Of a stretch of DNA of 64,000 nucleotides, positions 1-64,000 are shown in pieces; within the stretch, counting starts at the first letter, position 1; each line of letters starts with the position of its first letter. The stretch is from contig JACRNH010000002.1 of the NCBI GenBank assembly GCA_016219325.1, positions 3,862 through 67,861 of the forward strand, given 5' to 3'. The notes beneath the pieces are model-generated. The model was given only the letters and a program-made list of their open reading frames with translations, searched no databases and was not told the origin of the DNA. Source of the stretch: Candidatus Collierbacteria bacterium. Lineage in GTDB: Bacteria; Patescibacteriota; Microgenomatia; UBA1400; JACPES01. Both the position numbers and the translations under genes were made by a program.

Positions 1-150
1 CCGGTAATCTGCCATCCGGCGTTTCAAGTTCTAAATAAGGAAGGGGATAGACCCATTGAACGCCGGCCAGACAATATAGCAGCTTTAATTTTTCATGGAT
101 ATAGAATAAATCTGGCAGAGCAATCCGGCGATAGGTTTAAAGTCCTACTT

Positions 151-546
151 ATGGAAGATCCCCAGAAAGAAATAAATAGTCCTGATGCATTAAGCGTTTA
201 TTTGGCAACGGAATTGACTGATGAGAAGCTGGAGATAACAACTACGACAAGAAGGTACGATTTGCTTCCTTCAGTTGGCATAGTTGTTGACACTCACGCT
301 TTTGTCAAATCACTTACAGGAGAAGTTGACGATAGAGTTAATATTTTATCGAGATGGAACGATCATGAGGAACATCCATTGAGAAATTCTATTAACGACG
401 GACGAGGATATCAGCTCCCTTCAGTCACCAGATTGGTGCTGGAAGAAGAGGGGAAAATTGTAATTGATCCGGGATATTGGCGGAATGGAAGATATTATTT
501 TCGCAGCAATGAACCTTCTTTGGTAGCTTTGGCCGGAATAAAATAA
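151..546 (+). CDS. hypothetical protein
   Basis: 131-aa ORF with no recognisable motifs. Confidence 0.25.
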   Translation: MEDPQKEINSPDALSVYLATELTDEKLEITTTTRRYDLLPSVGIVVDTHAFVKSLTGEVDDRVNILSRWNDHEEHPLRNSINDGRGYQLPSVTRLVLEEEGKIVIDPGYWRNGRYYFRSNEPSLVALAGIK

Positions 547-1095
547 AAATATAGTTTTACTTCCTTCGGCTTCAATTGAAAAGGGTATAATAATTTAAAC
601 TCTTAGGGCTGTAGTGAAATGGCATCACAAATCTCTCCAAAAGATTTATTTCAGGTCCGAATCCTGACAGCCCTGCCGTTAACAGATTGCAAAGATCTCC
701 AACCCCGCCACTGCGGGGCGATTCCTTCCACCCCTGCCACTAATTGTCATTTTGTCATTTGGTGTACAATTAATAGGCAGAATGCCAATTACGGCTGAAG
801 ATTCTCTCAAACTGCCTCCGATTGTTAAGGAAATTGCCGGCGTTGACGATAAAAGACTTGGGGCGACTGCTTTGGCATACAATTTTCTTTGGCAGAAATC
901 TTGTGGAGCAGAAGAGGGCTTAAAAGAAGCTATAGATAGCTTGGTGACAAAACATCCTTGGCTGGAAACTCCAATATCAATTGATCAAGCTGGATTAAAT
1001 CCTTTGCAAAAAATCAGACTGTCGATTGAAAAGGAAAAATTAGCTCTTTCGGCCAAAGGCTTCAATCCATGCGCTGACCACAGTCTAAACTGATT

Positions 1096-1148
1096 CCGGT
1101 AATACCATCTTGACAATCAGTATTACCGACTGATAGTATAGTAATACT
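1096..1148 (+). promoter_or_regulatory. putative vapBC promoter/operator
   Basis: TTGACA at 1110-1115 with a TAGTAT-like -10 about 18 nt downstream. It is flanked by inverted repeats GGTAATAC...GTATTACC and AGTATTAC...GTAATACT, immediately upstream of the antitoxin ATG. Confidence 0.35.
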
Positions 1149-1433
1149 ATGTTCGGAACGTCAACAGTTACCACCAAAGGCCAGGCGACTTTTCCTCAAG
1201 ATTTAAGATTGATGCTGGGGATTAAACCCGGAGATAAATTATCTTTTGAGGCGGACTTGCAAACTAAAACCATCAAAGTAAAAAAAGCTTCCGAAAGTAT
1301 TGTTGACGAATTGTATGGTTGCCTGCCGTCAAAGATGGGTTATGTTGACATAAAAACAGTTAGAGAAGTAGCCGGAAGAAAGTTGGGTGAATTTTATGCC
1401 CAAAAACTACAGAAGCAGACCAAGAATATTTGA
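1149..1433 (+). CDS. AbrB/SpoVT-fold antitoxin (VapB/MazE-like)
   Basis: The N-terminus TTKGQATFPQDLRLMLGIKPGDKL is typical of a swapped-hairpin AbrB/SpoVT domain. It overlaps the downstream PIN ORF. Confidence 0.55.
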   Translation: MFGTSTVTTKGQATFPQDLRLMLGIKPGDKLSFEADLQTKTIKVKKASESIVDELYGCLPSKMGYVDIKTVREVAGRKLGEFYAQKLQKQTKNI

Positions 1434-1806
1434 CACCAATATTTTTCTTAGATTTATTACTGGTGATAATCCAAAATTCAGTCCAGAGGCTAAGCAATTG
1501 TTTATCCGGGCCCAAAAAGGCGAATACAAGATTTATCTTGACGAATTGGTTTTTGGAGAAATAGTATGGACATTGCAAAGTTTTTATGATTATACGAGAG
1601 AAGAAATACGGAAAAATTTGGGAAATCTCTTAAACTCTAATTTTGTAGTTAATCCCCGAAAAAGGCTAATGAAAAAAGCTCTGGAAAAATACGTGATGAT
1701 GACTAACTTAAGCTTTTCAGATTGCTGGATTTATGAATTATCCAATGTTGAATCTATGAGATTAGAAACATTTGACAAAGGCCTCTCAAAACAGGTAAAA
1801 AATTAG
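1387..1806 (+). CDS. PIN-domain toxin (VapC-like)
   Basis: The RIFDTNIFL N-terminal acidic motif and overall PIN pattern. The true start is probably the internal Met at about 1396. Confidence 0.55.
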   Translation: MNFMPKNYRSRPRIFDTNIFLRFITGDNPKFSPEAKQLFIRAQKGEYKIYLDELVFGEIVWTLQSFYDYTREEIRKNLGNLLNSNFVVNPRKRLMKKALEKYVMMTNLSFSDCWIYELSNVESMRLETFDKGLSKQVKN

Positions 1807-3095
1807 CCCCACTCCTTAATTTCCTCCTGCGGGAGCTTGAGCTTTTTGGGAGTGGTTAGAAGTAAAAAGACAGAGATTAGCGTAACTCCCAATCCCAATA
1901 TCGCAAAAGTTTTTTGCTCTCCGAAAAATTGGGCCGTCAATCCGGCTAATACCGGGCCGATGATATAGGCGATACTAAAAGTGGAATTGGACAATCCGAT
2001 TAAATGCTGATCCTGTTTCCCCATTCTGGCGATGATGTCCGAATAGACGGCATCAGATAAAGGATAGGCGATGCTTAACATGATGCTTGAAATCAGAATG
2101 ATTAAAAGTATTCCGGCCAAACTATTGGTAAACGCCAGAAAGGTTAGTGTTAAACCAGCGATCAATGTCAGGATTTCGGCAATTTTCTTTTTTCCGGAAA
2201 AAATCTTCTTTTTGGCTAAGAATATTCCTAATGGTATTGATGGAAGGGAATATAAGGGGATAAGCATTCCGCCCCAAAAACTTTGTTGGGCTAATGTTTC
2301 GTTCCAAACGGTGCCAGTCGTCCAAAAAACCGAGTCAATGATCCCCATAGTCAGGCTTAAAACTAAAATTTGCCAAACATGTTTGATTAAAGAAGCCCAC
2401 TTTTTGTATTCCGCCATAAAATTAATATGATGAAGTTCAACTTCCAGTGGTCGGTCATGGTGTCGTCTGACTGCGAGGGCAATAAACAAAGCGATTAGCG
2501 TGAAAGATGAAGCAAAGATTATTAATTTTTGGTCGCCGGCGCTGGTTAGCCAGACCGACAGCATCGGACCTAAGAAATATGCGACGCTTTTGAACATTGT
2601 GATCCATCCCCAAGCCGAGGCATGGCCATACCTTGGGACATAAGTGGCTACCAATTGATGATTGGAAAAAGCGATCAGCTCATAATAAATGCCCCAAGCA
2701 GCCATTGCTCCCAAAAGAATGATTATGAACGGCATTTTGGTAGCTATTAATAATAATCCCGCGAAAGCAAAACTGGTCAAAATAGCTTGCATCAATAATT
2801 TTTTGACTGTCATATTTTTTAATATTTGAGGAAGCAGAAAATCGGCTCCAAGTCCTACCAGCGAAGAAAATCCCATGACCAGGCCCATTAAAAAAGCCGA
2901 GTTCATAGAATTCTGAACAAATGTCGGTACCCAATAGCTCAAAATCGCGTCGGACAGGCTGATAAAGAAAATAACTAAAGTGATGGAAGCGATCTTAAAC
3001 CAGAAGCTATCCGGCTGGGCGTGGATTAGTAATTTCCGCAACATAAGATTTATCTTAACATGAAATTTGAATGAGAATATAATCGGTCTAAACAT
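1803..3095 (-). CDS. MFS-type transporter
   Basis: 430 aa with about 12 predicted hydrophobic helices and a charged loop in the middle. Confidence 0.5.
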   Translation of the reverse strand: MFRPIIFSFKFHVKINLMLRKLLIHAQPDSFWFKIASITLVIFFISLSDAILSYWVPTFVQNSMNSAFLMGLVMGFSSLVGLGADFLLPQILKNMTVKKLLMQAILTSFAFAGLLLIATKMPFIIILLGAMAAWGIYYELIAFSNHQLVATYVPRYGHASAWGWITMFKSVAYFLGPMLSVWLTSAGDQKLIIFASSFTLIALFIALAVRRHHDRPLEVELHHINFMAEYKKWASLIKHVWQILVLSLTMGIIDSVFWTTGTVWNETLAQQSFWGGMLIPLYSLPSIPLGIFLAKKKIFSGKKKIAEILTLIAGLTLTFLAFTNSLAGILLIILISSIMLSIAYPLSDAVYSDIIARMGKQDQHLIGLSNSTFSIAYIIGPVLAGLTAQFFGEQKTFAILGLGVTLISVFLLLTTPKKLKLPQEEIKEWG

Positions 3096-4020
3096 TATGG
3101 ATAAAGTTGGAAATGGGGAAAATGTAATTGAGGCTTTAAGAGCTGAATATAGAGATCAGGTAATAAAAGAAGTTTCGGTTAACGGTCTCCACGAAGCCCA
3201 TATTCATTTGATTGAAGGTGTTTTAGGAATTGACGATCTGATGGCTGTCGCCCAAAAGGCGGGAGTAGAGTTGGATAACCAAACCTGGGAATTTATCGGC
3301 GGAATAATGGGGGAAAAAAATCCGGCCACGGATCTGCCGTCATTTATAGGCAAACTTTGTACTCCGGGACTCAGGATCATTGAAATAGCCAAAATCCGAC
3401 AGGAATTGTTAAGAGCAGAAGATGAAATTAATCCAAAGCAGATTATCCGGGCCCAAAAAGACGTTTTAATAGCGGTTGAGCAGGCAGCATTGAATAAATT
3501 GAATAAAGCCGGAGTCACCAGCGTTGAAGGTTTTGCTTCGCCCCACGCTTTGACCGGCGACGGGGATTTGGCAGACCTTAAATATTTATATAACCAGAAA
3601 ACAGATGAAGGTCTGCCGCCATTTTTGGGAAACCTGAAATTGTTTTGGGACCAGAATAGCGGGAAGTTAAAAGAAGCCGGGGCATTAATGGCTTTGGAAG
3701 ATTATTTCGAGGCTTTGGACGAGGGGCGGGAGGAATTGGGATGGAAAAAATTGGATGAAAAATTTAAGACAGGCGATATTAAGAATAGATACGTTTCGTG
3801 GAAAGCTTGTTTAAGGAGAGAGAAAGGAGAGGGGGCGAAACTTGGAGATAAATTTGGGTTAACAGTGTCGCAGCTAGCAGATGTCTATCGATTAATTCAT
3901 CTGTATGAGAAAGGTTTGCTTGCTGGCGTAGATCTGGCCGGTAATGAAGGAGATGCTACAACAATGGCCGAAGTTTATCGGCCGGTATTCGTCGTGCTAA
4001 AAGGTGCTAAAAGAAAATAA
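3067..4020 (+). CDS. adenosine/AMP deaminase-family protein, N-terminal part (frameshifted)
   Basis: Contains HEAHIHLIEG (an HxH metal motif) and VDLAGNEGD. The ORF stops at 4018-4020 in an A-rich run. Confidence 0.5.
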   Translation: MNENIIGLNIMDKVGNGENVIEALRAEYRDQVIKEVSVNGLHEAHIHLIEGVLGIDDLMAVAQKAGVELDNQTWEFIGGIMGEKNPATDLPSFIGKLCTPGLRIIEIAKIRQELLRAEDEINPKQIIRAQKDVLIAVEQAALNKLNKAGVTSVEGFASPHALTGDGDLADLKYLYNQKTDEGLPPFLGNLKLFWDQNSGKLKEAGALMALEDYFEALDEGREELGWKKLDEKFKTGDIKNRYVSWKACLRREKGEGAKLGDKFGLTVSQLADVYRLIHLYEKGLLAGVDLAGNEGDATTMAEVYRPVFVVLKGAKRK

Positions 4021-4543
4021 TGTCCCCGACAGCAATCACGCCGGAGAAAAAAAGCTGAGTCCGACAATAAACTCGGATTTTGAAATTGGCCTGAACAATA
4101 TCACTACGGCGATTGATTTTGGAGTTGACAGGATCGGCCACGGAACTTTTTTGCTCTATGCTTATCAAAATTATGATAATCCGGAGCTTGGAGAAAATAT
4201 TAAAAAAGATCTACTGGAACTATGCAAAAAGGGTGATAAATTTTTCGCAAATGGTGGGATGTTGGAAATTTGCTTGACCAGTAATCAATTAACGAATGTA
4301 GCTGAAATTAAAAATCATCCGATTTTTGCTGTTTTGAGAAGAAACCCTGATTTTATTAATCATATTTTGATTTGCACCGATGATCCGGCGGTGGCAGGGG
4401 ACAAAGACCCTCTTTTTATTGAAGAATTGGTAAATTTTTGCATGTACGCCGGTTTGCCGGTTCCGGAAACACTGGCTAAGTTAAGGGCAAACGCCGGTAA
4501 AACCGTTTTCAGGCACATCGGGCCAGTTGACAATCCTAATTAA
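4004..4543 (+). CDS. adenosine/AMP deaminase-family protein, C-terminal part (frameshifted)
   Basis: Starts with SNHAGE (the HAGE motif), followed by RIGHG, ICLTSN and CTDDPAV. It continues the upstream ORF in the +1 frame. Confidence 0.5.
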   Translation: MLKENNVPDSNHAGEKKLSPTINSDFEIGLNNITTAIDFGVDRIGHGTFLLYAYQNYDNPELGENIKKDLLELCKKGDKFFANGGMLEICLTSNQLTNVAEIKNHPIFAVLRRNPDFINHILICTDDPAVAGDKDPLFIEELVNFCMYAGLPVPETLAKLRANAGKTVFRHIGPVDNPN

Positions 4544-4567
4544 TCTCTGTAATAATAGGCCAATTCT

Positions 4568-5179
4568 ATGAATTTCAGGAAATTGGGGGTTATTCTTTCT
4601 TCAGCAGTATTTTTGGGTCTGCCATTTCAGGTATTCGCCCAGGATTTAACTGTTACCCCGTCAACCCGCCGGGATAAAGTCGAAGAGAGGATGGAGAACC
4701 GGCAAGAGAAATTGCAGGAGCGGCAGGATAAAATGGAAGAGCGCAAAGTCCAAGTTGAAGCCCGCCGGACCGAAAAGCAAAAGCAAATTGTAGAGAGAAT
4801 GAAAGGGAAATTGGCGGAAGTGGTCGGCAGAATGAATAAAATCTCTCAAAAATTACGGGAACACGTCGGTAAATTGAGAAACCGGACCGCAGAAGCGGCC
4901 AAAAATCGGGGAGCGGACACGTCCAAAGTTGAGGCAGCTTTAGTTGAAGCCGAAAAGCATATTGGCTTGGCGGAAACCGCGATTGCCGAAGTTAAATCCA
5001 AATTATCCGAGCTTGATTCCGCTGATAAGCCTAAAGATACGGCTCAAACATTCAGAACCGGCGTTCAATCAATTCATACTCACTTTAAAGAGACAAGACA
5101 AAATTTAGTTTCGGCAGTAAAAGCTCTTAAAGACGCGGTAAAAGAAACCAGGCCGACGGGAGCGGCAGAGGAACAATAG
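4568..5179 (+). CDS. secreted coiled-coil protein
   Basis: Signal peptide MNFRKLGVILSSAVFLGLPFQVFAQ, then a highly charged E/R/K/Q-rich sequence. Confidence 0.4.
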   Translation: MNFRKLGVILSSAVFLGLPFQVFAQDLTVTPSTRRDKVEERMENRQEKLQERQDKMEERKVQVEARRTEKQKQIVERMKGKLAEVVGRMNKISQKLREHVGKLRNRTAEAAKNRGADTSKVEAALVEAEKHIGLAETAIAEVKSKLSELDSADKPKDTAQTFRTGVQSIHTHFKETRQNLVSAVKALKDAVKETRPTGAAEEQ

Positions 5180-5209
5180 CGTGTCAGTCATTGCGAGGAG
5201 CGAAGCGGC

Positions 5210-5476
5210 GTGGCAATCTATATGAAACAGGTATTAATATTAATCGCAACATCATTGATATTATCCGGCTGTTGGCTGAATAATTCCGGAGCTTGGAAAT
5301 CATCCGGAACTGCCGAACCTGCCAAGATCGAGGAAACTCCGATCGCGGCTCCGACTCAAACTGTGGAAGAATTGGGGGTACAGACAGATACGGTTTTAAG
5401 CGCGGAAATGGATGCCGACTTCAAGTCTATTGAAACCGACCTCAAGCAGCTGGACGAAAACCTAAAAGGATATTAA
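5210..5476 (+). CDS. small lipoprotein
   Basis: Lipobox LILSGC within the N-terminal signal peptide. Confidence 0.4.
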   Translation: MAIYMKQVLILIATSLILSGCWLNNSGAWKSSGTAEPAKIEETPIAAPTQTVEELGVQTDTVLSAEMDADFKSIETDLKQLDENLKGY

Positions 5477-6125
5477 GTATAAATTGAATAACAGGTCCGG
5501 TTAGATAGAAAATCGGCGCGGTCCCTCCCCACGGCAAAACCATCATAATTAATAAAATAGTTCCGAATTGGGCTTGAATCTGTTCCCATTCGCGGGCTAA
5601 AGATAAAGGGAGTATACCTGATAAAATTTTACCTCCATCCAAAGGATGAACCGGAACGAAATTGAAAACAGCGAGGACAATAGAAATAACTATAAAAGGC
5701 TGCAGGATTAAAAGGCCTAAAAGGTTAGAAGGTAAAAAGCGAAGTAGAACTGCCGCTAAAGTCGCAGTCAGTAAATTTGACGCCGGTCCGGCTATTGAAA
5801 TCAGCATCGCGTCCCGCCGCGGATTTCTTAAGTTAAACTGGTCGAACTGAACCGGCTTTCCCCAGCCGAAACGGAAAAGAATCAACATTAAAGTTCCAAT
5901 TGGGTCAAGATGGGCCAGGGGATTAAGGGTTAGCCGTCCCTGGAGCCGGGGAGTGGGGTCGCCGAGGCGGTCCGCGGCCCAAGCGTGGGCGAATTCATGA
6001 ATTGTAATTGCGGCTGCGATCGCCAAAAGCGAAATCAAAAACGACAATGGCGAACTGATTAGAGTGTCTATCATTAATAATTTGATAAATAATATATACC
6101 AATATGTACCAATGATAAATGACAA
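5442..6125 (-). CDS. M50-family (site-2 protease-like) metalloprotease
   Basis: HEFAH zinc motif in a TM helix and NFVPVHPLDGG (the LDG motif); polytopic membrane protein. Confidence 0.6.
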   Translation of the reverse strand: MSFIIGTYWYILFIKLLMIDTLISSPLSFLISLLAIAAAITIHEFAHAWAADRLGDPTPRLQGRLTLNPLAHLDPIGTLMLILFRFGWGKPVQFDQFNLRNPRRDAMLISIAGPASNLLTATLAAVLLRFLPSNLLGLLILQPFIVISIVLAVFNFVPVHPLDGGKILSGILPLSLAREWEQIQAQFGTILLIMMVLPWGGTAPIFYLTGPVIQFILNILLGFRPAA

Positions 6126-6228
6126 ATGTCAGATAAAAAATTCGACGTTCTTTTATTAGTGCAGATTAGTACATATTTGTATATATTTGTCATTTTAATT
6201 CCGTTATATACCAATGATAAATGACAAA

Positions 6229-6633
6229 CTAAAGACTTTTATCTGTGAATTTCTTGTTTTTAGTATTTTTGATTATAGCGCTAAATATTTTTATTAACTG
6301 GTCAGCTTCTTCTATCAAAGAATCTACTTCAATTTCAGGCATAATGCTTCTAAAAATTCTTAGCCAATAATGACTTTCTTTTGCTTCCCGTTTGGTTAAC
6401 TCGTATTTGTAAATAAAATCATTTGTACTTGATGCCCCATCAGTTTCTTGGTCATTTGCTCCCGTTGACGTTACTGCTCTTGTTAGTTGCCCAACGATTA
6501 TTTTATTTCGTGGGCTATAGGGGATTTTATCTAAAAGTCTCAAGACGCTGACAACCCAGCTAAATACGCGATCATGAATGTTCCGTATCTGCTTGCTATT
6601 TGTCATTTGTGCAGATTGGTGCAGATTTATCAT
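6229..6633 (-). CDS. four-helix-bundle protein (23S rRNA IVS-protein family)
   Basis: GQLTRAVTSTGANDQE...STNDFIYKYELTKREAKESHYWLRI pattern. The likely start is the internal Met at 6606 (MTNSKQIRN). Confidence 0.5.
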   Translation of the reverse strand: MINLHQSAQMTNSKQIRNIHDRVFSWVVSVLRLLDKIPYSPRNKIIVGQLTRAVTSTGANDQETDGASSTNDFIYKYELTKREAKESHYWLRIFRSIMPEIEVDSLIEEADQLIKIFSAIIKNTKNKKFTDKSL

Positions 6634-6658
6634 TATTCATTATGCTATCATATCTATT

Positions 6659-6859
6659 ATGTCTTTAACTTGCGATTCCTGCGGAAAGGGTTATCAGCGC
6701 GGCCATAGCGTATCTCACGCTAAAAACCGCCATCTGCGGATCTTTAAACCCAATTTGCACCGTCATCTGGGCCGCTTACTCTGCACCCGCTGCATTAAGA
6801 AATCCAAGAATCAACCTGCCGGAAAGGAGCAAGATAAAAATGAGCGTCAGGGAATGTAA
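6659..6859 (+). CDS. rpmB: 50S ribosomal protein L28
   Basis: CDSCGKGYQRGHSVSHAKNRHLRIFKPNLHRH matches the L28 signature (C..CGK...G..VSHA.N...R.F.PNL). The in-frame ATG at 6659 gives about 66 aa; the tracked ORF start at 6578 is probably an upstream extension. Confidence 0.6.
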   Translation: MSLTCDSCGKGYQRGHSVSHAKNRHLRIFKPNLHRHLGRLLCTRCIKKSKNQPAGKEQDKNERQGM

Positions 6860-7124
6860 AGCTAAAATGTGTTCCGTCACAGAATCCCTGCTGCAAGATT
6901 GGACTGGTTATTTTCATTGTCTGGCTACGGCCGGCCCGGTGGTATTTAATCGATGTCCGGATTGTTTGGCCGGAACTTTACTGGCCGAACTGGGACAGTC
7001 GGTTGAAACGCTGGCGGAACTTCGCGACGGAATTTCGTTATTGAAGAAACCCGCCCACCCGAGTTTCAACGAAGGCCACGACGGAATGATATTGTCGGGA
7101 TAATTTTTCTGGTATTATCTTCCC

Positions 7125-7628
7125 ATGCCCGAATCCGCCGCCGAACCAACTCCAAATTATCCGAGCGAAGTTGATAGGGAAAATTACCTTGATAGTCTTG
7201 AACAAGCAGATCAACATAATGTTGAAGCTGTCTCCGATGCGTTTTTATCTCATCTTACAAAAAACGGTAAAACAGGGATTTTGATCGCAGTCGGAGGAAC
7301 TGTCAAATCCGCGACTTTTGGCATTCCCAGAGAAGACGTGGACTTATTAGCTGTAATTAATGGAGCAAATGATTTTGATGATTGGTTAGAGCAAATTAAA
7401 CAGGTTAGTCAAGAAACAGGAATAGCCGTTAGTAAGGTTCTAAAACCGGTTCCGGATAGAGAGTATGATATTCCTAACTTTAACATACATGACGGATCTG
7501 TGGAATTAGCGCCCGATTTGGGAGTTCCGATTGAAATTGTCAATACCGAGGTATGGAAAAATGTAGAAACAGCGCTGGAGGAGCTTCGGGCAGAAGCGTC
7601 GTCGTTTAGTGTCTTAGCGCAATCTTGA
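7125..7628 (+). CDS. hypothetical protein
   Basis: 167-aa acidic ORF, no motifs recognised. Confidence 0.3.
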   Translation: MPESAAEPTPNYPSEVDRENYLDSLEQADQHNVEAVSDAFLSHLTKNGKTGILIAVGGTVKSATFGIPREDVDLLAVINGANDFDDWLEQIKQVSQETGIAVSKVLKPVPDREYDIPNFNIHDGSVELAPDLGVPIEIVNTEVWKNVETALEELRAEASSFSVLAQS

Positions 7629-7982
7629 CCTCGATTTTTTCGGTCCGTGGACCAGAGAGGGGAGAACTACCAATACTCCGGCAAGCAGTAAAATCGAAAG
7701 CGACAAATAAAACATGGCTAAAACCTCGGTCATAATATTTTTTGAGCTATAGATATGCTGATTATCCAAAACACAATTGTAACAACTAGTCCCCATCCTA
7801 TCAGGAGCGGATTACTTTTGTCAACTAAAGCGGGGATTACCACCGTCCCTAAAGAAATTTGAGCGCTTTCGGCCAATATTGACGAAATTCTCTCCAGCGC
7901 GGCATTGGTTAATCTACGTTTAGCCGGCACAAGCAAAACTAGGGTTTGATACATGAATATAATCTTATCAGATAATTATGTA

Positions 7983-8984
7983 TTAAATAAATTCTATCCC
8001 CGGATGTCCCGCCAGAAACGCCTTCCAACTAATCGGATTTTTGCCGGGCAGTTGGACCTCGTCGATTACTAAATAATTCTGAATTCTGAATTCTGAATTC
8101 TGAATTGGCTCAATATGGGATTTATTAATTATTATTCTGACAGTTTTGAATTTTGAATTTTGAGTTTTGAATTTGGAGTTAGTCCACGCCCCCGGCCACG
8201 GCGTTATTGCTCTTATAAATCTTTCTATCTCAACTGGCGTTTTTTTCCAGTCAATCTGGCCCGAGTCTTTGGTAAGTCTATGGGTGTAAGAAGTGGGAGA
8301 CTTTTCCGGCTGCTTAACTTCATTAATTTGTCCATTTTCTAATTTTTTAAGCGTTTCAACAATCAATTTACCGCCGAGTATTCCGAGGCGGCGAGTTAAT
8401 GTTTCCCGCGTATCTTCGGACGAACCCGATTTTTTTCTCTGGAAAAAATCGCCGGTACGCCCGAACCCCGAAGGATCGCTCTTTACGGGCGTGGACGTAG
8501 ACCACGACGTAAAGGTAGATTCCTTCTGGGGTGGTTGTGAAATTTTCAGCGATCTTTGTCCCAGCACCGGTCCCAAATCAATTTCTTCCGTCATTTTCAT
8601 AATCGAAACCCCGGTTTCTTTGTCTCCATTTGCCATCGCTCCGAAAACAGGCGAAGCTCCGCGCCAGCGCGGCAAGAGCGAGGCGTGGACATTTAAACAA
8701 CCGTATTTTGGCCAGTTCAGAATTTCGTTGGGAAGAAACGGCGGCCCGAAGGCAGCGAGAACAATAGCATCTGGGGTGTCGCTAACCGATAAGCGCGAAC
8801 CGATAAACGTCCCCCGAAGAGAAGCAATAGAGATATCTTCATTCCGGTTAACGATTAGCGATTGACGATTAATGATGTTTTTTTGTTTCGCGACGACGAT
8901 TGGCACCTCATGTCCCGCTTCCAGCAACGCCTCCAGCACCGGCGGCGAAAACCATGGATCGGATCCAAAGAAAATAATCTTCAT
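7983..8984 (-). CDS. fmt: methionyl-tRNA formyltransferase
   Basis: MKIIFFGS N-terminus and the HASLLPRWRGASP signature. It carries an S/T-rich insertion of about 40 aa and a C-terminus encoded by heptamer repeats. Confidence 0.7.
   Translation of the reverse strand: MKIIFFGSDPWFSPPVLEALLEAGHEVPIVVAKQKNIINRQSLIVNRNEDISIASLRGTFIGSRLSVSDTPDAIVLAAFGPPFLPNEILNWPKYGCLNVHASLLPRWRGASPVFGAMANGDKETGVSIMKMTEEIDLGPVLGQRSLKISQPPQKESTFTSWSTSTPVKSDPSGFGRTGDFFQRKKSGSSEDTRETLTRRLGILGGKLIVETLKKLENGQINEVKQPEKSPTSYTHRLTKDSGQIDWKKTPVEIERFIRAITPWPGAWTNSKFKTQNSKFKTVRIIINKSHIEPIQNSEFRIQNYLVIDEVQLPGKNPISWKAFLAGHPGIEFI
8074..8107. repeat. (TGAATTC)n heptamer tandem repeat inside the fmt 3' end
   Basis: aattctgaattctgaattctgaattctgaatt is visible in the sequence. 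A (TGAATTT)n run follows at 8144-8176. Confidence 0.8.
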
Positions 8985-9007
8985 ATCTTTAATTATAGCC
9001 CCGCAAT

Positions 9008-10162
9008 TTACTTTCTCAATAATTTTCTCTTCTCAAGCAACGGTTTCAGCCGTTCGTCATGGCGGATTGTATTGATTAAATCGGCAAAGTCGCTGTCCAA
9101 CCGTGAGGCCTGTCTTGGATCATGAAGATCGATTTTTAGTTCTTCCAAAGGGTTAATTATTTGCGGGGGTTCGGAAAGAATTATATGTTTGATTTCAACG
9201 TGGTCATGCGGTTTGATCACCCTGATATCTCCGACTTTAACTTTAATACTGGTTCCTGCCGGTTTAATTTTATCAGGTAAAGCAAGTCCCATTTGAGCCA
9301 GTAAATGAAGTGAGGCCTTCATCGCAATTTGGCCAGCTTCGGTTATAGGGAAAAATTTCCGGCCGGTTTTGTAATCGGTGATTTTGACAAACCTTTCATT
9401 GTCCGGCATGTTAACTTTAACAAGATTATCAGGAGCGGCGGAAAATGAAGTCCTGTCCCGAAATAAAAGAGTATTAAGTCTCGGTTCGCTAAGACTTCCC
9501 CCGGGACCATAATCTGAAGAAACGATGGTTTGACTTTGACGTTGATCCATTAGTAGGGCTACGGCGTTAAATATCGTTTGATCCATGTTCCGTTTATCCC
9601 ATTCAAGCGCGAAATCATCGTTTTCCTCTCCAATTTCCGTTTCGGGCAAAGGTAAATTAACCGTAAATGGAGAATTTTCTCTTGCGTGATGAACAACTCT
9701 GGCGGCAATATTCATAGCAATTGATTTATGGGCCGGAGCAAAAATGTCTCTGGCGCTGTGTAAATTGGGATGGGCGAGTTGACTGTCGTCTAATAGCGCC
9801 AACGCCAATCTCACAGGTTGTTTTTTTTCAGTCGGAGCCATTCTGGCCGCGAGCTTAACCAGATTATGATGATGGAGTTGAGCAACTTCATGAGTTTGGG
9901 CCGGTTGGACGGATGAATTTATGTCAATTAACTCGACTGCCAGATGCAACAATCTTCCGGCTTCTATGGCAATTTTTCTATCTGTTGAAGGTTGAGAAAA
10001 TTGTTCTATCGGAATTTCCGGATGTTCCATAGCGTGGGTTATAATTTCCAGCCTTGAAGAAGAGAGGGGAATTAGCGGTTCGCCTGGGCGGCAGAGTTTA
10101 ATCCTGACAATGTCAGGCTGATCGGTCAGTTCTGGTAGCGTGTACTGAAACGCTTCAGGCAT
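9008..10162 (-). CDS. hypothetical protein (His-rich, possible metal-dependent hydrolase)
   Basis: 384 aa with several His clusters (HAMEH, LHHHNL, VHHARE). No firm family assignment. Confidence 0.3.
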   Translation of the reverse strand: MPEAFQYTLPELTDQPDIVRIKLCRPGEPLIPLSSSRLEIITHAMEHPEIPIEQFSQPSTDRKIAIEAGRLLHLAVELIDINSSVQPAQTHEVAQLHHHNLVKLAARMAPTEKKQPVRLALALLDDSQLAHPNLHSARDIFAPAHKSIAMNIAARVVHHARENSPFTVNLPLPETEIGEENDDFALEWDKRNMDQTIFNAVALLMDQRQSQTIVSSDYGPGGSLSEPRLNTLLFRDRTSFSAAPDNLVKVNMPDNERFVKITDYKTGRKFFPITEAGQIAMKASLHLLAQMGLALPDKIKPAGTSIKVKVGDIRVIKPHDHVEIKHIILSEPPQIINPLEELKIDLHDPRQASRLDSDFADLINTIRHDERLKPLLEKRKLLRK

Positions 10163-10198
10163 AGGCTCTTTCCTGCTAGTATATAATATCGTAAATTT

Positions 10199-10462
10199 AT
10201 GAAAAAATTTTCAAGTGAAAATCCGGGAACTGTCGAAGTTTTCAAAGATCCGTTTACCGGGTATTGGGAAGTTCGACCGCAAAAAGCAGGGAATGGTTAC
10301 GGCGATTTGGCGGAAATAAACATTGACTGTTTGACGATGATCGGTCATCTTGATATGCAGCCGGATACGACAGACAGGGGTGATTTTTTGTCTTCATTAA
10401 GTGAGCAGGCGCGGCAGAAAGAATTGCTGGAAGATCTAAAAAGAATAATGGGCACAGGCTGA
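10199..10462 (+). CDS. hypothetical protein
   Basis: 87-aa ORF. Confidence 0.25.
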   Translation: MKKFSSENPGTVEVFKDPFTGYWEVRPQKAGNGYGDLAEINIDCLTMIGHLDMQPDTTDRGDFLSSLSEQARQKELLEDLKRIMGTG

Positions 10463-10472
10463 AAATCACCTC

Positions 10473-10500
10473 TTGACAAAGTTCCAAGATTATATAATAA
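10473..10500 (+). promoter_or_regulatory. sigma70-like promoter upstream of AbiEii
   Basis: TTGACA (10473-10478), a 17-nt spacer, then a TATAAT-like element (ATATAATAA), about 10 nt before the ATG at 10511. Confidence 0.35.
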
Positions 10501-10510
10501 TAGTTATATT

Positions 10511-11185
10511 ATGATTGATCATATCGCTGCGGCCAAGATAGCGGTTGATTTGGGAGTCAGCCCGGAAGTGGTATTGATGGAAGCTTACCAAATGTTGATT
10601 TTAGACGGCTTGGCTTCGACTCCATTTTCCAAGAATTTGGTTTTTAAGGGCGGGACTTGCCTGCGATTGGCGCATCAGTCCTTCCGGTTTTCTGAAGATT
10701 TGGATTTTTCCATGTTGAAACCGATAACCTTTTTAAATTTCAAGAGGGGGATTGAAATAATTGTCAATAAATATCCGGAAATAAGGATAGAAGATATATT
10801 TGATATGAAACAAACTCTGTTCGCAAAATTAATAATTTCAGTGATGGGAAAAAAAGTCGGGATTAAAATAGAAATTTCTAAACGGAAAGAGCCGTGGCGC
10901 AGAGAGAACGATTATAAATTGAGATTATTGCAGTCTTCAACCAGCGGCTTGAATCCGTTGATATATTCCGCAACTTTGGAACGGATATATTCGGATAAAT
11001 TAACAGCAGTTAAAAACCGTAAAAAACCGCGGGATTGGTTTGATTTATGGTTTTTGTCGCAAAAATTGAATAAAAAATGGCGGAAAAGAATTCCTTTGTC
11101 CAGAAAATTAATGTTGGACAGAGTCAGATTTTTATTGCCAAAATCGAAACGGCTGATTTTGGAGGAATTTCAATATGAAAATTGA
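10511..11185 (+). CDS. AbiEii/AbiGii-family nucleotidyltransferase toxin (DUF1814)
   Basis: VFKGGTCLRLAHQSFRFSEDLDFS matches the AbiEii nucleotidyltransferase core. Confidence 0.55.
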   Translation: MIDHIAAAKIAVDLGVSPEVVLMEAYQMLILDGLASTPFSKNLVFKGGTCLRLAHQSFRFSEDLDFSMLKPITFLNFKRGIEIIVNKYPEIRIEDIFDMKQTLFAKLIISVMGKKVGIKIEISKRKEPWRRENDYKLRLLQSSTSGLNPLIYSATLERIYSDKLTAVKNRKKPRDWFDLWFLSQKLNKKWRKRIPLSRKLMLDRVRFLLPKSKRLILEEFQYEN

Positions 11186-11741
11186 CGTTTTTTTGAAAAC
11201 CATTAAAGAATTCCCAAAGCCTTTTTATAAACTAGTGGATTTTGAGAAAATTTTTCATCAGAATAAAATCACGATTCAAAAGTCTATTGAGAGATTGATT
11301 AGAGTAGGAGTGGTTGATCGCTTGATAAAAGATGTTTATATTTTAACTGATAAATCAGTAGATTTAACAAGCATAGCTTCGGCTCTTTACCAGCCAAGTT
11401 ACTTAAGTTTTGAGTCGGTCCTTTTTAAGCATGGAATTATAAATCAACCGCCGTTTGGAGCTACTTTCGCTACTGCCAGAAGATCAAAAAAACTGGATTT
11501 AAGCAACGGTGAGTTTTGGTTTTCTCAAATTAAGCCGGCATTGTGGTGGGGATTCGAGTTGCAAGACGGTATATATGCGGCTGTTCCCGAAAAAGCCATA
11601 GTTGACATGTTGTACTTAAGAAGTTTAGGCCAAAGGCTATTTGATACGGATGAATGGTATTTGAAGTCTGTTGATAAAAAATTATTAAAGTCGTATTTGC
11701 AAAAAGCTAGAATTCCATGGGCCAAATTTGATTTAGTTTGA
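11175..11741 (+). CDS. AbiEi-like antitoxin-domain protein
   Basis: YILTDKS...SYLSFESVLFKHGII resembles the AbiEi_4 domain. It overlaps the AbiEii stop, though gene order is the reverse of the usual antitoxin-then-toxin arrangement. Confidence 0.4.
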   Translation: MKIDVFLKTIKEFPKPFYKLVDFEKIFHQNKITIQKSIERLIRVGVVDRLIKDVYILTDKSVDLTSIASALYQPSYLSFESVLFKHGIINQPPFGATFATARRSKKLDLSNGEFWFSQIKPALWWGFELQDGIYAAVPEKAIVDMLYLRSLGQRLFDTDEWYLKSVDKKLLKSYLQKARIPWAKFDLV

Positions 11742-12649
11742 CGTATTATGATAAAATTCGTGCCATGAGTTTCAAAGAATCAGTAGAGGGTTTGGTTGGC
11801 GTTGCCGCAAAAATTGCGAAATTAGGAATAGAAGAAAAAACTCCTCAACCCCGTTTGGTTGAACCAATGTCGTGGCAGGAAGTAGCTCGATTGAATGTTA
11901 ATACAAAATTGGAACGGCAGGATTTTTTACCTGGCGACGATGGGCTTTTATATTTGAAAAATACAGAAAGCAATAGAGAATTAATTGATAGGTTGTATAC
12001 AAGTTATTTATCGAAAACTGGAACGACTCCAATTGTCAGAACTAAAACTTTTAAAAATGGCCAAACTGTGATTGATCTGCCCTTGCTCCACGCTCAAAGG
12101 GAAATTGCTTCCAGTCCGGAGTTTCGAGTCAGAATTCCAGAATTATACGGCGCAGAGCCAGACGAAAAAGGAGAATTGGATTTTTGTAAAATCGGTTTAG
12201 AGAACCAAGAATTAATGGCTAAATTTGCGCTTGCCCAAATACCCTCGATTCATATCCAGGAAAGGCTAGAAAGATCAGCAACTTTTTCAGGAAGAATAAA
12301 AAATGTTGAAGAGGATGCGATCGGCGCAGTAAAAGTTGTTGTTCCGATAGTCGCGAGTTTCACTCTAAAACTTGACAAAGAATTGCATCAAGAACTTAAA
12401 GTTGCTTCAGGGCAGATTGGGGGAGTAGCTAGTGAAAGTGCCAAACAATTGGGTACTAAAACAATAAATGTTTTGGGTGAGGCGAGTAAGCGGGCAATGG
12501 AGATTGGGGATGATAATAAACAAGTTGATTTGATTACCGATGTTATCGCTAGATTGGCAGTAATCGGCCTTAAAGGAAGCAAACAAAATAGAGTTGACTT
12601 TGTGGCGAAGTTTACGAAACTTCACATCATCTTATTTGCCGTTTCGTAA
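11738..12649 (+). CDS. hypothetical protein
   Basis: 303 aa; the C-terminal tail is encoded by a GAAGTTTACGAAACTTC palindromic repeat. Confidence 0.3.
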   Translation: MTYYDKIRAMSFKESVEGLVGVAAKIAKLGIEEKTPQPRLVEPMSWQEVARLNVNTKLERQDFLPGDDGLLYLKNTESNRELIDRLYTSYLSKTGTTPIVRTKTFKNGQTVIDLPLLHAQREIASSPEFRVRIPELYGAEPDEKGELDFCKIGLENQELMAKFALAQIPSIHIQERLERSATFSGRIKNVEEDAIGAVKVVVPIVASFTLKLDKELHQELKVASGQIGGVASESAKQLGTKTINVLGEASKRAMEIGDDNKQVDLITDVIARLAVIGLKGSKQNRVDFVAKFTKLHIILFAVS

Positions 12650-12743
12650 ACTTCTGACCGATTCACGAAGAAATTTGACTTCGGGTTTTTTAGTGGTATA
12701 CTGCTCGTCACATATCTAATGTGTAAGTTTTTGACTAATATAT

Positions 12744-13661
12744 ATGAAAGCAACAAAAGCAGAGCTAGGTTTAGGTCTTAATCCAGCAGTTGATTTAGGA
12801 GTCGATTGCTCTATTGGCATTAGCGATCTCAATGAAGTGGTTTTTGATGCTGTGGGCCAAGCTGCCATTGCCGGAGTTGATTTTGCCGGTAAACATAGAG
12901 GAACAATAAAAGGATTGGTATTAGGATTTGGTTGGGCAGGATTAATAGCTGCTGGCGGGAAATCTCCAGAAAGTACTCCGTCAGCGGGAATTATGGAAAC
13001 AGTTATAAACAACCCTTTTTGGGTTATGGCTGCCTGGGGGGCCGCAGGGGCGATTTATGGAGCGTTGTATTCTTCCGTTAGAGGAGTTGAGGCATATCGT
13101 AGACAGGAAAGATATTTGTCAGGAGCTCCTACAGAAATGATAAGGGCTAACAGTGAAGCATATTTAAGAAATACTCTTGACAAATTAGAAAAGCAGGCAG
13201 AAAAAGAAGCGAAAGCAGAGGCTGCAGAGTCTGGTGAGAATGATCCAATAAAACATTCTCAACGAAAAACCGATATCCTTGCAAGATTGAGATTAACCAA
13301 TAATGCCTTTGCCCCTGTTGATCCATTGGAAAAATCTAGACCAATAACATTAAAAACCATCGGAAGAGAAATTTTTAATACAACTATTGCGGAGGGGTTT
13401 GAGGGATTGGATATTGGAGTTAAGCTAGCGTTGGTTCCAGCTTATTATGCTACCCAGTCCCAGCTAAATACAAGTCTTATTCTTGAGGCTCAAAAAGCTG
13501 GCGCCAACTATCAAAAACTGATGGATATGGTTTTAGCTAATAACGCTCAGACGATTGGAGTTGTAATTTTGGCTTCTGCCGCCCTTATCGCAGATATTAA
13601 AACATCGATTCAACAACGGGCGATGAAATTTCTTTCCCCAATAGGGCAACAAGAAGAATAA
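12744..13661 (+). CDS. hypothetical membrane-associated protein
   Basis: Gly/Ala-rich hydrophobic segments (GLVLGFGWAGLIAAGG, FWVMAAWGAAGAIYG). Confidence 0.3.
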   Translation: MKATKAELGLGLNPAVDLGVDCSIGISDLNEVVFDAVGQAAIAGVDFAGKHRGTIKGLVLGFGWAGLIAAGGKSPESTPSAGIMETVINNPFWVMAAWGAAGAIYGALYSSVRGVEAYRRQERYLSGAPTEMIRANSEAYLRNTLDKLEKQAEKEAKAEAAESGENDPIKHSQRKTDILARLRLTNNAFAPVDPLEKSRPITLKTIGREIFNTTIAEGFEGLDIGVKLALVPAYYATQSQLNTSLILEAQKAGANYQKLMDMVLANNAQTIGVVILASAALIADIKTSIQQRAMKFLSPIGQQEE

Positions 13662-13671
13662 GTCTCTGTTT

Positions 13672-14511
13672 TTAAGTTAAATCGAAGCTTTCTAGTACTC
13701 GTTTATTTACAAAATATTTCGAAGCTTTTATTTCGCCTTCTTTTTCAGCAAGAACAACTGCTTGGACAGAAGCTCTATTTGCGTAAGCTTGCTTTTTAGC
13801 ATAGTCAAGATTTGCCTGCGGCCTTTGATAGAGTTTTTCTACTGCACTTTTAAAGCGATTAGATCCAAAAATATCTTCCAGTTCAGCTAAACGGCTAAAT
13901 TCGGTAAAAAGTTCAACAGAGGCCTCTTCCGTATCGAGTGTTGAAACAAATATTGGGCGTGGTTTGCCAATGGTATCTTCAACTACCTGAACAGTGCCAT
14001 TTTGGAGTTTTTGCTGAAAATCTTGTTTAACCCTTTGCAGCTCATCATATAAAATCTCTACTCGAAGATTAATTTCCGGACAAATACGGTTACCAATGTC
14101 TAACTGGCGGTATCTAACATGGAAGCTGGCTTCGCTAAGTTGGCTTAGTTTTCTTTGGGTTTCCGATTCTCTTCTGCTTGGAGGAATAATCACATTAGCG
14201 AAACCCTCTGATAGCGAAACCGCAACTGCCAAAAATGGTTGAGTTACTAAAAGGTTTGTTGTAAATTCCAAATCTCTTCCGGGAGCAGATGCTATTTCGC
14301 TTAATCTTAGATTTGTTTCGGCTTCTTTGTTTCTTAATAATCTTGATATTTTTTGGGCAGCGGTTTCAATCCTAGGGGATTTTACCGGGGCGGTAGTTTC
14401 TGTTGGCGATAGGAAAGAAGGGGGAGTTGTCACTTTCCCCAAGCCTTTAATGACCATAGATCTCGGTTCACACAGAGTTAGTTCGGTTTCTCTTTCTATT
14501 AGAGGTTTCAT
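13672..14511 (-). CDS. hypothetical protein
   Basis: 279-aa ORF. Confidence 0.3.
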   Translation of the reverse strand: MKPLIERETELTLCEPRSMVIKGLGKVTTPPSFLSPTETTAPVKSPRIETAAQKISRLLRNKEAETNLRLSEIASAPGRDLEFTTNLLVTQPFLAVAVSLSEGFANVIIPPSRRESETQRKLSQLSEASFHVRYRQLDIGNRICPEINLRVEILYDELQRVKQDFQQKLQNGTVQVVEDTIGKPRPIFVSTLDTEEASVELFTEFSRLAELEDIFGSNRFKSAVEKLYQRPQANLDYAKKQAYANRASVQAVVLAEKEGEIKASKYFVNKRVLESFDLT

Positions 14512-14633
14512 GCTTTTGGCTATTATTCCTAATCATGGGTATAATAGATAGATACAGTTTATATTATACCACTTTTCCCTCATCCAGCCGTGATTTGAGC
14601 CTTTATCACCTTTTCAACCTGGCTTTTTACGTT

Positions 14634-14972
14634 TCATCCATTGGATCCAGGAAGCGAGAAGTCAAGCATCCCCGGAAGAATTATCACGCCCGGTGATCCG
14701 CCGTCGCCGAGTGAGGCATCAAGATTTAGCCCATGAAATCCAAAGGATAATCTGTTAAGCGATTCGTCTGTCGCGACAACTACTCCTTCTTTAAACTTAA
14801 ATTTAGCATTGAAGCAATTCAATTTTGTTTTAAAAACTTCATCACCTTCAACGGAAAATCCACTGGGAAACGGAACAATCAGCACTTCCCCATTTTTTTT
14901 GCTATCCACATAGCGCGTGGCTTTTTTAAGATATACCGTTTTACCGTTTTTATATTCGATTAAAGCCCCCAT
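14634..14972 (-). CDS. hypothetical protein
   Basis: 112-aa ORF. Confidence 0.25.
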   Translation of the reverse strand: MGALIEYKNGKTVYLKKATRYVDSKKNGEVLIVPFPSGFSVEGDEVFKTKLNCFNAKFKFKEGVVVATDESLNRLSFGFHGLNLDASLGDGGSPGVIILPGMLDFSLPGSNG

Positions 14973-15174
14973 AGTTAATCTATTCTATTGATTCAAAATT
15001 ACCCTGCAACAATAGCATGCAAGCGTTTATTTCACAATAACTAAGTTGTGCCATTATTTAGTCTATATTCTAAACTTATATTCTAAATTTTCTATTCTAC
15101 ATTCTATATCTTAAATTCTGTAGTTTAGATTTTAGGCTATAGTTAGTTTCAGTTTTAAATTTAAATTGAGATAA

Positions 15175-15262
15175 GTTATCAATACTTTCGTCCTTCAGCA
15201 GAAAAGTATAGAGAATATTGTCAATACTTCAATCCTCCAGTAGAGAAGTATTGACAATTATT
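15175..15262. promoter_or_regulatory. pair of hairpins upstream of the PaaX-like gene
   Basis: Perfect 13-bp inverted repeat TTGTCAATACTTC / GAAGTATTGACAA with loop AATCCTCCAGTAGAG. A second hairpin (ATACTTT / AAAGTAT) has the related loop CGTCCTTCAGCAG. Confidence 0.5.
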
Positions 15263-15288
15263 ATATTAACTGAAACAATGGTCTAGAA

Positions 15289-16125
15289 ATGGGAAGAGGT
15301 CTAAAAACATCTAATTTAATATCCAGAATTACCGGAGAATTGACCACAACCGCAATGGATTTAGTGGTTTTAAGCGCAGCGTTTGGCGGTGGATTAATTT
15401 TATTTGGCCCAAGCGGTAAAGATCTTTATACTGATAAGAAATTAAATGACGCTTTACGAGTTAGTTCTTTAATGTATAAAAAATGGAATAAATCATCATT
15501 CCGGAGGGCGGTCGGGCGGTCCATAGGCAACGGGCTATTAAAAAAAGTCGAATATGGATTTGGACTGACTGTGGATGGGGAAAAACGGTTGCGTACAATT
15601 TTGCCTGAATATAAACGGTCAAGACAATGGGACGGAAAATTATGGTTGATCGCTTATGATATTCCGGATAAAAAGAGAAGGATCAGAGATAAATTAAGAA
15701 AATGGTTGCTAGAAATTGGTTGCCGGGCGTTGCAGGAATCAATCTGGTTATCGATTAAAGATCCGACGTCTTGGATTAAAGATTTTGTCGCCGGAAATAA
15801 AAAAGGGAGCATTATCGTTTCTTGTTTAGGAAAAGATGGAAGCGTTGGCGGAGAGACTTTGCCTGAATTATTGGACAGAGTATTCGGACTATCTAAATTA
15901 AACAAGGAATATATAAAATGGATTGAATCATCGGAAAAAAATCTAGACAATGAAGAAGGAAAAATTGGGTTGGCGTTTAGATATTTATTTTTATTGCGTC
16001 GTGATCCAATGTTTCCGAAAGAGCTATTGCCAAAAGATTGGGTTGGCGATAAAGCCATGGATATTTTTGACAAAGAATATCGTTCAGAATTGGATATTAG
16101 TCAATATCTGAATATTCGAGAATAA
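15289..16125 (+). CDS. PaaX-family-like transcriptional regulator
   Basis: QWDGKLWLIAYDIPDKKRRIRDKLRKWLLEIGCRALQESIWLS matches the PaaX core (WdG.W...........R..LR..L...GFg.L..g.W). Confidence 0.45.
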   Translation: MGRGLKTSNLISRITGELTTTAMDLVVLSAAFGGGLILFGPSGKDLYTDKKLNDALRVSSLMYKKWNKSSFRRAVGRSIGNGLLKKVEYGFGLTVDGEKRLRTILPEYKRSRQWDGKLWLIAYDIPDKKRRIRDKLRKWLLEIGCRALQESIWLSIKDPTSWIKDFVAGNKKGSIIVSCLGKDGSVGGETLPELLDRVFGLSKLNKEYIKWIESSEKNLDNEEGKIGLAFRYLFLLRRDPMFPKELLPKDWVGDKAMDIFDKEYRSELDISQYLNIRE

Positions 16126-16139
16126 GTTTATTGAGAAAA

Positions 16140-16185
16140 TTGTCAATACTTTAATCCTCCAGTAACGGTCTATTGACAGTTTTGA
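16140..16185. promoter_or_regulatory. third copy of the conserved-loop hairpin downstream of the PaaX-like gene
   Basis: TGTCAATA...TATTGACA with loop AATCCTCCAGTAACGGTC. It could act as a terminator, an operator, or both. Confidence 0.4.
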
Positions 16186-16296
16186 GTTAATTTAACGGAA
16201 GGATAGATCTTTTGTTTTTTTGGGATAACGCTAATGTGGGGGGAATGGTCGAAGTGGTAAAATGCAAGACAGATTTGTTTGTAGGAGATAAAGAAA

Positions 16297-16641
16297 ATGT
16301 CTAAGAGTCCAGATTTTGATAGTCCTGAATTTTTAAGGTTAAGCGCCGCGAATTTATTTGTTCCGGGAGATGAGGGGCAAAAGAGATTGGCAATAGAATT
16401 GTTGGCTAAGGCGGGATTTCATCCGGAAAGACATAACGTTGGGGCTACTAGAATTGAAAGAATAGATGGCCAAGATGTTGTTCTGAGGGGGGAATTTATC
16501 GCCATTGCCGGTTTGGGATTGGAAGCAAACGTTGAAAAAAGAGCTCAAAAATGTATGGAGGCTTTGGGAATTGCCGGAGCAAATACTCAATTGCTTTGGG
16601 CGACTTCAAGTTTAGAAATTTTTGATATTAGAAGAACCTAG
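16297..16641 (+). CDS. hypothetical protein
   Basis: 114-aa ORF. Confidence 0.3.
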   Translation: MSKSPDFDSPEFLRLSAANLFVPGDEGQKRLAIELLAKAGFHPERHNVGATRIERIDGQDVVLRGEFIAIAGLGLEANVEKRAQKCMEALGIAGANTQLLWATSSLEIFDIRRT

Positions 16642-17237
16642 CCTCTTTTTTCCCGCATCCTCTGAAAGCGTTGCAGTTCATACGGCGAACGGAATCCTCC
16701 CGTTCCATTGGTTAATACGCTTAACCGGAAATTGGAAGGGGTTTGATGCAACTGCTGCAATCTGATAGCATGCGCAGTTCTTGAATCAACAATTTTGTGT
16801 GTGGCCGTAAGCGGTCGCATTCCGTGAAGAGGAACTGTAGTTTTTTGCTTTTTAGCGGATAGGAGAGTTCGTCTGGTTTCAGATATTACCCCAGCCGCTT
16901 CCTCGATTAAACTACCGAGATCTAAAATTATTGACGCTTCAGTATCATTTGGATGATGAGGCCGGAATTCTGCGCCTCGGAATATTCCGCCTTGGGCCAT
17001 TAAAATTCTGGATTGTCTGGAATATGGCGATAAATCAATTTGATGTTTTAGAGGGGTAACCGTTAGCCTTCCCAATATTTTTCTTCTGTCCGGAGCAACA
17101 ATTAAAGCTTGAACTAAAATGCCATCGCCCAATTCATCCCCGAATAAAGTTTTTCCGGTTATAGGGTCAATCAATCTTTGGTCTTCAGGATCAAAGTCGG
17201 GGATTTGCTCGTGGATTAATTCTCTGGTTCTGGCCAC
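16638..17237 (-). CDS. hypothetical protein
   Basis: 199-aa ORF. Confidence 0.3.
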   Translation of the reverse strand: MARTRELIHEQIPDFDPEDQRLIDPITGKTLFGDELGDGILVQALIVAPDRRKILGRLTVTPLKHQIDLSPYSRQSRILMAQGGIFRGAEFRPHHPNDTEASIILDLGSLIEEAAGVISETRRTLLSAKKQKTTVPLHGMRPLTATHKIVDSRTAHAIRLQQLHQTPSNFRLSVLTNGTGGFRSPYELQRFQRMREKRG

Positions 17238-17258
17238 GAATTTATTGTATCAGGTTAT

Positions 17259-18797
17259 TTAACCTTTTTTCGTTTGAAGAAAATCAATAAGAGACCTTAG
17301 ATCAGTCGGCTTAAATTTATTAGAAATTCCTCCATGCATTTTCATAGCATCTAGAATGCCGGGGAGTTTCTCGATTGGAATTTGCCCAAAAGGCTTCAAT
17401 TTACCCTTTTGTGTTTCAGGAATTTCAACTGTTCGTGATTCTAATAACTCCTGGATAGTCGAAACTCCCAATTTTCTAGCTATATTGGCAACTTCAAGCA
17501 CAGTGTTAGAAAAATCGTCTTGAACATCATCGAACACACCCCTTCTTTTTTTGGCTTTGTTACCCGGCGCTCCCATCTCTTTTGATAGTCTTTGGCCAGT
17601 TGCTTGCTCAGCAAAAGAAACGATATCTCTAGTTTTCCAGACGCCATTTCTGTCAAAAGTTAATGCATCTGTTAAAACTGCCAAATCTAGTGTTTGTGTT
17701 TCTTTTTTTAACGGTTTCAGATCAAACGGCCGGGCATCGCGGCCGGCCATTTTCGTAACCGGAGCAACTTCTTCGGGTTTTGCTACTTGAAATATCGGTT
17801 CTTCTGCAATCGTAATTTCGACAGGAGCAGGGACAGTGGCTTTGAGAGCGTTAACTAAGATTATCAAGCTTTCCCGATCTTTTAAGTCTTCTCCCGTAAC
17901 GGCGCCTTGCGCCATTAAATCTAAGGCATGATCTACGGTCTCTTCGTTTAATTCGAGGCGCAACTCGGTAGCTAAAAACCTTGGCATTGTTCTTATAACA
18001 TGAGCTTTCAACATTGGTTTTCCGGAAGTCTTTTCTAGCGTCGATAGGTCTATTCCTCTTTTTACTAAAAGGGCGTTTAAATCAACGTCTTCAGGCATAG
18101 TCAGAGTTTGATATTTACGGCGTTCTTGCAATCTGGCAACAATTTGATTATTTATCGGTTCATCCGGTCTGGTAAAAAGAGAGGCCATCTTTGTGGTGGC
18201 GTCATCAACAATTTGATCTAGATTATTCGCCTGAAGGGCGTTTGATTTAATGGTTGTAGGAGATTCGGCAATAACCGGCATGGTCGATGAAAACATCGCG
18301 GCCAAAAATGTCGGGGGGATTGGCCGATCTCCGTACCTTTCTATTACAGAAGTGAATCCCGCCTCCAATTTGCCGGAGTGTGTTTTGGCATTTTTTAACT
18401 GTTGAGCTTGAAAATCAAGATCTTCCAACGCTTCGGAAATTTTAAGTCTTTGGGTTTCAAGTTGAGTGAGTGAATTTCTATAAGAAGCGGTCTCGGCCAA
18501 TATTGTTTCTGGTGCAATGTTCGGTTTTGTAATTTTGTCTCTAAAATCAGCATCGGTATTTGTGATTTGCCCGGCTATATTTTCAGCGTCCGCGGATAAT
18601 AAATTTATTTTTCCGGTTGTATCAGTTTGAGCCAGCTTAAGTAAAGCTAGGTCTTCTCCAAGCATCAGTCCGAGAAGTTGGCCAACGGTCGGCATTTCTG
18701 TATTTAATAATCCGGTTAGTTTCTCCTGAACCACAGGTTTTCTAGCTGGAAGATACTGTTCAAGGTTTAATTCTGCTGGATTTGGTGATTTAGCCAT
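17259..18797 (-). CDS. hypothetical protein (large)
   Basis: 512-aa ORF, no motifs recognised. Confidence 0.4.
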   Translation of the reverse strand: MAKSPNPAELNLEQYLPARKPVVQEKLTGLLNTEMPTVGQLLGLMLGEDLALLKLAQTDTTGKINLLSADAENIAGQITNTDADFRDKITKPNIAPETILAETASYRNSLTQLETQRLKISEALEDLDFQAQQLKNAKTHSGKLEAGFTSVIERYGDRPIPPTFLAAMFSSTMPVIAESPTTIKSNALQANNLDQIVDDATTKMASLFTRPDEPINNQIVARLQERRKYQTLTMPEDVDLNALLVKRGIDLSTLEKTSGKPMLKAHVIRTMPRFLATELRLELNEETVDHALDLMAQGAVTGEDLKDRESLIILVNALKATVPAPVEITIAEEPIFQVAKPEEVAPVTKMAGRDARPFDLKPLKKETQTLDLAVLTDALTFDRNGVWKTRDIVSFAEQATGQRLSKEMGAPGNKAKKRRGVFDDVQDDFSNTVLEVANIARKLGVSTIQELLESRTVEIPETQKGKLKPFGQIPIEKLPGILDAMKMHGGISNKFKPTDLRSLIDFLQTKKG

Positions 18798-18876
18798 ATT
18801 TTTTGTATGTTGATATAAACGATAAATTTTGCTATTGTATCGGGTATTATAATAGTTTTAATAAAGCTGTCAACCT

Positions 18877-20349
18877 ATGCCATTTGTTCCGACTGAAAAA
18901 ATAGTTTTAGGAAGCGCCCGCGAAGAAGTTAGCTGGCGATTAAAGAATCGGATTGCTCCGGTGAAAAGCGTCCCAGAAAGGCAAGCTGTTCTCGATGTCA
19001 GGAAAAAAATAATTGAAGGAAGAGGATTTCCTGCTCAAAGTGATGCTTTAGCAACCCATTTTACAGGATTGGTCGATGTTCTCGCCGGTCCATTTCCGGC
19101 TCTGGCCAGAGTTGAGGCTGCTAGAGCTATCGGTGAGATAATAGCTAAAGATAATTCTATGTTAAATCATAGGGATTTTCTAAGAAGCCTTGAAGCAATG
19201 CAGACTGGTCCGGACTTGCGTGAAGGACCCATAGCCCACGGAGCGTGGCTTGAAGCAATAGGTAAGACGCCTGATTTTTTACAGAAAAAATTTATTACTG
19301 CCGTTGGAGAAGATAATCCTAATGACGCTAAAAGATTGGCTTTGTCAATGGCAGCGATGGAAGTATTTACCGAATTAAAAGGCGCGTTTCTGGACATGGA
19401 GATGCCGGAATGGACAAGAATGAATGCCAATTTATCCATTAGTGGATATGATCTGGAAGAAGGTGAAAAGCGTCCGAAATGCGTTATAAAAATGGGTAGC
19501 CGGGAAGTGACGCAAGTTGACGATAGGGGCATTATTGAATACGGAACCCGTTTGCCGACACGAAAATCGATGGCAATCGTGGCGCATCTTGGAGTTCCGA
19601 TTCATGGGAGGTTTAATATTGGTGGTGAATCAGACCAAAGAAATTTATCGATTCTTTTGGCTGAACCGAAACTGGCTACTCGTAAAGCAGAGACCGATGA
19701 TATGCAGTTGGAAAAATGGCGTGGTATAAGGTTACCCGCGTTTGATATTCCGTCGGAAGATTCTCTCGGAGCAATGGAGGAGATATTGGAAGGAACAGGT
19801 AATTGTTTATTACCACAGGTACTAAAATTAGTGTCGTCAGGTACACTGCCATGGAATATTGCAATTCGAGTTTCCCGAGAGCTTCATACTAATTTTGATA
19901 CTTCAATTGGAAGACGCCAAGCATTATCAAAAGTACTCTCACGGCATCTTACTAAGCTTCAGCAACCGGTTGTGCTGGAGAAATGGAAAGATGGTAAACA
20001 GGTTGGGAGCGAGAGCACAACAATATTGGCGTCTCATTTGGAAGAATTCAACAATCGTGTGTGTGGTTTGTTAAAAAGCAAAGAAATTACGGAGAAGAAA
20101 GCCTTAGAAATATTAGAAACCACCGTTACCGCTGTTTTATGTACCAAAGAACCGGATGGAGATCTTGATATTGTCAGAAGCGAGCCGGAGCTTGTCAGAG
20201 TTTTAGAGATGCTGATGAAACAACGGATGTTGCCGGAAGACAAAAAAAGATATCCAACTTTAATTGGCGGAGCGGGCGAAATGAAAGCTGAAACAATTAG
20301 AAGTGAATCAACCCCGCTTAAAGTATTGCCGGAAATGATTAAAGACTAA
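18877..20349 (+). CDS. hypothetical protein (large)
   Basis: 490-aa ORF, no motifs recognised. Confidence 0.4.
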   Translation: MPFVPTEKIVLGSAREEVSWRLKNRIAPVKSVPERQAVLDVRKKIIEGRGFPAQSDALATHFTGLVDVLAGPFPALARVEAARAIGEIIAKDNSMLNHRDFLRSLEAMQTGPDLREGPIAHGAWLEAIGKTPDFLQKKFITAVGEDNPNDAKRLALSMAAMEVFTELKGAFLDMEMPEWTRMNANLSISGYDLEEGEKRPKCVIKMGSREVTQVDDRGIIEYGTRLPTRKSMAIVAHLGVPIHGRFNIGGESDQRNLSILLAEPKLATRKAETDDMQLEKWRGIRLPAFDIPSEDSLGAMEEILEGTGNCLLPQVLKLVSSGTLPWNIAIRVSRELHTNFDTSIGRRQALSKVLSRHLTKLQQPVVLEKWKDGKQVGSESTTILASHLEEFNNRVCGLLKSKEITEKKALEILETTVTAVLCTKEPDGDLDIVRSEPELVRVLEMLMKQRMLPEDKKRYPTLIGGAGEMKAETIRSESTPLKVLPEMIKD

Positions 20350-20986
20350 TTTCCTCTAGCCTTTCTTTTTTTTCCCTATACATAATTCCATTTTGGGCCA
20401 TGGTGTGGTCGGTAAACAGGATGCCGTTGAGGTGGTCAAGTTCGTGCTGAAAGACTCGGGCGGCTAGGGCATCGAGAGTAAATACTGAATACTGAATACT
20501 GAATACTGAATTGGATGAGAGCGATTGTTCTGTCAAGATCATTGTCTTTGTTTTGATCCACGGCCAGCGGAGGACGGTTCCGTAGATTTTTGGGATTGAC
20601 AGACAACCCTCAAGAAAGGGATGAGCGTTGCCCGTTGAGCGTTGTGCGTTGCTTTCGACTAAATCTTCTCCCAGAGTCATTTCTTTTGGATGGTTGACGA
20701 TTTCAGGGTTTATATAATAAATTAACTCCGGTCCGTCCTTCTTCCCTTTTCCTTCTTCCTTCTTCCTTCCCGCCTCCAGCAACGTTGCAAACACTCTTAC
20801 TGGTCTCCCAACCTGCACCGCCGATAAGCCAATTCCCTGGGGGTTAGATTGCCTTTTCAGGGTTTTGCCTAAATCAGCCATAAATTTTACCAACTCATCA
20901 TCAATTTTGTTAATTCCTTGGCTTTTGGAGCGCAATATTTTTGTGTCGTTTGGCACTGTTAAAATTCTCATGGTAGAATTATACAT
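20339..20986 (-). CDS. def: peptide deformylase
   Basis: GIGLSAVQVG, EGCLSIP and HELDHLNG motifs. The start is probably the Met at 20971 (MRILTV). It carries an in-frame (TGAATAC)4 repeat insertion. Confidence 0.7.
   Translation of the reverse strand: MYNSTMRILTVPNDTKILRSKSQGINKIDDELVKFMADLGKTLKRQSNPQGIGLSAVQVGRPVRVFATLLEAGRKKEEGKGKKDGPELIYYINPEIVNHPKEMTLGEDLVESNAQRSTGNAHPFLEGCLSIPKIYGTVLRWPWIKTKTMILTEQSLSSNSVFSIQYSVFTLDALAARVFQHELDHLNGILFTDHTMAQNGIMYREKKERLEEISL
20479..20512. repeat. (TGAATAC)4 heptamer repeat inside def
   Basis: aatactgaatactgaatactgaatactgaatt; encodes SVFSIQYSVF on the minus strand. Confidence 0.8.
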
Positions 20987-21274
20987 ATGTCAGAAATTGA
21001 TAAAGAGAGTGAGCCGGTTTATCCAACAAACTTAGACGTGGTTGATTTCAATGGCAATGAGCATCAGGTTATTGGGACAGTTAGAACAAAAGATCCATTA
21101 AAGGATAAATTTATTTTGAAAGATCTTCAAACAGGTGAAATATTTAGAGTGACTAACGGAGCCACTTTTTCTTTCGGCAAGATGAGAGATCCTGGTCAGG
21201 GGAATGTTTATAGAAGAGATGAAGATGTTAAAGTTACCGGAAAAATAATAAGTGGTGAAATTGAAAAAGATTAG
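20987..21274 (+). CDS. hypothetical protein
   Basis: 95-aa ORF. Confidence 0.3.
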   Translation: MSEIDKESEPVYPTNLDVVDFNGNEHQVIGTVRTKDPLKDKFILKDLQTGEIFRVTNGATFSFGKMRDPGQGNVYRRDEDVKVTGKIISGEIEKD

Positions 21275-21277
21275 AAA

Positions 21278-21300
21278 CTGTAAAGTATCTGATACTTTAC
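21278..21300. repeat. GTAAAGTATCTGATACTTTAC palindrome (second copy at 45152-45192)
   Basis: Perfect hairpin between convergent genes. The same 21-mer plus a partner repeat lies inside the femAB-like gene. Confidence 0.7.
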
Positions 21301-21326
21301 ATGCTTCGATTGGCGTCGTTAGAATG

Positions 21327-23426
<2,100 letters not shown>

Positions 23427-23717
23427 CTACTCAATTTTAGCAGTCGGAGCAAGGAGTAATAGAAGCTACCAAACTGTTGATATCAATTCTTTTTGAAGCG
23501 GCATCTCTTTCTTTTGCTGATTCAGCTTGAGCCATGGCCCCCAGATCGTCAACTGCTTTTATTTGATAATGATAAGGAGCGCCGGCTGCCTTCTCTTTAG
23601 CAAGAGTAGGCTCAATTAAGAGTTCATACCATTTTGTTTGGGGTGCTTGGCGTGCTTCAAGAATTCCATTCATAGCGAAATCATGATTTTACCACATTTA
23701 AAAAGGCCCGGCCTTTT

Positions 23718-24287
23718 GTGGCTAAAATTATTAAAGTTCTTGATGGTATAATCGGTGACAATATGGGAAAATCATTGTTTGAGATTGCCAGCGAGTTAAG
23801 GCAAGTCCTTGAAAAACATCCTGCCAGACAAAATAATTTGCCTCAAGTTAGAATTGCGCCATCGGGAGAAGACAAAATGGCAGCCATGAGACATTTTGGA
23901 TTTGTCGCTACCGATAAAACAGGTGTGTTTCATATTGAAGAGTCAGGCCATCCGGGCAACGGAAATTTTTTTGAAAAACGGTTGCCCAATGTATTGTTGC
24001 CAAATCCGTTAGCGGAAGTAAGAATTTCTGAAGATTCTGCGGTTGGTCTCCCGATTTTAGCTTACGGCTATATAATAGACGGGTCTTTTGTTTTGCCTGC
24101 AGCCGATTTTGATTTTATGGAAAAAATGACAAGGGATCAGGCTAGAGGTTGGGATCAATGGAGAGATCTGACTCCTACTGATTTGCAGATTTTGGAAAAT
24201 GGGCTAGTCTCTCTGTTAAACTCTCTTAAAGACCAGAAAGATGAAATTTTCATCACAATCCCTCTCCCGTCTCCGGTCAGAAAATAG
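23718..24287 (+). CDS. hypothetical protein
   Basis: 189-aa ORF. Confidence 0.3.
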   Translation: MAKIIKVLDGIIGDNMGKSLFEIASELRQVLEKHPARQNNLPQVRIAPSGEDKMAAMRHFGFVATDKTGVFHIEESGHPGNGNFFEKRLPNVLLPNPLAEVRISEDSAVGLPILAYGYIIDGSFVLPAADFDFMEKMTRDQARGWDQWRDLTPTDLQILENGLVSLLNSLKDQKDEIFITIPLPSPVRK

Positions 24288-24310
24288 AATTAATTTGGGC
24301 TAACGGATAA

Positions 24311-24523
24311 TCAAGAAAACCGTTTGACGGCGCCAACGGAAAAAACCAAGTCAAAGTCGGAACCAAATGTGGCAAAGTGTTTTATTTTGTTTGACTGCAT
24401 CGCTAACAAATGATATGCGTCGCGGGGTTTTAATTTGAATTTTTCCATATATTCAAATATTTTAAGTTGTTTTTTATTTTCCAACGGGGGATTTATAAGT
24501 TGTAAAAAGTGGAGGGACAGCAA
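24311..24523 (-). pseudogene. possible PIN-domain C-terminal remnant
   Basis: PRDAYHLLAMQSNKIKHFATFGSDFD resembles the C-terminal DxxhlA...T.D.DF of PIN domains. There is no room for the N-terminal half before mreB. Confidence 0.25.
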
Positions 24524-24595
24524 TTTCTTTATTAGAGCAAGATCTCTGGCAAGGTTAAAACGGTGCTGGTTTCCAAGATAAAAGTTGTCAACTGC

Positions 24596-25651
24596 CTATC
24601 TCAACCCCCCAACTACCTTGACGCGGTTTAAGAGTCCGGGATTTTCGAGGACGATGGCGCAGCCGCGGACCACGGTCTCTAGCGGATTCTCCGCCAACCA
24701 TACCGGCATTTTTATCTGATCTTCCACTAGTTTGGTTAAGCCTTTTAATTGCGATCCGCCTCCCGTCATAATAAGACCGTGTTTGATTAGATCACTGATT
24801 AGTTCCGGCGGAGTTTCTTCAATAGTCTCTGAAACGGCGTAAACAATTTGGTTGACAACTTGCGATAGAGCCTCACGGACTTCATTGGAGGAGAATTTGA
24901 CTGATTTTGGCAAGCCTGTTTCCTGGTCGCGGCCGCGGGCTACGAAAACCAAATTCTTGTCTTCTTTTTCTGACGGAGCCGCAGAGCCGATCTTAATTTT
25001 CATGTCTTCAGCGGTATTTTCTCCGATAATGAGGCCATATTTTGATCTGGAAAAACCGACTAAAGATTCTGTCATTTCTTCGCCGGCTATCCGTAATGAT
25101 TTATTTACTACAATCCCTCCTAAAGATATAACCGCGATTTCAGTTGTTCCGCCGCCGATATCAACAATAATATGTCCGGAAGCTTCGGTAACCGGAATTT
25201 TAGACCCTATTGCTGATGCCATAGGCTCTTCAACAAGATAAGCTTCTCTGGCCCCGGCTGATAACGCGGCCTGTTGAACGGCCCGCCGTTCAACTTCGGT
25301 TACTCCTGAAGGAATTCCGACCGCGACTCTGGGGCGGGGGATTTTAGGAAACCACGAAGATCCTGTATGGATGACTTTAATCCAATGTTTTAACATGGCG
25401 GCGGTGGCGTCAAAGTCGGCGATAACTCCACCCCGTAAAGGTTTTATGGCTTCAATAGTTGAAGGGGTTTTGCCGAGCATTTTTCTGGCTTCCTCTCCAA
25501 CTGCCAATATGGCTTTACCTTTTTTAGCCCGGGCAACGACAGATGGTTGGCGGATAACGATACCTTTTCCACGGACATGGATTAAAGTATTGGCAGTGCC
25601 AAGATCAATACCGACATCGTGAGTAATAAAACTTAAGAAACGATTAAACAT
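24596..25651 (-). CDS. mreB: rod shape-determining protein MreB
   Basis: GIDLGTANTLIHVRGKGIVIRQPSVVA and the actin-like ATPase motifs throughout. Confidence 0.85.
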   Translation of the reverse strand: MFNRFLSFITHDVGIDLGTANTLIHVRGKGIVIRQPSVVARAKKGKAILAVGEEARKMLGKTPSTIEAIKPLRGGVIADFDATAAMLKHWIKVIHTGSSWFPKIPRPRVAVGIPSGVTEVERRAVQQAALSAGAREAYLVEEPMASAIGSKIPVTEASGHIIVDIGGGTTEIAVISLGGIVVNKSLRIAGEEMTESLVGFSRSKYGLIIGENTAEDMKIKIGSAAPSEKEDKNLVFVARGRDQETGLPKSVKFSSNEVREALSQVVNQIVYAVSETIEETPPELISDLIKHGLIMTGGGSQLKGLTKLVEDQIKMPVWLAENPLETVVRGCAIVLENPGLLNRVKVVGGLR

Positions 25652-25654
25652 AAC

Positions 25655-25810
25655 CTGTTATCCGATTTCTGTTTTCAGTTATCGGATTCAGGTTTATCGG
25701 TTTTCAGTCTGTCGGTCTCGAAACCGGAAAACCGAAAACTGGCAAACTTGCAACCGAAAACCGATAACCGAGAACTGATAACTAATTCTATCAGTTTATC
25801 GCTAATCTGC
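25655..25810. repeat. about 130-bp TTATCGGTTTTCGG palindromic element, intergenic copy
   Basis: cagttatcggattcaggtttatcggttttcag ... aaccgaaaaccgataaccgagaactgataact; sits between divergent mreB and the mreCD-mrdA side. Confidence 0.8.
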
Positions 25811-25860
25811 CACTGGCAATTTTGTTCTAGTTATGTAATATTGTGAGGGGGTAGAAAACA

Positions 25861-26502
25861 ATGAGCAGAAAACAGAAAACAATGCTTGCAGTATTCATTT
25901 CCCGCCTTTTTGATCCGGCCTGGATGATTCCCGGGATGTTGGCGGCGGCTGCCGGGTGGAGCTTGCTTAACGGTTTGAGATGGCGTTTTATAGTCATATT
26001 GCTTTTGATTGATGGATTAATTCCTTTCCTGTATTTTGTTCATCTTTTATCTACTAAAGAGATATCCGATTGGGATACCACTAAACGCGAACAAAGAATA
26101 AAGCTCTACGCATTTACTTTGGTATGTCATTCAACAGGAGTGATTATGGCTTGGTTGTTGGGGAAAATAATGCTGGCAAAAATTCTTCTTATATTTCTAG
26201 TGTTGGCTGCGGTTTTTACTCTGATAACTTTAATCTGGAAAATATCAATTCATACAGGGGTAGTATCGGCTGCAGTGATTTTCTTAAGTTTTTTGTTTGG
26301 ACGGAATTGGCTGTGGTTATTTTTAATAGTAGCGTTGGTAGCTTGGGCCAGAATAACCATGAAAAAACATACTTTATTACAAGCAGTAGCCGGCGCCGCG
26401 GTGGGAGCCGGAATAATTTTCATAGGATTTCGTCTGTTAGGGATTAATTCTGAAGCAGCTATTTATTCCAGCCGGATTTGCACATTGGGAAAATGGTGCT
26501 GA
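25861..26502 (+). CDS. polytopic membrane protein (weak PAP2-like resemblance)
   Basis: 213 aa, about 6 TM helices; KISIHTG and ARITMKKH loosely resemble PAP2 motifs. Its 5' end is built from an AACAATGAGCAGAAAACAGAAAACAATG repeat. Confidence 0.3.
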   Translation: MSRKQKTMLAVFISRLFDPAWMIPGMLAAAAGWSLLNGLRWRFIVILLLIDGLIPFLYFVHLLSTKEISDWDTTKREQRIKLYAFTLVCHSTGVIMAWLLGKIMLAKILLIFLVLAAVFTLITLIWKISIHTGVVSAAVIFLSFLFGRNWLWLFLIVALVAWARITMKKHTLLQAVAGAAVGAGIIFIGFRLLGINSEAAIYSSRICTLGKWC

Positions 26503-26506
26503 ATTT

Positions 26507-27295
26507 ATGCAGTTATCTAAAATATTATTTATTTTAACCGTCGGTATATTCGTGAGTTTGGGGATAATGCTTTTTGACTCTTTCGGAAAATTGCTTTGGT
26601 TAAGGGGAGGAATTGAGACATTGTCCGGTCCGGAATTAAAAGCAGGACTGTCGATTTCCGGAAAATTTGATTATTTAAAAAAAACAGCCTGGAAAGTTTT
26701 GATGAAAAATCAGGAAACTAATATAATTTTGGACAGATTGGCAAATCTGGAAAAAGACACTCTTGAAATAGAAAGATTAAGACAGGAAAATGAAAATTTG
26801 CGTAAAGTGCTTGGGGCCGAAAAAATCGCTGATATTAAATTAGAACCAGCGAAAATATTATCTTTTAATAACCAGTCTTTAATTGTTAATAAGAGCCGGG
26901 CGGCGCCGGGACTGGCAGCGGTAAATTCCGAATATGTTCTTCTGGGCATCTTGGGAAATTCAGGAAAATGGAATTCGCTTGTCAAGCTTTTAGCTGATCC
27001 ATCAGTAAAGATTCCAGTGAAAATTGTATTGCCTGACCAAACTACTGCGTCCGGGGAAGCTGTGGGGGAATTCGGAGGCAGGATTTCTTTGGAAAAAATA
27101 TTGACATCGGTTGATATAAAAAGCGGCCAACCGGTTTTTACCAGCGGGACTGACGGGTTGCCGTCTGATCTTTTAATTGGCTGGGTTGGAGACGGGATTC
27201 AAAAAACTGAATCCGCGGTTTTTCAAAAGGCTTATATCCGGCCGGCTGCGGATCCTGCCGGTATCAGCACTATTTTCTTTATATTAAATGAGTAA
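26507..27295 (+). CDS. mreC: rod shape-determining protein MreC
   Basis: N-terminal TM, a coiled-coil (LEIERLRQENENLRK), and C-terminal GQPVFTSGTDGLPSDLLIGWV. Confidence 0.6.
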   Translation: MQLSKILFILTVGIFVSLGIMLFDSFGKLLWLRGGIETLSGPELKAGLSISGKFDYLKKTAWKVLMKNQETNIILDRLANLEKDTLEIERLRQENENLRKVLGAEKIADIKLEPAKILSFNNQSLIVNKSRAAPGLAAVNSEYVLLGILGNSGKWNSLVKLLADPSVKIPVKIVLPDQTTASGEAVGEFGGRISLEKILTSVDIKSGQPVFTSGTDGLPSDLLIGWVGDGIQKTESAVFQKAYIRPAADPAGISTIFFILNE

Positions 27296-27719
27296 TATTT
27301 TATTACTGATATTAACATTGATAATCTCCGGAACGGAACCATTTTGGAATTCTTTTAGTTTAGCGGTTATTTGGGCTGCTGTTTTAGGGGTGAAAAAACA
27401 CAATGCTTCCGGAGCGTTCCAGGTATTTTTTTTAGGGTTGGTTAGAGACGTATTGCTGGTAAATAAGTTAGGCCAATCTTCTGCTGTCTTATTGATTGTT
27501 TGGGCCGCAGCAGCAGCGATAACTTCTAAACTATCCCGGAATTTGTTTGCGGTTACGGTTCCGGCTTTAGCGGGATACTTGGCTGTTAGTTTATTGGAAA
27601 CAGGAAAAATTAATTTTTGGGGAATGGTAATTACTGCGATATTTTCAGCGATAGTTATTGCAATCTGGACTTGGAAAAATTCCCGGGAGACGGGGATCAG
27701 AGTCCGTTTATCTTCATGA
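27288..27719 (+). CDS. mreD: rod shape-determining protein MreD
   Basis: Small polytopic membrane ORF between mreC and mrdA. Its TGA overlaps the mrdA ATG. Confidence 0.45.
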   Translation: MSNILLLILTLIISGTEPFWNSFSLAVIWAAVLGVKKHNASGAFQVFFLGLVRDVLLVNKLGQSSAVLLIVWAAAAAITSKLSRNLFAVTVPALAGYLAVSLLETGKINFWGMVITAIFSAIVIAIWTWKNSRETGIRVRLSS

Positions 27720-29452
27720 AATTCGGGCCATTAGGATCGTCAACTAATATTCAGAAGCATAATTTTTTACCATTGGGAATAATAGTAATAATTATGATGT
27801 CTGTATTGGGGATAATTTTAGCCAGGTTGACGACTCTGACTGTTTTTCGCGGTCAAGAATTGAGGCGCAGGGCAGATGAAAATAGAATTCTGATTAGGAA
27901 AATTCCCGCTCCGCGAAGAATTATTTTTGACCGTAACGGCAAGGCTTTAACCAGGAATGCTCCTGAAGGAAGGATATATCCATTTGAAAAAAATTTTACT
28001 CATGTGATTGGTTATGTAGGTGAAGTTTCAGAAGATGAAATGCAAAACGATTCATCTTTAAATATCGGAGATGCCATTGGCAAATCAGGCTTGGAAAAAC
28101 AATATGATAGAACATTGAGGGGGGTAGACGGGGCAGAATTGATCGAGGTGGACGCTATGGGGAATTTGCTTGGCGTTTTAGAAGATTTGCCGCCTCAATC
28201 AGGCAAAGATCTACACACAAATTTAGATGCTAATTTGCAAATTGCGATGACAGAGAGTTTAGGAGATAGAAAAGGAGCGGCTGTGGCAATTGATCCGGTT
28301 GACGGAACCGTATTGGGATTGGCGTCAAGTCCGGCGTATGATCCGAATGTGTTTGGGAAAATAATGAGCAATGAGCAGAAAATAGAAAGTAATGAAAAAG
28401 AAATTCAAAACTTGCTAACAGATACGATAAATCTTCCTTTGTTCAATCGCGCCATTTCAGGAGAATATCCGCCGGGATCAATTTTTAAGTTGGTAACTGC
28501 AGCTGCGGGATTGGCGGAAAATAAAATTAACAGCCGGACTTTGATTATGGATACAGGGGAAATTAAAATCGGGGCATTCCGGTTCGGGAATTGGTATTTT
28601 GATCAGTATGGAAAAACAGAAGGTGAAATCGGAATCATCCGAGCCCTGGCCAGAAGCAATGATATTTTTTTCTATAAGGTCGGGGAATTGCTTGGTCCGG
28701 ATTTACTATCCGGTTGGGCTAGGAAATTTGGCTTGGGGGAAAAAACAGAAATTGATCTTATCGGTGAAGTTGACGGATTGGTCCCGGATTCTAAATGGAA
28801 AGAAAAAACAACAGGCGAAAGATGGTTTTTAGGAAATACTTATCATATGGCTATTGGTCAGGGGGACGTTCAGTTAACCCCTTTGCAGGCGGCAATGATG
28901 GCGGGGGCGGTGGCGACGGGGAAAAAATGTCAGCCGCGCATTGCCAATTCAGTATTCAGAATTCAGAATTCAGAATTAAATTGTCAGGATATTGGGATAT
29001 CTGACCAAGACCGAAATTTAATTTTAGAAGGTATGGTTGGAGCTTGTTCAACCGGCGGTACCGCCTTTCCATTTTTCCCCTGGAATCAATCAATTGAAGG
29101 TCTAACCTTCAATAAAGCCATACATCAATCAAATGGTATAAGCAATTATCCGGCTGTGGCCTGTAAAACCGGAACTTCCCAGCATGGTGGAAAACAAATC
29201 AAACCGCACGCCTGGATAGTAGTGGTAGGCCCGATAGCGCAGCGGAATTCAGAATTCAGAATTCCCTGCCCGCCATCGGCTATCGCCGAAGGCGATTGCA
29301 GGCGGGAGAATTCAGAATTATATAAGTTGGATTTGGAATCAAAAAAACGAATTGTTTTGGTGGTGATGTTGGAGGATGCAGGAGAGGGCTCTTACGAAGC
29401 CGGTCCGGTTGCCAAAAAGATTTTGGAAAAGTGGTTTAAAAATGACGATTGA
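27716..29452 (+). CDS. mrdA: penicillin-binding protein 2 (transpeptidase)
   Basis: N-terminal TM; SIFK (SxxK) and KTGT motifs. Start at the ATG overlapping the mreD stop (the tracked ORF begins at 27617). Three in-frame repeat insertions. Confidence 0.75.
   Translation: MKFGPLGSSTNIQKHNFLPLGIIVIIMMSVLGIILARLTTLTVFRGQELRRRADENRILIRKIPAPRRIIFDRNGKALTRNAPEGRIYPFEKNFTHVIGYVGEVSEDEMQNDSSLNIGDAIGKSGLEKQYDRTLRGVDGAELIEVDAMGNLLGVLEDLPPQSGKDLHTNLDANLQIAMTESLGDRKGAAVAIDPVDGTVLGLASSPAYDPNVFGKIMSNEQKIESNEKEIQNLLTDTINLPLFNRAISGEYPPGSIFKLVTAAAGLAENKINSRTLIMDTGEIKIGAFRFGNWYFDQYGKTEGEIGIIRALARSNDIFFYKVGELLGPDLLSGWARKFGLGEKTEIDLIGEVDGLVPDSKWKEKTTGERWFLGNTYHMAIGQGDVQLTPLQAAMMAGAVATGKKCQPRIANSVFRIQNSELNCQDIGISDQDRNLILEGMVGACSTGGTAFPFFPWNQSIEGLTFNKAIHQSNGISNYPAVACKTGTSQHGGKQIKPHAWIVVVGPIAQRNSEFRIPCPPSAIAEGDCRRENSELYKLDLESKKRIVLVVMLEDAGEGSYEAGPVAKKILEKWFKNDD
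28358..28397. repeat. AATGAGCAATGAGCAGAAAATAGAAAGTAATG element inside mrdA
   Basis: Encodes IMSNEQKIESNEK. Confidence 0.75.
28947..28978. repeat. (TTCAGAA)n heptamer repeat inside mrdA
   Basis: attcagtattcagaattcagaattcagaatt; further copies at 29246-29266 and 29310-29325. Confidence 0.8.
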
Positions 29453-30641
29453 GGATTTAAAGAAAAAAATCAAGAAGTTGGGGCTGACAATTGACGGCGA
29501 AAACGGCCGGGTGCTGGTGGAGTGGAAGAAGGTCCCGTTTGCCGAAACCGATAGGCCATATTGGGCTGGTTTGTCTTCAATAGACGGAGTCGGTCCGAAT
29601 GCTTTACCGCTTTTGGTATCGTGTTTTGGGTCAGCCAAAAACGTTCTGTTTGCGGATAAAGAATTGTTAACGCAAGCGGGAATACCGGTAAATGTGGCAG
29701 CGAGGATTATTGGATTTTCCGGTAAAAATGATATTAACAAATGGTTTGATAAGGCTCTTAATCCTGAGCCTAATATTAATTTATCTTTCCTGACTCCAAA
29801 AGATAAAGATTTTCCGGAGAGATTATTGAGCATGTCAGGAGCTCCAAGCCACTTGTGGGTTTGGGGGGATAAGACAATATTGAACCAAAAACGAATTGTA
29901 GCAATAGTCGGAACCAGAAAAATTACCCCTTACGGCCGGTCTGTAACAGAAATTCTAGCTGAAGGCTTGGCAATCAGAGGACTGATCGTCATTTCAGGAT
30001 TGATGTATGGTGTTGACGAGGTCGCGCAAAGAGCGGCATTGAAAAACAAAGGGATAGTCATAGGGGTTTGGGCCGGAGGGATAACCCGGAAATCTTTTGG
30101 CAGCCGAGCCCGGTTAGCCTACGAAATAGTTTCAAATAATGGGGCAGTTGTTTCGGAATTCTCATTTGAGAAATTTCCTTTTAAAGGCACATTTCCGGCC
30201 CGCAATCGAATCGTTTCCGGATTATCTGCCGGAGTAGTAATTACTGAAGCGGCGGCAAAGTCCGGCAGTCTTATCACCGCGGATTGCGCTCTTGATCAGG
30301 GTAAGCCGGTAGGCGCCGTCCCTGGTCCGATAACCAGTCCGTTGTCTGAAGGCCCTAATGAGTTATTAAAAAATGGAGCCACTCCAACTACCAATGTTAT
30401 GGATATCTTGAATATGTGCGGATTAACCGGAAAGAATCTTGATAAAACTTTTCAATATATTCCTAAAAATGATAACGAAAAATTAATTCTTAAGCTTTTG
30501 GCAGATCAAAATTTGACGGTTGACGATTTAGTCAGGGTGTCATCTTTTCCCATATCTGAAATTTCGGAAACTTTAACATCTTTGGAATTATCAGGAGTAG
30601 TCGAACAAGTGGGGGAAGAGTGGAGGAAGCTAGCAAATTAA
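29442..30641 (+). CDS. dprA: DNA processing protein DprA (Smf)
   Basis: IVGTRKITPYGRSVTEILAEGLAIRGLIVISGLMYGVDEVAQRAAL is the Rossmann-like DprA core. The start overlaps the mrdA stop. Confidence 0.7.
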   Translation: MTIEDLKKKIKKLGLTIDGENGRVLVEWKKVPFAETDRPYWAGLSSIDGVGPNALPLLVSCFGSAKNVLFADKELLTQAGIPVNVAARIIGFSGKNDINKWFDKALNPEPNINLSFLTPKDKDFPERLLSMSGAPSHLWVWGDKTILNQKRIVAIVGTRKITPYGRSVTEILAEGLAIRGLIVISGLMYGVDEVAQRAALKNKGIVIGVWAGGITRKSFGSRARLAYEIVSNNGAVVSEFSFEKFPFKGTFPARNRIVSGLSAGVVITEAAAKSGSLITADCALDQGKPVGAVPGPITSPLSEGPNELLKNGATPTTNVMDILNMCGLTGKNLDKTFQYIPKNDNEKLILKLLADQNLTVDDLVRVSSFPISEISETLTSLELSGVVEQVGEEWRKLAN

Positions 30642-30652
30642 ATAATAAAAAA

Positions 30653-30786
30653 ACCGTTATCAGTTTTCGGTTATCAGTTATCAGTTTCAGGTTGGTCGGT
30701 TTTCGGTTAATCAGTTTCCGAAACCGGCAAACCGAAGACCGATGGACTATAAACCGAAAACAGAAAACTGAGAACTGATAACCGGC
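30653..30786. repeat. about 130-bp TTATCGGTTTTCGG palindromic element, intergenic dprA-topA
   Basis: ccgttatcagttttcggttatcagttatcag ... aaccgaaaacagaaaactgagaactgataaccgg. Confidence 0.8.
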
Positions 30787-30806
30787 ACTATGATATTCTT
30801 CACATT

Positions 30807-32948
30807 ATGAAACTTGTTCTTGTTGAGTCTCCGACCAAAGCCCGGACACTGACAAAATTTTTGGGCGGGGATTACAGAGTTGAAGCCACGATGGGGCATT
30901 TGCGGGATCTGCCCAAGAACAGGATGGGATTTTCGGTTAAGTCGGAAAACGGTAAAACTAAATTTTTGCCGGACTACGAAGTGGCGGCGGAAAAAAAATC
31001 CAAAGTTGCCGATTTGGTGGCGGCATCCCGCGGAATGGATAGAATTATTCTGGCGACAGATCCTGATCGGGAAGGAGAGGCGATTGCCTGGCATGTAGCC
31101 GCGCTTTTGCGCGGAACTCAAAATTCAAAATTCAAAATTCAAAATTTTCAAAGGGTTGTTTTTCATCAAATCACCAAAGACGCGATTCTAGACGCGATGA
31201 AGCATCCGCGGGAATTGGATATGAATTTGGTTGACGCTCAACAGGCCAGAAGGATTTTGGACAGGATGGTTGGATATCAGCTATCGCCGTTATTGTGGAG
31301 AAAAATCCGCCGCGGATTATCGGCCGGCCGTGTCCAAAGCGTTGCCGTCAGGATGATTGTTGAACGGGAGCGGGAAATTGAATCTTTTATGCCGGTTGAG
31401 TATTGGGAGGTATTCGTAAAAGTACAAGAAAGTACAAAAATGTACAAAAATGTACAAGAAGGTGAATTTGATGTCAAGCTGATTGAAATTGATGGGAATA
31501 AAGCTGATTTATCGAAGAAAAATCAGGTAGATCCGGTCGTTGAGGATTTGAAAAAAGCGCGATATTCAGTTGAGAAAGTTGATAGAACAGAAGTCAGGAA
31601 GCGGCCATTCCCGCCGTTTACTACCAGTACTTTGCAGCAGGCGGCATCCAGAACTTTCCGCTGGAGCGGTAAAAAAACTATGAATATCGCCCAAAGGTTA
31701 TATGAACATGGTTTTATTACTTATCACCGAACCGATTCAACTAATTTAGCCAAAGAAGCGGTGGAAAATGTCCGCCAATTAATTTTATCTAAATATGGGA
31801 AGGATTATTTGCCGTCTGAAGCAAGATTTTTTAAAACCAAAAACGCGCTGGCGCAGGAGGCTCATGAAGCAATTAGGCCAACCAATCCTATAGATTTTTA
31901 TAATCCGGGAAAACTGGAACAGGAAGTCGGATTAATCGCCAAAGACGCTTTCCGGCTTTATCAATTAATTTGGAAAAAATTTGTCTCCTGTCAGATGGCA
32001 GACCAGATTTATGACCAAACTACGATTAAGGTTTTGGCTCAGGGTATTAAAAAATACGGATTAAAAGTTGTCGGGATGGTGGAAAAGTTTGAGGGATGGA
32101 AAATACTTTATCAGTCGTCAGTTCTCGGTTCTCGGTTGTCAGATAAAAGTCAATCAGTTATCGGTTTATCAGTTTCAGGAGTCGAAAAACTGAAAACCGG
32201 TAAACCAGAAACTGAAAACGGAGAACAGAAAACTGATCAACCGTTACCCGAAGTTCAAGTTGGCGATCAGCTTCAATGCATCAAAGTGGATCCTCAGCAG
32301 AATTTTACCCAACCCCCCGGAAGATTCACTGAGGCGATGTTGATTAAGTTGTTGGAGGAAAAGGGGATTGGCCGGCCGTCAACTTACGCTCCGATTGTAA
32401 GTACGATCCAGGATAGGGGATACGTGGAAAAAATGGAAGGCAGATTTCATCCAATGCCGGTGGGGATAGTGGTAAATGATTTTTTGGTGGAATATTTTTC
32501 TTCAATTGTGGATTATGATTTTACTAAGAATTTGGAAGAGGATTTTGACAAAATAGCGGAAAATAAAAAAGGCTGGAATGATGTGTTAGGGGAATTTTAT
32601 TCTCCGTTTGTTGAAAGGCTGAAGAAAGTTGAAATTGGGGCGGAGAGGAAAAGAATTCCGGCTGAAGAAACAGGGGAAAGCTGTCCCAAATGCGGGGAAG
32701 GCCGGCAAGTTATTCGATCGGGGAAATTCGGTAAATTCCTATCCTGTTCGCTGTTTCCTAAATGCGATTGGAAAAATAAATATGTGGAAAAATCAGGCGT
32801 TAAATGCCCGTTATGCCGTGACGGCGACGTGGTAGTTAAGAAAACAAAAAAGGGTCGTCACTTTTTCGGTTGTTCAAATTATCCGAATTGTAAATTCGCC
32901 AGCTGGAGAAAGCCGGGGGGGGAACTAGCAAAAAAACAGGAAATATGA
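30807..32948 (+). CDS. topA: DNA topoisomerase I
   Basis: MKLVLVESPTKARTL, a TOPRIM domain, the catalytic region, and C-terminal Cys4 zinc ribbons (CPKCGEG, CPLCRDG). Two in-frame repeat insertions. Confidence 0.85.
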   Translation: MKLVLVESPTKARTLTKFLGGDYRVEATMGHLRDLPKNRMGFSVKSENGKTKFLPDYEVAAEKKSKVADLVAASRGMDRIILATDPDREGEAIAWHVAALLRGTQNSKFKIQNFQRVVFHQITKDAILDAMKHPRELDMNLVDAQQARRILDRMVGYQLSPLLWRKIRRGLSAGRVQSVAVRMIVEREREIESFMPVEYWEVFVKVQESTKMYKNVQEGEFDVKLIEIDGNKADLSKKNQVDPVVEDLKKARYSVEKVDRTEVRKRPFPPFTTSTLQQAASRTFRWSGKKTMNIAQRLYEHGFITYHRTDSTNLAKEAVENVRQLILSKYGKDYLPSEARFFKTKNALAQEAHEAIRPTNPIDFYNPGKLEQEVGLIAKDAFRLYQLIWKKFVSCQMADQIYDQTTIKVLAQGIKKYGLKVVGMVEKFEGWKILYQSSVLGSRLSDKSQSVIGLSVSGVEKLKTGKPETENGEQKTDQPLPEVQVGDQLQCIKVDPQQNFTQPPGRFTEAMLIKLLEEKGIGRPSTYAPIVSTIQDRGYVEKMEGRFHPMPVGIVVNDFLVEYFSSIVDYDFTKNLEEDFDKIAENKKGWNDVLGEFYSPFVERLKKVEIGAERKRIPAEETGESCPKCGEGRQVIRSGKFGKFLSCSLFPKCDWKNKYVEKSGVKCPLCRDGDVVVKKTKKGRHFFGCSNYPNCKFASWRKPGGELAKKQEI
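31128..31150. repeat. (AAATTCA)n heptamer repeat inside topA
   Basis: aaaattcaaaattcaaaattcaaaatt, encoding NSKFKIQNF; preceded by the hairpin ccgcgcttttgcgcgg. Confidence 0.8.
32110..32243. repeat. about 130-bp TTATCGGTTTTCGG palindromic element inserted in frame in topA
   Basis: Encodes SSVLGSRLSDKSQSVIGLSVSGVEKLKTGKPETENGEQKTDQ without interrupting the ORF. Confidence 0.8.
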
Positions 32949-32966
32949 AACAAGGAATAAGAAATA

Positions 32967-33677
32967 ATGGCAGATAAAATTGTCCGACTATTTGGAGGGC
33001 ATAGAAATAAAGTATATAAGACTAACGGATTTGTAAAAGTGGTTTGGAAAGATGGTTTTAAGCGGCGGAAACAAATTCGCGAGGGAGTTTTGCTGGAGAA
33101 TTTTGTCGCCAGTCATACCGATATTAAAGCCCGGATTCTGGTTGATAAATCTAAACCAACTGAAGAAGAAAATGGAGAATTGGTGACATATTTTCATTAT
33201 GTTGACGGCGAAATCCGTTACCCGTGGAATTTGGAAGAAATTGCCTCAGTTGCAAGACTATTGGGAAAATTCCATCAAGCCATCAATTCTTCCTTACTTT
33301 TTACTCCTTACTCCATACTCCACTTAGATTTTGCCCGCGGTAACGTCCTTTTTCAATCAGGCTCTTCCAGCGCCATTGGCGTTATTGACTTTGAAACTAC
33401 TGCCAAAGGACCGGTGGAGCAAGAATTAGGAAGGAGCTTGAGTTTCATCCTCGTAGATACCCCCTGTGAAGTTTACGAAACTTCACAAGAGAAGTTTCGT
33501 AAACTGGAGCAACGGACAATGTCCTTCTTGACAAATTACGGTCTTCCCTATAGAAAAGAGAATGTCATAAAATGGACGAAGAAGTTATTAGCTGGAGACG
33601 ATTTCGGCAGTTTGAATAGTTTTCGTGATTCTGCGATACAATTTGCGATACAATTTATTAACTCATTAACCTATTAA
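32967..33677 (+). CDS. kinase-like phosphotransferase (APH/choline-kinase fold)
   Basis: HLDFARGNVLF and IDFETT resemble the catalytic-loop and DFG-like motifs. Contains a GAAGTTTACGAAACTTC palindrome and a 12-mer direct repeat in frame. Confidence 0.35.
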   Translation: MADKIVRLFGGHRNKVYKTNGFVKVVWKDGFKRRKQIREGVLLENFVASHTDIKARILVDKSKPTEEENGELVTYFHYVDGEIRYPWNLEEIASVARLLGKFHQAINSSLLFTPYSILHLDFARGNVLFQSGSSSAIGVIDFETTAKGPVEQELGRSLSFILVDTPCEVYETSQEKFRKLEQRTMSFLTNYGLPYRKENVIKWTKKLLAGDDFGSLNSFRDSAIQFAIQFINSLTY

Positions 33678-33692
33678 CCTATAATTCCGTTT

Positions 33693-34259
33693 ATGTCAAA
33701 TCACATCAAAGAAAAAATTCAGAATAAGATTGTTAGATTCGTAGATTTACCGAAATTACGGCGTAAATTTAACGATAAAAAAATAGTTTTTACCGCCGGA
33801 GGATTTGATCTTATTCATGTTGGCCATACCCGTTATTTGTCGGAGGCTAAAGTTTGCGGGGATATTTTAATTGTCGGAGTATCATCTAATGCCGAGATTA
33901 AAATGCTAAAAGGAGTTGACCGGCCGATCGTGGATGAGTCGGCCCGGGCGGAAATGATTGCTTCCCTAATGGTGGTCGATTATATTTTTATTATGCCGCC
34001 GATTAACGCGGTTGTATCGTCAATTGAAACTTTAAAACCCAATATTCTAATTGTTCCGGATGATGACTGGAATACCGGTTATAAAGACAGTCCGGAGGCT
34101 AAATCAATGTCCAAATTTGGCGGAGAAGTAGCTTTAGTAAAACGTCAGGGACCCTATATCAGCTCTTCCGGGATGATTGAGAAAGCCGCGGCGGTAATGA
34201 TAAGAACCAATTTTCAAAGATTTTTTACGCCGGAAATGATGAGGGAGTTAAAGGGATGA
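33693..34259 (+). CDS. cytidylyl/adenylyltransferase (HldE domain II / TagD-like)
   Basis: TAGGFDLIHVGHTRYLSEA is the (H/T)xGH nucleotidyltransferase motif. Confidence 0.55.
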   Translation: MSNHIKEKIQNKIVRFVDLPKLRRKFNDKKIVFTAGGFDLIHVGHTRYLSEAKVCGDILIVGVSSNAEIKMLKGVDRPIVDESARAEMIASLMVVDYIFIMPPINAVVSSIETLKPNILIVPDDDWNTGYKDSPEAKSMSKFGGEVALVKRQGPYISSSGMIEKAAAVMIRTNFQRFFTPEMMRELKG

Positions 34260-34825
34260 TGCCCCAGCAGTACGCTCGCCACTCCCGTGGCCTACGTCCA
34301 CGCGTCGTGGTGTCGCGACTGCGGGGTTCGGGCGTGCCAGCTGATTTTTCTGACGAAAAATCAGGGCCCGTCCGAAAAAGGCATGACCCCCGTACCGCCA
34401 GAACTTCCGCCGATTACTGGTATGATGAAGCATGGAAAAATGCCGGTAAGTGCGTCTTTTGTGACTTGCGGAAAAAATATATTATCGCCGAAAAAGACAA
34501 CGTGGTTTTAACCGTAAATCTTTATCAATATATTGACGGGCATCTGATGGTGATTCCCCGCCGTCACTTTGAGAGCTTGGACGAGACCAATCCAGCGGAA
34601 TGGAAAGCGATATTTTATTTGCTTAATCTTGGGGTAAAAAAACTTCAGGATAAATTAAAGATTAATGATATTTACATTTTAGACAGGCCATTGTCAGGGT
34701 TTAAAACCGGTAAGACTGTAGCCCATAGCCATTTCCATATCATTCCCTACAAACAGGAACTGGTTAGTTGGCATTATCAAGAGGTGTCTATTCATCCTGA
34801 GGATTTGGCGAAGAAACTTAGATAG
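34256..34825 (+). CDS. HIT-family hydrolase/transferase
   Basis: HSHFHIIP histidine triad plus CVFCDL. The N-terminal 60 aa is encoded by an unusually GC-rich segment. Confidence 0.5.
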   Translation: MMPQQYARHSRGLRPRVVVSRLRGSGVPADFSDEKSGPVRKRHDPRTARTSADYWYDEAWKNAGKCVFCDLRKKYIIAEKDNVVLTVNLYQYIDGHLMVIPRRHFESLDETNPAEWKAIFYLLNLGVKKLQDKLKINDIYILDRPLSGFKTGKTVAHSHFHIIPYKQELVSWHYQEVSIHPEDLAKKLR

Positions 34826-34905
34826 AAAATAATGAGCAGAAAATAATGAGTAATGTTATTTGATTTGATTCATTACTCTTTACTTCTTACTCATTACTCA
34901 TTATG
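34826..34905. repeat. AATGAGCAGAAAATAATGAGTAATG inverted-repeat element; its 3' arm supplies the dCMP deaminase start
   Basis: aaaataatgagcagaaaataatgagtaatg ... cattactctttacttcttactcattactcattATG. Confidence 0.75.
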
Positions 34906-35418
34906 AACGCTGATATTGAATTAATGCGCCGGGCAGCCAAAATTGCCGGCAACACCAAATGCTGGATTGGGATTGGATGCGTGATTGCCAAGGGCGGGAA
35001 AATTCTGGTCGAGACGTGGAATGAAACTTTGGAGGGGGAGGAGTATTGCCAGAAGTTCCGCAATCATAGAATCAATAAAGGCCCGGCCTTGCAGCACAAA
35101 GCCGGGCCTTATCATAACAACGAAGGGTGTATTCGACATGAGCTTAAACTATCCGGTGGCAAAGACGCGGAAAAAGTTTGCAGTATTCACGCCGAAGTCA
35201 ACGCCATCGCCAAGGCCGCTCGGCAGGGGATTGTAGTTTCCGGCGCCACCATTTACGTCACCAGCTTTCCGTGTTTAATATGCATGAGGGCCATAGTGGC
35301 CGCCGGAATTAAGAAAGTTGTGTATATGAATGATTTTTATAAACCGCACAACATAGAATTATTTGATAAGAACGGAGTTGAATTTAAACAAATTCCTGAA
35401 AATATAGTTTGGAAATAG
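34903..35418 (+). CDS. dCMP deaminase (CMP/dCMP deaminase zinc-binding family)
   Basis: CSIHAEVNAI and PCLICMRAI (the HAE and PCxxC motifs). A GGCC palindrome is inserted in frame. Confidence 0.65.
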   Translation: MNADIELMRRAAKIAGNTKCWIGIGCVIAKGGKILVETWNETLEGEEYCQKFRNHRINKGPALQHKAGPYHNNEGCIRHELKLSGGKDAEKVCSIHAEVNAIAKAARQGIVVSGATIYVTSFPCLICMRAIVAAGIKKVVYMNDFYKPHNIELFDKNGVEFKQIPENIVWK

Positions 35419-35497
35419 ATTTTGTTATCTTGTTATCTTGTTATCTTGTTACTAATCAAGATAACAATCTAGCAAGATAGCAAGCTAGCAATTATTC
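35419..35497. repeat. (TTGTTATC)3 tandem plus inverted partner (AAGATAACAA / AAGATAGCAAG)
   Basis: ttgttatcttgttatcttgttatcttgttactaatcaagataacaatctagcaagatagcaagctagcaa. Confidence 0.7.
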
Positions 35498-37045
35498 TTG
35501 AACTGGCCTAAATACTTTAAAGACCGTTTAATTCTTGGTAATCCTGATTCTGATTCCGCAATTGCAACGTTGTGGACGCCGATGAACGTGGTGGCAAAAA
35601 TGACGGATGTTTATAAGGTTTCTATCATTGGTCAACTCTATACAAAAAGGGGAATTAATTATTTGTTGAGAAATGTTTTATCTAACCCAAAGATAAAAAG
35701 AATTTTATTGGTTGGAGCAGATTTAATGGGATCTGGGGAAGAGCTTGCGCAATTAGCAGAGGACCGTCTTCTTCAGACTGATTGGTTGGATGAGAATATC
35801 TCAGTAGGCGGAATTAAAAAATTCTTTAAAAACGTTGAAATCGTCAATAAAATCGGTCCGGTTTCTCCGGAAAAAATTACTGATTTTATAAGTAAAAGTA
35901 AAAACTGTAAGCAATGGTCTAAGCCTCTGGAATTTCCGGAACAGGAAGCAGGTAGCAGCGGGGGATTGCCAAGCGAAGAGTCGGGATTTACCGTAAGGGG
36001 AGAGAAGGTCTGGCAGTCTTGGATTAGGTTGTTGCGTGAAATAATGAGATTTGGGCGTCCCAGCCCGATGATTCATCATTACGGAGCCGAGAGAACTACG
36101 GAAATATTTAATTTGACGGCAGTCATTTATGGTGAAAACCCTGAAAGCCCGGAGTTGCCAAAATGGCTTCCGTATTCCAAAGATGATATCAAAAAATATG
36201 CAGCCGGATTTTTATCTGCCTCACGCGGCGATGAGGCCTACACTTATGGCGAGCGAATTAAGGCGTATCCGTTAGAACTTTATAAAAAGGAATGGTTCAA
36301 TGATTCGAATCATTTAACTGACTCTGACAGCAAAAAGTTTGTCCGATCGCTAAAAAAAACGATAACGGATAATGGGCTAAATCAACAGGAATTGCTTGCT
36401 AAAAAACTCAAAAGTTTTCCGGAGAATAAGGGGGCTGTTGCAATTTTATGGGAACCGATTATTGACAATTTTGGGTTGAGGGAAATTTGGCGGACGCCGT
36501 GTTTGGTTTTAGTCCAAGCCGTAATCCGCGATAAGAAGTTATTTTTAACCGCTTATTTCAGAAGCAATGATATGTACGGAGGATGGTTTTTAAATGCTTT
36601 CGGATTATTGGCTTTTCAAAAAGAGTTGGCTGGAATGATAGGAAAGAATATTAAATTGGGGCCATTGACAACTATCTCCCACTCTGCCCATATTTACGAG
36701 TCGAGTTGGCAGTTAGCGGAAAAACTTGTTCATGACCATTGGATAGATGTTTCCTGCGAATGGGATCCGCGGGGCAATCTGCATTTTGAAACTGATGGAA
36801 AATTTATCGTGGTTAAACATTTGTCTCCGGACGGAATTTTCCTGGACGAATATCGCCAAAATGGTATGGAAGAAAAGGCGGCTAAAAGATTATGTTTTGC
36901 CTTGGAGTCAGCCGGATTATTTTCAACTGTCGGAAACGCCATGTATGCTGCCCGCCAAATTGAACGCGCCGAAACCGCGATAAAATTAGAATTACCTTTT
37001 ATTTCCGACGAACCTTTGAATTTCAAAAATAAGTATGCCAAATAA
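35498..37045 (+). CDS. thymidylate synthase (ThyA)-like protein with about 170-aa N-terminal extension
   Basis: TPCLVLVQAVIRDKKLFLTAYFRSNDMYGGWFLNAFGLLAFQKELAGMIGKNIKLGPLTTISHSAHIYESS parallels ThyA PCH...YQRSxD...HIYxNH. Confidence 0.45.
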   Translation: MNWPKYFKDRLILGNPDSDSAIATLWTPMNVVAKMTDVYKVSIIGQLYTKRGINYLLRNVLSNPKIKRILLVGADLMGSGEELAQLAEDRLLQTDWLDENISVGGIKKFFKNVEIVNKIGPVSPEKITDFISKSKNCKQWSKPLEFPEQEAGSSGGLPSEESGFTVRGEKVWQSWIRLLREIMRFGRPSPMIHHYGAERTTEIFNLTAVIYGENPESPELPKWLPYSKDDIKKYAAGFLSASRGDEAYTYGERIKAYPLELYKKEWFNDSNHLTDSDSKKFVRSLKKTITDNGLNQQELLAKKLKSFPENKGAVAILWEPIIDNFGLREIWRTPCLVLVQAVIRDKKLFLTAYFRSNDMYGGWFLNAFGLLAFQKELAGMIGKNIKLGPLTTISHSAHIYESSWQLAEKLVHDHWIDVSCEWDPRGNLHFETDGKFIVVKHLSPDGIFLDEYRQNGMEEKAAKRLCFALESAGLFSTVGNAMYAARQIERAETAIKLELPFISDEPLNFKNKYAK

Positions 37046-37685
37046 ATTAAGCTGGATTAATCAAATCAAATTTTTGTGTTTCGATCTCGATGGGACTTTG
37101 TTCAGAAATGTTGAGGCGGCCTGGAATGCTATTCAGCAGCAAATTTATAAGACCGTAATGAGGCAGAGGCATTTATCTCTGGAAGAGGCAGAAAATTATG
37201 TCCGTCAAAGATATTCGGTCTTGGGTAGTTCTACTAAAGTATTAAATGAATTGGGAATCGATGGCGAAGAGTTTTTTGTTAAGGCTTTCAAAAAGATAGA
37301 ATTAGATAAATTTATCTCTAAAGATGATGAAATTATTCAGCTGATATCAAATCTTAAGAAAAAATATAAAGTCGGGATGATTAGCAACACTCATCGGTCA
37401 ATCGCTAGAAAAAAATTAGAAGCGATTGGTTTATCGCTGAAAGAATTTAATCCGCTAATTACAACTTACGAACTAGATGTTTATAAGCCCGACCCGGCGC
37501 CATTCTTGAAGGCTTTGGAAATAGCCAGTTGCTCACCGGAAGAATCAGTGTATATTGGGGATAGCGTCGAAACTGATATCATGGGGGCAAAAGCCGTGGG
37601 GATGAAAACGATTTTGGTATGGGGTAAAAGCCCGGAAGCCGATCTATCAATCCCGACAATTTACGATCTGGCTAAATACTTTTGA
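37035..37685 (+). CDS. HAD-superfamily hydrolase
   Basis: FDLDGTL motif I; SNTHR; K...GDSVETD motifs III/IV. Confidence 0.55.
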   Translation: MPNKLSWINQIKFLCFDLDGTLFRNVEAAWNAIQQQIYKTVMRQRHLSLEEAENYVRQRYSVLGSSTKVLNELGIDGEEFFVKAFKKIELDKFISKDDEIIQLISNLKKKYKVGMISNTHRSIARKKLEAIGLSLKEFNPLITTYELDVYKPDPAPFLKALEIASCSPEESVYIGDSVETDIMGAKAVGMKTILVWGKSPEADLSIPTIYDLAKYF

Positions 37686-37706
37686 AAATGATATAAGAAA
37701 ACGAAT

Positions 37707-38267
37707 ATGGTTATCGGAACAAAGCAATTACTTCAATTGGTAAAAACTAAAAAATTAGTAGAAGGACTGGATAATCGAGAATTGACTAATCCCGAGGGGG
37801 CAGGTTTCGATCTTCGGATTGAAAAGTTATTGGCTATTCAGGGAGAATCCTTTTTAGGGATTACAGACAGGTCGACTGCAGACATGAAAGAAGTAGCTTC
37901 ATATAAAAAGACATCTGGGAAACAGAAGATATTTTCGATTAAGCCAAATGAATTCTATTTAGCGAAGACTATTGAGAATATAAATATGCCGGATAATTTA
38001 TTGGCAATCATAAAGCCCAGAACCACACTGTTTAGGTCGGGTATTTCGATGAGAACAGGATTTTGTCCTCCGGGTTATCACGGAGAATTATTTTTCGGAA
38101 TTTATAATGTTGGCAAATACTCTTTCAAAATTGAAATGGGAGCAAGATTTGCCCATATCGTTTTTTTTGAAATTGCAGGTGATTTGATTAGGGGATATGA
38201 AGGGCAATGGCAGGGTGGGCGATCTACGACAAAACAAGACACTCAAGGATTAGAAAAGCAAATTTAA
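37707..38267 (+). CDS. dCTP deaminase/dUTPase-family protein
   Basis: GFDLRIEK, PRTTLFRSGISM and PGYHGELFFGIYNVG parallel Dcd motifs. Confidence 0.5.
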   Translation: MVIGTKQLLQLVKTKKLVEGLDNRELTNPEGAGFDLRIEKLLAIQGESFLGITDRSTADMKEVASYKKTSGKQKIFSIKPNEFYLAKTIENINMPDNLLAIIKPRTTLFRSGISMRTGFCPPGYHGELFFGIYNVGKYSFKIEMGARFAHIVFFEIAGDLIRGYEGQWQGGRSTTKQDTQGLEKQI

Positions 38268-38653
38268 GATTACTTACTGGAAGATTTCTTAAAGAAAGCG
38301 ATATAAGTTAATAGCGCTACAGTCATGGCCAGGCCAAAAGCAATTGCAGCCCTGATATTTATGTCAACTAAATCTATCATAATTTTTTAGTCTTATTATT
38401 CCAATTCTTAGTTTGAAAGATACAATTATACATACAGTACCAAAAACAATATCAGCAGTCAAGGCGCTTAAATCAATCACAGTTGGTTTTAGAGAAGAAA
38501 TTGGAATAATAATGGCAGCTCCATACCAACCGGCCGCCAAATTTATCAATAACTCTGATAGAATCTGTCTCAAGATCAACTTTGAAGATTTGCGCATAAA
38601 TTTCGATTCGTCATTGTGGCAATCTCGTTTCATAGTTTATAATTTTATAAAGT

Positions 38654-39352
38654 ATGCTGTCAAGCAAAAGTCAAAACGGAATTTTCATCGTCATCGAGGG
38701 CATCGACGGCTGCGGCAAAGCCACCCAGACGGAACTATTGAAAAATCGGCTGGAAAAATCCGGCCGCAAAATCCTGGTCGGCGACTTTCCCCGCTATTAT
38801 TCTTCGGAGTGGGGCAAACTGGTCGGCCGGTTTTTGACCGGTGAGTTCGGCAAATTGGACGAAGTTAATCCTCATCTGGCGGTTTTGACTTACATGATTG
38901 ACCAATATGTCTGGAGTCGGGACGCCGCTAGGCTATGGATTAAAAAAGGTGGAATTATTTTGTCCAATCGCTATTTCACTTCTAATGTTCATCAAATTGC
39001 CAAACTTAAAGGCCGTGCCCGCAAGAAATACCGTGACTGGCTGTGGCGGATGGGATACGAAGAATTAGGAATCTTGCGGCCTGATTTGGTTTTATTTCTT
39101 GACGTCCCGCCGAATATTTCCGCCAAACTCAATCGCCAAAAACTAGACAGAAAATATTTGAAAGGCAAAAAACAAGATATCGCCGAACGCCATAAACATC
39201 ATCAGCTCGCCGCCTATAAATCTTATCTTGACGAAGTCCGCCGCAACGACTGGTGGGCCAAAGTCAAATGCGTTTCCAAAACCAAACTTGACTCGCCGCA
39301 ACTGATTCATCAAAGGATATGGAAAAAAGTTTTGTATTATCTACTTGACTAA
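38654..39352 (+). CDS. tmk: thymidylate kinase-like
   Basis: IVIEGIDGCGKATQ P-loop and the dNMP-kinase layout. Confidence 0.55.
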   Translation: MLSSKSQNGIFIVIEGIDGCGKATQTELLKNRLEKSGRKILVGDFPRYYSSEWGKLVGRFLTGEFGKLDEVNPHLAVLTYMIDQYVWSRDAARLWIKKGGIILSNRYFTSNVHQIAKLKGRARKKYRDWLWRMGYEELGILRPDLVLFLDVPPNISAKLNRQKLDRKYLKGKKQDIAERHKHHQLAAYKSYLDEVRRNDWWAKVKCVSKTKLDSPQLIHQRIWKKVLYYLLD

Positions 39353-39435
39353 TTACGTATCTTCTATGTAAGATATATCGCAACCATGAAGAAATTCAGC
39401 GGTTGTGTGTTTATTATTTTTGAGAATTGATTAGA

Positions 39436-39462
39436 ATTTAACCGGCATTTTTGCCGGTTTTT
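39436..39462 (+). terminator. rho-independent terminator
   Basis: aaccggcatttttgccgg stem-loop followed by ttttttt. Confidence 0.6.
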
Positions 39463-39464
39463 TT

Positions 39465-39965
39465 ATGAAGAATATAGTTGACAGGTTGGTGAATATTGGG
39501 AACATTAATTGCGATGAGTTGGCAGATATTTTGCCATTAGTAGTAAGAGTGATTCCTGAAATAAGCAGTGGATCCACAGAATTGGAATGTCAACCTCATA
39601 GCGGAGAACATTCCAGGTACGGTGTTTTTTTTCATGCCATAACGAACGAAAGTGATCTTGATAGATTTTCTGGAGATCGGCAGAAAATAGTTTTATCAAC
39701 TTCTGATTTGTTTGCTAATACAGGCATATCCGGAGAGCTAAAAAGTGCTGGGGTTTTAGTTTTCCCCAGTAATAAATATCAAAATGAACTATCTAGGGCT
39801 GGTGGAACAGGAGAAAGTCATTGTTTGGGGGAGCAGATTGGAGTAGATAGAAATATTCAAGAAGAGCATATTACAATTGATCTTGCCGGGGTGGCTTACG
39901 GCAGTTTTCCTATTTTAAGTATTCCTCAAAGGATTTTGATCCCGGTTGGTTTAATGAAAAGATAG
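39465..39965 (+). CDS. hypothetical protein
   Basis: 166-aa ORF. Confidence 0.3.
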   Translation: MKNIVDRLVNIGNINCDELADILPLVVRVIPEISSGSTELECQPHSGEHSRYGVFFHAITNESDLDRFSGDRQKIVLSTSDLFANTGISGELKSAGVLVFPSNKYQNELSRAGGTGESHCLGEQIGVDRNIQEEHITIDLAGVAYGSFPILSIPQRILIPVGLMKR

Positions 39966-40014
39966 GGTTGATTTTCTGATAAACGGCCTTATTCTATATA
40001 ATATCCGTCTTAAG

Positions 40015-40320
40015 ATGGATAAAGAGTCAATAAGATTGATTTTGGCTAATATTCCTCAACTTGCTGATATTGTCCAACTAAACGATGGGGAAATAGAAAA
40101 AGCAATTGCGATGTTAGACGGAATGGTTGTTGAGGAAAAGGGTCCCGGATTTTCAATAGAAGCTCCGGCATATCCTTTATCCGAGTTACCATATTATTTA
40201 GAAAAATCCGGAGCTGTAAGTGTTAAGTTCTCTTCAGAAATGCAGCTAACGGATTTTACCAGATTTGCCAGACCTGTGACGGAGGCAGAACTGACAAGGG
40301 CATTCGGAAAAACTTATTAA
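40015..40320 (+). CDS. hypothetical protein
   Basis: 101-aa ORF. Confidence 0.3.
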   Translation: MDKESIRLILANIPQLADIVQLNDGEIEKAIAMLDGMVVEEKGPGFSIEAPAYPLSELPYYLEKSGAVSVKFSSEMQLTDFTRFARPVTEAELTRAFGKTY

Positions 40321-40382
40321 TTTGAGGATGACCCCGGGATACTTCTAGTCTCAATTTCCGATTTGTATATAATAGATGAATT

Positions 40383-41618
40383 GTGAAAATAAGTGATCTA
40401 ATTGCAAAAGAGCGTCGGCGCCAGCAGGAAACTTTAATGATGATTCCGTCGGAGAATTACACTTATCCCGAAGTTCGCCGCGCCGTCGGCTCGGTGCTGA
40501 TGCATAAATATTCCGAAGGATACGCCCACCGCAGATATTATCAGGGTAACGAAATTATCGATAAAATCGAAGATTTGGCAGTTGAGAACGCTAAAAAATT
40601 ATTTGGCGTTCCTTATGCCAACGTTCAGCCGTATTCCGGATCGCCGGCCAACGCCACGGTTTACTTCGCCCTGCTTCAGCCGGGAGATAAAATCATGGGT
40701 CTAAAATTATCCGGCGGCGGCCATCTGACTCACGGCCATCCCAACATCACTTTTTCAGGAAAATATTTTCAATCAACTCAATATGACGTCGAACCGGATG
40801 GCCGGATTGATTACGAAAAATTAGAAAAGTTAGCCAGGACTGAAAATCCGAAATTAATAGTGGCCGGAACTACCGCTTATCCGCGGATTTTAGACTGGAA
40901 AAAATTTGCCAAAATAGCCGATAGCGTCGGGGCGATTTTGATGGCGGATATTGCGCATATAGCCGGTTTGGTGGCGGGCGGTTCTCATCCTTCTCCGGTT
41001 TCATATGTTCATATTGTGACAACGACTACCCATAAAACTTTAAGAGGTCCGCGGGGAGCGATGATCATGATAACTGAAAAAGGTTTAAAACTGGACGAAA
41101 AAATGGGGGAGAAAATTGATAAGGCGATTTTCCCCGGATTGCAAGGTGGGCCGCATAATAATACCACTGCCGGAATTGCGATAACATTGGAAAAATCCAT
41201 GGGTAAAACTTTCGCATCGTATGCCAAGGCAATAGTTTCTAATGCCAAAGAGTTGGCTGATGAATTATTAAAATATGGATTTAATTTGGCGACAGGCGGA
41301 ACGGACAATCATTTAATGGTGGTTGATGTCCGGCCGTTTGGAATTGACGGCAAAACATTCGCGATTGCTTTAGAAAAAGCCGGAATTATAGTTAATTTTA
41401 ACACTATTCCTCATGATCCCAATCCTCCGTTTCGCCCCAGCGGTATCCGCTTGGGGACTCCGGCGGTAACTGCCAGAGGAATGGGAAAACCACAGATGAA
41501 GCAAATAGGAAAGTGGATTTTAGAAGTGGCCAAAAATTATTCTAATGAAAAAAAACTCAAGTCGATAAAGCTCCAAGTAAAGTCTTTGTGCAAAAAATTT
41601 CCGGTGGATTTGGCATAG
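40383..41618 (+). CDS. glyA: serine hydroxymethyltransferase
   Basis: GTG start; SHMT signature throughout, including the PLP-lysine region VTTTTHKTLRGPRG. Confidence 0.85.
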   Translation: MKISDLIAKERRRQQETLMMIPSENYTYPEVRRAVGSVLMHKYSEGYAHRRYYQGNEIIDKIEDLAVENAKKLFGVPYANVQPYSGSPANATVYFALLQPGDKIMGLKLSGGGHLTHGHPNITFSGKYFQSTQYDVEPDGRIDYEKLEKLARTENPKLIVAGTTAYPRILDWKKFAKIADSVGAILMADIAHIAGLVAGGSHPSPVSYVHIVTTTTHKTLRGPRGAMIMITEKGLKLDEKMGEKIDKAIFPGLQGGPHNNTTAGIAITLEKSMGKTFASYAKAIVSNAKELADELLKYGFNLATGGTDNHLMVVDVRPFGIDGKTFAIALEKAGIIVNFNTIPHDPNPPFRPSGIRLGTPAVTARGMGKPQMKQIGKWILEVAKNYSNEKKLKSIKLQVKSLCKKFPVDLA

Positions 41619-41619
41619 C

Positions 41620-42483
41620 ATGTTTATTATCGATGGTAAAAAATTAGCAGCGGAAAGAGAACAGCTTCTAAAAATTGAAGTCCAAAAATTAACCAAAAAG
41701 ATTGGCAGAAGACCAAGATTAGTGGCAGTCGAATTGTCCGATGACGAGGGAGGTAGGTTATATTTGAAATTAAAAAAGGCGGCAGCGGAGAGGGTGGGGA
41801 TAGAATTTGATGTTGTAAAAAGGCCTGGCCTTGCATGGCAAGGCCAGGCCTTATCAGACACTGACGGTATCTTCATTCAGCATCCTCGGGGTTACAATAA
41901 GCAAAAATGGCAGGAGCTGGTTGATCAAATTCCACCGGAAAAAGATGTTGATTGTTTGACCAGTGAAAATCTCCGATTGATAAAAGAAGGAAATCCAAGG
42001 TTTTTGCCGGCGACAGTGAAAGCCGTTTTATATTCTCTGGAACACGTTTTTCGTCTGGAAAGGCCTGGCCTTGCTTGGCAAGGCCAGGCCTTATCTGATG
42101 CTCTACGCGGGAAGAAAATCGTTATTCTGGGGCGAAGCCCCATTCTTGGATTACCGCTATTTTGGTGGTTGAAAAGCCTTGGCGTTAATGTGACGCTCTT
42201 TCATTCTCAATCGACGATTAGCGATTTACGATTAGCGGTTAGCGAGGCTGATATTTTAATTTCTTCCGTCGGTAAGCCCGGATTAGTCACCGGCAATATG
42301 GTTAAGAAAGGGGCAATTGTAATTGATTGCGGTTCGCCTTTGGGAGACGTAGTTTTCAGTGAAGTAGCTCCCAAAACCTCAGCTATAACCCCTGTTCCCG
42401 GCGGCGTTGGGCCGCTGACAGTGGTCAGTCTAATGGAAAATGTGGTACAATCCATAAATAACGCAGGCCGGGAAAGCTCCTGA
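41620..42483 (+). CDS. folD: bifunctional methylene-THF dehydrogenase/cyclohydrolase
   Basis: FolD layout with a GxGxxVG-like Rossmann motif. Two identical in-frame GGCC palindrome insertions (PGLAWQGQALSD, twice). Confidence 0.8.
   Translation: MFIIDGKKLAAEREQLLKIEVQKLTKKIGRRPRLVAVELSDDEGGRLYLKLKKAAAERVGIEFDVVKRPGLAWQGQALSDTDGIFIQHPRGYNKQKWQELVDQIPPEKDVDCLTSENLRLIKEGNPRFLPATVKAVLYSLEHVFRLERPGLAWQGQALSDALRGKKIVILGRSPILGLPLFWWLKSLGVNVTLFHSQSTISDLRLAVSEADILISSVGKPGLVTGNMVKKGAIVIDCGSPLGDVVFSEVAPKTSAITPVPGGVGPLTVVSLMENVVQSINNAGRESS
41821..41853. repeat. GGCC palindrome AGGCCTGGCCTTGCATGGCAAGGCCAGGCCTTA (copy 1 in folD)
   Basis: Perfect hairpin-forming sequence inside the coding frame. Confidence 0.85.
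42061..42093. repeat. GGCC palindrome (copy 2 in folD)
   Basis: aggcctggccttgcttggcaaggccaggcctta. Confidence 0.85.
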
Positions 42484-42524
42484 TTTATTGAGTTCCCGAC
42501 TGTCCCGCGAAGCGGGATCCTGCT

Positions 42525-43301
42525 TTGCAGGAAGGATTAAGGAGCTATATGCCAAAAAAAGACGATAAGATTTCGATTGATGTTTCTTTGGAAGAATTAA
42601 TGGAGGCAGGGTGTCATTTTGGGCATCAGGCCCGCCGTTGGCATCCAAAAATGGCTCCATATATCTGGGGTCAAAAGGATGGCGTTCACATTTTTGATTT
42701 GGATAAAACCCGCCAGGCTATTTTAGAAGCCGTAGAGATGGTCAGGAAGCTTGCGTCGGAGGGAAAATCAATTATTTTCGTCGGGACCAAGAAACAGGCT
42801 TATCAGATTATTACTGAAGAAGCGGTTAGAGCCGGAATGCCGTTTGTGGCCAAACGCTGGTTGGGGGGAACTTTAACTAATTGGAAACAATTGAAATTAA
42901 GCATCAATAAATTGATTGATCTGAAGATGAAACGTGATGCTAAAGAGTTGGATAAATATACTAAGAAAGAAAGAATTTTAATTGATAAAGAAATTGATAA
43001 ATTGGAGAAATTTGTCGGCGGGCTGCAAAAATTAACAGGTTTGCCGGATGCCATTTTCGTTGTTGACATAAAAAGGGAAGAGTCGGCCGTCAGGGAAGCT
43101 TTCATATTAAATATTCCGGTGATTGCCATAGTCGATTCCAATTGCAATCCGGAAAAAATAACTAAAATAATTCCGGGTAATGACGATGCCATCAGAACTA
43201 TCAGATTAATTACTTCTAAAATTGCCGATGCAGTGCTGGAGGGAAAAATAAAAAACAATGAACAGAAAGCAAAGAGCAATGAAACAAAACTACAGTCATA
43301 A
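42525..43301 (+). CDS. rpsB: 30S ribosomal protein S2
   Basis: GCHFGHQARRWHPKMAPYIWG is the S2 signature. The C-terminal tail NNEQKAKSNETKLQS is encoded by a repeat. Confidence 0.85.
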   Translation: MQEGLRSYMPKKDDKISIDVSLEELMEAGCHFGHQARRWHPKMAPYIWGQKDGVHIFDLDKTRQAILEAVEMVRKLASEGKSIIFVGTKKQAYQIITEEAVRAGMPFVAKRWLGGTLTNWKQLKLSINKLIDLKMKRDAKELDKYTKKERILIDKEIDKLEKFVGGLQKLTGLPDAIFVVDIKREESAVREAFILNIPVIAIVDSNCNPEKITKIIPGNDDAIRTIRLITSKIADAVLEGKIKNNEQKAKSNETKLQS

Positions 43302-43335
43302 CATTGTTTTCTGTTTTCTGCTCATTGTTAATTAA
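43250..43335. repeat. AACAATGAACAGAAAGCAAAGAGCAATG inverted-repeat element spanning the rpsB stop
   Basis: The 5' arm is in frame at the rpsB 3' end; the 3' arm cattgttttctgttttctgctcattgtt lies downstream. Confidence 0.75.
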
Positions 43336-43344
43336 TTTAATTAT

Positions 43345-43794
43345 ATGTTTTTATTAACTGATATTAAGAGGCTTCGTGAAGAGACAGGCGTTGGAGTGAT
43401 GGATGCCAGAAAAGCATTGGAAGAAAGTAAAGGTGATATCAGAAAAGCCGGAGAATGGCTCAAAAAGAATGCCGTAGCCAAGGCTTTAAAAAAGGCGGAC
43501 AGAACTACCGGAGACGGGGCGATTTTTTCTTACGTTCATCAGACGGGCAAGATTTCGGCAATGGTGAAATTGGGATGCGAAACAGATTTTGTGGCCAGAA
43601 CCGATGATTTTCAAAAGTTAGGAAAAGAATTGACAATGCAGATCGCCTCAATGAAGCCTAAAAATGTTGACGAACTTTACGATCAGGATTGGATCAGGGA
43701 TAACAAGAAAAAAATCAAACAGATAATTGATGAAGTAATTGCAAAAGTAGGGGAGAATATTAAAATACTAGAGATGGTGAGGATGAGTTTTTAG
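43345..43794 (+). CDS. tsf: elongation factor Ts (short form)
   Basis: LREETGVGVMDARKALEESKGDIRKA (the UBA-like N-terminus) and the dimerisation core; only 149 aa. Confidence 0.75.
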   Translation: MFLLTDIKRLREETGVGVMDARKALEESKGDIRKAGEWLKKNAVAKALKKADRTTGDGAIFSYVHQTGKISAMVKLGCETDFVARTDDFQKLGKELTMQIASMKPKNVDELYDQDWIRDNKKKIKQIIDEVIAKVGENIKILEMVRMSF

Positions 43795-43837
43795 CAAGCT
43801 CAAATCGCAAATCTCAAAGTGCAAAATCAAGCTAAAA

Positions 43838-43885
43838 GTTAAAAACTTTGAATTTTGAACTTGGAGTTGATATTTGAGTTTTGAG
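43838..43885. repeat. (TTTTGAA)n-type repeat, intergenic tsf-frr
   Basis: aaactttgaattttgaacttggagttgatatttgagttttgag; related to 8144-8176. Confidence 0.7.
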
Positions 43886-43889
43886 TTAA

Positions 43890-44456
43890 TTGATGCTACA
43901 ACACATACTTCAACAAGTTGATCAAATATTCCAAGGCGTCTTGGAGGTTGTCAGAGATGATCTCTCTACCGTCAAGACCGGCCGGGCCAAACCTGACTTG
44001 GTTGCCAATCTTCAGATTGCGGTTCAAAGCTATGGATCAACCCTTAAGTTATTGGAACTTGCCAACATATCAGCTCCGGATTCACAAACACTATCAATTT
44101 CTCCTTGGGATAAAAACGTAATTGAGGATATCTCCCGCGGAATTTCCAAAAGCGATCTAAATTTAAACCCGGTGGTTGATGGCCAGACCATCAGGATTTC
44201 GATTCCGGTTTTAACCCAAGAAAGGCGGATTGAGCTGACTAAAATGGTGGATAAAAAAGTTGAAGGCGGAAAAGTTTTACTGCGGGAGGAAAGGCAGAGA
44301 ATAAAAAAAGAAATTGATGCCGGAAAAGGCAAGGCCGGAGTTTCGGAGGATGATATTTTTAAATCAATTGAAGAATTAGATAAAAAGACTAAAGAATGGG
44401 AAGTAAAAATTGACGAGTTGGGGAGCGCTAAAAAATCCGAATTGATGGCGGTATAA
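43890..44456 (+). CDS. frr: ribosome recycling factor
   Basis: RTGRAKPDLVANLQI...DGQTIRISIP...LTQERR matches the RRF signature. Confidence 0.8.
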   Translation: MMLQHILQQVDQIFQGVLEVVRDDLSTVKTGRAKPDLVANLQIAVQSYGSTLKLLELANISAPDSQTLSISPWDKNVIEDISRGISKSDLNLNPVVDGQTIRISIPVLTQERRIELTKMVDKKVEGGKVLLREERQRIKKEIDAGKGKAGVSEDDIFKSIEELDKKTKEWEVKIDELGSAKKSELMAV

Positions 44457-44459
44457 ACT

Positions 44460-45491
44460 TCAAAGAGATCTGGTTATTTTCCTTAAATTCTCAATTCCCC
44501 AATTTATCCAATATTTCCAGTTTAACGGCATATCATGTGCGGGAAGATAAGCAAATTGCTTTCCGCCGAAACCGCGTTTGAACAATGACGGACCTGCAAA
44601 ACGATGTGTCAGGAGCTTTTCGTCGGTCACGTCCCCCCACAAATTGTAAGTCTTGCAGCCTCTCTTTTTTGCCTCCTGAATAATTTCCCATTGAATAGCG
44701 TACGCGGCTGGAATTTTTCTGGCTTCATCAGTTGAGGCAGCGTAGTGGTAGATAGCCTCGCCACGATAAAAAATAACAAAGGCGATGGAAGCTGGCTTAG
44801 AAAGGCCCAGCCTTGCTATTGCAGCAGGGCCGGGCCTTAATTGACTCACGAAAAATAGTTCGACAGAATCAGTCATATTAAATTCTCTAAACTGTTCCAG
44901 TAAATATTTCTTTGAAAATGGCACAAACCCTTCCCGTTTCGCAGTTTCCGCCTGTAGTTTAATAAAATCATCAATCAACTTTTCGTCCTGTGATTTCTCA
45001 ACTTTTATTCCCATCTTCAAAGATTTCTTAATTTCATATCTGGTGCTTTTTCTCATTTCAGATAACAACTGTTCGTCCGTTTTTGTCAAATCAATAACTC
45101 TGGTTAATTGGGCGTGGAGATGCATTGGAGCCGGCCGAAAATCCATCATCTGTAAAGTATCTGATACTTTACAAGTATCAGATACTTGGGGGCGGATTCT
45201 TATAAAAACGCATCTTTCTTTTACCGCGATTTCTTTCATTAGAGTTACTGCCTGTTTCCATTGTGGAACAGAAAAATAGTTTTTTAATAATGGTCCGCCG
45301 GGAACTGTTAAATGCCGGCCGCGTTTAGCCGGTTCGACAATAGCTTGAAACATTCCGTTGTTAAATTTAACCCTATAAACGGGCAGTCCTAATTTTTGAT
45401 GAAATTCTCCCCATGCCCAGGATTGCAGGAAGTTGCCATCGGGGTGATTACCTAATGATTTTCCCCATTTCGATTTAGTTATATCTGTCAT
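44460..45491 (-). CDS. FemAB-family peptidyltransferase (peptidoglycan interpeptide bridge formation)
   Basis: N-terminal FLQSWAWGEFHQ and the FemAB/GNAT-like layout. Contains a GGCC palindrome and a GTAAAGTATCTGATACTTTAC palindrome in frame. Confidence 0.55.
   Translation of the reverse strand: MTDITKSKWGKSLGNHPDGNFLQSWAWGEFHQKLGLPVYRVKFNNGMFQAIVEPAKRGRHLTVPGGPLLKNYFSVPQWKQAVTLMKEIAVKERCVFIRIRPQVSDTCKVSDTLQMMDFRPAPMHLHAQLTRVIDLTKTDEQLLSEMRKSTRYEIKKSLKMGIKVEKSQDEKLIDDFIKLQAETAKREGFVPFSKKYLLEQFREFNMTDSVELFFVSQLRPGPAAIARLGLSKPASIAFVIFYRGEAIYHYAASTDEARKIPAAYAIQWEIIQEAKKRGCKTYNLWGDVTDEKLLTHRFAGPSLFKRGFGGKQFAYLPAHDMPLNWKYWINWGIENLRKITRSL
44802..44840. repeat. GGCC palindrome inside the femAB-like gene
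   Basis: aaaggcccagccttgctattgcagcagggccgggcctta. Confidence 0.8.
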
Positions 45492-45503
45492 TTTATATTA
45501 AAT

Positions 45504-45542
45504 AAGGCCCGGCCTTGCTGCAGCCGCAAGGCCGGGCCTTTA
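45504..45542. repeat. GGCC palindrome, intergenic
   Basis: aaggcccggccttgctgcagccgcaaggccgggccttta. Confidence 0.85.
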
Positions 45543-46862
45543 TTGATTAATCAGCTTTGCCAAGCATTCTGCTTTTTCATTTGAAATACTAATATGCGTC
45601 GGTAGATTGAAAATATGTTCCGAGAGATTTTCGGTGTTAGGGCAAGAGCCTGGTTGATATTTAACCTGAGAGTCGCTTACCCGCTCAGGGGAAACAGGTG
45701 CGTCGTACCAATGATCCATCAGATAAAAACCATGGCGGGTCAATTTTTTTTCTAACTCGTCCCTGTTTCCCACCCAAATCGGGTAGCGTAAATTAGAGCC
45801 GTTTTTTATGTCATCAATTATCACCAATTTAAACTTCCGGTTAAGAATCCGGCCGTAAGTTAAGGCAATATTCCGGCGGTGAACTATTATTTTGTCTAAT
45901 CTTACTAATTGATTGAATGTCAAAGCAGCCAGAGCGTTAGGCAGCGCGGTAGGCGTCGTCGGAGCGTCAACAGGAGAGTTCATTAGCCCAAAGAATTTTG
46001 CCAGCCAATGAATTACTTTTCCCACTCTAAACTTGCCAATCCCAATTTGATAAGTTGATCTTATTAACCAAGTACAGATAGGATAGAGGAGATGTTTTCC
46101 GATTTCTATTAAAATTAAATGATTCGAATCATTTAATTTTTCGGGCAATGGCAAAATTTTGCTGGCGATCAATGCTCCGCCGGAAACTCCATCAATCACT
46201 TTATCTTGGGAGAAAGAAAGAATGATAGCGTTAGCAGAAGCTATTAGTTGTTGGTTATTAGTTGTTGGTTTTGGCGTTGGGATAAAGAAATGAGCTAAGT
46301 CCTGAATTATAAAAATCTTGTGGTTCCGGCACCACTTAACTATTTCGTCATTCTCCCGGTTAATATATCCAAGAGTGTGTTGTAGAATTATGGCCTTAGT
46401 TTTAGAAGTGGCGGATTTTTTAATTTGCTCAAATGACGGATTGAGATTTTTGGTGTCAACATCAACATAAATAGGTGTTGCCCCCAAATCTAAAATCGGT
46501 TGCACCACTGCCACACAGGTAAAAGCTTGAACTATAACTTCGTCATCCTGTCCGATTCCGAGCTTCCGTAAGGCCTCATAAATTGCGTGCCGGCCTTTTA
46601 AAAATAGTTCCACTGTCATTCCGGGCTTGACCCGGAATCTATTTAAATAGATTCCCACCTTCGCGGGAATGACACTTTTCAGTGTCTCAAGCTCCTTCCC
46701 CTGTTTCCATTTCCACGGTTGAAATAACAATTTCAGAGCTAAAATTCTGTCTCCGGAAGTATAGTTTGATCCTAAGGAATTGGTGATGATCATATTGATA
46801 TCATAGCTAATTGATACAATTGGCGCTATGAAGAAGCTGAAAATGAACTTGGAGTTATCCAA
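45540..46862 (-). CDS. DegT/DnrJ/EryC1/StrS-family PLP aminotransferase
   Basis: VQAFTCVAVVQPILDLGATPIYVDVD and the lysine region SFSQDKVIDGVSGGAL. Has an in-frame direct-repeat insertion (TTATTAGTTGTTGG twice). Confidence 0.55.
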   Translation of the reverse strand: MDNSKFIFSFFIAPIVSISYDINMIITNSLGSNYTSGDRILALKLLFQPWKWKQGKELETLKSVIPAKVGIYLNRFRVKPGMTVELFLKGRHAIYEALRKLGIGQDDEVIVQAFTCVAVVQPILDLGATPIYVDVDTKNLNPSFEQIKKSATSKTKAIILQHTLGYINRENDEIVKWCRNHKIFIIQDLAHFFIPTPKPTTNNQQLIASANAIILSFSQDKVIDGVSGGALIASKILPLPEKLNDSNHLILIEIGKHLLYPICTWLIRSTYQIGIGKFRVGKVIHWLAKFFGLMNSPVDAPTTPTALPNALAALTFNQLVRLDKIIVHRRNIALTYGRILNRKFKLVIIDDIKNGSNLRYPIWVGNRDELEKKLTRHGFYLMDHWYDAPVSPERVSDSQVKYQPGSCPNTENLSEHIFNLPTHISISNEKAECLAKLINQ

Positions 46863-47646
46863 TCTGGGTGAAAAAACACATATTTGGTTTCCATTGCCTC
46901 AATTAGTATGCGGAGAGCCTAAAGAGTGGTTAAATCCAATAGATTTTAAAATTGTAGCTGATAAAAAATTTGGAAACCAATCGGCATATTTTATTACAAA
47001 TGAACCCGGAATTAGAATTTCCGCCGCTTTCCTATTATCAGATAATAGGGAAAGCGGAAATAAAAACCCAAAAATATTTTTACAATCAAATCCCATGGTC
47101 CAGTCAGATTCCCCGGCAATCAAAAATATAGCCAAATATTTGTTTTCTGGAGTATCGGGCGATAATGGAAAAGCCAAAAAGTGTTTTGATTGGGTGATTG
47201 GATATTTGGAATACGCCAATCCCATAAGAGGGCTTTACTCGTCAATTCAGGCTTTGACAGATAGAAAAGTGGATTGCGGTGGGTTTTCCACACTGTTGGT
47301 GGCGTTATTGCGGGCGGCAAAAATTCCGGCAAGGTGCGTTTTCGGCTGGGCGGTTGAATCAAAATACGGCTATCACGCTTGGGCGGAATTTTTTGATAAA
47401 AAGAAACATTCCTGGATTCCGTGCGATCCGTCTGTGGCTCATTTAGGAAATAGGACAAAACTAGACGCTGGTTTTGGATTTATAAATGATAAAAGGGTTA
47501 TATTTTCAGTTGGTGAAGATTTGGAATTAACAGGGGATAATATTAAATGGAATATTCCGCTTCTACAGTCGCCGGTGGTGGTGCCACTTGACGATAACGG
47601 AATTCCAACAAAATTTTTTGAAAGGCTGATCTGGTCTGTGGTTTAA
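46828..47646 (+). CDS. transglutaminase-like cysteine protease superfamily protein
   Basis: CGGFSTLLVALLRAAKIPARCV ... YHAWAEFF ... IPCDP gives a Cys-His-Asp arrangement. Confidence 0.45.
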   Translation: MKKLKMNLELSNLGEKTHIWFPLPQLVCGEPKEWLNPIDFKIVADKKFGNQSAYFITNEPGIRISAAFLLSDNRESGNKNPKIFLQSNPMVQSDSPAIKNIAKYLFSGVSGDNGKAKKCFDWVIGYLEYANPIRGLYSSIQALTDRKVDCGGFSTLLVALLRAAKIPARCVFGWAVESKYGYHAWAEFFDKKKHSWIPCDPSVAHLGNRTKLDAGFGFINDKRVIFSVGEDLELTGDNIKWNIPLLQSPVVVPLDDNGIPTKFFERLIWSVV

Positions 47647-47667
47647 AAAGGCCGGGCCTTATCAGAC
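47646..47667. repeat. GGCC half-palindrome with conserved CTTATCAGAC tail
   Basis: aaaaaggccgggccttatcagac between convergent genes; a possible bidirectional terminator. Confidence 0.6.
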
Positions 47668-49025
47668 TAAATAAATGGTTTTCGTTTTTTATCCCAGAAT
47701 TTTCCGCGGCGGCAAAGATTTTCAACATCAGATTTGTTTTTCAATAGAGCTTCAACCATAATTTCTAGAAAGATAGTATTTTGCGAACCCTTAACTAAAA
47801 TGATTTCATTCCCTGAAAGATTTTTTGTTAAATAATTTGCCGCCTCTCCGGCGGCAGAAAACCATTCGACCGGCAGTTTTGATTGTTGAATTGCCGGCAG
47901 AAAGTATTGTTTCATCAATGGACCGACAAGGATAATTTTGTCAGCTGATTTTATCGCAGTTTCCGCCACTTTTTTATGTTCGATTTCAGCCTGTGATCCG
48001 AGCTCTCTCATGTCCCCTAAAACAGCAATTTTAATTTTGCCCCCCCCAATATTTTTTAGCATCTCAAGACTTCCATTCATAGTTTTTCCCGAGGCGTTAT
48101 ATGAAGAATCAATAATTGTGGTGTTTTTAATTCCTTGAAAAATCCGGCCTCGGCCGGGGGGAAGATTAAAATTAGCGGTTAAAGCCTCTGAAATTTTTTT
48201 GACCGGCAAATCTAAAATCATTCCGACTGTTGCTGCCACTGCCATGGTTTCACTGTAATAATTGGGAAGAGCAAGATTTAGCAGATTTATGAAGTATGAT
48301 TTATGATTTATGAATAAAGAAATAGATGTTCCATCTAGGCTTGGAAGTATAGATTTAATAACAACGTCAGCGTTCTTCTTTCTTCCGAATGTCACAATGC
48401 GGGCTTCATCTACCGGTTTTAATGAAATAATTTCCGGTTGATCGGCATTCAAAATGGCGTATTGAAGATCCGGGTTTTGTGTCACCAGTTTTCCTTTCTC
48501 TTTGGCTATCGTTGCAACAGAGCCAAATTGTTGCGTATGAACAGGTAGGGCATTTAGAATTACCCCGATATCCGGATGTAGAATTGTCAATAAGTATTCC
48601 ATATTTTTTGGCAGGGTCGGTTCATCGATTCCCATTTCAACCAGATAGCAGTCAAATGCTGAATGCTGAATACTGAATACTGAATGCAATGCTTTAAGCG
48701 GAGCCAGAAGACAAATTTTTAGCCAGTCAAAAAATGAATAGTCGATAAAGTGCAAGCCGAGAATATCAGCCGGAATTCCGGATTCGGAATTGGCCTTTTC
48801 GGCGACTTTAAGATTTTTGAATTTTAGTCTTAACACCGGAGCGATAGCGTCTACGGCACTGGACTTTCCGGCAGAGCCGGTGACTCCGACTATGAATGGG
48901 CGGTTAATTTTTAATACTTGCCGCGCCCAAAACCTTAACCACCATAAAACCGGCCAGCGGAGAATGTTTTTCATCGAATTTATTATAGCTTGTTTAAAGG
49001 CTTGGTTTGGCGTAACCACTTCCAA
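47667..49025 (-). CDS. murF: Mur ligase (MurF-like UDP-MurNAc-pentapeptide synthetase)
   Basis: GVTGSAGKSS P-loop and NSESGIPADILGL. Heptamer repeat insertion LKALHSVFSIQHSAFD. Confidence 0.55.
   Translation of the reverse strand: MEVVTPNQAFKQAIINSMKNILRWPVLWWLRFWARQVLKINRPFIVGVTGSAGKSSAVDAIAPVLRLKFKNLKVAEKANSESGIPADILGLHFIDYSFFDWLKICLLAPLKALHSVFSIQHSAFDCYLVEMGIDEPTLPKNMEYLLTILHPDIGVILNALPVHTQQFGSVATIAKEKGKLVTQNPDLQYAILNADQPEIISLKPVDEARIVTFGRKKNADVVIKSILPSLDGTSISLFINHKSYFINLLNLALPNYYSETMAVAATVGMILDLPVKKISEALTANFNLPPGRGRIFQGIKNTTIIDSSYNASGKTMNGSLEMLKNIGGGKIKIAVLGDMRELGSQAEIEHKKVAETAIKSADKIILVGPLMKQYFLPAIQQSKLPVEWFSAAGEAANYLTKNLSGNEIILVKGSQNTIFLEIMVEALLKNKSDVENLCRRGKFWDKKRKPFI
48655..48688. 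repeat. (TGAATRC)n heptamer repeat inside murF
   Basis: aaatgctgaatgctgaatactgaatactgaatgc. Confidence 0.8.
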
Positions 49026-49435
49026 AATTGCTTTGGCGAGAAAATTTTGATCGGTCTTAATGTCCTTTTTACTTTTGAAACTAGGATATGTTTTTTATCC
49101 AGCGATATCAGAATTGTCGCTCTTGAATGAACTACTCCGGCAAGCACGTGGGCGTCGCCAGGATCGTTAATCATAGGTATAAACTTCATGATCTTTTCTT
49201 CGCTTGGAGTATTAATGACTTGAATTGTTCTTGAAGACAGTAAGTTCTCGAAAGCTTGAGTTTGAATATTTACTTTACTTAAATTACTAGCTGCCTCACG
49301 GACAATTTTTTCGGTTGCGATTAACTTAATCTTCTTTTTGGCCCCGGCAGTCAGAAGTTTTCCTGATCCGCCGGTTGAAGAAATCAATCCGGATAGAATT
49401 ACGGAAGTGTCAAGGAAGACGGTTAATGATTTCAT
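48983..49435 (-). CDS. PIN-domain toxin (VapC-like)
   Basis: VFLDTSVILSGL and DPGDAHVLAG motifs. Confidence 0.5.
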   Translation of the reverse strand: MKSLTVFLDTSVILSGLISSTGGSGKLLTAGAKKKIKLIATEKIVREAASNLSKVNIQTQAFENLLSSRTIQVINTPSEEKIMKFIPMINDPGDAHVLAGVVHSRATILISLDKKHILVSKVKRTLRPIKIFSPKQFWKWLRQTKPLNKL

Positions 49436-49670
49436 CTATTCGCGCTTGTTGTTTCGCGGTCAATTTATCATCATTAATCCATTGCTGTATCCGCTTGAGA
49501 TTAAAAGAACGAGGTTTTATTTCATTTATAGTTTTTTGACGAACCGGTTTTATTTCTGCCAGCGGACGGGAGCGATACAGAAGCAAAAGAGGCTGTCCAT
49601 TCTCCATAGCGTCTTTTACTTGAGAAAAATCTTCCCGCATTTGTTTGGTGGATATAGTTTGAATATTCAT
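49410..49670 (-). CDS. Phd/YefM-like antitoxin
   Basis: Small ORF directly upstream of, and overlapping, the PIN gene; N-terminus MNIQTISTKQMREDFSQVKDAMENGQPLLL. Confidence 0.4.
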   Translation of the reverse strand: MNIQTISTKQMREDFSQVKDAMENGQPLLLLYRSRPLAEIKPVRQKTINEIKPRSFNLKRIQQWINDDKLTAKQQARIDEIINRLP

Positions 49671-49746
49671 AGTAATTTATAGATTATCTTAAGATTATCT
49701 GAATGTCAATAGCGATTATTCTTGAATAGATGTTACAATCAACCGG

Positions 49747-50856
49747 ATGCTAACTGTTTTGATATTTTTTATTCTCCTCTCGGTTCTGGTTCTGGTTCAT
49801 GAACTAGGGCATTTTATCGCAGCCAAAAAATTGGGTGTGGTGGCGGAAGAGTTCGGATTGGGATTACCGCCGAAAATAAGGAGGTTATTTACCTGGCAGG
49901 GGACTGAATTTACTCTTAATTGGTTGCCGTTGGGAGGGTTTGTGAAGATGAGGGGGGAGAATCGCGAAACAGAAAACAATGAGCAAAAAACAATGAGCAA
50001 TGAGGGTGACGGTTACTTTTATGCGCAGAAGCCGTGGAAGCGGGCGGTGATTTTGGTGGCCGGAGTGTTTATGAATTTGGTTTTGGGAGTGGCTGCATTT
50101 ACCGTGGTTTATACGGTTATGGGAATTCCGGAAGAAAGAGATGTAGTAGTAATTGACGGTGTGGCGCCGGGAAGTCCGGCGGAACGAGCACGATTAGAGC
50201 CGAATGATATCGTGCTCGAACTCAAATCTCAAAACTCAAATCTCAAAACTATTAAGACAGAACAATTTATTGAGTTGATCAATCAGAATAGGGGAGAAGA
50301 AGTTAAACTCGTTGTCAAGCGCGGAAGCGAGGATAAGGAGATTTCTATAACTCCCAGGGTTGAGTCAGAGACTCCGGCAGGGGAAGGGGCTTTGGGGGTG
50401 GCAATATCCAATATTCAGTTTATTCATTATCCTTGGTGGCAGATGCCGTTCCGGGCGTCCGTAACCGGGTTTAAGGAAGCTTTGGCGTGGGGAGGAAACA
50501 TCGTCGGAGGATTGGGGAAAATGCTGGTTGATTTAATAGCTCACGGCAAAGTCCCAAATGACGTTGCCGGTCCAGTTGGAATTGCTAGAATTACCGGAGA
50601 AGTTGCCAAAAGAGGCTGGATTCCGTTATTCCAGCTAGCCGGAATTTTATCAATCAATTTGGCGGTGGTGAATATTCTGCCGATTCCGGCTTTAGACGGC
50701 GGCCGGCTGTTATTTTTAGGCATAGAAAAACTGCGGGGCAAGCCGATGGATCCCAAAAAAGAGCGCTTAATCCACTTAGCCGGTTACGCGGTGCTGCTGG
50801 GCTTGATTGTGTTGATAACTTTTCGCGATATATCAATGGCGGTCTCCGGGAAATAA
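49747..50856 (+). CDS. rseP: RseP-like site-2 protease (M50 with PDZ)
   Basis: HELGHFIAAKKLGV (HExxH), a PDZ-like middle domain, and C-terminal ALDGGRLLF. Two in-frame repeat insertions. Confidence 0.75.
   Translation: MLTVLIFFILLSVLVLVHELGHFIAAKKLGVVAEEFGLGLPPKIRRLFTWQGTEFTLNWLPLGGFVKMRGENRETENNEQKTMSNEGDGYFYAQKPWKRAVILVAGVFMNLVLGVAAFTVVYTVMGIPEERDVVVIDGVAPGSPAERARLEPNDIVLELKSQNSNLKTIKTEQFIELINQNRGEEVKLVVKRGSEDKEISITPRVESETPAGEGALGVAISNIQFIHYPWWQMPFRASVTGFKEALAWGGNIVGGLGKMLVDLIAHGKVPNDVAGPVGIARITGEVAKRGWIPLFQLAGILSINLAVVNILPIPALDGGRLLFLGIEKLRGKPMDPKKERLIHLAGYAVLLGLIVLITFRDISMAVSGK
49966..50003. repeat. AACAATGAGCAAAAAACAATGAGCAATGAG element inside rseP
   Basis: Encodes ENNEQKTMSNEG. Confidence 0.75.
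50221..50250. repeat. (CTCAAAW)n heptamer repeat inside rseP
   Basis: ctcaaatctcaaaactcaaatctcaaaact. Confidence 0.8.
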
Positions 50857-51635
50857 TGAATTCATTGGTGTTGAAAATTGCCGGTTTAAATTTGGAATTG
50901 AGATTCAATCGTAAAGACTGGTTTGCTTTTTGCCGCGGAAAATACATGAAGTTTTGGTCCTCTGATAATGGCAAAATTGACATGTCAATTTTGGTCGAAA
51001 CGGGATCTTTAAAAAATAAAAAAGTTGCGGCCAGAATAAAATATTTTTCGAAAAGTTCTGCCGAGCTGTTATTCAACCGGGATTTAGAAAATGATTTTCT
51101 GATATTTAATTTCCTGATTAAAAAAGTTTTTGCCGGAACGCTTTTGCTAAATGACGGATTAATGATTCATGCTTCCTCCGCAGCGATTAACGGCCAGGCG
51201 GTTTTATTCGCAGGTGAATCGGGAAAAGGAAAATCGACGATTGTTAACAAACTAAACTGCCGGATTTTGGCAAACGACAGAAGTATTTTAAGATTTGAAA
51301 ACGGTGTTTCGTTGGTTTTTTGTTCCCCGTTTTATGAACAGGATGACTTTCCAAAAGTCAATATCAGTTGCCCACTGTCGGCGATTTTTTTATTGGAAAA
51401 GAAAAATACTGCTAAAATAAATTTTGCAAAACTTGATAAGGGTGAGGCAATATTCAGGCTTATGCCGCAAGCTGTTGTTAGGGAGGATAGCCCGGGATTG
51501 TCAATAAATCGTCAAGCAGATCTAGCTTTCGGACTGGCTGAAAAATTGGCAAAGAAAATCGGCGTGTATACTTTGTCTTATCCTCTTAATCAGTTTTCCT
51601 TTTTGAAAAAAATGTTAAATGAAAATCAATTTTAA
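50856..51635 (+). CDS. HPr-kinase-C-terminal-like P-loop protein (HprK-related kinase)
   Basis: LMIHASSAAINGQAVLFAGESGKGKSTIV parallels the HprK C-terminal domain. Its start overlaps the rseP stop (TAATG). Confidence 0.5.
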   Translation: MNSLVLKIAGLNLELRFNRKDWFAFCRGKYMKFWSSDNGKIDMSILVETGSLKNKKVAARIKYFSKSSAELLFNRDLENDFLIFNFLIKKVFAGTLLLNDGLMIHASSAAINGQAVLFAGESGKGKSTIVNKLNCRILANDRSILRFENGVSLVFCSPFYEQDDFPKVNISCPLSAIFLLEKKNTAKINFAKLDKGEAIFRLMPQAVVREDSPGLSINRQADLAFGLAEKLAKKIGVYTLSYPLNQFSFLKKMLNENQF

Positions 51636-51927
51636 GACGGTCATCAGGCAAAACAGTAACGTTGTCTCTCATAAATTCAGGAACAAGGTTTATTTACTGG
51701 ACCCGAAATCTAACGAAGTCAGAATTTTAAATGAAAGCGCCGGGCTGATTTGGGAAGCTTTTGAAAAACCTAAAAAAGTATCGCAAGCGGTTAAGGCTTT
51801 GGCCGAGTTCTATAATTTACCCGGAAAGAATGTTAAAAATGACGCATTTGAATTTATCCGGGAGTATTTTAAATTGAAGTTGTTGAATGTTGTAAAACAA
51901 AGCCTAACTCCACCAAGCCAATTTTGA
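51619..51927 (+). CDS. PqqD-family protein (RiPP-recognition-element-like)
   Basis: KVYLLDPKSNEVRILNESAGLIWEAF...VKALAEFYNL...KNDAFEFIREYFKLKLL follows the PqqD pattern (sparse ligand, L-N, then a 'chaperone' helix). Overlaps the upstream gene's stop. Confidence 0.5.
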   Translation: MKINFKTVIRQNSNVVSHKFRNKVYLLDPKSNEVRILNESAGLIWEAFEKPKKVSQAVKALAEFYNLPGKNVKNDAFEFIREYFKLKLLNVVKQSLTPPSQF

Positions 51928-52103
51928 GCCGTTATAAGAGTACGTAAAATCTCCGGGATTGGCGGATATATATCCGGCGTTGCCCGCCAAGGTTAATTTT
52001 TCCACCCTGTCTTTCGGAGGTGAATACAATCTTTTTTTATTTGTTTTTCTGGATTTAATTTTCATAGTTTATGATAACAATAATAATATACTTTTGACAT
52101 ATA

Positions 52104-52547
52104 GTGTCAACTTTAAATTTAATGATACCAAAACAGACGGAAAATTATTTCAGGTTAAAAATATTCAACAAATCATCGGGCGGAATTTTCAAGATGGTTA
52201 TCAGGGGAAACAGTATGTGGCCGTTTTTAAGGCACGGACAGGAGATTACGGTTAGAAAGTTGAAGGAAAACGAGTCGTGCCGGATTGGAGATATCGTGGT
52301 TATAAAAATTAGGAATTTCTTTTTGATCCATAGAGTTCTGTTAAGAAAGAAAACAAAAGATGGTGGGGGCTATGAATATTTTACGAAAGGTGATAGGAGG
52401 TTGGTTGGCGATGGGTGGATAAAGAATAAGAATATTGTCGGTCGAATACCGACAGGGAAAACACAAAGAGTATTTGGTTATTTAACAGCTTGTTACTCTT
52501 TTGCCCTGCTTCTCATTGGGGAAATAATTAACAGAAGAAACGCCTGA
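52104..52547 (+). CDS. S24/S26-type serine peptidase (LexA/signal-peptidase fold)
   Basis: VIRGNSMWPFLRHGQEITV resembles the GDSMeP Ser nucleophile motif, and GRIPTGK is a possible Lys. An alternative start is the ATG at 52194, downstream of a TTGACA-N17-ATTTAA candidate promoter. Confidence 0.4.
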   Translation: MSTLNLMIPKQTENYFRLKIFNKSSGGIFKMVIRGNSMWPFLRHGQEITVRKLKENESCRIGDIVVIKIRNFFLIHRVLLRKKTKDGGGYEYFTKGDRRLVGDGWIKNKNIVGRIPTGKTQRVFGYLTACYSFALLLIGEIINRRNA

Positions 52548-53365
52548 ATCTTTTGCAGAATAGATTGATTGGCAATCAAAAGCCTAAGGAAAATATTGTA
52601 GCGGAATCTAAGATGCATATTGCGGATTGGCGATTTTACGGTGTGGGAATTGATAAACAACGGAACCAATGAGCTAAGGATATTTTTGGGTTTTAATTTT
52701 AATAAGACGGAATTAGGCACATTTGCTTTTGCGGTTTGCTTAGATAGAAGCAGAGGATAATAAGCGAATTCTTTTAAATTCCATGAAGCAAGTCTTGAAA
52801 TAACGATTTCCCAATTAATATCTAGATTTCTTGTAATTAATGAAATATCAAAAGACTGATGCTGATTTCGGCAACTATGATGGAAGAAAAAGTTAAGGCA
52901 TTGATGAAGGAGCATGTCCTCATTTTCCAAAATCAGAAATTTATTTCTTTGAAAGATAATTGATTGCGCCCGCCTGATAAATTCAGAAGTGATTCGTTTT
53001 ACTAACTTTGGAGGCAGAACATTAAAAATATACTTTGTGGGAAAAAATATCTGATTATGAATATCGCAAACAATCGTTGCTCTTGGCAATTTCTTTACAA
53101 AGTTTATTTGTGGCCTTAATGATGGTTGTTGATAGAAACGGTGTTTTGAATAGCCTAAGGATTTAAGAATAAGATTGACTTTAGAAAACGAGCTATTAGG
53201 AATTAGGATATCGATATCAACAGGATGTATTTTGGGCCATCGGCCGGTTAAGAAATAATATTGGGTAATTCCTTTTAGATATACCGCCTGAACCCCTTTG
53301 CGGTTTAGGGCGCGCTGGAGTTTAAGCAATTCATCGACGTAGATAAGTAATTTTTCCTCAATCAT
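52493..53365 (-). CDS. PF14907-like uncharacterised nucleotidyltransferase
   Basis: AVYLKGITQYYFLTGRWPKIHPVDIDILIP matches LKG...Y...R...DIDlLv. Confidence 0.4.
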   Translation of the reverse strand: MIEEKLLIYVDELLKLQRALNRKGVQAVYLKGITQYYFLTGRWPKIHPVDIDILIPNSSFSKVNLILKSLGYSKHRFYQQPSLRPQINFVKKLPRATIVCDIHNQIFFPTKYIFNVLPPKLVKRITSEFIRRAQSIIFQRNKFLILENEDMLLHQCLNFFFHHSCRNQHQSFDISLITRNLDINWEIVISRLASWNLKEFAYYPLLLSKQTAKANVPNSVLLKLKPKNILSSLVPLFINSHTVKSPIRNMHLRFRYNIFLRLLIANQSILQKIQAFLLLIISPMRSRAKE

Positions 53366-53404
53366 TTTGTCGGGAGAAAATGATTAATGTGAAAGTCAAA
53401 TAAT

Positions 53405-53641
53405 TTAACGAACAAAGCCCTGCCGTATTTCTTGTTTAATATTACCTTTTGATAAACAATTTAGAATCAATTCCCAATCTCCGCAAAATTTATATTTAGG
53501 ATTAAATCGTAATCCTTGGACCGCAGATTTTCGGAAAACCATATGTGAAAGTTGTCCAAGAAACGGAGCGGAGCGGGGAAGACGCTTTTGGTTAAATAAG
53601 CAGGAAGCAATTTTAAGTAAATCTTTAAATATATTGACCAA
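53405..53641 (-). pseudogene. family 2 glycosyltransferase, C-terminal fragment
   Basis: FRKSAVQGLRFNP is a GT2 C-terminal motif. It is separated from the N-terminal fragment by a frameshifting 73-bp tandem duplication. Confidence 0.5.
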
Positions 53642-53642
53642 T

Positions 53643-53788
53643 TTAAGTCGGAATATTCTTTGTGGCGGCCAATCTTTCGGATAAATCTTTTGGGACAGGC
53701 AAACGGTCGCTATCTTTAAGTCGGAATATTCTTTGTGGCGGCCAATCTTTCGGATAAATCTTTTGGGACAGGCAAACGGTCGCTATCG
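53643..53788. repeat. perfect 73-bp tandem duplication
   Basis: ttaagtcggaatattctttgtggcggccaatctttcggataaatcttttgggacaggcaaacggtcgctatc occurs twice, back to back. Confidence 0.9.
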
Positions 53789-54116
53789 TGGATTGATCGT
53801 TTTGCAAATATCGCAGAGAAACTTTAAGAAAATCTTTATTCCAAATGTCATCCGAGTCAAGAAATGCAATATAATCGCCTTTGGCATATTGGAACCCTGA
53901 ATTTCTGGCAGCCATAGAACCTTTTGATTTATTGATTCTAACAATTTTGACATGACCGCTAAAAGTTTTTAGTTGAGAAGAAAGCGGGGGTTGCGATCCG
54001 TCATCAACAATGATTATTTCCGTGGGAATATTTTGAGATAATACCGATCCGATCGTTTTCCGTAATAAGGCAACTCTGTTTTTAGCCGGAATAATGACTG
54101 AAGTTGCAAGAGACAT
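53643..54116 (-). pseudogene. family 2 glycosyltransferase, N-terminal fragment
   Basis: VIIPAKNRVALLRKTIGSVLSQN...IIIVDDGS...DSDD is the GT-A DxD layout. It terminates inside the duplicated segment. Confidence 0.5.
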
Positions 54117-54220
54117 GATATAGTGATCAGCTTAATTTGACTATATTATATGATTGTCTCTCAGGGCATAGAATTTTTGCTGATTATGACTAAAAGAAAT
54201 AAGTATAACTGCTTAGAACA

Positions 54221-55201
54221 ATGAGCTATTATCCTACAATTGCAATTGTTGGATGTGGGGCTATTGTTGAAACATTTTATTTGCCATCGTTTCATAAATT
54301 GGGATATGCAAAGAATAAAATTATTCTTGTGGATACAAATAACGACAGGTTACATAAATTGGGGGATAAGTTTGAGTTAAAGAAGATGACCATTGACTAT
54401 AGAAAAATATTGAATAAAGTTGACGGTGTCATTATTACCACACCAAGCTACTTACATTTTGAGCAAACAATTCAATTTCTAAAGAACGGTGTTTATGTTT
54501 TAAGCGAAAAACCGCTTGTTACAAGTTTTTCTCAATATAAAAAGATCTTAAATTTAGAAGAGAAAAGTGGATATAAAATATTGATTAATCATACAAAGAG
54601 ATTATTTCCAGTTTCTATTGAAATAAAAAATAAAATAAATTCTGGAGTAATTGGGAAACCATTGGGCTTTGACTACTCCGAAGGAGGACAGTTTACTTGG
54701 CCGACAGCGTCAGGATTTTATTTTCAATGGGATAAGGGTGTGTTAATTGATCGGGGATCTCACGCAGTTGATTTGGTTTGTTGGTGGTTGGGAAAACCAA
54801 AATCAATTAGTTATATAGATGATTCTTTTGGCGGAAGCGAAGCCGTAGCATTGTTGAATTTTAAGATTAATTCATGTAAAGGTAGAATAAAGTTTAATTT
54901 GTTCAATAAGCTATCTAATAAATATTATATTAAAGGCGCCAAGGGCGAAATTAGCGGTGATATTTACGATTTTACATCGTTTCTATTGACCAACTATTCT
55001 GATAAATCTACTGTTAAGATTACGCTTCCAACAAAGCAAAAGACCTACTTCGATTTTGCGGATATATTGATCAGAAATTTTATAGATATGATTTCTAATC
55101 ATGCTGATCCATTAATATCAGTTAGCGATATTAAAGATTCCGTTGAGACTATTGACTATTGTTATAGACACAGACAAAGATTTAACATGCCATGGTTTTA
55201 A
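54221..55201 (+). CDS. Gfo/Idh/MocA-family oxidoreductase
   Basis: IAIVGCGAIVETFYLPSF Rossmann N-terminus and EKP motif. Confidence 0.55.
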   Translation: MSYYPTIAIVGCGAIVETFYLPSFHKLGYAKNKIILVDTNNDRLHKLGDKFELKKMTIDYRKILNKVDGVIITTPSYLHFEQTIQFLKNGVYVLSEKPLVTSFSQYKKILNLEEKSGYKILINHTKRLFPVSIEIKNKINSGVIGKPLGFDYSEGGQFTWPTASGFYFQWDKGVLIDRGSHAVDLVCWWLGKPKSISYIDDSFGGSEAVALLNFKINSCKGRIKFNLFNKLSNKYYIKGAKGEISGDIYDFTSFLLTNYSDKSTVKITLPTKQKTYFDFADILIRNFIDMISNHADPLISVSDIKDSVETIDYCYRHRQRFNMPWF

Positions 55202-56259
55202 AAATGGAGAAGAGGGTCATTTTTGTTACAGGCGCTACCGGTTTTATTGGGGGAAGAGTTATAGAAAAACTTTCTAATGATAATAAGAATACGGTTATAG
55301 CAGGAGTCCATAATTGGAGTAACGCCGCCCGAATTGGACGGTTTCCGATAATAATGAGGCATTGCGACGTTTTAAATTTGCCCAGTCTAAAAAAAACTTT
55401 GAACGGTGTTACTCATATAATTCATTGTGCCGCAGGCTCAGACGAAATTATTATTAAAGGTACAAGTAATATCCTTAATGCCGCAATGGGGCTAAAGGTT
55501 AAAAGATTAATAAACCTTAGCAGTGCTGCTGTATATGGAAAAATTTCAGGATTAATTGATGAATCTGTTGTGCCTAACCCGATTGATCAATACGGTAAGG
55601 CAAAGCTTTGTGGCGAAAAAGAATGTTTTAAATATATGCTTCAGAGAGTGCCAATCGTAATATTGCGGCCATCAATAGTATACGGTCCGTTTAGCCAAAA
55701 ATGGACAATTGGAATTGGCAGGCAAATACTTCGAAAAAAAATCGGTTTGTCGTCAGGGTTTGAGGGGAAATGTAATTTATTATACGTCGATGATTTAATT
55801 GATGCAATCTTCTTATCTTTACATAAAGAAGAGGCGGTAAGTGAAACATTCAATGTTAATGGTCCGGAAATTGTGAGCTGGAATGATTATTTTAGAATTT
55901 TTAATAGATTGTTATCATCCGAAGCGCTCATCAGCATAAAACACACAGAATACCTTAGATTAATGGTTGCGGCTAATTTTTTAGGTCCAGTTAAAATAGC
56001 GGCTAAATTAGCTCTAGCCAAGCAGGAATCGTTAATCAGATTTATTTATAGAAGATTTCAATTAATGAGAAAAATTATGGATGGGGTTGAAAACGAAATT
56101 AAATTAAACATTAATTCGTCTGACCTTAGATTATTCCAGCTTCGCGCAATTTATGAAACCAAAAAGATAAATCGCGTTTTAAAATTTAAACCGAGAACCA
56201 GTATTGAAACTGGATTAAAAAAGACGATTGCGTGGATGAAACATGTTGAAATCATCTAG
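55192..56259 (+). CDS. NAD-dependent sugar epimerase/dehydratase (SDR)
   Basis: VIFVTGATGFIGGRVIEKL and YGKAK (YxxxK). Confidence 0.65.
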   Translation: MVLKMEKRVIFVTGATGFIGGRVIEKLSNDNKNTVIAGVHNWSNAARIGRFPIIMRHCDVLNLPSLKKTLNGVTHIIHCAAGSDEIIIKGTSNILNAAMGLKVKRLINLSSAAVYGKISGLIDESVVPNPIDQYGKAKLCGEKECFKYMLQRVPIVILRPSIVYGPFSQKWTIGIGRQILRKKIGLSSGFEGKCNLLYVDDLIDAIFLSLHKEEAVSETFNVNGPEIVSWNDYFRIFNRLLSSEALISIKHTEYLRLMVAANFLGPVKIAAKLALAKQESLIRFIYRRFQLMRKIMDGVENEIKLNINSSDLRLFQLRAIYETKKINRVLKFKPRTSIETGLKKTIAWMKHVEII

Positions 56260-57523
56260 ATTTTTCTTGGGTCACATGACCACCAATATCAAGCCGACCA
56301 TAATCTTCATTACTCAGCTTTATCCATTTCCTCCGGATACAGGTGGAAAATTTAAAACATTTGGGACGATAAAAGCTTTGCGAGATTTAGGCTGCAAGAT
56401 TAAATTATTTTCCTTCTGGGATAGTAGAAGTCCGTTTTACATGAAAATGAGTAAGCCACTGAAGGGGATTGAATCTAATATTATTTATAGCTCAATAATT
56501 GATGATTTACACCCTTTATATAAATATTGGAAGGTATTTTTATCAATTTTTTCGTTTTTCCCCTATAGGGTAAGAAAGTTCTATTCCAAAGGAATCATTA
56601 AGACAATTAAAAAAGACGTACCAAATTTGGAGAATCCCTCTATTATTTATTTAGATCACTTATCTTCATGTATTTATTTATTTAAAAATACCCCTGCCTA
56701 TTATCAGAAAATTTATGATGCTCATGATTTTGAGTCAGAAATAATCTATCATAGGATCAGGAATTCAAAAAGCTTCATTAGAAAAATTTTCCTTTATCTA
56801 GAATATCTCAAGCTTAAGAAATTTGAAAAAAAAGCTTTGATGGCGGCAGATAAGGTCTTTGCAATAAATGAGCCGTTAAAATTGAGATTGGAGACCCTTT
56901 CATCTCGCACCGTATTAACATCATCGGTCGCTGTTTTTGGGAGTAAATCCCTTAGGCTAAATAAAAATAAACCCGAAGGTAAAAGAATAGTTACTTTTAT
57001 TGGCACCTTATCATGGGAGGAAAATTTAGAAGGGATTGATTGGTTTATTTCTAAGGTCTGGGGGATGGTAAAAAGAATTGTTAAAGAGGCAGAATTTAAT
57101 ATTGTTGGGAGTTATGGGAATGAAAAGTTGCGAAAAAAATTCTCAAAATACGAGGGAGTAAATTATTTAGGTTATAAAAAGGATTTAAGGGAGATCTATC
57201 AACAAACTTCCGTTGGGATAGTTCCTATTTTTTCTGACTCCGGAGTAAAAATTAAATTTTTAAATTTTATTTTTAATTCAATACCGGTGGTGTCAACATC
57301 TATGAGTGCTGCCGGAATACTGGGGGTTAAGGATTCAGTTAATTGTTTTATTGCAGATAGGCCTGAGGAATTTGCTGAAAGAATAATAACTCTACTTCAG
57401 GATAAAAAGTTACGGACTAGTATGGTCACAAAGGGTAAAAAACTTACTTCACGTTATTATTCGGAAAAAAGCTTAAGAGAATTTTTTAAAAAAACATTGG
57501 CTCTATCTCGTCGAAGCGATTGA
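56243..57523 (+). CDS. GT4-family glycosyltransferase
   Basis: GT-B layout with a C-terminal EGIDWF...VSTSMSAAGI nucleotide-sugar-binding region. Confidence 0.55.
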   Translation: MLKSSRFFLGHMTTNIKPTIIFITQLYPFPPDTGGKFKTFGTIKALRDLGCKIKLFSFWDSRSPFYMKMSKPLKGIESNIIYSSIIDDLHPLYKYWKVFLSIFSFFPYRVRKFYSKGIIKTIKKDVPNLENPSIIYLDHLSSCIYLFKNTPAYYQKIYDAHDFESEIIYHRIRNSKSFIRKIFLYLEYLKLKKFEKKALMAADKVFAINEPLKLRLETLSSRTVLTSSVAVFGSKSLRLNKNKPEGKRIVTFIGTLSWEENLEGIDWFISKVWGMVKRIVKEAEFNIVGSYGNEKLRKKFSKYEGVNYLGYKKDLREIYQQTSVGIVPIFSDSGVKIKFLNFIFNSIPVVSTSMSAAGILGVKDSVNCFIADRPEEFAERIITLLQDKKLRTSMVTKGKKLTSRYYSEKSLREFFKKTLALSRRSD

Positions 57524-58717
57524 TCCTCTGTAGATTTTTTCCAGTTTTTCGATTTTATCTTCCCATCTGAAGTGTTTCTCAATATATGATCTTGCAGTGA
57601 ACCCGATTGCTTGACAGAGATCGGGGTTACGCAGGAGGTTAACTACTGATTCTGCAAAATCAATTTCTTTGTCGGCAATTATTAATTCTTTTCCAGACTT
57701 AAAATTAAAATTCTTGCAAGATAGACTGGTCGCAACTACTGGTTTGGCTAACGCCATGGCCTCCATTAATTTATTATGAATGCCGGCTCCCATGATTAAC
57801 GGACATACAACTACGTGGACATCATTAAATGAATTTGCTAGATTTTCAACATAGCCGGTAATCTCTATGCGATTGTCTTTTGCTAAGTTAAGAATGGTTT
57901 TTGGCGGGGATGCTCCAATAATTTTAAACTTGATATTGGGAAATTGCTCGGCTATAAAAGGAAAAATTTTTTTATAGAAATATATAACTGCGGTTGAATT
58001 AGCAATATAACTAATTTTTCCAGAGAAGGCGATAGTTGGCTCTCTTTTGCAATTAAAGTTTTTAAAGCTTGGAGAAGGCGGAAATAATGTTAGGTCTACG
58101 CCATTTTCTATACTTGCGATTCTTTTAATTCCGCTGATTTTTTTTAGTAGTAATGCCTCATGATTAGTGCTAGTTATGACGTACCGAAATTTATTTAGGC
58201 GCTGTTTTTCAAATGCGAGTACACGTTTAGATTCCATAGCATAAATTTTTTTCCAAATTGAGCTTTCAACAGTACCTGCAAACTGTTTATAGAGATCACT
58301 GAAACAATCGACGGCATCAATAATAATAGGAATCAAATTATTCAGTCCCAAATCTCCCGAAACAGAGTTCGCCACCTTGAAGGTTTCAACATGTATGCAG
58401 TCGTATCTGTGGTTTTTTAGCAACTGTAAAATTAATATTTTTAGGCTCTTGGAGACAAAATAATGTTGCTGAAAAGGTTTTCCATCAAAGACCGACAAAG
58501 TCGTTCGCAGTTGGCGTAAAACACTGAAGTCTTTAACCAAATATTGCCTTATCCTATTGTTTTTTTGTAAGTCTTCCATTCCTATAATTTCTGCTGATGA
58601 AGAATATGGAGCTATAATATCTACGAAATGACCTCTATCGGCCAACCCAATTGCGAAATTCCGTAATCGAGTACGAATTGGATTTGGAGGATAAGGAGCA
58701 ATAAATAATATCTTCAT
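57503..58717 (-). CDS. GT4-family glycosyltransferase
   Basis: MKILFIAPYPPNP...ADRGHFVDII and the GT-B C-terminal domain. Confidence 0.55.
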   Translation of the reverse strand: MKILFIAPYPPNPIRTRLRNFAIGLADRGHFVDIIAPYSSSAEIIGMEDLQKNNRIRQYLVKDFSVLRQLRTTLSVFDGKPFQQHYFVSKSLKILILQLLKNHRYDCIHVETFKVANSVSGDLGLNNLIPIIIDAVDCFSDLYKQFAGTVESSIWKKIYAMESKRVLAFEKQRLNKFRYVITSTNHEALLLKKISGIKRIASIENGVDLTLFPPSPSFKNFNCKREPTIAFSGKISYIANSTAVIYFYKKIFPFIAEQFPNIKFKIIGASPPKTILNLAKDNRIEITGYVENLANSFNDVHVVVCPLIMGAGIHNKLMEAMALAKPVVATSLSCKNFNFKSGKELIIADKEIDFAESVVNLLRNPDLCQAIGFTARSYIEKHFRWEDKIEKLEKIYRGSIASTR

Positions 58718-60024
58718 TTATTACTATAATTAGCTTTAATTCCTCGTAATATCATAAATGCATAAAGTGACGATTTTGAGTATGAGTCGATTAAGCTATT
58801 AATTAAAAAAAGCCAACTTGAAATAATCATCGCAATTAGATATGGCGTTGGTGAACTTTTCATCATGTGGACATCTGCTTTAAATATTTTCCAGGCTATC
58901 GTGAATAGTAGTATGGTTCCTATTAGTCCAAGTTCCATCAATGATTCAACAACAATGTTGTGTGATTCGGGAATAATATAATTGACTGTGGGTAATTTTC
59001 CGATAAACTTACCTGTCGTATTTAATAATACGAGTTCTGACGATTGAGAATATTGCGTAAAATTTCCGGTCCCAATTCCGATAATAGGATTATTCACAAA
59101 TAGAAGCATGCCTTCTTTGAGGAGGCTTATGTGTTCATAGGTAGTACTTAAGTCAAAGTCATTTTTCATTAATAATCGATCTAAAAGGTTGATTTTTAAT
59201 AGTTGCTTAGAGCTAAATAAAGAAAATGTAGTTACCGATATAAAAAGTAAAACAGCATACAAACGATTCGATAATGAAAATGTTTGATTTTTTTTCTGAG
59301 AGCAACCCAGAAAGAACAAAAAAGCGAATATCCCAATACTTGACGTGATTAAATGGCTGCGATAATTCCAGAATACAACCATTAATAGAATCATTGCAAA
59401 AGATGTTGCTCCAAAAATTTTCCAAAACCGATTTTTAGAAGCAAAAAATAGCGCCAGTGGAAAAAGGATGCTCATTTCTAGAGGGCTGACTTGAGACAGT
59501 CTTCCTTTTGATTTTTCAGCTAACTGGTAATACAATCCGAAATCTTTTAGTAAATAACTCCATATTTGAGACCATAGGTTTTCATTGATGAAGGCTGTTA
59601 TCGTTATCATAAATAGTATAATTCCTATGGCAATCATGATTGAGATAAATAACTTAAGTATCCATTTCTTAATTCCTTGAAAAGAAAAAATATATACCAA
59701 GCTAAAAGCTGTAATTAATCTCAATATTCGCTTGAGATTTATGATTGAGCAACAATTAAACATGCCATTGATAACAGTATATTGAAGGAAAATTAAAACC
59801 AGCAGATAAGTTTCCCCATTTAATTTTTTATGAATATTATTGGGTCGGATTTGTCGATAGATTGTAGTAGAAGCTATAATGAAAATTAAGAGATTTAAAA
59901 TAATATCTAGTTGTGTTGTCAATGAATGAAAAAATGATAGAAAAATAACGGTTGCAAAAGACATTTTTTCCAAATAACGAAAAATTATTTTACCTTTACC
60001 AACATTATCGTGTTCATGGTGCAT
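58714..60024 (-). CDS. Wzy-like O-antigen polymerase/ligase membrane protein
   Basis: 436 aa, at least 10 TM helices, and a large periplasmic loop typical of Wzy/O-antigen ligase. Confidence 0.4.
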   Translation of the reverse strand: MHHEHDNVGKGKIIFRYLEKMSFATVIFLSFFHSLTTQLDIILNLLIFIIASTTIYRQIRPNNIHKKLNGETYLLVLIFLQYTVINGMFNCCSIINLKRILRLITAFSLVYIFSFQGIKKWILKLFISIMIAIGIILFMITITAFINENLWSQIWSYLLKDFGLYYQLAEKSKGRLSQVSPLEMSILFPLALFFASKNRFWKIFGATSFAMILLMVVFWNYRSHLITSSIGIFAFLFFLGCSQKKNQTFSLSNRLYAVLLFISVTTFSLFSSKQLLKINLLDRLLMKNDFDLSTTYEHISLLKEGMLLFVNNPIIGIGTGNFTQYSQSSELVLLNTTGKFIGKLPTVNYIIPESHNIVVESLMELGLIGTILLFTIAWKIFKADVHMMKSSPTPYLIAMIISSWLFLINSLIDSYSKSSLYAFMILRGIKANYSNK

Positions 60025-60055
60025 AAAGTAAATTTTAACCTATTGACTTTTTATT

Positions 60056-61177
60056 ATGAAATCGTTTGATTTTATAAATCTTTTTTTATACGGTTTCCGT
60101 AATCTATTAGATAAGTGGATCTATCTTTATACCGGTTTATTTATCCCAAAGCCAATCAATTTTTATATTGTCCCGACCTTAAGATGCAATGCTAGATGCA
60201 AGATGTGTTTTATTTGGGCGCAAAAAGATCCAGAGTTAACGTATAGTTATTGGAGGATGGCTATTAACCAAATTGTTGGTTGGTGCGGCCCTGCGGCCAA
60301 AATTAACATTGCCGGAGGTGAGATTTTATATTCTTCAATGGCATTTAAACTGTTGCAATATTCTGCCAGGAAATCATTTATGACAGGTTTAACGTCTAAC
60401 GGATACTTGATAGATAAAAAAATGTCAGTAAAATTGATCGGTCTGAATCTTGCGAACATCAATATATCCTTAGATGGGATAAACGATAAAACTGTTAATT
60501 TTCTAAGAGGGAGGAGCGATTTTTTTGAGAAGACAATTAATGCAATTAAATTTTTGGTTGAAGAGAGAAATAAAAAAATGAGCAGAACTAAAATCATTAT
60601 CAAAACTACAATTATGGGTCCTAACATAAAAGAGATTTATGGATTGGTTGAAATGGCGCTTAAACTAGGTGTCGATAATGTATATTTTCAGCCAGTTCTC
60701 CCGCCATTTGAAGGAAATTGGACGGAGAATCAATTGAGATCCAGCGTTCTTTGGCCATCTCTGTCTGAGAGTGAAGTTAAAAATGAATTTAACAGGGTAA
60801 TCGGTCTTAAAAAAAAGATTAAAGGATTCATATTAAATTCAGAAGTTAGTTTGATAAGCATGATGAATTATCTCCTGGGAATTCCGCTAAAAATCGATCA
60901 TCCTCATTGCGAAATAGACTTAACAACTTTATTCTTTGAGCCCAGAGGCGCAATTAGATTTTGCAGTTATTATCAACCAATTGGACATATTAAAGACTTG
61001 CAAAAGATCAAAATTGAAGAAATGGTGAAAAAATCTCCCGCGCTAAAATTAAGGAAAACTATGCGTAAATGCGGCAAAAACTGTCTTGTGACGTGTATGT
61101 CTGACAAATCTATTTCGGATTATTTTAATATATTTTCAGCTTTAGTTGGATGGTCGTATAAACATAAGTCTGTTTAG
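60056..61177 (+). CDS. radical SAM enzyme with C-terminal Cys-rich SPASM/twitch-like region
   Basis: CNARCKMC (CxxxCxxC) and C-terminal FCSYY...KCGKNCLVTC. Confidence 0.55.
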   Translation: MKSFDFINLFLYGFRNLLDKWIYLYTGLFIPKPINFYIVPTLRCNARCKMCFIWAQKDPELTYSYWRMAINQIVGWCGPAAKINIAGGEILYSSMAFKLLQYSARKSFMTGLTSNGYLIDKKMSVKLIGLNLANINISLDGINDKTVNFLRGRSDFFEKTINAIKFLVEERNKKMSRTKIIIKTTIMGPNIKEIYGLVEMALKLGVDNVYFQPVLPPFEGNWTENQLRSSVLWPSLSESEVKNEFNRVIGLKKKIKGFILNSEVSLISMMNYLLGIPLKIDHPHCEIDLTTLFFEPRGAIRFCSYYQPIGHIKDLQKIKIEEMVKKSPALKLRKTMRKCGKNCLVTCMSDKSISDYFNIFSALVGWSYKHKSV

Positions 61178-61207
61178 AACAAAGGTTATCCGAGATGGTG
61201 AATTTTT

Positions 61208-62164
61208 TTGATTGCGATTAATAAACTCATGACAATTAGTGTTTTAATTACAACCAGAAATCGGGCGGAAATCTTAAAACGATGCTTAAAATCATTGGAG
61301 AGACAATCGACAAGGCCAAATGAAGTAATCGTAGTTGACAATGATTCTTCTGATAATACAAAAACAGTTATAAACAGTTTTAGATCGCTACGTATCCGAT
61401 ATTTGTTTGAGAAGAAAATCGGAATTGCATTTGGAAGAAATCGTGGATTAGCAGAGGCAAAAGGAAATATTTTGGCTTTTATTGATGACGATTGTATCGC
61501 GTCGCGAAATTGGATTAAAGAAATAGAAAAATCATTTAAAAAAAATGTTGATATTGTCGGGATTGTTGGCCGCAGTAAAAATATGTTTACGCAAAATCCT
61601 TATGCTTGCGCGGAACAATGTTGGTTTTTATATTGGTATTTAAAACATATTTCTATTTCAAATAAGGAAGAAATATTAAATGATGGGGAATTAATAAATT
61701 TTAAAAACATGGCTTTGCGGAAATCATTTATAAGGCAAACTCGATTTAATACTAAGTTGACAACTGGAAAATTTAGCGAAGAAGATACCGAAATCAGAAA
61801 GCGACTATTTAAAAAATTGAGATTGAAAGAAAAAATAACCTATCAGCCTAAAGTGATTGTCTATCATAAAAACAGATCCTCATTTTTGCAGTTATTATTG
61901 CGAAGATTTTATAAAGGAGTTGCGTTAGCCGAACTGTGCCAGAAAAAAAAGATAATAACGGTAAACTGTTTTAAGCGCCAATATTTGTTTTTGAAGTGGA
62001 TGAAAAGTATTGTTCCGGAAATGGAACGGTTGGATCATCTCCATGATCAAGTTTTATGTTTTTTTTGCATCCCGTTGCTGCCGATTTTTTCGAAAATAGG
62101 CTTTATTTTTTATTATGTTAGGCGCGCGCTTGGATTTCCGCTTTCAACTCAAAGCGATGGCTAA
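61208..62164 (+). CDS. GT2-family glycosyltransferase
   Basis: ISVLITTRNRAEILKRCLKSL...VIVVDNDSSDNT...FIDDDC. Confidence 0.6.
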   Translation: MIAINKLMTISVLITTRNRAEILKRCLKSLERQSTRPNEVIVVDNDSSDNTKTVINSFRSLRIRYLFEKKIGIAFGRNRGLAEAKGNILAFIDDDCIASRNWIKEIEKSFKKNVDIVGIVGRSKNMFTQNPYACAEQCWFLYWYLKHISISNKEEILNDGELINFKNMALRKSFIRQTRFNTKLTTGKFSEEDTEIRKRLFKKLRLKEKITYQPKVIVYHKNRSSFLQLLLRRFYKGVALAELCQKKKIITVNCFKRQYLFLKWMKSIVPEMERLDHLHDQVLCFFCIPLLPIFSKIGFIFYYVRRALGFPLSTQSDG

Positions 62165-62167
62165 TTT

Positions 62168-62962
62168 TTAGAGGTTTATTTTTATAATACTGGCTTCGCT
62201 GATTTCGAAAGTATCAAAATCGATCCACAGTTTTCTGCCGATTTTTACCGGTTGAACTCGATTGAAATAAATTAATCCGTTTTTCTCCACTACTTGAACT
62301 TCTAAATCAAGAGTAAGATCTACCCTAAGCGGATCGCGACGGGAAAGAATTTTTCCATCCGCGGTATAAGCAGAGGCTTCTGCCTGTTCGATTTTCTTGT
62401 TAATGATTTTAGCAGCCATATTCCCATTCTCGTCTTTTCTTGCTGATCCGATGCTAACGGCTTCTGCCTGCCATGATTTTATTCCGTACTGTTTGACGGT
62501 TATATTTACCATCTTATATTTAGTTTCTGGTTTTCCATCGATGCTGACTAAATTTCCGGATAAGCTAACGTGATCAGGTTTAACGGTTATGATCGAGCCG
62601 ATCGTTAATGGCTGCTGCTGGAACCGCCAACCGCCGTTTGATTTGTCTTCGGTAACTAAAAGCCTGATTTTGGCCCAAAGAATTTTGCTATAGTCTTCAC
62701 TATATCTGATTACCTCCAAAACCTCTGCTAATTTTTTTCCGCCAACTGAATATTCAATAGCTCCCGGAACAACCGCGTCTGCCAGCCAATAGGGGACTTT
62801 GGGTTGGGTTTGCCACCAATTATCGCCGGAAGCCATAATCTCCACTTCAATAAATTTATCCTCAGATAACCAAACCCTGATACTTAAAATAGATAAACTG
62901 ATTGCTATCCCTATAATCAGTAGAATTGAAATATTTTTTGAGTTGAATAATTTTGTTGACAT
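62168..62962 (-). CDS. hypothetical membrane-anchored protein
   Basis: Single N-terminal TM, then a probably extracytoplasmic domain. Confidence 0.3.
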   Translation of the reverse strand: MSTKLFNSKNISILLIIGIAISLSILSIRVWLSEDKFIEVEIMASGDNWWQTQPKVPYWLADAVVPGAIEYSVGGKKLAEVLEVIRYSEDYSKILWAKIRLLVTEDKSNGGWRFQQQPLTIGSIITVKPDHVSLSGNLVSIDGKPETKYKMVNITVKQYGIKSWQAEAVSIGSARKDENGNMAAKIINKKIEQAEASAYTADGKILSRRDPLRVDLTLDLEVQVVEKNGLIYFNRVQPVKIGRKLWIDFDTFEISEASIIKINL

Positions 62963-62990
62963 AATTTATTTTCCAGTATAACATCTGATT

Positions 62991-64000
62991 GTGCTGAAGG
63001 GTTTGACAGTTTTAATTTTATTGACTGCGGGAATATTGGGATTGACGTATTTTGCAGCCCCGAAGAAAAATCAACAAAGCTTACAGCCTAAAGTTTACTG
63101 GTTCATTCCTGACGGGATGCGGGCGGAACCGGGACTTTTCAATATCTATAAATGGGCGGAAGAAGGGAAACTCCCGAACATTAAAAAGATGATTGACGGT
63201 GGTTCTTACGGATATGCTAGGCCAAATTTTCCTTCTCACACCCCGACAAATTTTGCCACCCTTCTAACCGGAACTTATCCCGATGTTCATGGAGTAAACG
63301 ATGGGCCAATGCGGGCAATAGGAAAGCCTTTGGATAAAGTCGCCATAGGCGGATTCAGTTCTGTGGCTAAAAAAGTTCCGCCGATTTGGACCACGCTGGA
63401 GCAAGCCGGAATGACTGTGGCGTTATTGTCAATTCCCGGATCTACTCCGCCTGAACTGCAAAAAGGGTTTACTTTCCGCGGCCGCTGGGGCGGATGGGGA
63501 GCTGATTTTCATGCCCTTAATTTTGAAACTAAAGGGAATTTGAACCAAAGAATTTTGCAGGGCAGGGGAGCCAGGCTGTTTTATTTTGGACCGGAGTTAA
63601 CCCAGTATCCGGAAACTAAACCTGCCGATGGCTGGGCTTCATCGTTGGCAGAAGGAAGTTTTAGTCCGCCGTTGGAAATGGCTATGACCGGTTGGGGGAA
63701 AACGGTTTATGGCCTGATTATTGATTCAACCGATGATTCGGCTACGAATTACGACCAGATTATTTTTTCGTTTGATAAAAAAGAAAAGATAGCTCAAATG
63801 AAACAAGGCGGCCAAAGCGATTGGTTGCCGATACAACTGCAATGGAAAGTTAAAGACAGCTCTTTAAACGTTGATACCCGGTTTAATATAACTGTTATTA
63901 AGCTGGACAAAGATGGTTTTTTCCGTGTCAGATTTTTTTATAACAATTTAAATAAATACGTTGCCTCACCGGCCGAAGCCGCGGATAAATTGTTAGAAAA
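62991..64000 (+). CDS. alkaline phosphatase / nucleotide pyrophosphatase-family protein (partial, runs off the window)
   Basis: N-terminal TM, then WFIPDGMRAE, SHTPTNFATLLTGTYPDVHGV and the AlkP-core metal-ligand motifs. Probable GTG start; no stop within the window. Confidence 0.45.
   Translation, partial: MLKGLTVLILLTAGILGLTYFAAPKKNQQSLQPKVYWFIPDGMRAEPGLFNIYKWAEEGKLPNIKKMIDGGSYGYARPNFPSHTPTNFATLLTGTYPDVHGVNDGPMRAIGKPLDKVAIGGFSSVAKKVPPIWTTLEQAGMTVALLSIPGSTPPELQKGFTFRGRWGGWGADFHALNFETKGNLNQRILQGRGARLFYFGPELTQYPETKPADGWASSLAEGSFSPPLEMAMTGWGKTVYGLIIDSTDDSATNYDQIIFSFDKKEKIAQMKQGGQSDWLPIQLQWKVKDSSLNVDTRFNITVIKLDKDGFFRVRFFYNNLNKYVASPAEAADKLLE

Follow-up and report, generated by a model that had tools for sequence, protein, structure and literature searches.

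Why do tandem repeats with a seven-nucleotide unit lie in frame within essential bacterial genes? In coding DNA, microsatellites whose unit is not a multiple of three would be expected to be purged. A preliminary description of the 64-kb stretch of DNA analysed here (the window) had pointed to runs of three to five heptamers in six genes, and both Tandem Repeats Finder and our own scan recovered such runs within a few bases of where they had been placed (Table 1). The identities of all six genes (def, fmt, mrdA, topA, murF and rseP) agreed with NCBIfam. The topA run is present, but it measures 31118-31146 rather than 31128-31150. At 29310-29325, where a further mrdA run had been listed, only about 1.7 units are found, which is below detection. 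The intergenic run at 43838-43885 does consist of heptamers; however, these belong to an inverted hairpin pair spanning 43799-43887, unlike the solo arrays in coding sequence. The source genome is that of a groundwater Candidatus Collierbacteria (Microgenomates, CPR).

Table 1. Heptamer arrays in the window, with their host genes and neighbouring elements. Units are given in the sense orientation of the gene where marked; copy numbers and percentage matches refer to the repeat alignment.
Feature	Position	Strand	Details
def (peptide deformylase)	20339-20971	-	210 aa from the start in NCBI record P0001; NCBIfam
def array, focal	20481-20511	-	4.4 copies, 100% matches (Tandem Repeats Finder); sense C CAATTCA, GTATTCA x3, GTATTTA (5 units); NSVFSIQYSVF, aa 154-164/210, between the EGCLS and HExDH motifs
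def second array	20622-20651	-	sense ACGCTCA, 4.3 copies, 78% matches; SNAQRSTGNAH
def third array	20736-20769	-	sense AGAAGGA, 4.9 copies; GRKKEEGKGKKD
fmt (methionyl-tRNA formyltransferase)	7983-8984	-	333 aa; NCBIfam
fmt array b	8075-8106	-	sense GAATTCA x4.6, 100% matches; PIQNSEFRIQNY, aa 293-304/333
fmt array a	8144-8174	-	sense TTCAAAA x4.4, 91%; KFKTQNSKFKT, aa 271-281
mrdA (PBP2)	27716-29452	+	NCBIfam; start inferred as the ATG aligning with the L008 ortholog
mrdA array 1	28946-28977	+	GAATTCA family, ~4.4-4.6 copies, 92%; NSVFRIQNSEL
mrdA palindromic element	29080-29140		~55 nt
mrdA array 2	29245-29264	+	GAATTCA x2.9, 100%; RNSEFRIP; in 19-aa segment missing from L008
mrdA remnant	29312-29323	+	GAATTCAGAATT, ~1.7 units; marginal, below detection
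topA (DNA topoisomerase I)	30807-32948	+	NCBIfam
topA array	31118-31146	+	TTCAAAA x4.1, 100%; TQNSKFKIQNF, aa 104-114/713
intergenic inverted pair of short heptamer arrays	43799-43887	.	CTCAAAT... / ...TTTGAGT; long hairpin, z = -3.65
murF	47667-49025	-	NCBIfam
murF array	48655-48687	-	sense GCATTCA/GTATTCA, 4.7 copies, 92%; AATGCTG/AATACTG mix on the forward strand; LHSVFSIQHSAF, aa 113-124/452
rseP (RIP metalloprotease)	49747-50856	+	NCBIfam
rseP array	50219-50250	+	AACTCAAATCTCAA x2.3, or 7-mer x3.9 at 90% (AAACTCA/AATCTCA); ELKSQNSNLKT, aa 158-168/369

These arrays are part of a strong, window-wide excess of period-7 repeats. Tandem Repeats Finder returned 38 period-7 arrays and 17 period-14 rows, and the total of 38 is about ten times that of a 528-kb control made up of unrelated def-containing loci (at most 37% identity) among the matches listed. 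Arrays of at least three copies occur at 4.4 per 10 kb in the window versus 0.42 in the control, where the dominant periods are 9, 12 and 6 instead of 7; an unrelated Tannerella locus contained zero period-7 arrays. Collierbacteria relatives carry 2.7-6.8 period-7 arrays per 10 kb, and the array-poor relative L008 carries 1.0. Perfect period-7 runs of at least 2.5 copies number 12, compared to 0.1 expected from Markov-1 simulated sequences with the dinucleotide transitions of the window.

TGAATNY is one heptamer family among several in the window, which also include AATGAGC, AAACCGA/CGGTTAT, AGAAGGA and AGTAGAA. The same families recur at different genes: fmt shares GAATTCA with three sites in mrdA and TTCAAAA with topA, and def shares GTATTCA with murF. 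Pairs of unrelated loci with identical units number 8 (0.5 expected; reached in 0 of 2000 null draws), and those with near-identical units 37 (9 expected). In the relative L001, four arrays have TTTACT[C/G] in common. The distribution of copy numbers in the window and relatives is non-monotonic, with 15 arrays at 2.x, 11 at 3.x, a peak of 31 at 4.x (many of them at 4.6-4.7), five at 5.x and three at 7.x or more. The few non-coding arrays likewise have 4-5 copies.

The arrays are found in genes and keep the frame, as had been proposed. All 15 strong arrays lie within intact long open reading frames with the frame kept, homology flanks each of the described runs on both sides, and 55 of the 65 arrays pooled from the window and relatives are in coding sequence. 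The orientation, however, is the reverse of what the name TGAATNY implies. The sense-strand unit is always NNATTCA (GAATTCA, GTATTCA, GCATTCA, AAATTCA) or AA[AT]CTCA, and for the NNATTCA units it is the opposite strand that carries TGA in every case; TGAATNY is found on the antisense strand only. That orientation cannot code, because it contains TGA and any three consecutive units of an array are each read in a different frame. About 56% of heptamers, weighted by composition, are stop-free in all frames. Array orientation tracks the strand of the host gene, and since GC skew is positive over the whole window, replication direction does not explain it. As both frame and orientation are constrained, the arrays must be translated rather than spliced out. 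The products are peptides with a period of seven amino acids (Def, Fmt, PBP2, TopA and MurF), at relative positions in the proteins from 0.12 to 0.92, with no N-terminal bias.

Def allows the history of one such site to be followed across relatives. The EGCLS-QHExDH segment of this protein measures 41 aa in 42 more distant Def hits and 42 aa in P0032, a Collierbacteria relative at locus L008. In 12 clade members it is exactly 49 aa long, and in 13 others, which have an unrelated palindromic insert, 52 aa. The periodic peptide of the 49-aa class differs in each member (SVFSIQYSVF, SVFSIQDSVF, SAFSLQPSAF, SSLFLLPSSF, PLALSPHPLAL and ISNIRYQISNIR among them), and at the DNA level the focal site consists of ~4.5 copies of TATTCAG, CCTTCAG, CCTCTTC or TTTACTC, depending on the species. 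The contracted allele of L008 reads C AAATTCA AAATTTT CTCT, which is two units; in the window, five units (Table 1) stand between identical flanks, a difference of exactly 21 nt. The three inner units of the window array copy ATTCAGT exactly, a heptamer straddling both units of the putative seed. In an alignment with PDB structures the focal array lies at the turn of the beta-hairpin before the HExxH helix. In an AlphaFold2 model of Def (215-aa open reading frame, mean pLDDT 84), the arrays fall in an inter-strand connection and in a loop whose pLDDT is <50; the low values concern residues 74-82, at the third array, and the focal array likewise lies in a loop.

Units also turn over at sites in other genes. 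At both Fmt sites, ~20 orthologs have arrays of equal length made of different units, and these arrays are missing in outgroups. As these alignments show, the arrays of Def and Fmt are lineage-specific insertions at fixed, tolerant loop sites. The first mrdA site of L006 holds CAATCAG x3.6 at the same position and with the same length as in the window. The topA array region is 15 nt longer in the window than in L006, which was the single close relative returned by a TopA search of species-representative genomes. Relative to L008, the window has extra residues that are accounted for by the array regions of Def and Wzy and by a 19-aa mrdA block containing array 2 and the adjacent remnant, and the remaining insertions relative to outgroups are +5, +8 or +9 aa. 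Clean three-unit comparisons are confined to the Def sites and one Fmt site. Array-bearing sites have a constant length in many orthologs. Some instead hold a palindromic element of ~55 nt, seen in mrdA and in the def of L005 and of 13 homologs, or GC-hairpin inserts; in the Fmt ortholog P0128, an insert of 11 aa is nested within the array.

The preliminary description had proposed comparing strains for frame-preserving and frame-breaking changes. Within clusters of at least 90% identity, this comparison yielded two three-unit polymorphisms. The def genes of L004 and L092, which come from different samples, are 98.0% identical, and the sole gap in 1,460 aligned nucleotides is one of 21 nt at an AAGGAAG array with two versus five units, orthologous to the third def array of the window. 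The second is a 7-aa indel at a periodic array within an Fmt cluster. These polymorphisms, together with the turnover of units between species, bear out the suggestion that the sites are hypermutable. A one-unit change was also found, and it breaks the frame as predicted: at the site orthologous to the focal array, L091 has four units, one fewer than its cluster-mates require. Its def reading frame stops inside the contig, and the remainder of the gene is intact through the normal stop in the shifted frame. This deletion is probably real, because an assembly at k=141 should not collapse so short a repeat. L091 is the only one of 83 clade Def alleles to be out of frame; the other 82 have HExxH in frame, and all full-length Fmt alleles are in frame too. 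The truncated Fmt entries that were traced to a cause, a set that excludes P0146, P0149 and P0207, did not prove to be array frameshifts: L009 is split by a scaffold gap with duplicated variant flanks, the contig edge cuts the gene in L010, and the frameshifts of P0199 and P0200 are located away from the arrays. An exact-protein look-up found no other contig with an identical window Def (with either start), and a search by exact def flanks with a variable gap found no metagenome contigs of the same species.

We consider it likely that the arrays are heptanucleotide simple sequence repeats (SSRs) that change by slippage in a 7-nt register and are filtered by selection for stop-free orientation, three-unit changes and tolerant loops. 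Within the lineage of Candidatus Collierbacteria, heptamer repeats would have come to occupy protein-coding sequence as well, with slippage at short local seeds adding and removing units; an example of such a seed is AATTCAGTATT, in which ATT is repeated 7 nt apart. As the host genes are needed, selection would then act as a filter. It would pass only sense units without a stop in any of the three frames (NNATTCA, never TGAATNN), only net changes of three units (21 nt, or 7 aa; typically between states of two and five units), and only arrays within tolerant surface loops. The survivors are translated as loop peptides with a period of seven residues, such as the one encoded by the focal array. 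One-unit slips do happen and disrupt the gene; they are rare among the observed alleles, presumably purged, which suggests that alleles out of frame are harmful and not put to use. That the local def seed suffices to derive the whole array fits slippage in a 7-nt register as the generating process. According to the passage of PMC4679880 that refers to Mrazek 2007, heptanucleotide SSRs are the commonest class of long SSRs and have been attributed to polymerase-linked slippage.

Several observations sit uneasily with slippage. The expansion from two to five perfect units takes three slips of 7 nt each, and in an essential gene none of the intermediates would be viable; steps of 21 nt alone would not maintain a perfect period of seven. 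The sharing of units across unrelated loci beyond chance is not predicted by purely local seeding. Next to the clean three-unit comparisons of the Def sites and one Fmt site stand insertions of +5, +8 and +9 aa. Also, as non-coding arrays and the intergenic heptamers of Xanthomonas and Nostoc likewise have about four units, the mode at 4.x may reflect more than the frame constraint. Hairpin propensity was considered as a general cause of multi-unit slippage and rejected, since arrays of GTATTCA, TTCAAAA and AATCTCA do not fold; among the solo arrays, folding is predicted for GAATTCA only (z = -6.0 and -2.0), and most are unstructured.

The main rival is a trans-acting or dispersal process that seeds or rewrites the arrays, with local slippage secondary. 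The preference for about four units and the two-to-five problem keep this reading alive, as does unit sharing, both among the genes of the window and among the four arrays of L001. Orthologous sites with different units in different genomes, the palindromic and GC-hairpin inserts at the same protein sites and the nested insert of P0128 also speak for it. Candidate agents would be ectopic templated repair between arrays that share units, or very small mobile elements like those reported from within heptamer repeats in Nostoc. Yet the def array is fully derivable from its local seed, so that a foreign template is unnecessary; the nine NNATTCA arrays lack a shared flanking motif or target-site duplication; and the window contains no transposase or reverse transcriptase candidate. 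We regard this process as unlikely. A Y1 transposase (PF01797) with REP-like hairpins on its flanks adjoins these genes in L008; it was considered as a driver and discarded, having no homolog in the window, L001, L005 or L006. A bolder version, to which we give little credence, combines frame-aware repeat writing or ectopic conversion (in three-unit blocks, with templates from other loci) with reversible shutdown of the formylation/deformylation cycle through the fmt and def arrays, or invokes either of the two. If true, arrays would be installed or rewritten at defined loop sites of essential proteins by a mechanism previously undescribed.

The preliminary description had offered the runs as candidate contingency or phase-variation loci. 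In a full reading of this kind, reversible one-unit slippage would switch def, fmt and other genes off and on adaptively. The unit length is indeed not a multiple of three, the arrays lie inside intact open reading frames, and in L091 the loss of exactly one unit puts def out of frame while leaving the remaining gene intact. The start of P0187 lies exactly inside another array, a putative further case. Both def and fmt carry arrays, and E. coli tolerates the loss of def when fmt is also inactive. Against this stands the small number of units. Where phase-variable tracts of long units have been characterised, they generally run to far greater lengths, and the arrays assessed as contingency tracts, at 2.9-4.9 copies, are shorter than frequent slippage would call for. 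The hosts are housekeeping genes in single copy rather than genes of surface or restriction-modification functions, and the arrays are not biased towards the N-terminus, where SSR enrichment was linked to phase variation by Lin and Kussell (PMC3315296). Nearly all alleles are in frame, and the checked Fmt fragments have other causes, as described above. The same repeats, moreover, occur genome-wide, intergenic hairpins included, as a mutational process would produce and locus-specific switches would not. Adaptive switching is thus very unlikely; the arrays are mutable sites held in frame by selection, not demonstrated on/off switches.

Still less probable is an intrinsic function that preserves the repeats, be it as peptide loops (interaction surfaces, for instance) or as RNA or DNA sites for heptamer-binding proteins such as those of the cold-shock or S1 type. 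The constant length of array-bearing sites in many orthologs would suit such a role, as would the binding of CspB to heptamer repeats that is discussed in PMC4679880. However, neither unit nor peptide is conserved at a given site (e.g., NSKFKTQNSKFKT, EYKDEGRRTKDEG and NGRWMMDDGRWHE), outgroups and array-poor relatives lack the arrays in otherwise conserved proteins, near-identical strains include both two-unit and five-unit alleles, and for most solo arrays no structure is predicted. That the arrays are artefacts of assembly or sequencing can be dismissed with near certainty: although the scaffold gap in L009 fmt, with its duplicated variant flanks, lies in a repeat-rich stretch, the arrays are ~30 nt long, far below sequencing read length, they recur at orthologous sites in independent NCBI, ENA, JGI and Logan assemblies, and they preserve frame and stop-freeness, unlike random artefacts.

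The closest known kind of repeat is the bacterial heptanucleotide family, represented by the cyanobacterial STRRs and the GGGNATC and TAACTGA repeats. Like these, the arrays consist of tandem 7-nt units drawn from a small set of families present at many loci, are strongly over-represented relative to both chance and other periods, are restricted to a lineage and typically have 2-6 copies with about four preferred. Even the reverse complement of TAACTGA occurs in the window: GTTATCA, which forms arrays (one of them at 30656-30690), is TCAGTTA in rotated form. In Xanthomonas and Nostoc, GGGNATC repeats are intergenic heptamers that prefer four units (PMC4692102), and TAACTGA repeats are found in Beggiatoaceae, Cyanobacteria and Bacteroidetes (PMC4679880). 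These known families are mainly intergenic and avoided in open reading frames, with rare exceptions in small hypothetical proteins (PMC4692102, PMC4679880). In contrast, the arrays described here are not mostly intergenic and do not avoid coding sequence: the strong ones lie in conserved housekeeping genes, are translated and are quantised in three units (21 nt). We found no prior report in the literature of heptanucleotide or other tandem repeats in CPR, Patescibacteria or Collierbacteria, and judge the arrays to be a novel form of the known heptanucleotide families, embedded in coding sequence.

Other systems resemble the arrays in part. With the SSR contingency loci of Haemophilus, Neisseria and Campylobacter they share a non-triplet unit within open reading frames, a frame shift with each one-unit slip and, here, one frame-shifted natural allele. 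Unlike those loci, they have 2-5 units, lie in essential housekeeping genes without N-terminal placement, and vary mainly in frame-preserving ways, with one out-of-frame allele in 83. In Nostoc, small dispersed repeats reportedly lie within heptamer arrays (Elhai et al. 2008, Genome Research). Very small palindromic inserts and heptamer arrays share sites here too, and P0128 has its nested insert, but the Nostoc repeats are cyanobacterial and mostly non-coding. Rickettsia palindromic elements (RPEs) are in-frame repetitive DNA in metabolic genes, translated and thought to be compatible with fold and function (PMC10969869). The arrays are similarly in-frame, translated repetitive DNA, inserted in unrelated, functional housekeeping genes, again in a bacterium with a small genome, and their positions are ones that the protein fold can accommodate. 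However, RPEs are palindromic elements of ~150 bp, dispersed and with a conserved peptide, whereas the solo arrays are tandem, ~21-33 nt long, variable in unit and mostly unstructured. The separate ~55-nt palindromic element in mrdA is the nearer RPE analogue.

Heptamer arrays thus pervade essential genes of a reduced CPR genome, against the expectation that such repeats are purged. The reading frame records the dynamics of the repeats, as stop-free orientations and net changes of three units survive, and one-unit slips become visible as broken genes. This makes the arrays a tractable system for studying the origin of bacterial heptamer repeats. They call for caution in the annotation and alignment of CPR proteins and in the calling of pseudogenes, and they are a source of rapid variation in loop length and sequence in conserved enzymes.

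At the site orthologous to the heptamer array at window positions 8075-8106, alternative inserts (PNQQLTTNNQQ versus RDCHAPTSVGARNDV, or SSTINHQP) were found among near-identical Fmt proteins from two clusters defined at 90% identity or higher (P0135/P0201-P0204 and P0124/P0198). This reveals that the type of insert at this site varies even within species-level clusters. In the relative L009, a run of N marks a scaffold gap within fmt (region 2560-2860), and divergent versions of one repeat-rich N-terminal segment lie on its two sides, which suggests that strain variants with differing arrays were co-assembled.

A palindromic element (…ATCAATCAATTGAAGGTCTAACCTTCAAT…CATCAATCAA…) is located in frame within mrdA, where it contributes 14 aa that the array-poor relative L008 lacks. 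Between the window and its close relative L006, this element is better conserved than the mrdA coding sequence that flanks it. A 26-nt core, GAAGGTTAGACCTTCAATTGATTGAT, is common to its reverse complement and to the alternative insert that L005 carries at the variable site of def, between the EGCLS and HExDH motifs; this insert (peptide LLDISxYRRSNLGLID) is also found in 13 Def homologs. The mrdA/def sequence has the appearance of a small, dispersed element with in-frame insertion, similar to the insertion mode of Rickettsia palindromic elements (RPEs).

Two further repeats with non-triplet units are shared with L006. The decamer array AAAAGTACAA in topA is conserved there and provides another example of in-frame translation of a non-triplet repeat. 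The intergenic octamer array TTGTTATC and its inverted partner CAAGATAG retain the same position and form in L006, and may therefore represent a functional hairpin, e.g., a terminator or regulator.

Coordinates of repeats and palindromic elements in the window and in related loci
Feature	Context	Window	Related loci
Palindromic element, ~55 nt	mrdA (window); def (L005)	29080-29140	L005 10440-10500; L006 ~7040-7100
Octamer array x3.8 and inverted partner x4.4	intergenic	35419-35491	L006 14606-14673
Decamer array x4	topA	31418-31457	L006 10598-10639
Inverted heptamer-array pairs		30656-30782; 22676-22759; 21880-21975; 22079-22150; 22932-23054; 25687-25774; 32121-32236	
73-nt x2 perfect tandem duplication	3' part of minus-strand ORF 53643-54116 (family-2 glycosyltransferase)	53642-53787	

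Heptamer arrays are also paired in inverted orientation at several sites in the window, forming long imperfect hairpins with units such as CGGTTAT/AAACCGA, GTTATCA and AGTAGAA/TTTCTAC. An intergenic hairpin of this type upstream of topA has 63-nt arms (DNA fold z = -7.4), and several pairs are translated within topA and the Wzy_C/TPR gene (21327-23426). The array GTTATCA x5.1 (30656-30690) is a rotation of TCAGTTA, whose reverse complement is the TAACTGA heptamer repeat known from Beggiatoaceae, Cyanobacteria and Bacteroidetes (PMC4679880).

L008 encodes a Y1 transposase (PF01797, 232 aa) that is not present in the window. Its gene lies between mreB and the Wzy gene, with near-identical REP-like hairpins (TAGCC[TA]C…GGAGTATCC…GTGGCT) on either side (L008 5950-7000).

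The second copy of the 73-nt duplication is out of frame and truncates the glycosyltransferase at 157 aa, and removal of one copy extends the frame by ~85 residues. Here, then, a repeat in a surface-polysaccharide gene truly breaks the reading frame. Window positions 52000-62000 form a low-GC block (32-36%, versus ~40-44% elsewhere). A Pfam search with one ORF of this block identified a family-2 glycosyltransferase, and the block may be a cell-surface polysaccharide island.

Follow-up and report, generated by a model that had tools for sequence, protein, structure and literature searches.

The four imperfect palindromes of about 125 nt found in a 64-kb window (the whole stretch of Candidatus Collierbacteria DNA that was analysed) belong to one family, and they are probably the ORF-less, MITE-like form of an element of the intervening sequence (IVS) type, which is dispersed in the Microgenomates and persists where it is tolerated, including in frame within protein genes. 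A preliminary description of this DNA had supposed that such palindromes were undescribed for CPR-type genomes, and we also found no description of the family for CPR genomes in the searchable literature. The analysis adds three points to that description, i.e., a fixed heptamer architecture, a long form bearing a PF05635 gene, and the lack of base-pair covariation.

The coordinates of the copies were refined with an nhmmer profile and a palindrome scan. Copy 1 (22924-23048, 113 bits; 22919-23053 in the palindrome scan; ...LSVIGFLFSVFSFKSIGRQSTGSKPMDRKPINHEPITDNREL... as read on the minus strand) is located in the gene for an O-antigen-ligase-like membrane protein with Wzy_C and TPR domains (21327-23426, minus strand). 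This ORF is open through copy 1, in frame (residues about 126-167), and also contains three palindromes from another heptamer family. Copy 2 (25657-25782, 110 bits) lies in the divergent intergenic region between mreB (24596-25651, minus strand; Pfam MreB_Mbl, 420 bits) and a PAP2-like gene. It begins 5 nt upstream of the mreB start codon, and would constitute the mreB 5' leader if transcription starts further upstream. Copy 3 (30656-30782, 109 bits) is found between the stop codon of dprA (29376-30641, plus strand; Pfam DNA_processg_A), at 30641, and the start codon of topA, at 30807. Copy 4 (32114-32240, 98 bits) is in frame in topA, the gene for a type IA topoisomerase (30807-32948, plus strand; Pfam Toprim, Topoisom_bac and Zn_ribbon_Top1), and encodes SSVLGSRLSDKSQSVIGLSVSGVEKLKTGKPETENGEQKTDQ (TopA residues 437-478). 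Thus, two copies are intergenic and two are in frame. The preliminary description had located all four, although its span for copy 2 (25655-25810) ended about 25 nt too far. Its assignments of topA, the O-antigen-ligase-like gene, mreB and dprA agreed with Pfam, and the insert peptide that it read in TopA, with the frame kept, was exact.

The four copies were the strongest long palindromes of the window (scores 21-30), and three whole-window shuffles yielded no palindrome at the threshold used. The family-specific arm pattern matched seven times in the window versus zero times in 100 dinucleotide shuffles. A long hairpin with imperfect pairing was obtained for each copy, whichever strand was folded (-42 to -62 kcal/mol, z = -5.3 to -9.1), and the four copies could be aligned without gaps; both checks had been proposed in the preliminary description. 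The identity was 65-81% in register and 48-61% when the copies were shifted by 7 nt in either direction. Therefore, the copies are homologous beyond their common 7-nt periodicity.

The arm layout of the family is fixed: four GTTNTCR units are followed by an 8-nt variable unit, by units of 8, 7 and 8 nt, and then by GTTT, and the opposite arm is the mirror image with YGANAAC units. The elements end with YCN-GTTATC...GATAAC-NGR, in which the flanking YCN and NGR represent one more half unit of the palindrome, and the conserved positions come back every 7 nt. The family length is about 125-131 bp (about 115-135 nt over all 85 copies). The profile scores were bimodal, with 86-113 bits for the full-architecture copies and at most 56 bits for the heptamer arrays of other phyla; the matches outside CPR were inverted GTTATCN arrays around unrelated hairpin cores. 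These properties bear on a local origin at each site, in which polymerase slippage would expand heptamers and an inverted duplication would follow with no copy-and-paste. The window is indeed rich in period-7 tandem repeats with many different units, the TopA insert site of the relative L004 carries (AAGGGAC)x5, and among the long simple repeats of prokaryotes a unit of seven is the most frequent (PMC4679880). However, slippage does not explain the homology in register, the bimodal scores, or the identical 7/8-nt phase shifts and length of 85 copies drawn from numerous genomes and from genes unrelated to each other. It was rejected on the in-register homology and the common architecture, and we regard it as hardly credible.

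Conservation of the hairpin by base pairing was not detected. Covariation was absent from the family alignment, in which 75.0% of the cells pair as compared with 77.7 ± 0.6% in shuffles, and we dropped the idea that compensatory changes keep the structure. Pairing at the variable positions was slightly under chance, and selection for the hairpin as such is thus unsupported. A strand-specific RNA signature was not found either, as G:U and A:C mismatches were balanced in each copy. One column pair (26/108) never pairs and looks polar, but an EM test of orientation gave a non-significant result that varied with the starting point, and therefore an intrinsic polarity of the palindrome was not retained. 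The Rfam searches, at gathering thresholds for the whole window and in E-value mode for 22.8-32.4 kb, found only a tRNA and chance similarity to miRNA-precursor hairpins. A known RNA family or intron was discarded on this absence of Rfam matches to the palindromes.

The family was found across the Microgenomates, in Collier-, Gottesman-, Davies-, Levy- and Woesebacteria, and the scanning of metagenomes detected 65 full copies and 52 partial ones. The 724-kb contig Ga0209515_10000002 contains at least four strict matches. The full-architecture copies occurred only in loci of the Patescibacteria/Microgenomates type. Five loci with full-architecture copies (L016, L038, L044, L076 and L112) are labelled "uncultured Gammaproteobacteria (TPA_asm)", and this label is suspect. 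A scan of viral contigs gave no match, and a phage origin was rejected.

Related genomes with conserved synteny showed empty, filled and truncated sites, so that the insertion sites are polymorphic for presence or absence between related genomes. At the site of copy 1, the more distant ortholog L102 has a gap. The site of copy 2 is empty in L005 and holds an orthologous copy in L004. The site of copy 3 has a 13-nt spacer instead in both L004 and L005, and an orthologous copy is present in the metagenome contig L169. The relative L001 carries different palindrome families at exactly these four sites, including that of copy 1, a pattern that could mean hot spots, replacement or in-situ turnover and not simple insertion. 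A donor-recipient pair was not found, and the window copies, being mutually only 65-81% alike, do not point to a recent transposition in this genome. The distribution of the family suggests that it moves. The empty sites and the recurrence across the Microgenomates support the earlier proposal of a dispersed family that persists in frame in the manner of Rickettsia palindromic elements (RPEs).

The orthologous copies were 92-97% identical, as compared with 76-88% for the flanks. The identity of copy 2 with its L004 ortholog was 96.8% (56% at the third codon positions of mreB), and that of copy 3 with its L169 ortholog was 93.7% (78-82% in the flanks). Between orthologous copies, substitutions fell on family-variable and family-conserved columns at 11:2 (Fisher p = 0.002). 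The better conservation of the copies than of their flanks is unlike junk DNA. Adenine mutagenesis of the kind seen in diversity-generating retroelements (DGRs) was considered for the variable positions; it fits the G/T-rich arm and fails in the A/C-rich arm.

An alternative is that the host itself uses the copies as cis-acting hairpins (to stabilise mRNA, or as RNase III sites, attenuators or protein-binding sites). They would then be selected at gene boundaries and be neither selfish nor mobile, and the in-frame copies would be accidents. In all closely related orthologous pairs the element was more alike than its flanks, its conservation has a period of 7 nt, and the locations of copy 2 abutting the mreB start, of copy 3 in the dprA-topA spacer and of the L004 copy at the rpsB-tsf junction (L004c) would suit such a role. 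The earlier suggestion that the copies near dprA-topA and mreB could be regulatory hairpins would also fit the unusually strong conservation of the intergenic copies. On the other hand, the same sites are empty or replaced in close relatives, about 31% of the copies are inside ORFs of unrelated genes, covariation is absent, and arms of this family are found around a PF05635 gene and in rRNA, as described below. We therefore consider this explanation unlikely. Exaptation of individual copies is quite possible, and is compatible with the proposed ORF-less form of an IVS-type element.

In-frame copies were not restricted to the window. The copies were in frame in 18 of 58 metagenomic cases and in 8 of the 21 in genome loci, and their hosts were Rho, ribosomal protein L1, PRPP synthetase (two), PBP2, a P-type ATPase, 5'-3' exonuclease, CCA/poly(A) polymerase, RluA, ComEC, Wzy and a XerC-like protein. 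One preferred frame was used in 13 of the 18 in-frame metagenomic copies, giving a conserved hydrophilic peptide of about 42 residues, LSVLGSRLSDKGQSV.G.SV...TDKPKTGKPETENRKLKTDNR. The non-genic copies were stop-free in any given frame in only 10-13%, which refutes the presence of pre-adapted open frames in the family consensus. The coding copies were not weaker hairpins than the others (medians of -37 and -36 kcal/mol per 100 nt, p = 0.59). The open frame of the hosts, together with the preferred hydrophilic frame, points to selection on the translated product, and the inserts are presumably translated. The equal hairpin potential would also suit the removal of the intragenic copies before or after protein synthesis, by RNA excision and ligation or by intein-like splicing, so that the host proteins are insert-free; RNase III is known to excise the IVS stems in rRNA (PMC4990558). 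However, excision by RNase III leaves unligated fragments, no intron or other RNA family was matched, and removal does not account for host frames that are always open or for the preference for one hydrophilic frame. Removal is highly improbable in our estimation.

The insert in TopA is lineage-specific, as the preliminary description had anticipated. Among 21 other TopA sequences the full segment was present in none, and a truncated version was seen solely in the closest relative (P0003). Its position corresponds to a 10-residue loop in E. coli TopA (residues 437-448), in agreement with the surface loop that had been suggested, and in an AlphaFold2 model residues 438-476 had pLDDT values below 50 and were without secondary structure. 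The insert is thus predicted to be a disordered segment in a variable loop. The TopA alignment revealed two further repeat-made variable sites in topA, at 31118-31146 and 31418-31457.

The origin of the palindromes is suggested by a second, longer arrangement of the same sequences. PF05635 proteins are Avd-like four-helix bundles; the IVSs of 23S rRNA encode them, and so does avd, an accessory gene of DGRs. The same two arms also occur about 380 nt apart, enclosing a 124-aa PF05635 gene ("23S rRNA intervening sequence protein"). Seven split-arm loci found via the arms encode a PF05635/TIGR02436 protein, in addition to three at contig ends, and the Pfam scores of PF05635 in the long forms were 50-68 bits against a cut-off of 33.8. 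In the reciprocal test, in which loci were picked by the protein alone, the left arm was directly upstream and the right arm directly downstream in all five loci. One composite copy (L168) resides inside a 23S rRNA gene as an 830-nt insertion at LSU model position about 2436. Another long form (L246), which adjoins LAGLIDADG ORFs, is probably in an rRNA gene as well, and a third (L205) lies 350 nt past a 16S end. The long forms L132, L160, L181, L187, L243, L245 and L247 are outside rRNA genes, and so are the four window copies. Because the arms enclose the PF05635 gene, in five of five cases picked by protein and once in 23S rRNA, the short palindromes are taken as ORF-less derivatives. We infer that the long form came first and gave rise to the short one, and not that the gene was acquired by an existing palindrome.

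The pairing of PF05635 genes with inverted arrays is not limited to this family. In 14 of 14 cases, other PF05635 paralogs had inverted arrays on their flanks, built from short units particular to each paralog. Counted over the CPR-rich loci, 19 of 19 PF05635 genes lay between inverted short-period arrays. On finished plasmids from cultured cyanobacteria and Azospirillum, seven of ten PF05635 genes had flanking inverted heptamer arrays, with array scores of 16-27 for those seven and a maximum of 12 in 200 random controls. In Coxiella, GACAGAT heptamers are located beside the S23p ORF of the IVS (PMC4990558). The 124-aa PF05635 gene matching copies 1-4 was not found within the 64-kb window. Its sole PF05635 gene (6229-6633, minus strand; Pfam 39.0 bits, cut-off 33.8) belongs to another element family, with the short inverted repeats ACCAATGATAAATGACAAA / TTTGTCATTTGTGCAGATTGGT, and is adjoined by an ORF-less palindrome of that family (6091-6187, detected by the palindrome scan). 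The other palindromes of the window did not match the arms of the PF05635 paralogs collected here.

In their small size, high number, palindromic form and polymorphism between genomes, the copies resemble a classical MITE, of which the parent would be a DDE or HUH insertion sequence whose transposase mobilises it in trans. The direct repeats abutting the 85 copies had a length of 0 nt in 52, 1 nt in 26 and 2 nt in 7, i.e., there is no target-site duplication, and a conserved target motif was not found at the insertion sites. The missing duplication speaks against a classical MITE, although it would suit a single-strand mechanism of the IS200/IS605 or RAYT type. In addition, the only coding form found with the family's ends carried PF05635 instead of a transposase in all 15 examples, no transposase gene was noticed next to the copies, and the copies are without the GTAG/CGTC tag of REPs. 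A classical MITE is accordingly very unlikely as compared with the ORF-less form of an IVS-type element.

From these observations, we propose the following scheme. The parent would be the hairpin element of about 500 bp, with two arms around the 124-aa PF05635 four-helix-bundle gene; this full element occurs in 23S rRNA as a classical IVS and also in gaps between ordinary genes. The family would have inserted at many sites, with survival of the copies where they are tolerated, such as the tiny intergenic gaps of compact genomes. Within genes, survival of a copy would require an uninterrupted reading frame and a surface loop that permits insertion, and the surviving copies would be translated, mostly in the hydrophilic, disordered frame of about 42 residues. 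The most speculative step is that a PF05635 pentamer would recognise its own heptamer units; such recognition, and not base pairing, would conserve the units and drive the spread or maintenance of the family. A broader reading is offered only tentatively, and we hold it to be slightly on the doubtful side of an even balance. PF05635/Avd-like genes may define a widespread, hitherto unrecognised class of hairpin elements, the stems of which are paralog-specific inverted heptamer arrays bound by the encoded pentamer. The rRNA IVSs would then be the best-known landing sites, and the ORF-less derivatives would explain much of the heptanucleotide repeat content of bacteria that has had no explanation so far (STRR, TAACTGA and long simple-sequence repeats); in CPR they would remodel essential proteins by inserting in frame.

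Selfish palindromes that sit in essential proteins, where they are presumably translated like RPEs, are not confined to Rickettsia and occur in a class-level group of CPR (TopA, Rho, L1, PRPP synthetase and PBP2). Such elements may be the source of some of the "unusual insertions" of CPR proteins. The arms of the palindromes carry a four-helix-bundle gene, which provides a candidate parent element from a family known from rRNA IVSs and DGRs. To our knowledge, RPEs have never had a candidate parent element, and the function of the PF05635 family outside DGRs has been unknown for 30 years. The pairing of PF05635 with paralog-specific inverted heptamer arrays suggests one answer to three puzzles, i.e., the role of the IVS ORFs, the abundance of heptanucleotide repeats in some phyla, and the spread of such repeats. 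In practice, these repeats break assemblies, inflate the apparent divergence of proteins, and can be mistaken for other repeat loci.

Several known systems resemble the family in part. Unlike the Avd-containing DGRs, neither a reverse transcriptase nor a TR/VR pair was present beside the PF05635 genes examined, and the variable positions of the A/C-rich arm are not adenines. PARCELs are likewise coding sequences with dyad symmetry that apparently spread between and within genomes, but they form tandem series of 25-residue domains, their hosts are surface or membrane proteins whose function is unknown, and they neither occur as single insertions in housekeeping enzymes nor possess heptamer arms or a link to PF05635. 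The REP/BIME-RAYT systems and MITEs (Correia, ERIC, BOX and RUP) are also small dispersed hairpin repeats at gene boundaries, of which some are intragenic (ERIC and BOX) and some are exapted for RNA stability or termination. The present family differs from them in its size and heptamer build and has no GTAG/CGTC tag or target-site duplication, and no RAYT or IS parent was seen at the loci examined; REP/BIME units are 20-40 bp and extragenic, whereas the family members are about 125 nt and many are intragenic.

The TAACTGA/STRR repeats of Beggiatoaceae, cyanobacteria and Bacteroidota (PMC4679880) are closer in sequence, as rotating TAACTGA gives TGATAAC, which is complementary to GTTATCA. They too are found mostly at gene boundaries and occasionally in ORFs, with a LSVISYQ-like translation and an unexplained phylogenetic spread. 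However, they are mostly direct arrays of exact units with variable length, while the family described here is inverted, degenerate and fixed in length, with internal landmarks and 8-nt phase shifts. The 23S rRNA IVSs with an S23p/PF05635 ORF are known from Leptospira, Coxiella and Brucella, and rRNA insertions are known from CPR (PMC4990558, PMC11270868). Like them, the long form consists of a terminal inverted-repeat stem with a four-helix-bundle ORF in the loop, and L168 is in 23S rRNA itself. The window copies differ in being ORF-less and outside rRNA, in mRNA leaders, spacers and in-frame positions of protein genes, and most long forms here are also outside rRNA. Furthermore, the IVS stem is near-perfect over 28 bp, while the stems here extend over about 60 bp and are interrupted by a mismatch every 3-4 bp.

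The traits of RPEs (Ogata et al. 2000), as far as they are given in the summary in PMC10969869, are shared in many respects. Both are palindromes of about 100-150 bp in a reduced genome, located between genes and in frame in unrelated housekeeping genes, with a conserved peptide in a preferred frame, surface regions that tolerate it, and no associated transposase. In contrast to RPEs, the host here is a CPR bacterium and not a member of the Rickettsiales, the family spans a class-level group, and it consists of degenerate 7-nt units in a fixed architecture and has an ORF-bearing form with PF05635 in the loop. The palindromes of Candidatus Collierbacteria are regarded here as analogous to RPEs, rather than as members of them.

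The four palindromic copies listed in the preliminary description were real and lay at the positions listed there. The 64-kb window is from a Candidatus Collierbacteria genome (CPR, Microgenomates), and its TopA matches an NCBI protein under that name at 100% identity. A scan of the window ranked the copies as its four strongest long palindromes, and shuffled window sequence yielded none; likewise, a one-arm pattern matched seven times in the window and never in 100 shuffles. With the neighboring genes assigned by Pfam, copy 1 (22924-23048) lies inside a Wzy_C/TPR ORF on the minus strand, copy 2 (25657-25782) begins 5 nt from the mreB start codon, copy 3 (30656-30782) is located between dprA and topA, and copy 4 (32114-32240) is inside topA. 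On either strand, each copy folded as a long, imperfect hairpin (z = -5 to -9), as had been anticipated, and the host reading frame continues through both intragenic copies 1 and 4, as was claimed for topA and the Wzy-like ORF. The left arm consists, in order, of four heptamers GTTNTCR, a variable unit of 8 nt, units of 8, 7 and 8 nt, and GTTT, and the right arm is its mirror, made of YGANAAC units. An extra half unit on each side gives the element the ends YCN-GTTATC...GATAAC-NGR. The arms are ordered series of units and not arbitrary inverted repeats. The copies aligned with one another as expected, at 65-81% identity in register against 48-61% when slid by one unit, which indicates common ancestry beyond a mere shared period. 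Since the window copies are only this much alike, recent activity in this genome is not indicated.

A longer form of the element was found in metagenomes. In seven metagenome loci among the matches listed, the left and right arms were about 380 nt apart, and a conserved protein of 124 aa is encoded between them. This protein scored 50 and 68 bits against PF05635 ("23S rRNA-intervening sequence protein"; curated cut-off 33.8) and also exceeded the curated cut-off of TIGR02436 ("four helix bundle protein"). Three further loci, at contig ends, carried the gene with a single arm. Because these first loci had been found via the arms, a reverse test was performed starting from the protein. Its homologues at E <= 1e-10 numbered 522, and those with names were all from Microgenomates or Patescibacteria. 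All five loci chosen solely by the protein had the left arm immediately upstream of the gene and the right arm immediately downstream of it. At one locus, L168, the element interrupts a 23S rRNA gene as an insertion of 830 nt and is thus an rRNA intervening sequence (IVS) by definition; the same gene contains a second IVS, in which inverted GATAGAA-type heptamers enclose another PF05635 paralog. Other long copies are situated between ordinary genes, for example ychF and rpsF in L247. PF05635 ORFs are known from IVSs of Leptospira and Coxiella, the Coxiella ORF being adjoined by GACAGAT heptamers (PMC4990558), from CPR rRNA insertions (PMC11270868) and as genes wedged into cas operons (PMC3936711), and PF05635 is homologous to Avd, the accessory protein of diversity-generating retroelements (PMC10053308). 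We found no description in the searchable literature of heptamer-built arms, ORF-less derivatives or protein-gene insertion for PF05635 elements.

All 14 other PF05635 paralogs in the loci of this analysis, which came from CPR, Bacteroidota, Verrucomicrobiota and Chthoniobacterales, were likewise bordered by inverted short-unit arrays. The unit, in most cases of 7 nt, differed from one paralog to the next. As an unbiased check, ten PF05635 genes on finished plasmids of cultured cyanobacteria and Azospirillum were used. Seven had flanking inverted arrays scoring 16-27 (maximum of 12 in 200 random controls), and an eighth had heptamer arrays with different units on its two sides. In three cyanobacterial plasmids (L248, L250, L251), the PF05635 genes occupy the short spaces that separate cas6 from cas4 or cmr2 from cmr3, in agreement with the earlier report (PMC3936711), and look like insertions into operon spacers. 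The window itself has a PF05635 gene (6229-6633, minus strand, 39 bits) with short inverted repeats at its borders and, adjoining it, an ORF-less palindrome of the same family with units of about 10 nt (6091-6187). Together they represent a second IVS-type element family, outside any rRNA gene.

Within the unit, columns G1, T2, T3, T5 and C6 are invariant, and positions 4 and 7 are free. In the 20-copy family alignment (A3), 75.0% of the pairing cells were paired, as compared with 77.7 ± 0.6% after shuffling of partners, and every measure of covariation fell under the shuffled values. Mismatches at the free positions 4 and 7 were commoner than chance, and neither strand showed an excess of G:U. 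Base pairing as the keeper of the family sequence was not supported by the pairing and covariation values. The mirror columns 26/108 of A3 are unpaired in all 20 copies, where R or C faces A in 17 of them and T faces C in three. This is a hint that the palindrome is intrinsically polar, but an orientation test of such polarity was not significant. Conservation of the copies is nevertheless strong. Copy 2 and its orthologue in L004, a syntenic Collierbacteria locus, are 96.8% identical, against 56% for mreB third codon positions and 87% for the adjacent spacer. The PBP2 copy is 92% identical between L004 and the syntenic L005 (gene, 79%), and further orthologous pairs showed 85-97% in the element and 72-88% in the flanks. 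The substitutions between orthologues fell 11:2 toward family-variable columns (p = 0.002). A constraint of 7-nt period cannot come from codons, and we infer that each unit is recognized by something. The obvious candidate would be the element's own pentameric, nucleic-acid-binding four-helix-bundle protein. Individual intergenic copies may also have been recruited for regulation.

Site occupancy was compared in three syntenic Collierbacteria loci (L001, L004, L005) retrieved via TopA homologues. The dprA-topA spacer, with copy 3 in the window, has a different palindrome of about 125 nt in L001 and is empty (13 nt) in L004 and L005. The TopA loop containing copy 4 has a truncated copy of the same element in L001, a direct heptamer array, (AAGGGAC)x5 at about 11310-11350, in L004 and 12 ordinary residues in L005. 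Upstream of mreB, the site of copy 2, L001 has another family, L004 the same element, and L005 is empty. PBP2 has an in-frame copy in L004 and L005, and other repeats in the window and L001. The rpsB-tsf junction has a different palindrome in the window, a copy in L004 and none detected in L005. The metagenome contig L169 has orthologues of the dprA-topA and PBP2 copies. Since filled, empty and replaced sites differ, occupancy is polymorphic among genomes with genes about 75-85% identical. In L001 (GCA_016183365.1), palindromes of other families (9853-9985, 3415-3540, 6269-6387, 464-554) sit exactly on the four sites of the GTTATC family in the window, L004 or L005. A TCTTGAAGATGG.. family is at dprA-topA and upstream of mreB, and a TCAGAAAA/TCGGAGA 8-mer family, A-rich arm first, is in PBP2 and the Wzy loop. 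This sharing of sites could reflect saturation of permissive sites, replacement or in-situ turnover.

Among the matches listed, 58 full metagenomic copies had adequate flanks, and 18 of these lie inside long ORFs, as do 8 of 21 copies in genome loci. The host genes encode Rho, ribosomal protein L1, 5'-3' exonuclease, CCA/poly(A) polymerase, RluA, XerC-like recombinases, PRPP synthetase (two), PBP2, P-type ATPase, FMN dehydrogenase, a group-1 glycosyltransferase (GT1), an ATP-grasp enzyme, ComEC and Wzy. One frame is used by 13 of the 18, with the common peptide [RQ]LSVLGSRLSDKGQSV.GQSV..TDKPKTGKPETENRKLKTDNR, and the TopA insert belongs to this set. Of the non-genic copies, only 10-13% lack a stop in any one frame, equally across the three, so that both the open frame and the frame choice look selected. 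The favored frame would give a hydrophilic peptide, the other two hydrophobic or aromatic ones; the copy in Wzy, a membrane protein, is in a hydrophobic frame. The similarity of TopA to E. coli topoisomerase I ends at residue 432 and restarts at 476, opposite only residues 437-448 of the E. coli protein. In an AlphaFold2 model (mean pLDDT 79), residues 438-476 lack secondary structure at pLDDT < 50, and the segment, predicted to be disordered, was missing from 20 of 21 other TopA sequences. The proposed lineage-specific loop insert was thus borne out.

Other repeats are frequent in the window. topA has two more variable sites made of tandem repeats, (TCAAAAT)x4 at 31118-31146 and (AAAAGTACAA)x4 at 31418-31457; the relatives P0005, P0006 and P0013 have an unrelated insert, SLRGDPI.SGRRGNPGEIATL..ARND, at the latter. 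The Wzy-like ORF of copy 1 contains three more in-frame palindromes of an AATGAGY/AGAAAAT heptamer family (21871-21991, 22060-22152, 22676-22759), and related repeats are at 25853-25884, 28358-28394, 34824-34903, 43245-43338 and 49971-50004. A folD-like ORF (41620-42483) has a GC-rich palindrome of about 40 nt (AAAGGCCTGGCCTTGC..GCAAGGCCAGGCCTT) in frame at 41819-41858 and 42059-42098, each read as (K/E)RPGLAWQGQALSD; in its L005 ortholog, the first of these sites carries another palindrome and the second is without one. Palindromes of this type at 23697, 35077, 44802, 45504 and 47642 look like terminators. Tandem repeats of period 7, and in some cases 8, are unusually dense throughout and have a wide variety of units (e.g., 8075-8174, 20481-20511, 28946-28977, 35422-35491, 43808-43883, 48655-48687, 50219-50250), and several form palindromes at gene junctions. 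A perfect 73-nt tandem duplication (53642-53787; two copies, 100% identical) could be a recent event or an assembly artefact.

A symmetric pattern, scanned in one genome per species, matched many phyla; the non-CPR matches were mostly inverted GTTATCN arrays around unrelated cores. Read as its complement, the GTTATC-type unit is a rotated form of the TAACTGA repeat (MacGregor 2015, PMC4679880). In Saprospiraceae (L019, L035, L060, L061, L074, L107, L122) and Nostocales (L020, L033, L048, L070, L081, L118), the arrays are the basal part of longer hairpins with family-specific cores (GGGGTGGTAAGGAGACCAT..; CGGTTTCAGTCGGGGATTTAACCCC..GGGGGACTCTGA) and appear to be separate repeat families using the same heptamer ends. 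A family profile gave 86-113 bits for Gottesman-, Davies-, Levy-, Woesebacteria and "Patescibacteria" loci and at most 56 bits for everything else, a sharp separation. Five MAGs labelled 'uncultured Gammaproteobacteria (TPA_asm)' (L016, L038, L044, L076, L112) also fall in the high-scoring group, with full-architecture copies, 39-46% GC and CPR-like gene contexts, and their label is probably wrong. The arm-specific pattern identified at least 120 metagenome loci, with at least 65 full and at least 52 partial copies, and had no match in viral contigs.

Neither a target-site duplication at the family copies nor a transposase in the element was found, and the family is classed with neither the MITE nor the REP families. 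The reading as repeats that behave like Rickettsia palindromic elements (RPEs) is supported by the polymorphic sites and the in-frame copies in unrelated genes. Taken together, the results support a family of RPE-like repeats derived from an IVS-type element: analogous to RPEs in behavior but not a member of them, and classed as a derivative of the PF05635-type IVS elements.

Follow-up and report, generated by a model that had tools for sequence, protein, structure and literature searches.

The open reading frame (ORF) at positions 35498-37045 of the window (the whole 64,000-nucleotide stretch of DNA analysed, from a contig of Candidatus Collierbacteria) raises the question of which nucleotide its product acts on. 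The first-pass annotation placed within a pyrimidine-dNTP gene cluster an enzyme of divergent ThyA fold that carries an additional domain at its N-terminus, a description that held up. It also proposed a non-canonical specificity residue, which left the choice between dUMP, dCMP and other substrates open. Our analysis suggests, with a probability of about 0.7, that the product is the housekeeping thymidylate synthase of this tiny groundwater bacterium of the CPR, in a three-domain form. What had been flagged is mostly ordinary, namely the organism's thymidylate synthase.

The ORF, which lies on the plus strand like all the features described below, encodes 515 amino acid residues and opens with TTG, the first start codon following an in-frame TAG at 35486. 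The protein is 100% identical to NCBI HZB78_00505, a "hypothetical protein" of Candidatus Collierbacteria. PGAP gave this label to the present copy, though close relatives are named "thymidylate synthase" and several sources already use that name for members of the family; the inconsistent PGAP naming between this copy and its close relatives calls for caution with the annotation. The protein, modelled by AF2 with a pLDDT of 90.1, has three domains: an MtrA-like Rossmann domain (residues 1-150; 35498-35947), a minimal, methanogen-type ThyA catalytic core (residues ~160-418; 35975-36751) and a DUF4346 domain (residues ~419-515; 36752-37045). The first two are joined by a linker (residues ~151-159; 35948-35974) that is variable in the family alignment and modelled with low confidence (pLDDT 52 over residues 151-160 and below 50 at residues 153-155).

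Based on its Pfam score, fold and catalytic cysteine, the protein is a member of the ThyA/thymidylate synthase superfamily. The best-scoring family is the methanogen-type ThyA, TIGR03283, which matches residues 165-405 end to end (profile positions 2-199 of 201, E 3.7e-37) with a score of 127.8 bits, below the equivalog cut-off of 174.55. A stand-alone 204-residue protein from a viral contig (L092), unlike this one, scores over that cut-off (185.2 bits). PF00303 scores 35.6 bits, above its gathering score of 24.3, over residues 249-411 (profile positions 93-222 of 266), and the family profile matches B. subtilis ThyA with an E-value of 6e-12. Foldseek returned thymidylate synthase chains and MilA at a probability of 1.0, with target-normalised TM-scores of up to 0.66 for the former; the fold is shared with the canonical ThyA of E. 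coli, B. subtilis and L. casei (probability 1.0), with ~21% identity to canonical ThyA over the aligned part. The YTYGER, PCL and FRS-D motifs are common to the core and the TIGR03283 members, as is the counterpart of Asn177. The core differs from those members in its two flanking domains, in an insertion of ~40 residues at 256-295 and in its host, which is a bacterium with tetrahydrofolate (THF) enzymes and not a methanogen. The first-pass annotation assigned the ThyA fold to the C-terminal 300 residues; this is right for the core, which ends at about residue 415, and wrong for residues 423-504, which belong to DUF4346.

The motifs TPCL, YFRSND and HIYESS are all found in the protein. The catalytic cysteine in TPCL, Cys335 (codon 36500-36502; E. 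coli C146), is conserved in 86/86 relatives. As already remarked in the first pass, it lies in PCL and not PCH; the residue after it is Leu here (E. coli H147) and Leu, Met, Ile or Val in all 86 relatives. In the alignment with E. coli ThyA, Arg355 corresponds to R166, Ser356 to S167, Asp358 to D169, Tyr250 to Y94, His398 to H207 and Tyr400 to Y209, the last two being the 3'-OH contacts. Conservation in the family is complete for R166 and Y94 (86/86 each), with Y209 kept in 79 relatives and H207 in 51. The D169 position is Asp in 74, Ala in nine, Ser in three and Asn in none. The segment from Arg355 to Asn366, RSNDMYGGWFLN (36560-36595), contains the residue that bears on substrate choice. In HMM alignments to both B. 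subtilis and E. coli ThyA, Asn366 (codon 36593-36595), 11 residues downstream of Arg355, falls opposite Asn177, and this position is Asn in 86/86 relatives, whereas MilA has Asp there. Asn at this position is dUMP-specific and Asp is found in dCMP-specific enzymes (PMC13326640). As judged from these alignments, the uracil specificity residue is canonical. The Ser that had been taken for it was mis-mapped: the Asn177 equivalent does not lie in HIY-x-N, and the residues concerned, Ser402/403, align with E. coli S210/N211. The doubt between dUMP and dCMP was built on this mapping and is therefore unsupported; with proper alignment to E. coli and B. subtilis ThyA the canonical active-site residues are found.

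The core departs from the canonical enzyme elsewhere. PF00303 positions 1-92 and 223-266 have no match in the protein. The folate-stacking W80/W83 segment (I79/W80/W83) is absent, and between the helix at residues 228-238 and Tyr250 there are only ~11 residues and no helix. The canonical C-terminal closing tail is also absent, the sequence beyond residue ~418 being DUF4346. Both elements are missing from the TIGR03283 members as well. In canonical homodimeric ThyA the Arg126'/Arg127' pair comes from the partner subunit; Lys311 and Gly312 take its place in this protein, the first position being Arg or Lys in 85/86 relatives and the second Gly or Ala in 73/86. No Glu58 equivalent was identified, as the HMM alignment to E. 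coli ThyA stops short of that region. By motif matching only, an invariant Tyr234 precedes Phe238-Leu by four residues, just as E58 precedes F62-L63. The first-pass annotation had missed the departures in the W80/W83 loop, the C-terminal tail, R127 (Gly here) and L143, discussed next.

By sequence register, the L143 position, three residues before the catalytic Cys, would be Arg332. In the same register, the 86 relatives would have Lys (33), Arg (28), Ser (11), Asn (6), His (3), Thr (3) or Gln (2), and apparently never a hydrophobic residue. A bulky hydrophobic residue at L143, which keeps water out, is treated in PMC13326640 as the feature that prevents hydroxymethylation in favour of methylation. 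The predicted absence of such a residue is one of three observations that would suit an enzyme of the superfamily that modifies C5 without methylating it, be it a dUMP hydroxymethylase (5-hmdUMP synthase) or some other, the remaining two being the loss of the solvent-shielding W80 loop and C-terminal tail and the fact that MilA is the best single-sequence match in PDB (E 5e-6). MilA, T4 dCMP hydroxymethylase and the phage 5-hydroxy-dCMP synthases share the fold and the catalytic Cys with this protein, and AfhB of phage HY126 gave the highest target-normalised TM-score (0.75). We nevertheless consider such an activity improbable. The hydroxymethylases and hydroxylases have Asp at N177, Asp or Glu at L143, or Asn at D169 (PMC13326640), whereas this protein has Asn, probably Arg, and Asp at these positions, and the family appears to be basic or polar at L143. 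The signature of the 5-hydroxy-dCMP synthases, Asn at D169 together with Asp at N177, is absent (Asp358 and Asn366 here), and since the D169 position is not Asn the protein is not of that type. In addition, ThyA ranks above MilA when the family profile is used, the gene is chromosomal, phylum-wide and set among housekeeping genes beside Tmk, GlyA and FolD, and no second thymidylate synthase was seen nearby as a source of dTMP.

The N-terminal extension was correctly described in the first pass as having no counterpart in ThyA, and spans ~160 residues. PF04208 scores 23.1 bits on this protein, under its gathering score of 25, and 34-61 bits on the ten relatives scanned, all above it. NF002126 matches with an E-value of 7e-12, and the family profile matches MtrA of PDB 5laa with an E-value of 5e-17. 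In methyl-H4MPT:coenzyme M methyltransferase, MtrA is the subunit that carries the corrinoid (PDB 5laa, 5l8x, 8q3v). The homology to it extends over ~145 residues, and the residues in common include a Gly, an Asn-Pro motif and a Thr/Gly/Asn set from the pocket for the nucleotide tail: Thr53, Gly57 and Asn64 of MtrA, which contact the cobalamin nucleotide tail, are kept as Thr49, Gly52 and Asn59. The invariant residues of the domain are concentrated in two loops, GQLYTKRG (residues 45-52) and GADLMGSG (residues 73-80), equivalent to the corrinoid-holding loops of MtrA.

This homology would be expected if the domain bound a corrinoid and the protein carried out cobalamin-mediated methyl transfer, a proposal that we regard as very improbable. 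The cobalt ligand His84 of MtrA lies opposite Ser79 (Ser in 85/86 relatives) or a gap; in the alternative alignment it sits in a two-residue insertion missing from the family. In place of Glu54 of MtrA there is Lys50 (Lys in 85/86), and the domain does not conserve the meander motif GAIPF(Y/F)xEN. Since the His84/Glu54 ligand pair is missing, the idea that the N-domain binds cobalamin was rejected. The domain further differs from MtrA in having no membrane anchor and in being joined to a nucleotide-metabolism enzyme. We tentatively conclude that it is not an MtrA-type corrinoid protein.

A DHFR was also considered for the N-domain. Protozoan DHFR-TS (T. cruzi, 3irn) likewise joins an alpha/beta domain at the N-terminus to thymidylate synthase and is of similar total length; it is the top Foldseek match by E-value (3.6e-13). 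The alignment has an rmsd of 24 Å and a TM-score of 0.32, and there is therefore no real likeness to DHFR; neither Pfam nor NCBIfam gave a DHFR match, and this possibility was rejected. Comparison of an HMM of the thymidylate synthase core (residues 160-418) with E. coli and L. casei DHFR gave nothing significant. Unlike DHFR-TS, the present protein has an MtrA-like N-domain and a third domain.

The third domain had escaped the first-pass annotation. It opens with the motif C-x-W-D-P-R-G-N, and its predicted fold, three strands followed by two helices, was modelled by AF2 for the domain alone with a pLDDT of 89. PF14251 (PterinBD-DUF4346) matches residues 423-504 over almost the whole profile (positions 2-86 of 86) with 27.3 bits, against a gathering score of 29.6. 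Eight relatives scanned gave 34.7-71.2 bits, and the gathering score was exceeded in 7/10 relatives scanned and in a protein from a viral contig (L087). The Pfam name reflects association with pterin-binding proteins (PF14251 entry). Foldseek against PDB found no structural relatives of the domain at E ≤ 0.001, and a profile search found no sequence relatives there. A literature search on DUF4346, PF14251, MJ0757, MtrA-like domains with thymidylate, and CPR ThyX returned nothing relevant.

The three-domain form is standard across the CPR/Patescibacteria. The architecture was found in more than 335 clusters and in 117 GTDB species, nearly all of them Patescibacteria, and the MtrA-like domain is a common ThyA fusion in this phylum. 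This finding and the canonical active-site residues described above are the two outcomes that, according to the first-pass annotation, would count against its proposal. The viral contig mentioned above (L087) carries a three-domain relative with 26% identity. The N-domain is matched by 1,171 clusters (50% identity), with architecture checked for the top matches only; ten of the 150 top matches listed were examined, all of them thymidylate synthase fusions or fragments thereof, and no free-standing MtrA-like plus DUF4346 module was seen among those ten. Neither MtrA nor DUF4346 genes lie beside the three stand-alone minimal thymidylate synthase genes that were examined, so the core does not generally require the accessory domains. 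No description of the three-domain architecture, and no published biochemistry for members of the family or for methanogen-type ThyA, was found in the literature search. Archaeal-type ThyA enzymes are barely characterised (PMC9931769).

The neighbouring genes are as the first-pass annotation had given them. Directly upstream is a dCMP deaminase (34903-35418; PF00383, E 6e-19), the most conserved neighbour, present at 64/86 related loci. At 62 of these 64 it lies upstream of the thymidylate synthase gene, at 34 within 0.2 kb and on the same strand, and in one relative (P0232) it is fused onto the three-domain enzyme. Downstream, a HAD-family phosphatase similar to pyrimidine 5'-nucleotidases (37035-37685) starts in overlap with the stop codon of the thymidylate synthase gene and is seldom conserved (1/86 loci). 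It is followed by a protein of the dCTP deaminase/dUTPase family (37707-38267; PF22769, E 7e-25; TIGR02274, 91.5 bits, cut-off 92.8) and by a dTMP kinase-like (Tmk-like) protein (38654-39352; PF02223, E 9e-16; NF005923, E 1e-27). GlyA (40383-41618; SHMT, 495 bits) and FolD (41620-42483; both THF_DHG_CYH domains) lie a little further on, an arrangement repeated at two related loci (L003 and L006), and other CPR contigs show the same order of genes. An Rfam scan of an intergenic hairpin gave chance miRNA matches only.

A deaminase, a thymidylate synthase homologue, a nucleotidase and a kinase together resemble the dNTP-modification modules of phages, and a three-domain relative does occur on a viral contig. 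An analogy to phage hypermodification had been drawn from the gene set, in which the enzyme would be cytosine-directed or ambiguous in its substrate. The analogy is not supported: the window also encodes MreB/C, PBP2, DprA, TopA, S2, EF-Ts and Fmt, and is a cellular CPR chromosome segment, not phage. The gene has no linked glycosyl- or amino-transferase module. The adjoining, and in one relative fused, dCMP deaminase makes dUMP and not dCMP the logical substrate, and the Asn177 equivalent is Asn in every relative where dCMP-specific enzymes have Asp. An enzyme of such a set is hardly credible here, and the evidence best supports the fallback offered in the first pass, that the genes simply make up the dTTP pathway.

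As a housekeeping thymidylate synthase, the enzyme would use Cys335 to attack C6 of dUMP, a one-carbon unit would be transferred to C5, and the product would be dTMP. The dUMP would be supplied by the adjoining dCMP deaminase and DCD/dUTPase-like protein and the one-carbon unit by 5,10-methylene-tetrahydrofolate from the neighbouring GlyA and FolD, and the Tmk-like kinase would consume the dTMP. That the window yielded no other ThyA, ThyX or FolA agrees with this role. More speculatively, the N- and C-terminal domains may supply the missing cofactor-binding or site-closing surfaces, or stand in for the dimer partner.

The accessory domains could have a further role. In a thymidylate synthase whose cofactor logic differs, a pterin, a nucleotide or a reductant would be bound to the MtrA-like and DUF4346 domains, and the one-carbon donor would then be something other than free methylene-THF, or dihydrofolate would not be released, making the enzyme independent of DHFR. 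The absence of the folate-binding loop and the C-terminal tail of canonical ThyA, the invariant N-domain residues in the counterparts of the corrinoid-holding loops of MtrA, the retained nucleotide-tail residues and the pterin-linked name of the C-terminal domain all point this way. So does the genomic context. Neither ThyX nor FolA was found in the window (tblastn, and Pfam on all large ORFs) or, by phmmer, in 1.39 Mb around the 86 relatives, and the searches found no second ThyA either; at locus L020 alone, a RibD_C-like ORF of the "DHFR family" lies 2 kb upstream of the thymidylate synthase gene, and it is not conserved. Among 4,581 CPR genomes, folA was detected in 54.8% and glyA in 81.3% (PMC11974145). 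However, failure to find folA within 10 kb carries little weight, the conserved N-domain residues may be structural, and the adjoining GlyA and FolD suggest ordinary THF chemistry. Stand-alone minimal cores exist without the accessory domains, and the structural alignment to DHFR-TS is poor, as noted above. We therefore regard a different cofactor logic as unlikely. It is likewise doubtful that the two domains form an integral cofactor module and that the predominant thymidylate synthase of the CPR belongs to a mechanistically distinct class; if this were true, the fusion of a cofactor module would hint at the cosubstrate of the methanogen-type ThyA.

With the housekeeping role as the preferred reading, dTMP appears to be made across a very large bacterial radiation by a three-domain enzyme whose catalytic core is without the folate-closing elements of the textbook ThyA. 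A requirement for DHFR, or freedom from it, is of consequence here, as only about 55% of CPR genomes are reported to have folA.

The probable thymidylate synthase (TS) gene lies at 35498-37045 (+) and encodes a 515 amino acid protein, 100% identical to 'hypothetical protein HZB78_00505 [Candidatus Collierbacteria bacterium]' at NCBI. Reading on from the in-frame TAG at 35486, the earliest start is a TTG (35498), from which the protein opens with MNWPKYF, the same point at which its relatives begin. The motifs TPCL, YFRSND and HIYESS listed in the first-pass annotation were found in this ORF. The extra N-terminal domain that it described is also present, but the protein is built from three domains (MtrA-like, ThyA core and DUF4346), not two. 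The N-domain (residues 2-148) matches subunit A of tetrahydromethanopterin S-methyltransferase (MtrA), at 23.1 bits against PF04208, slightly below the gathering score of 25, and E 7e-12 against NF002126; in ten scanned relatives PF04208 scores 34-61 bits. A family profile of 43 members (alignment A1) matched the solved MtrA structures 5laa, 5l8x and 8q3v with E-values of 5e-17 to 3e-13. The ThyA core (residues 165-405) aligns end-to-end with the methanogen-type thymidylate synthase TIGR03283 (profile 2-199 of 201, E 3.7e-37), its 127.8 bits being below the equivalog cut-off of 174.55, and exceeds the gathering score of PF00303 in a match restricted to profile positions 93-222 of 266. The C-domain (residues 423-504) covers the entire profile of PF14251 (PterinBD-DUF4346) at 27.3 bits (gathering score 29.6), and the relatives scanned reach 34.7-71.2 bits. 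The AlphaFold2 model built from A1 is confident (mean pLDDT 90.1, pTM 0.67), with a low-confidence linker at residues ~151-160.

The active site was mapped with HMMER, aligning the protein with Bacillus subtilis ThyA and MilA, and a family TS-core HMM with Escherichia coli ThyA; the two mappings agree. In the E. coli sequence used, whose length agreed with the expected 264 residues, Asn177 falls within RSCDVFLGLPFN, 11 residues past Arg166 and outside the HLY-x-N motif. The equivalents, with E. coli residues in brackets, are Tyr250 (Y94), Lys311 (R126), Gly312 (R127), Cys335 (C146), Leu336 (H147), Gln340 (Q151), Arg355 (R166), Ser356 (S167), Asp358 (D169), Asn366 (N177), His398 (H207), Tyr400 (Y209) and Ser402 (N211). 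The claim of a non-canonical specificity residue is therefore wrong: the serine in question corresponds to E. coli S210/N211, and the specificity position is Asn366, opposite which the CMP-acting MilA has Asp. Among 86 family sequences (the window and 85 loci, a few duplicates included) the equivalents of C146, R166, N177 and Y94 are Cys, Arg, Asn and Tyr in all 86, and that of D169 is Asp in 74. The residue following the Cys is L, M, I or V in these sequences and never His, so that 'PCL not PCH', correctly noted for this protein, is a family trait; B. subtilis ThyA, with PCV, likewise lacks the His.

The ThyA core is minimal, PF00303 positions 1-92 and 223-266 having no match. Between helix 228-238 and Tyr250 there are ~11 residues and no helix, compared with 28 residues in E. 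coli, including W80 and W83, and DUF4346 stands where canonical ThyA has its C-terminal tail. In thymidylate synthases it is W80 and the C-terminus that hold the folate in place and protect the exocyclic-methylene intermediate. The equivalent of R127 is Gly. No counterpart of Glu58 was identified; the invariant Tyr234 may, by motif matching, occupy that register. At L143 a bulky hydrophobic residue keeps water out, and hydroxymethylases have Asp or Glu (PMC13326640). This position (Cys minus 3) is Arg332 here and K33/R28/S11/N6/H3/T3/Q2 in the family, never hydrophobic and never acidic. Because the active site is so stripped down and the three-domain architecture uncharacterised, two minority readings are kept open: that the fusion handles its cofactor in an unusual way, which we consider unlikely, and that it catalyses a non-methylating chemistry, which appears quite improbable.

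In MtrA the cobalt ligand is His84, hydrogen-bonded by Glu54 (PMC4915002). His84 lies opposite Ser79 of the N-domain, or in a two-residue insertion absent from the family, and Glu54 lies opposite Lys50; the Ser and the Lys are each conserved in 85 of 86 sequences. By this alignment, the N-domain has lost the cobalamin ligands. The residues contacting the cobalamin nucleotide tail in MtrA, Thr53, Gly57 and Asn64, correspond to Thr49, Gly52 and Asn59, of which Gly52 and Asn59 are invariant, and the invariant residues of the N-domain concentrate in the two loops that bear the ligand in MtrA. The DUF4346 domain (pLDDT 89) is modelled as three strands and two helices, with no match in the PDB by fold (best E 0.08) or by profile. 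No mention of DUF4346/PF14251, MJ0757 or an MtrA-thymidylate synthase fusion was found in the literature searched, and experimental characterisation of archaeal thymidylate synthases is still scarce (PMC9931769).

Stand-alone minimal TS genes encoding 200-290 residues occur on viral and cellular contigs, one clearing the TIGR03283 cut-off at 185 bits, and no MtrA or DUF4346 neighbour was present in the three contexts inspected. The minimal core apparently does not, in general, need accessory domains, and the additional domains are thus a lineage-specific elaboration. The stand-alone homologues on viral contigs L088-L098 and on L099 and L101 (204-286 residues) carry the motifs YTYGER, PPCL and FRSWD and keep the Asn at position 177. 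In most of them Cys minus 3 (the L143 position of E. coli) is Asp, which under the published rule looks hydroxymethylase-like, so that these proteins may hydroxymethylate dUMP in viruses of archaea or bacteria. A three-domain relative (26% identity) was found on a single viral-collection contig of 156 kb (L087, 4884-6443), adjoining a ribonucleotide reductase that contains an intein and a gene of the integrase family.

A word-indexed search returned at least 335 clusters, and PF04208, PF00303 and PF14251 occur together in most of the 120 listed, some of which already bear the name 'thymidylate synthase' at NCBI or JGI. A GTDB scan matched 117 species, with titles nearly all from Patescibacteria lineages, including Collierbacteria, WWE3, Shapirobacteria, Dojkabacteria, Falkowbacteria, Paceibacterota, Wolfebacteria, Saccharibacteria and others. 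The N-terminal fusion to ThyA is therefore common, and is the norm, in this phylum, an outcome that the first-pass annotation had itself named as refuting its reading. The N-domain by itself, in an exhaustive search of representative sequences, gave 1,171 clusters (50% identity) at E ≤ 1e-3 and 111 at E ≤ 1e-30, and all odd-sized matches inspected share one three-domain core. At NCBI the source of one relative, P0057 (846-kb and 275-kb contigs, L003/L004), goes under the name 'Candidatus Bathyarchaeia archaeon'; this is probably wrong, as the locus encodes MreC, MreD, PBP2, DprA and a TopA of bacterial type, arranged as in CPR. Titles in the GTDB scan that read 'Clostridia', 'Gammaproteobacteria' or 'Pacearchaeota' are open to similar doubt.

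The flanking genes had been identified correctly: dCMP deaminase (34903-35418), a HAD phosphatase (37035-37685), a DCD/dUTPase-family protein (37707-38267) and a Tmk-like kinase (38654-39352), with GlyA (40383-41618) and FolD (41620-42483) shortly downstream. The window is a segment of a cellular CPR chromosome, also encoding MreB, MreC, PBP2, DprA, TopA, Def, Fmt, S2, EF-Ts, RRF and a Mur ligase. Long CPR contigs repeat the order MreC, PBP2, DprA, TopA, APH/nucleotidyltransferase/HIT, dCMP deaminase, TS fusion, kinases, SHMT, FolD, S2 and EF-Ts. A dCMP deaminase neighbours the TS gene in 64 of 86 loci (upstream in 62, and in 34 ending ≤0.2 kb away on the same strand), a nucleotidyltransferase-like gene in 53, HIT in 50, Tmk in 12, FolD in 10 and GlyA in 9. 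P0232, a 733-residue relative from the representative search, joins MtrA-like, TS, DUF4346 and C-terminal dCMP deaminase domains in one polypeptide. This Rosetta-stone fusion and the invariant Asn make dUMP the logical substrate.

The APH-like kinase, RfaE-domain-II-like nucleotidyltransferase and HIT genes precede dCMP deaminase and TS across CPR genomes (window 32967-34825; L003 7212-9515; L006 7179-9416), are fused into a single ~750-residue protein in some, and may be involved in activating a sugar phosphate or an alcohol phosphate. In the 80 bp that separate dCMP deaminase from TS, within 35416-35487, there are 3.5 tandem copies of the octamer TTGTTATC (35422-35451), which pair with a complementary stretch downstream to give a long hairpin of -31.1 kcal/mol (z -6.6). 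This element occurs once in the window and matched no Rfam family; a related Collierbacteria genome has the same arrangement ahead of its TS gene (L007 9920-9995). It may act in termination or attenuation, or bind a protein. The folD gene holds a GC-rich palindrome of 40 nt, AAAGGCCTGGCCTTGC(A/T)TGGCAAGGCCAGGCCTTATC(A/T)GA, twice and in frame both times (41819-41858 and 42059-42098), each copy encoding RPGLAWQGQALSD; it has the look of a small palindromic insertion in coding sequence, and no further copy was found in the window or the 98 loci searched. Between Tmk and GlyA, ORFs of 166 and 101 residues (39465-39965 and 40015-40320, +) had no match in Pfam or NCBIfam.

Neither FolA, ThyX nor a second ThyA was detected in the window (tblastn; Pfam run on every large ORF), at up to 10 kb from the TS gene in the 86 loci (tblastn), or by phmmer in 4,057 ORF segments covering 1.39 Mb around them; near the TS gene of one locus (L020) there is a lone RibD_C-like ORF, which is not conserved. 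Across 4,581 CPR genomes folA is present in 54.8%, glyA in 81.3% and folD in 79.7% (PMC11974145). Gene content of this kind would leave room for a DHFR-independent mechanism. An MFS transporter gene at 1803-3095 (-), with a weak match (E 1e-4, slightly below the gathering score) to BT1, a family of folate-biopterin transporters, is a candidate folate importer in a host that has GlyA, FolD and Fmt.

Overall, the first-pass observations hold for the ORF, motifs and flanking genes and fail for the specificity residue, and the accompanying interpretation is partly supported. The TS gene probably (about 0.7) encodes the housekeeping enzyme with which a CPR bacterium makes dTMP from dUMP, and its remaining interest lies in the three-domain architecture and the pared-down active site.

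Follow-up and report, generated by a model that had tools for sequence, protein, structure and literature searches.

Protein-coding palindromes have so far been presented as a peculiarity of Rickettsia. Among other short repeats, REP and REPIN elements are extragenic by definition, usually imperfect, headed by GTAG or CGTC and mobilised by RAYT, with longer spacers in REPINs; USS/DUS motifs, of which each species has one, arise in place by point mutation and are depleted in coding sequence. In Rickettsia, the palindromic elements (RPEs) of Ogata et al. (2000, 2002), summarised in PMC10969869, are located in frame in unrelated housekeeping genes, translated and compatible with the fold of the host protein. 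According to that summary they are conserved at orthologous sites across species, have no known transposase, measure about 100-150 bp, occur in Rickettsia only, and are diverged and imperfect. The same source also names the terminator-like SPRITE repeats, and REP super-families are covered in PMC3733652. Finally, mitochondrial genes of Nematomorpha contain coding palindromes that are perfect inverted repeats, transcribed and translated, in which structure is maintained along with protein function; these reach up to 284 bp, are gene-specific, extend over conserved protein regions and form no dispersed family (PMC6649704).

Here we describe short palindromes in a stretch of 64,000 nucleotides (the window) from a Candidatus Collierbacteria MAG with locus tags HZB78_. 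The family to which they belong is large and lies mostly in genes, identical cores occur at non-homologous sites, and the stems change slowly and the loops fast. Its consensus is AAGGCCNGGCCTTGC, a loop of 0-9 nt and GCAAGGCCNGGCCTT, giving palindromes of 33-38 nt with stems of 15-19 bp. The 13-nt core AAGGCCNGGCCTT is itself a dyad and lacks stop codons in all six frames; a doublet consists of two cores joined through TGC, the loop and GCA. Both singlets and inverted doublets are seen, also at one and the same orthologous site. The features of the window are as follows, where L002 is a 19-kb syntenic contig of an 85%-identical relative and other L numbers are further loci.

41620-42483, + strand: folD, bifunctional methylene-THF dehydrogenase/cyclohydrolase (open reading frame and translation; PDB FolD match, E=1e-34)
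41821-41853, + strand: folD palindrome copy 1, AAGGCCTGGCCTTGC-ATG-GCAAGGCCAGGCCTT, FolD residues 68-80 (RPGLAWQGQALSD)
42061-42093, + strand: folD palindrome copy 2, AAGGCCTGGCCTTGC-TTG-GCAAGGCCAGGCCTT, FolD residues 148-160
35078-35110, in a + strand gene (34903-35418): dCMP deaminase copy, reading KGPALQHKAGPY, one mismatch
44802-44838, in a - strand gene (44460-45491): femAB-like copy, reading LRPGPAAIARLGLS, two mismatches and a 7-nt loop
45504-45540: intergenic doublet between the DegT-like stop (45540) and the femAB-like start (45491)
47648-47660: singlet core AAGGCCGGGCCTT with an ATCAGAC tail, between convergent transglutaminase-like and Mur ligase genes
23703-23715: singlet core AAGGCCCGGCCTT with a TTTGTGGC tail, CCACAAAAGGCCNGGCCTTTTGTGG subfamily
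35756-35778, + strand: probable decayed half-element in thyA (GCAGAGGACCGTCTTCTTCAGAC); the orthologous position holds a full GGCC palindrome in L002 and a AAGGTGTAACCTT-type one in L180
48519-48523, - strand: empty site in the Mur ligase gene (47667-49025), filled by a GGCC palindrome in L081 and L089 and by a GGTCCGACC palindrome in L180
33287-33321, + strand: hot spot in an APH-like gene, holding (TCCTTAC)n heptamer repeats here

The 33-nt pattern AGGCCTGGCCTTGC(A/T)TGGCAAGGCCAGGCCTTA occurs exactly twice in the window, both times on the + strand of folD, with an average of 0.00 matches in shuffled windows. The spacing of about 240 bp given in the initial annotation is confirmed at 240 nt, with no such pair expected by chance. 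In both copies the 15-nt arms are 100% complementary around a 3-nt loop, and the predicted RNA hairpins fold at -32.6 kcal/mol (z -5.2) for copy 1 and -36.2 kcal/mol (z -6.1) for copy 2. The encoded peptides are KRPGLAWQGQALSD and ERPGLAWQGQALSD, i.e., (K/E)RPGLAWQGQALSD. With their loops counted, the two copies agree at 32 of 33 positions, against three differing stem pairs in the orthologous pair of L002; this contrast points to recent homogenisation or re-copying in the lineage of the window.

The related copies that the initial annotation had placed in dCMP deaminase, the femAB-like gene, one spacer and two half-sites are all present, the half-site motif at 23703-23715 and 47648-47660 being the core AAGGCCNGGCCTT. 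Some of its descriptions have to be narrowed. Its perfect hairpins amount to three of the five doublets in the window, four of which are intragenic, the other two being imperfect; its AT-rich genome is at about 40% GC in the window only moderately so. The tail said to be shared is found exactly (CTTATCAGAC) in folD copy 1 and at the 47648 half-site, and in no other copy: folD copy 2 has CTTATCTGAT and dCMP deaminase CTTATCATAA, and there is none at 45504 or 23703. In L179, where folD site 2 is cleanly empty, a ATCTGATG tail is already present, so that the tail belongs to the gene and not to the element. The window contains 33 GGCCAGGCC-like 9-mers, compared with 7.0 +/- 3.1 expected. Occurrences of GGCCNGGCC at 38327 and 43980 lack the AAGG/CCTT frame and a partner arm, and were taken as unrelated.

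The window FolD, which is 100% identical to NCBI MBI5356086.1, keeps the catalytic and Rossmann motifs, and its AlphaFold2 model has a mean pLDDT of 89.8. Low confidence is confined to the two inserts (an average of 61 at residues 71-80, and 74-79 at residues 141-160) and a few residues at the C-terminal end (64 in the final block). Both inserts are thus loop regions as modelled. With respect to the surface or otherwise tolerant positions that characterize the Rickettsia elements, the FolD elements likewise occupy what the model predicts as its lowest-pLDDT loops, which are hypervariable in orthologues.

The comparison with reference structures that had been proposed gives a different answer for each site. 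Site 2, a net gain of 15 residues relative to PDB FolDs, follows the last N-terminal-domain helix and precedes the first Rossmann strand. A simple addition, as had been supposed, does not hold for site 1: the element stands where canonical FolDs form a helix of about 20 residues, and even with it the region falls nine residues short of the PDB relatives. In outgroup FolDs the helix at site 1 is normal and site 2 is without an insert. FolD relatives down to about 50% identity have, at both sites, peptides encoded by differing palindromes (RPGLA..QGQAL, RSDLA..QGRTL, RSDPA..GSDL, RTVL..KGLS and RSHLD..QGETL). The segments are accordingly insertions relative to outgroup FolD and dCMP deaminase, as had been proposed, but not recent arrivals, since both sites are already filled, with compensated differences, in the 85%-identical L002. 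The question of whether FolD orthologues share the peptides is answered in two ways: close relatives do, which makes the segments ancestral within the clade, and distant FolDs do not, which makes them insertions. The folD sites are old, hypervariable hot spots throughout a whole clade.

Other sites, too, are occupied by different sequences in different genomes. Relatives carry the same or other palindrome subfamilies in dCMP deaminase, and outgroups have no insert; the femAB site holds four different subfamilies in four genomes. At the APH-like hot spot there are GGCC palindromes in L002 and L141, another palindrome in L175 and short tandem repeats in L180. The net difference between filled Mur ligase genes and the empty site of the window is about 30-33 nt. 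At the 47648 site, L180 has a full doublet with identical flanks, and the CCACAAAAGGCCNGGCCTTTTGTGG subfamily of the 23703 singlet is also present in L070, L082 and L157. A palindrome at 45155-45187 replaces ancestral codons with length unchanged. In L002 there are seven GGCC-type palindromes and one AAGGACAGTCCT-type, together with two close variants, one in folD site 1 (AAAGCC) and the other at the femAB/DegT junction (GGTCTGGTCC); its host genes include the APH-like gene, dCMP deaminase, thyA, folD (both sites) and femAB.

The stability of the predicted hairpins is very high, at -23 to -36 kcal/mol with z-scores of -3.9 to -6.1. A search for intrinsic terminators (hairpin plus U-tract) does not flag the folD and femAB copies, which are read through as open reading frames, and picks out the dCMP deaminase copy solely on the antisense strand. 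The 45504-45540 doublet matches the terminator consensus on both strands, and its orthologous copy in L179 is read through to give a fused DegT-FemAB reading frame.

A metagenome scan with the strict pattern returned at least 120 stretches, mostly from groundwater. Among the matches listed, 114 of 130 doublets (88%) lie within long reading frames, compared with 72% of 3900 random windows, the criterion for both being an open frame of at least 40 codons on either side. In species-representative genomes, copies within reading frames occur in Collierbacteria (3), Daviesbacteria (3) and a Saccharibacteria tsaD, with one further copy each in MAGs labelled Jorgensenbacteria, Saganbacteria and Gammaproteobacteria (the last, L047, inside a 339-aa reading frame); these three may reflect mis-binning. 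Matches in Agrobacterium, Streptomyces and a second Gammaproteobacteria-labelled MAG (L045) lie outside long reading frames and were set aside as chance terminators. The host genes are housekeeping genes unrelated to one another, and include those for LeuRS, PheT, GatB, TsaD, a carbamoyltransferase, glycosyltransferases and a UDP-GlcNAc epimerase, as well as Wzy-like and PMT-like membrane proteins. The specific pattern gave no matches in viral contigs; a loose pattern, AAGGCCNGGCC..GGCCNGGCCTT, gave 37 single matches there, all of them ordinary terminators in phages of 51-71% GC. At gathering thresholds Rfam recognizes only a tRNA-Trp in the window and none of the palindromes. A search of the open-access literature found no description of a CPR family of this kind, which is apparently undescribed.

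Use of the three reading frames is uneven (84/62/33), and the rarest frame encodes Cys or Trp (KA(W/R)PC). This bias is the main, if indirect, sign from sequence that the segments are translated. The element had been called frame-preserving. The bias in frame use, together with the frequency of 33-nt as well as 34-nt palindromes, does not fit a property of the element itself; frame preservation looks like an outcome of selection.

The prediction of a dispersed repeat family is borne out by identical cores at unrelated sites and by orthologous sites that are filled in one genome and empty in another. For example, the exact 32-nt core AGGCCCGGCCTTGCCGCGGCAAGGCCGGGCCT is found at 10 sites with unrelated flanks among the matches listed, and several other exact cores at 3-5 sites each. 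Pairing at the 15 core pairs amounts to about 99% over 48 distinct 33-nt copies. Wherever a position varies, its partner varies with it; the central N, for instance, is U-A in 28, C-G in 11 and A-U in 7. Independent neutral change would leave very few compensated double changes. In 37 orthologous pairs with flanks 84% identical, the stems (601 base-pair positions) show 37 compensated double changes versus 19 uncompensated ones and diverge by about 8% per base versus 16% for the flanks, and the loops differ at 47 of 93 positions (about 50%), all of these being rough figures for a partly redundant set with a few changes at the stem/loop edge. Coding-strand mismatches comprise 44 G·U versus 53 C·A (5 versus 9 within cores, by hand count), a noisy count in that the relaxed hairpin search also took in flanks and unrelated weak hairpins. 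As there is no excess of G·U on the coding strand, the constraint looks strand-symmetric and exerted at the level of DNA.

Turnover at fixed positions is extensive. Single orthologous positions across five or six syntenic genomes hold GGCC, GGTCCGACC, GGTCTCACC, GGACTGTCC and other subfamilies, and orthologous positions may also be occupied by heptamer or octamer tandem repeats. L178 has an internal 21-nt deletion scar relative to L177, and a 21-nt insert that distinguishes L104 and L127 is an inverted copy of the adjoining sequence. L175 and L177 are identical over about 1.4 kb save for a patch of 150-200 nt at folD site 2, where their elements differ; a second mosaic tract lies in SHMT. A patch of this kind between otherwise identical strains shows that element alleles move between strains by homologous recombination.

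The search for target-site duplications that had been recommended found neither a duplication nor a consistent target at the 10 identical-core sites or in the filled/empty pairs. The flanks show only a weak symmetric T-W-W-N-A-N-A(-Y), and about 60% of copies have T(-6)/A(+6). Pfam assigns the 20 window reading frames to housekeeping genes and none to a transposase. In loci totalling about 1 Mb (2269 reading frames), a crude motif search gave no match to HUH...Y, and tblastn of the loci with IS200 and IS608 TnpA queries found no transposase, a weak negative. These scans turned up no cognate RAYT (Y1 HUH) in the window region or the loci, nor, in the loci examined, a related autonomous IS whose ends match. 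One tblastn match in L054 (E=0.74), which lies between two palindromes in a RAYT-like layout, is tsaD with two in-frame palindromes.

On balance, we consider it probable that the family is a propagating palindrome that acts at the DNA level in the manner of REPINs and RPEs, is tolerated and translated in protein loops, and has its symmetry maintained. Copies would arise by a copy-and-insert process at the DNA level, possibly REPIN- or IS200-like, acting on single-stranded hairpins. The survivors would be those in frame, free of stop codons and located in tolerant surface loops or linkers, where they would be translated to give about 11-16 extra residues. Hairpin-templated correction (intrastrand template switching), gene conversion among the copies, or both would probably preserve the symmetry, and copies within genes may outlast intergenic ones because out-of-frame deletions would be lethal. 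Selfish repeats usually decay and shun genes, and the perfection and ORF enrichment of these palindromes argue against the selfish-repeat part of this explanation. Stems more conserved than coding flanks would also fit a selected function. The presence of unrelated palindromes or heptamer arrays at the same hot spots hints at a process driven by the site rather than by the element. A fairly unlikely account along these lines is that a dedicated hairpin-handling process of CPR bacteria, with machinery unrelated to known transposases, writes cassettes of about 30-36 nt into fixed hot spots of essential genes and keeps the palindromes perfect, the cassettes being several palindrome subfamilies or heptamer arrays. 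If true, it would constitute a new class of self-maintaining, gene-resident element and a generator of loop diversity in a reduced proteome.

Selection for a function in RNA would account for several of the same observations. Hairpins maintained in place for RNase protection or processing, for translational pausing at domain boundaries or as internal attenuators would explain why the predicted structures are so stable, why stem changes are compensated and stems more conserved than flanks, and why copies are enriched in reading frames, several of them in interdomain linkers (folD site 2 and the N/C linker of the carbamoyltransferase). What recurs at unrelated sites is the primary sequence, however, and not just a structure; coding-strand G·U is no commoner than C·A; the corresponding positions in close relatives are empty, scarred or filled by heptamer repeats that form no hairpin; and the copies have no Rfam match, with no U-tract in those within genes. 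We regard such a function as unlikely, and the RNA-level role raised in the initial annotation finds no specific support in the wobble counts or in the conservation of the sequence itself across sites. If there were no mobile element at all, fragile hot spots in tolerant loops might generate palindromes and tandem repeats locally through snap-back, template switching or slippage. The different palindromes, heptamer arrays and scars at the same sites are in keeping with this, as are the inverted copy that distinguishes L104 and L127, the replacement without change of length at 45155-45187 and the period-7 arrays of the window (at least 25, each about 30-34 nt), which fall in the size class of the palindromes. 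Local genesis cannot yield one 32-34-nt sequence 10 or more times over, at sites that are unrelated and lie in different genes and genomes, nor can it hold a family consensus across CPR phyla, and we judge it distinctly unlikely.

The 13-nt dyad AAGGCCNGGCCTT could instead be a DNA signal for a dimeric protein, with a role in uptake, nucleoid structure or partition, and could have spread by biased uptake and homologous recombination as USS/DUS do. The arms are themselves palindromic, with symmetry retained in the subfamilies GGTCNGACC, GGACNGTCC and GTATCNGATAC; singlets occur at convergent gene ends; the window carries dprA; and short recombination patches carry element alleles between strains. 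We nevertheless hold this to be very unlikely, given that several subfamilies coexist in one genome, that the copies are insertions and not motifs evolved in place, that complementarity runs past the core through TGC/GCA and the variable inner stems, and that arm symmetry is missing in some subfamilies (GGTCTCACC). An origin as ancestral coding sequence, by chance similarity or as an assembly artefact is scarcely credible: apart from the nearly identical peptides at both sites in orthologues of 85% identity, which it would explain, it is contradicted by the shuffled windows, by the lack of the segments in outgroup FolD and dCMP deaminase and in all PDB relatives, and by the recurrence of the same segments in independent assemblies from Logan, ENA, JGI and NCBI.

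CPR/Patescibacteria form a huge, uncultured group with minimal genomes and poorly known biology. The present data show in them a version of protein-coding palindromes that is much shorter, more perfect and more gene-biased than the Rickettsia elements. It joins three features: enrichment in essential genes (FolD, TsaD, LeuRS, PheT and GatB), perfect symmetry retained over long periods by way of compensated changes, and hot spots at which subfamilies, heptamer repeats, scars and empty sites alternate from strain to strain. This raises the questions of how hairpins are propagated and proof-read without a known transposase, how much inserted sequence core enzymes tolerate, and whether the elements are a force in the evolution of protein loops or in recombination within CPR populations. 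On a practical level, the repeats bear on gene calling, alignments, primer design and strain tracking in these lineages.

The properties of the family can finally be compared with those of the known systems. Like USS/DUS and SPRITE repeats, it comprises a short, over-represented motif in both orientations, with inverted pairs as terminators, many copies in genes and related motif variants in related species; it differs from USS/DUS in that the copies are insertions, subfamilies coexist in each genome and the full hairpin is complementary. The Nematomorpha palindromes are a structural analogue, being perfect inverted repeats in protein-coding genes, whereas the CPR elements are short, dispersed inserts in variable loops. 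In contrast to MITEs, the whole element is one inverted repeat, with no consistent target-site duplication. The resemblance to REP/REPIN sequences is closer, and consists of a short palindromic unit found singly or in inverted doublets folding into one hairpin, a high copy number, lineage-specific families and a lack of target duplication; the CPR elements differ in being 88% intragenic among the matches listed rather than extragenic, and in having T-W-W-N-A-N-A-Y flanks without a GTAG or CGTC head. With RPEs they share stop-free, in-frame insertion into the reading frames of unrelated genes, probable translation into extra segments that the fold accommodates, conservation at orthologous sites and the lack of a known transposase, although they are only 33-38 nt long with perfect 15-19-bp stems, have no sequence similarity to RPEs, are enriched in reading frames and undergo turnover of subfamilies at fixed hot spots. 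By analogy with these two systems, we suggest that the elements work like a miniature hybrid of RPE and REPIN.

The GGCC-type palindromes have an AT-rich counterpart, the AAGTATCNGATACTT family, whose nested architecture is alike and whose members occur both as singlets with one dyad core (TGTAAAGTATCWGATACTTTACA) and as doublets, in which two inverted cores form one hairpin, at at least 12 sites in all. In the femAB-like gene, a palindrome of this type stands in place of about 13 ancestral codons and leaves the length unaltered. Further dispersed families are present in the window, in its syntenic, 85%-identical relative L002, and in other related or metagenome loci (remaining L-numbers).

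Dispersed palindromes, heptamer arrays and hairpins (window positions unless a locus is named)
45155-45187 (femAB-like gene), 21279-21301; L042, L061, L063, L099, L112, L139, L147: AAGTATCNGATACTT family
33470-33505 (APH-like gene), 12607-12654; L002 3060-3095; L061, L070, L152, L162, L164: GTGAAGTTT(ACG/CGT)AAACTTCAC family
36295-36318 (thyA), 46111-46140 (DegT-like gene); L002 5865, 14475: AAATGATTCGAATCATTT palindromes
8075-8106, 8144-8174, 20481-20511, 20736-20769, 22078-22111, 28946-28977, 31118-31146, 32186-32236, 33291-33321, 48284-48313, 48655-48687, 50221-50247 and others: period-7 arrays (TRF)
22922-23054, 25657-25785, 30656-30784; L002 11580-11715: (CGGTTAT)n/(AAACCGA)n unit
22661-22759, 34830-34896, 35419-35483: AT-rich hairpins from short tandem repeats

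The GTGAAGTTT(ACG/CGT)AAACTTCAC doublet of the APH-like gene is also kept in L002, as are both of the AAATGATTCGAATCATTT-based perfect palindromes, which have no loop and lie within two unrelated genes. The thyA site of the latter holds different palindromes in two other loci, L148 and L180.

There is also a striking surplus of period-7 tandem repeats across the window: period 7 accounts for about 38 of the 97 TRF rows, and period 6 for 3. In most of these arrays the unit is repeated 4-5 times, so that they span about 30-34 nt and are comparable in size to the palindromes; in relatives, such arrays are found at the same hot spots as palindromes. Many of the window's arrays fall within genes, for example topA and those for PBP2 and a Mur ligase.

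A longer dispersed unit, roughly 130 nt in length, is likewise built from heptamer repeats: (CGGTTAT)n is followed by its own inverted array, (AAACCGA)n, giving a long hairpin; the L002 copy lies within the rpsB/tsf spacer. The AT-rich tandem-repeat hairpins are of TAATGAG/CATTACT types, together with (TTGTTATC)3 opposite CAAGATAAC, and the second and third of those listed occupy the spacers flanking dCMP deaminase. Elsewhere in the window, a 73-nt unit is exactly duplicated in tandem (53642-53787; 2.0 copies, 100% match), covering the junction between ORFs 53405-53641 and 53643-54116. Positions 52000-62000 contain no palindrome copies, and their GC content falls to 0.32-0.36 from about 0.40-0.44; this segment may be foreign or compositionally distinct in some other way. 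In the folD-rpsB spacer (42484-42530), GC-rich paired segments (CCCGCGAAGCGGG; CCTGCTTTGCAGG) lie immediately upstream of rpsB and could form a leader structure; the spacer has no Rfam match.

Relative to L127 (3792-3796), L104 (10811-10834) has a 21-nt insertion that is the inverted copy of the sequence next to it (CCTGCCTGCC / GGCAGGCAGG), an example of a palindrome arising locally through templated inverted duplication. In L179 (4396-6744), gene calling gives a single ORF of 782 aa for the DegT-like and FemAB-like genes; the reading frame seems to continue through AAAAAGGCCAGGCCTTTCTGAAAAGGCCTGGCCTTTTT, the palindrome where the two meet, which may have mediated a gene fusion.

Finally, the phenomenon of in-frame palindromes reaches past Microgenomates, because tsaD of a Saccharibacteria MAG (L054, 4903-6090) carries two of them, from differing subfamilies: one of the GGCC type (SPRPGLAAARPGLD) and one of the GGTCCGACC type (QGPTLENSLRSDLK).
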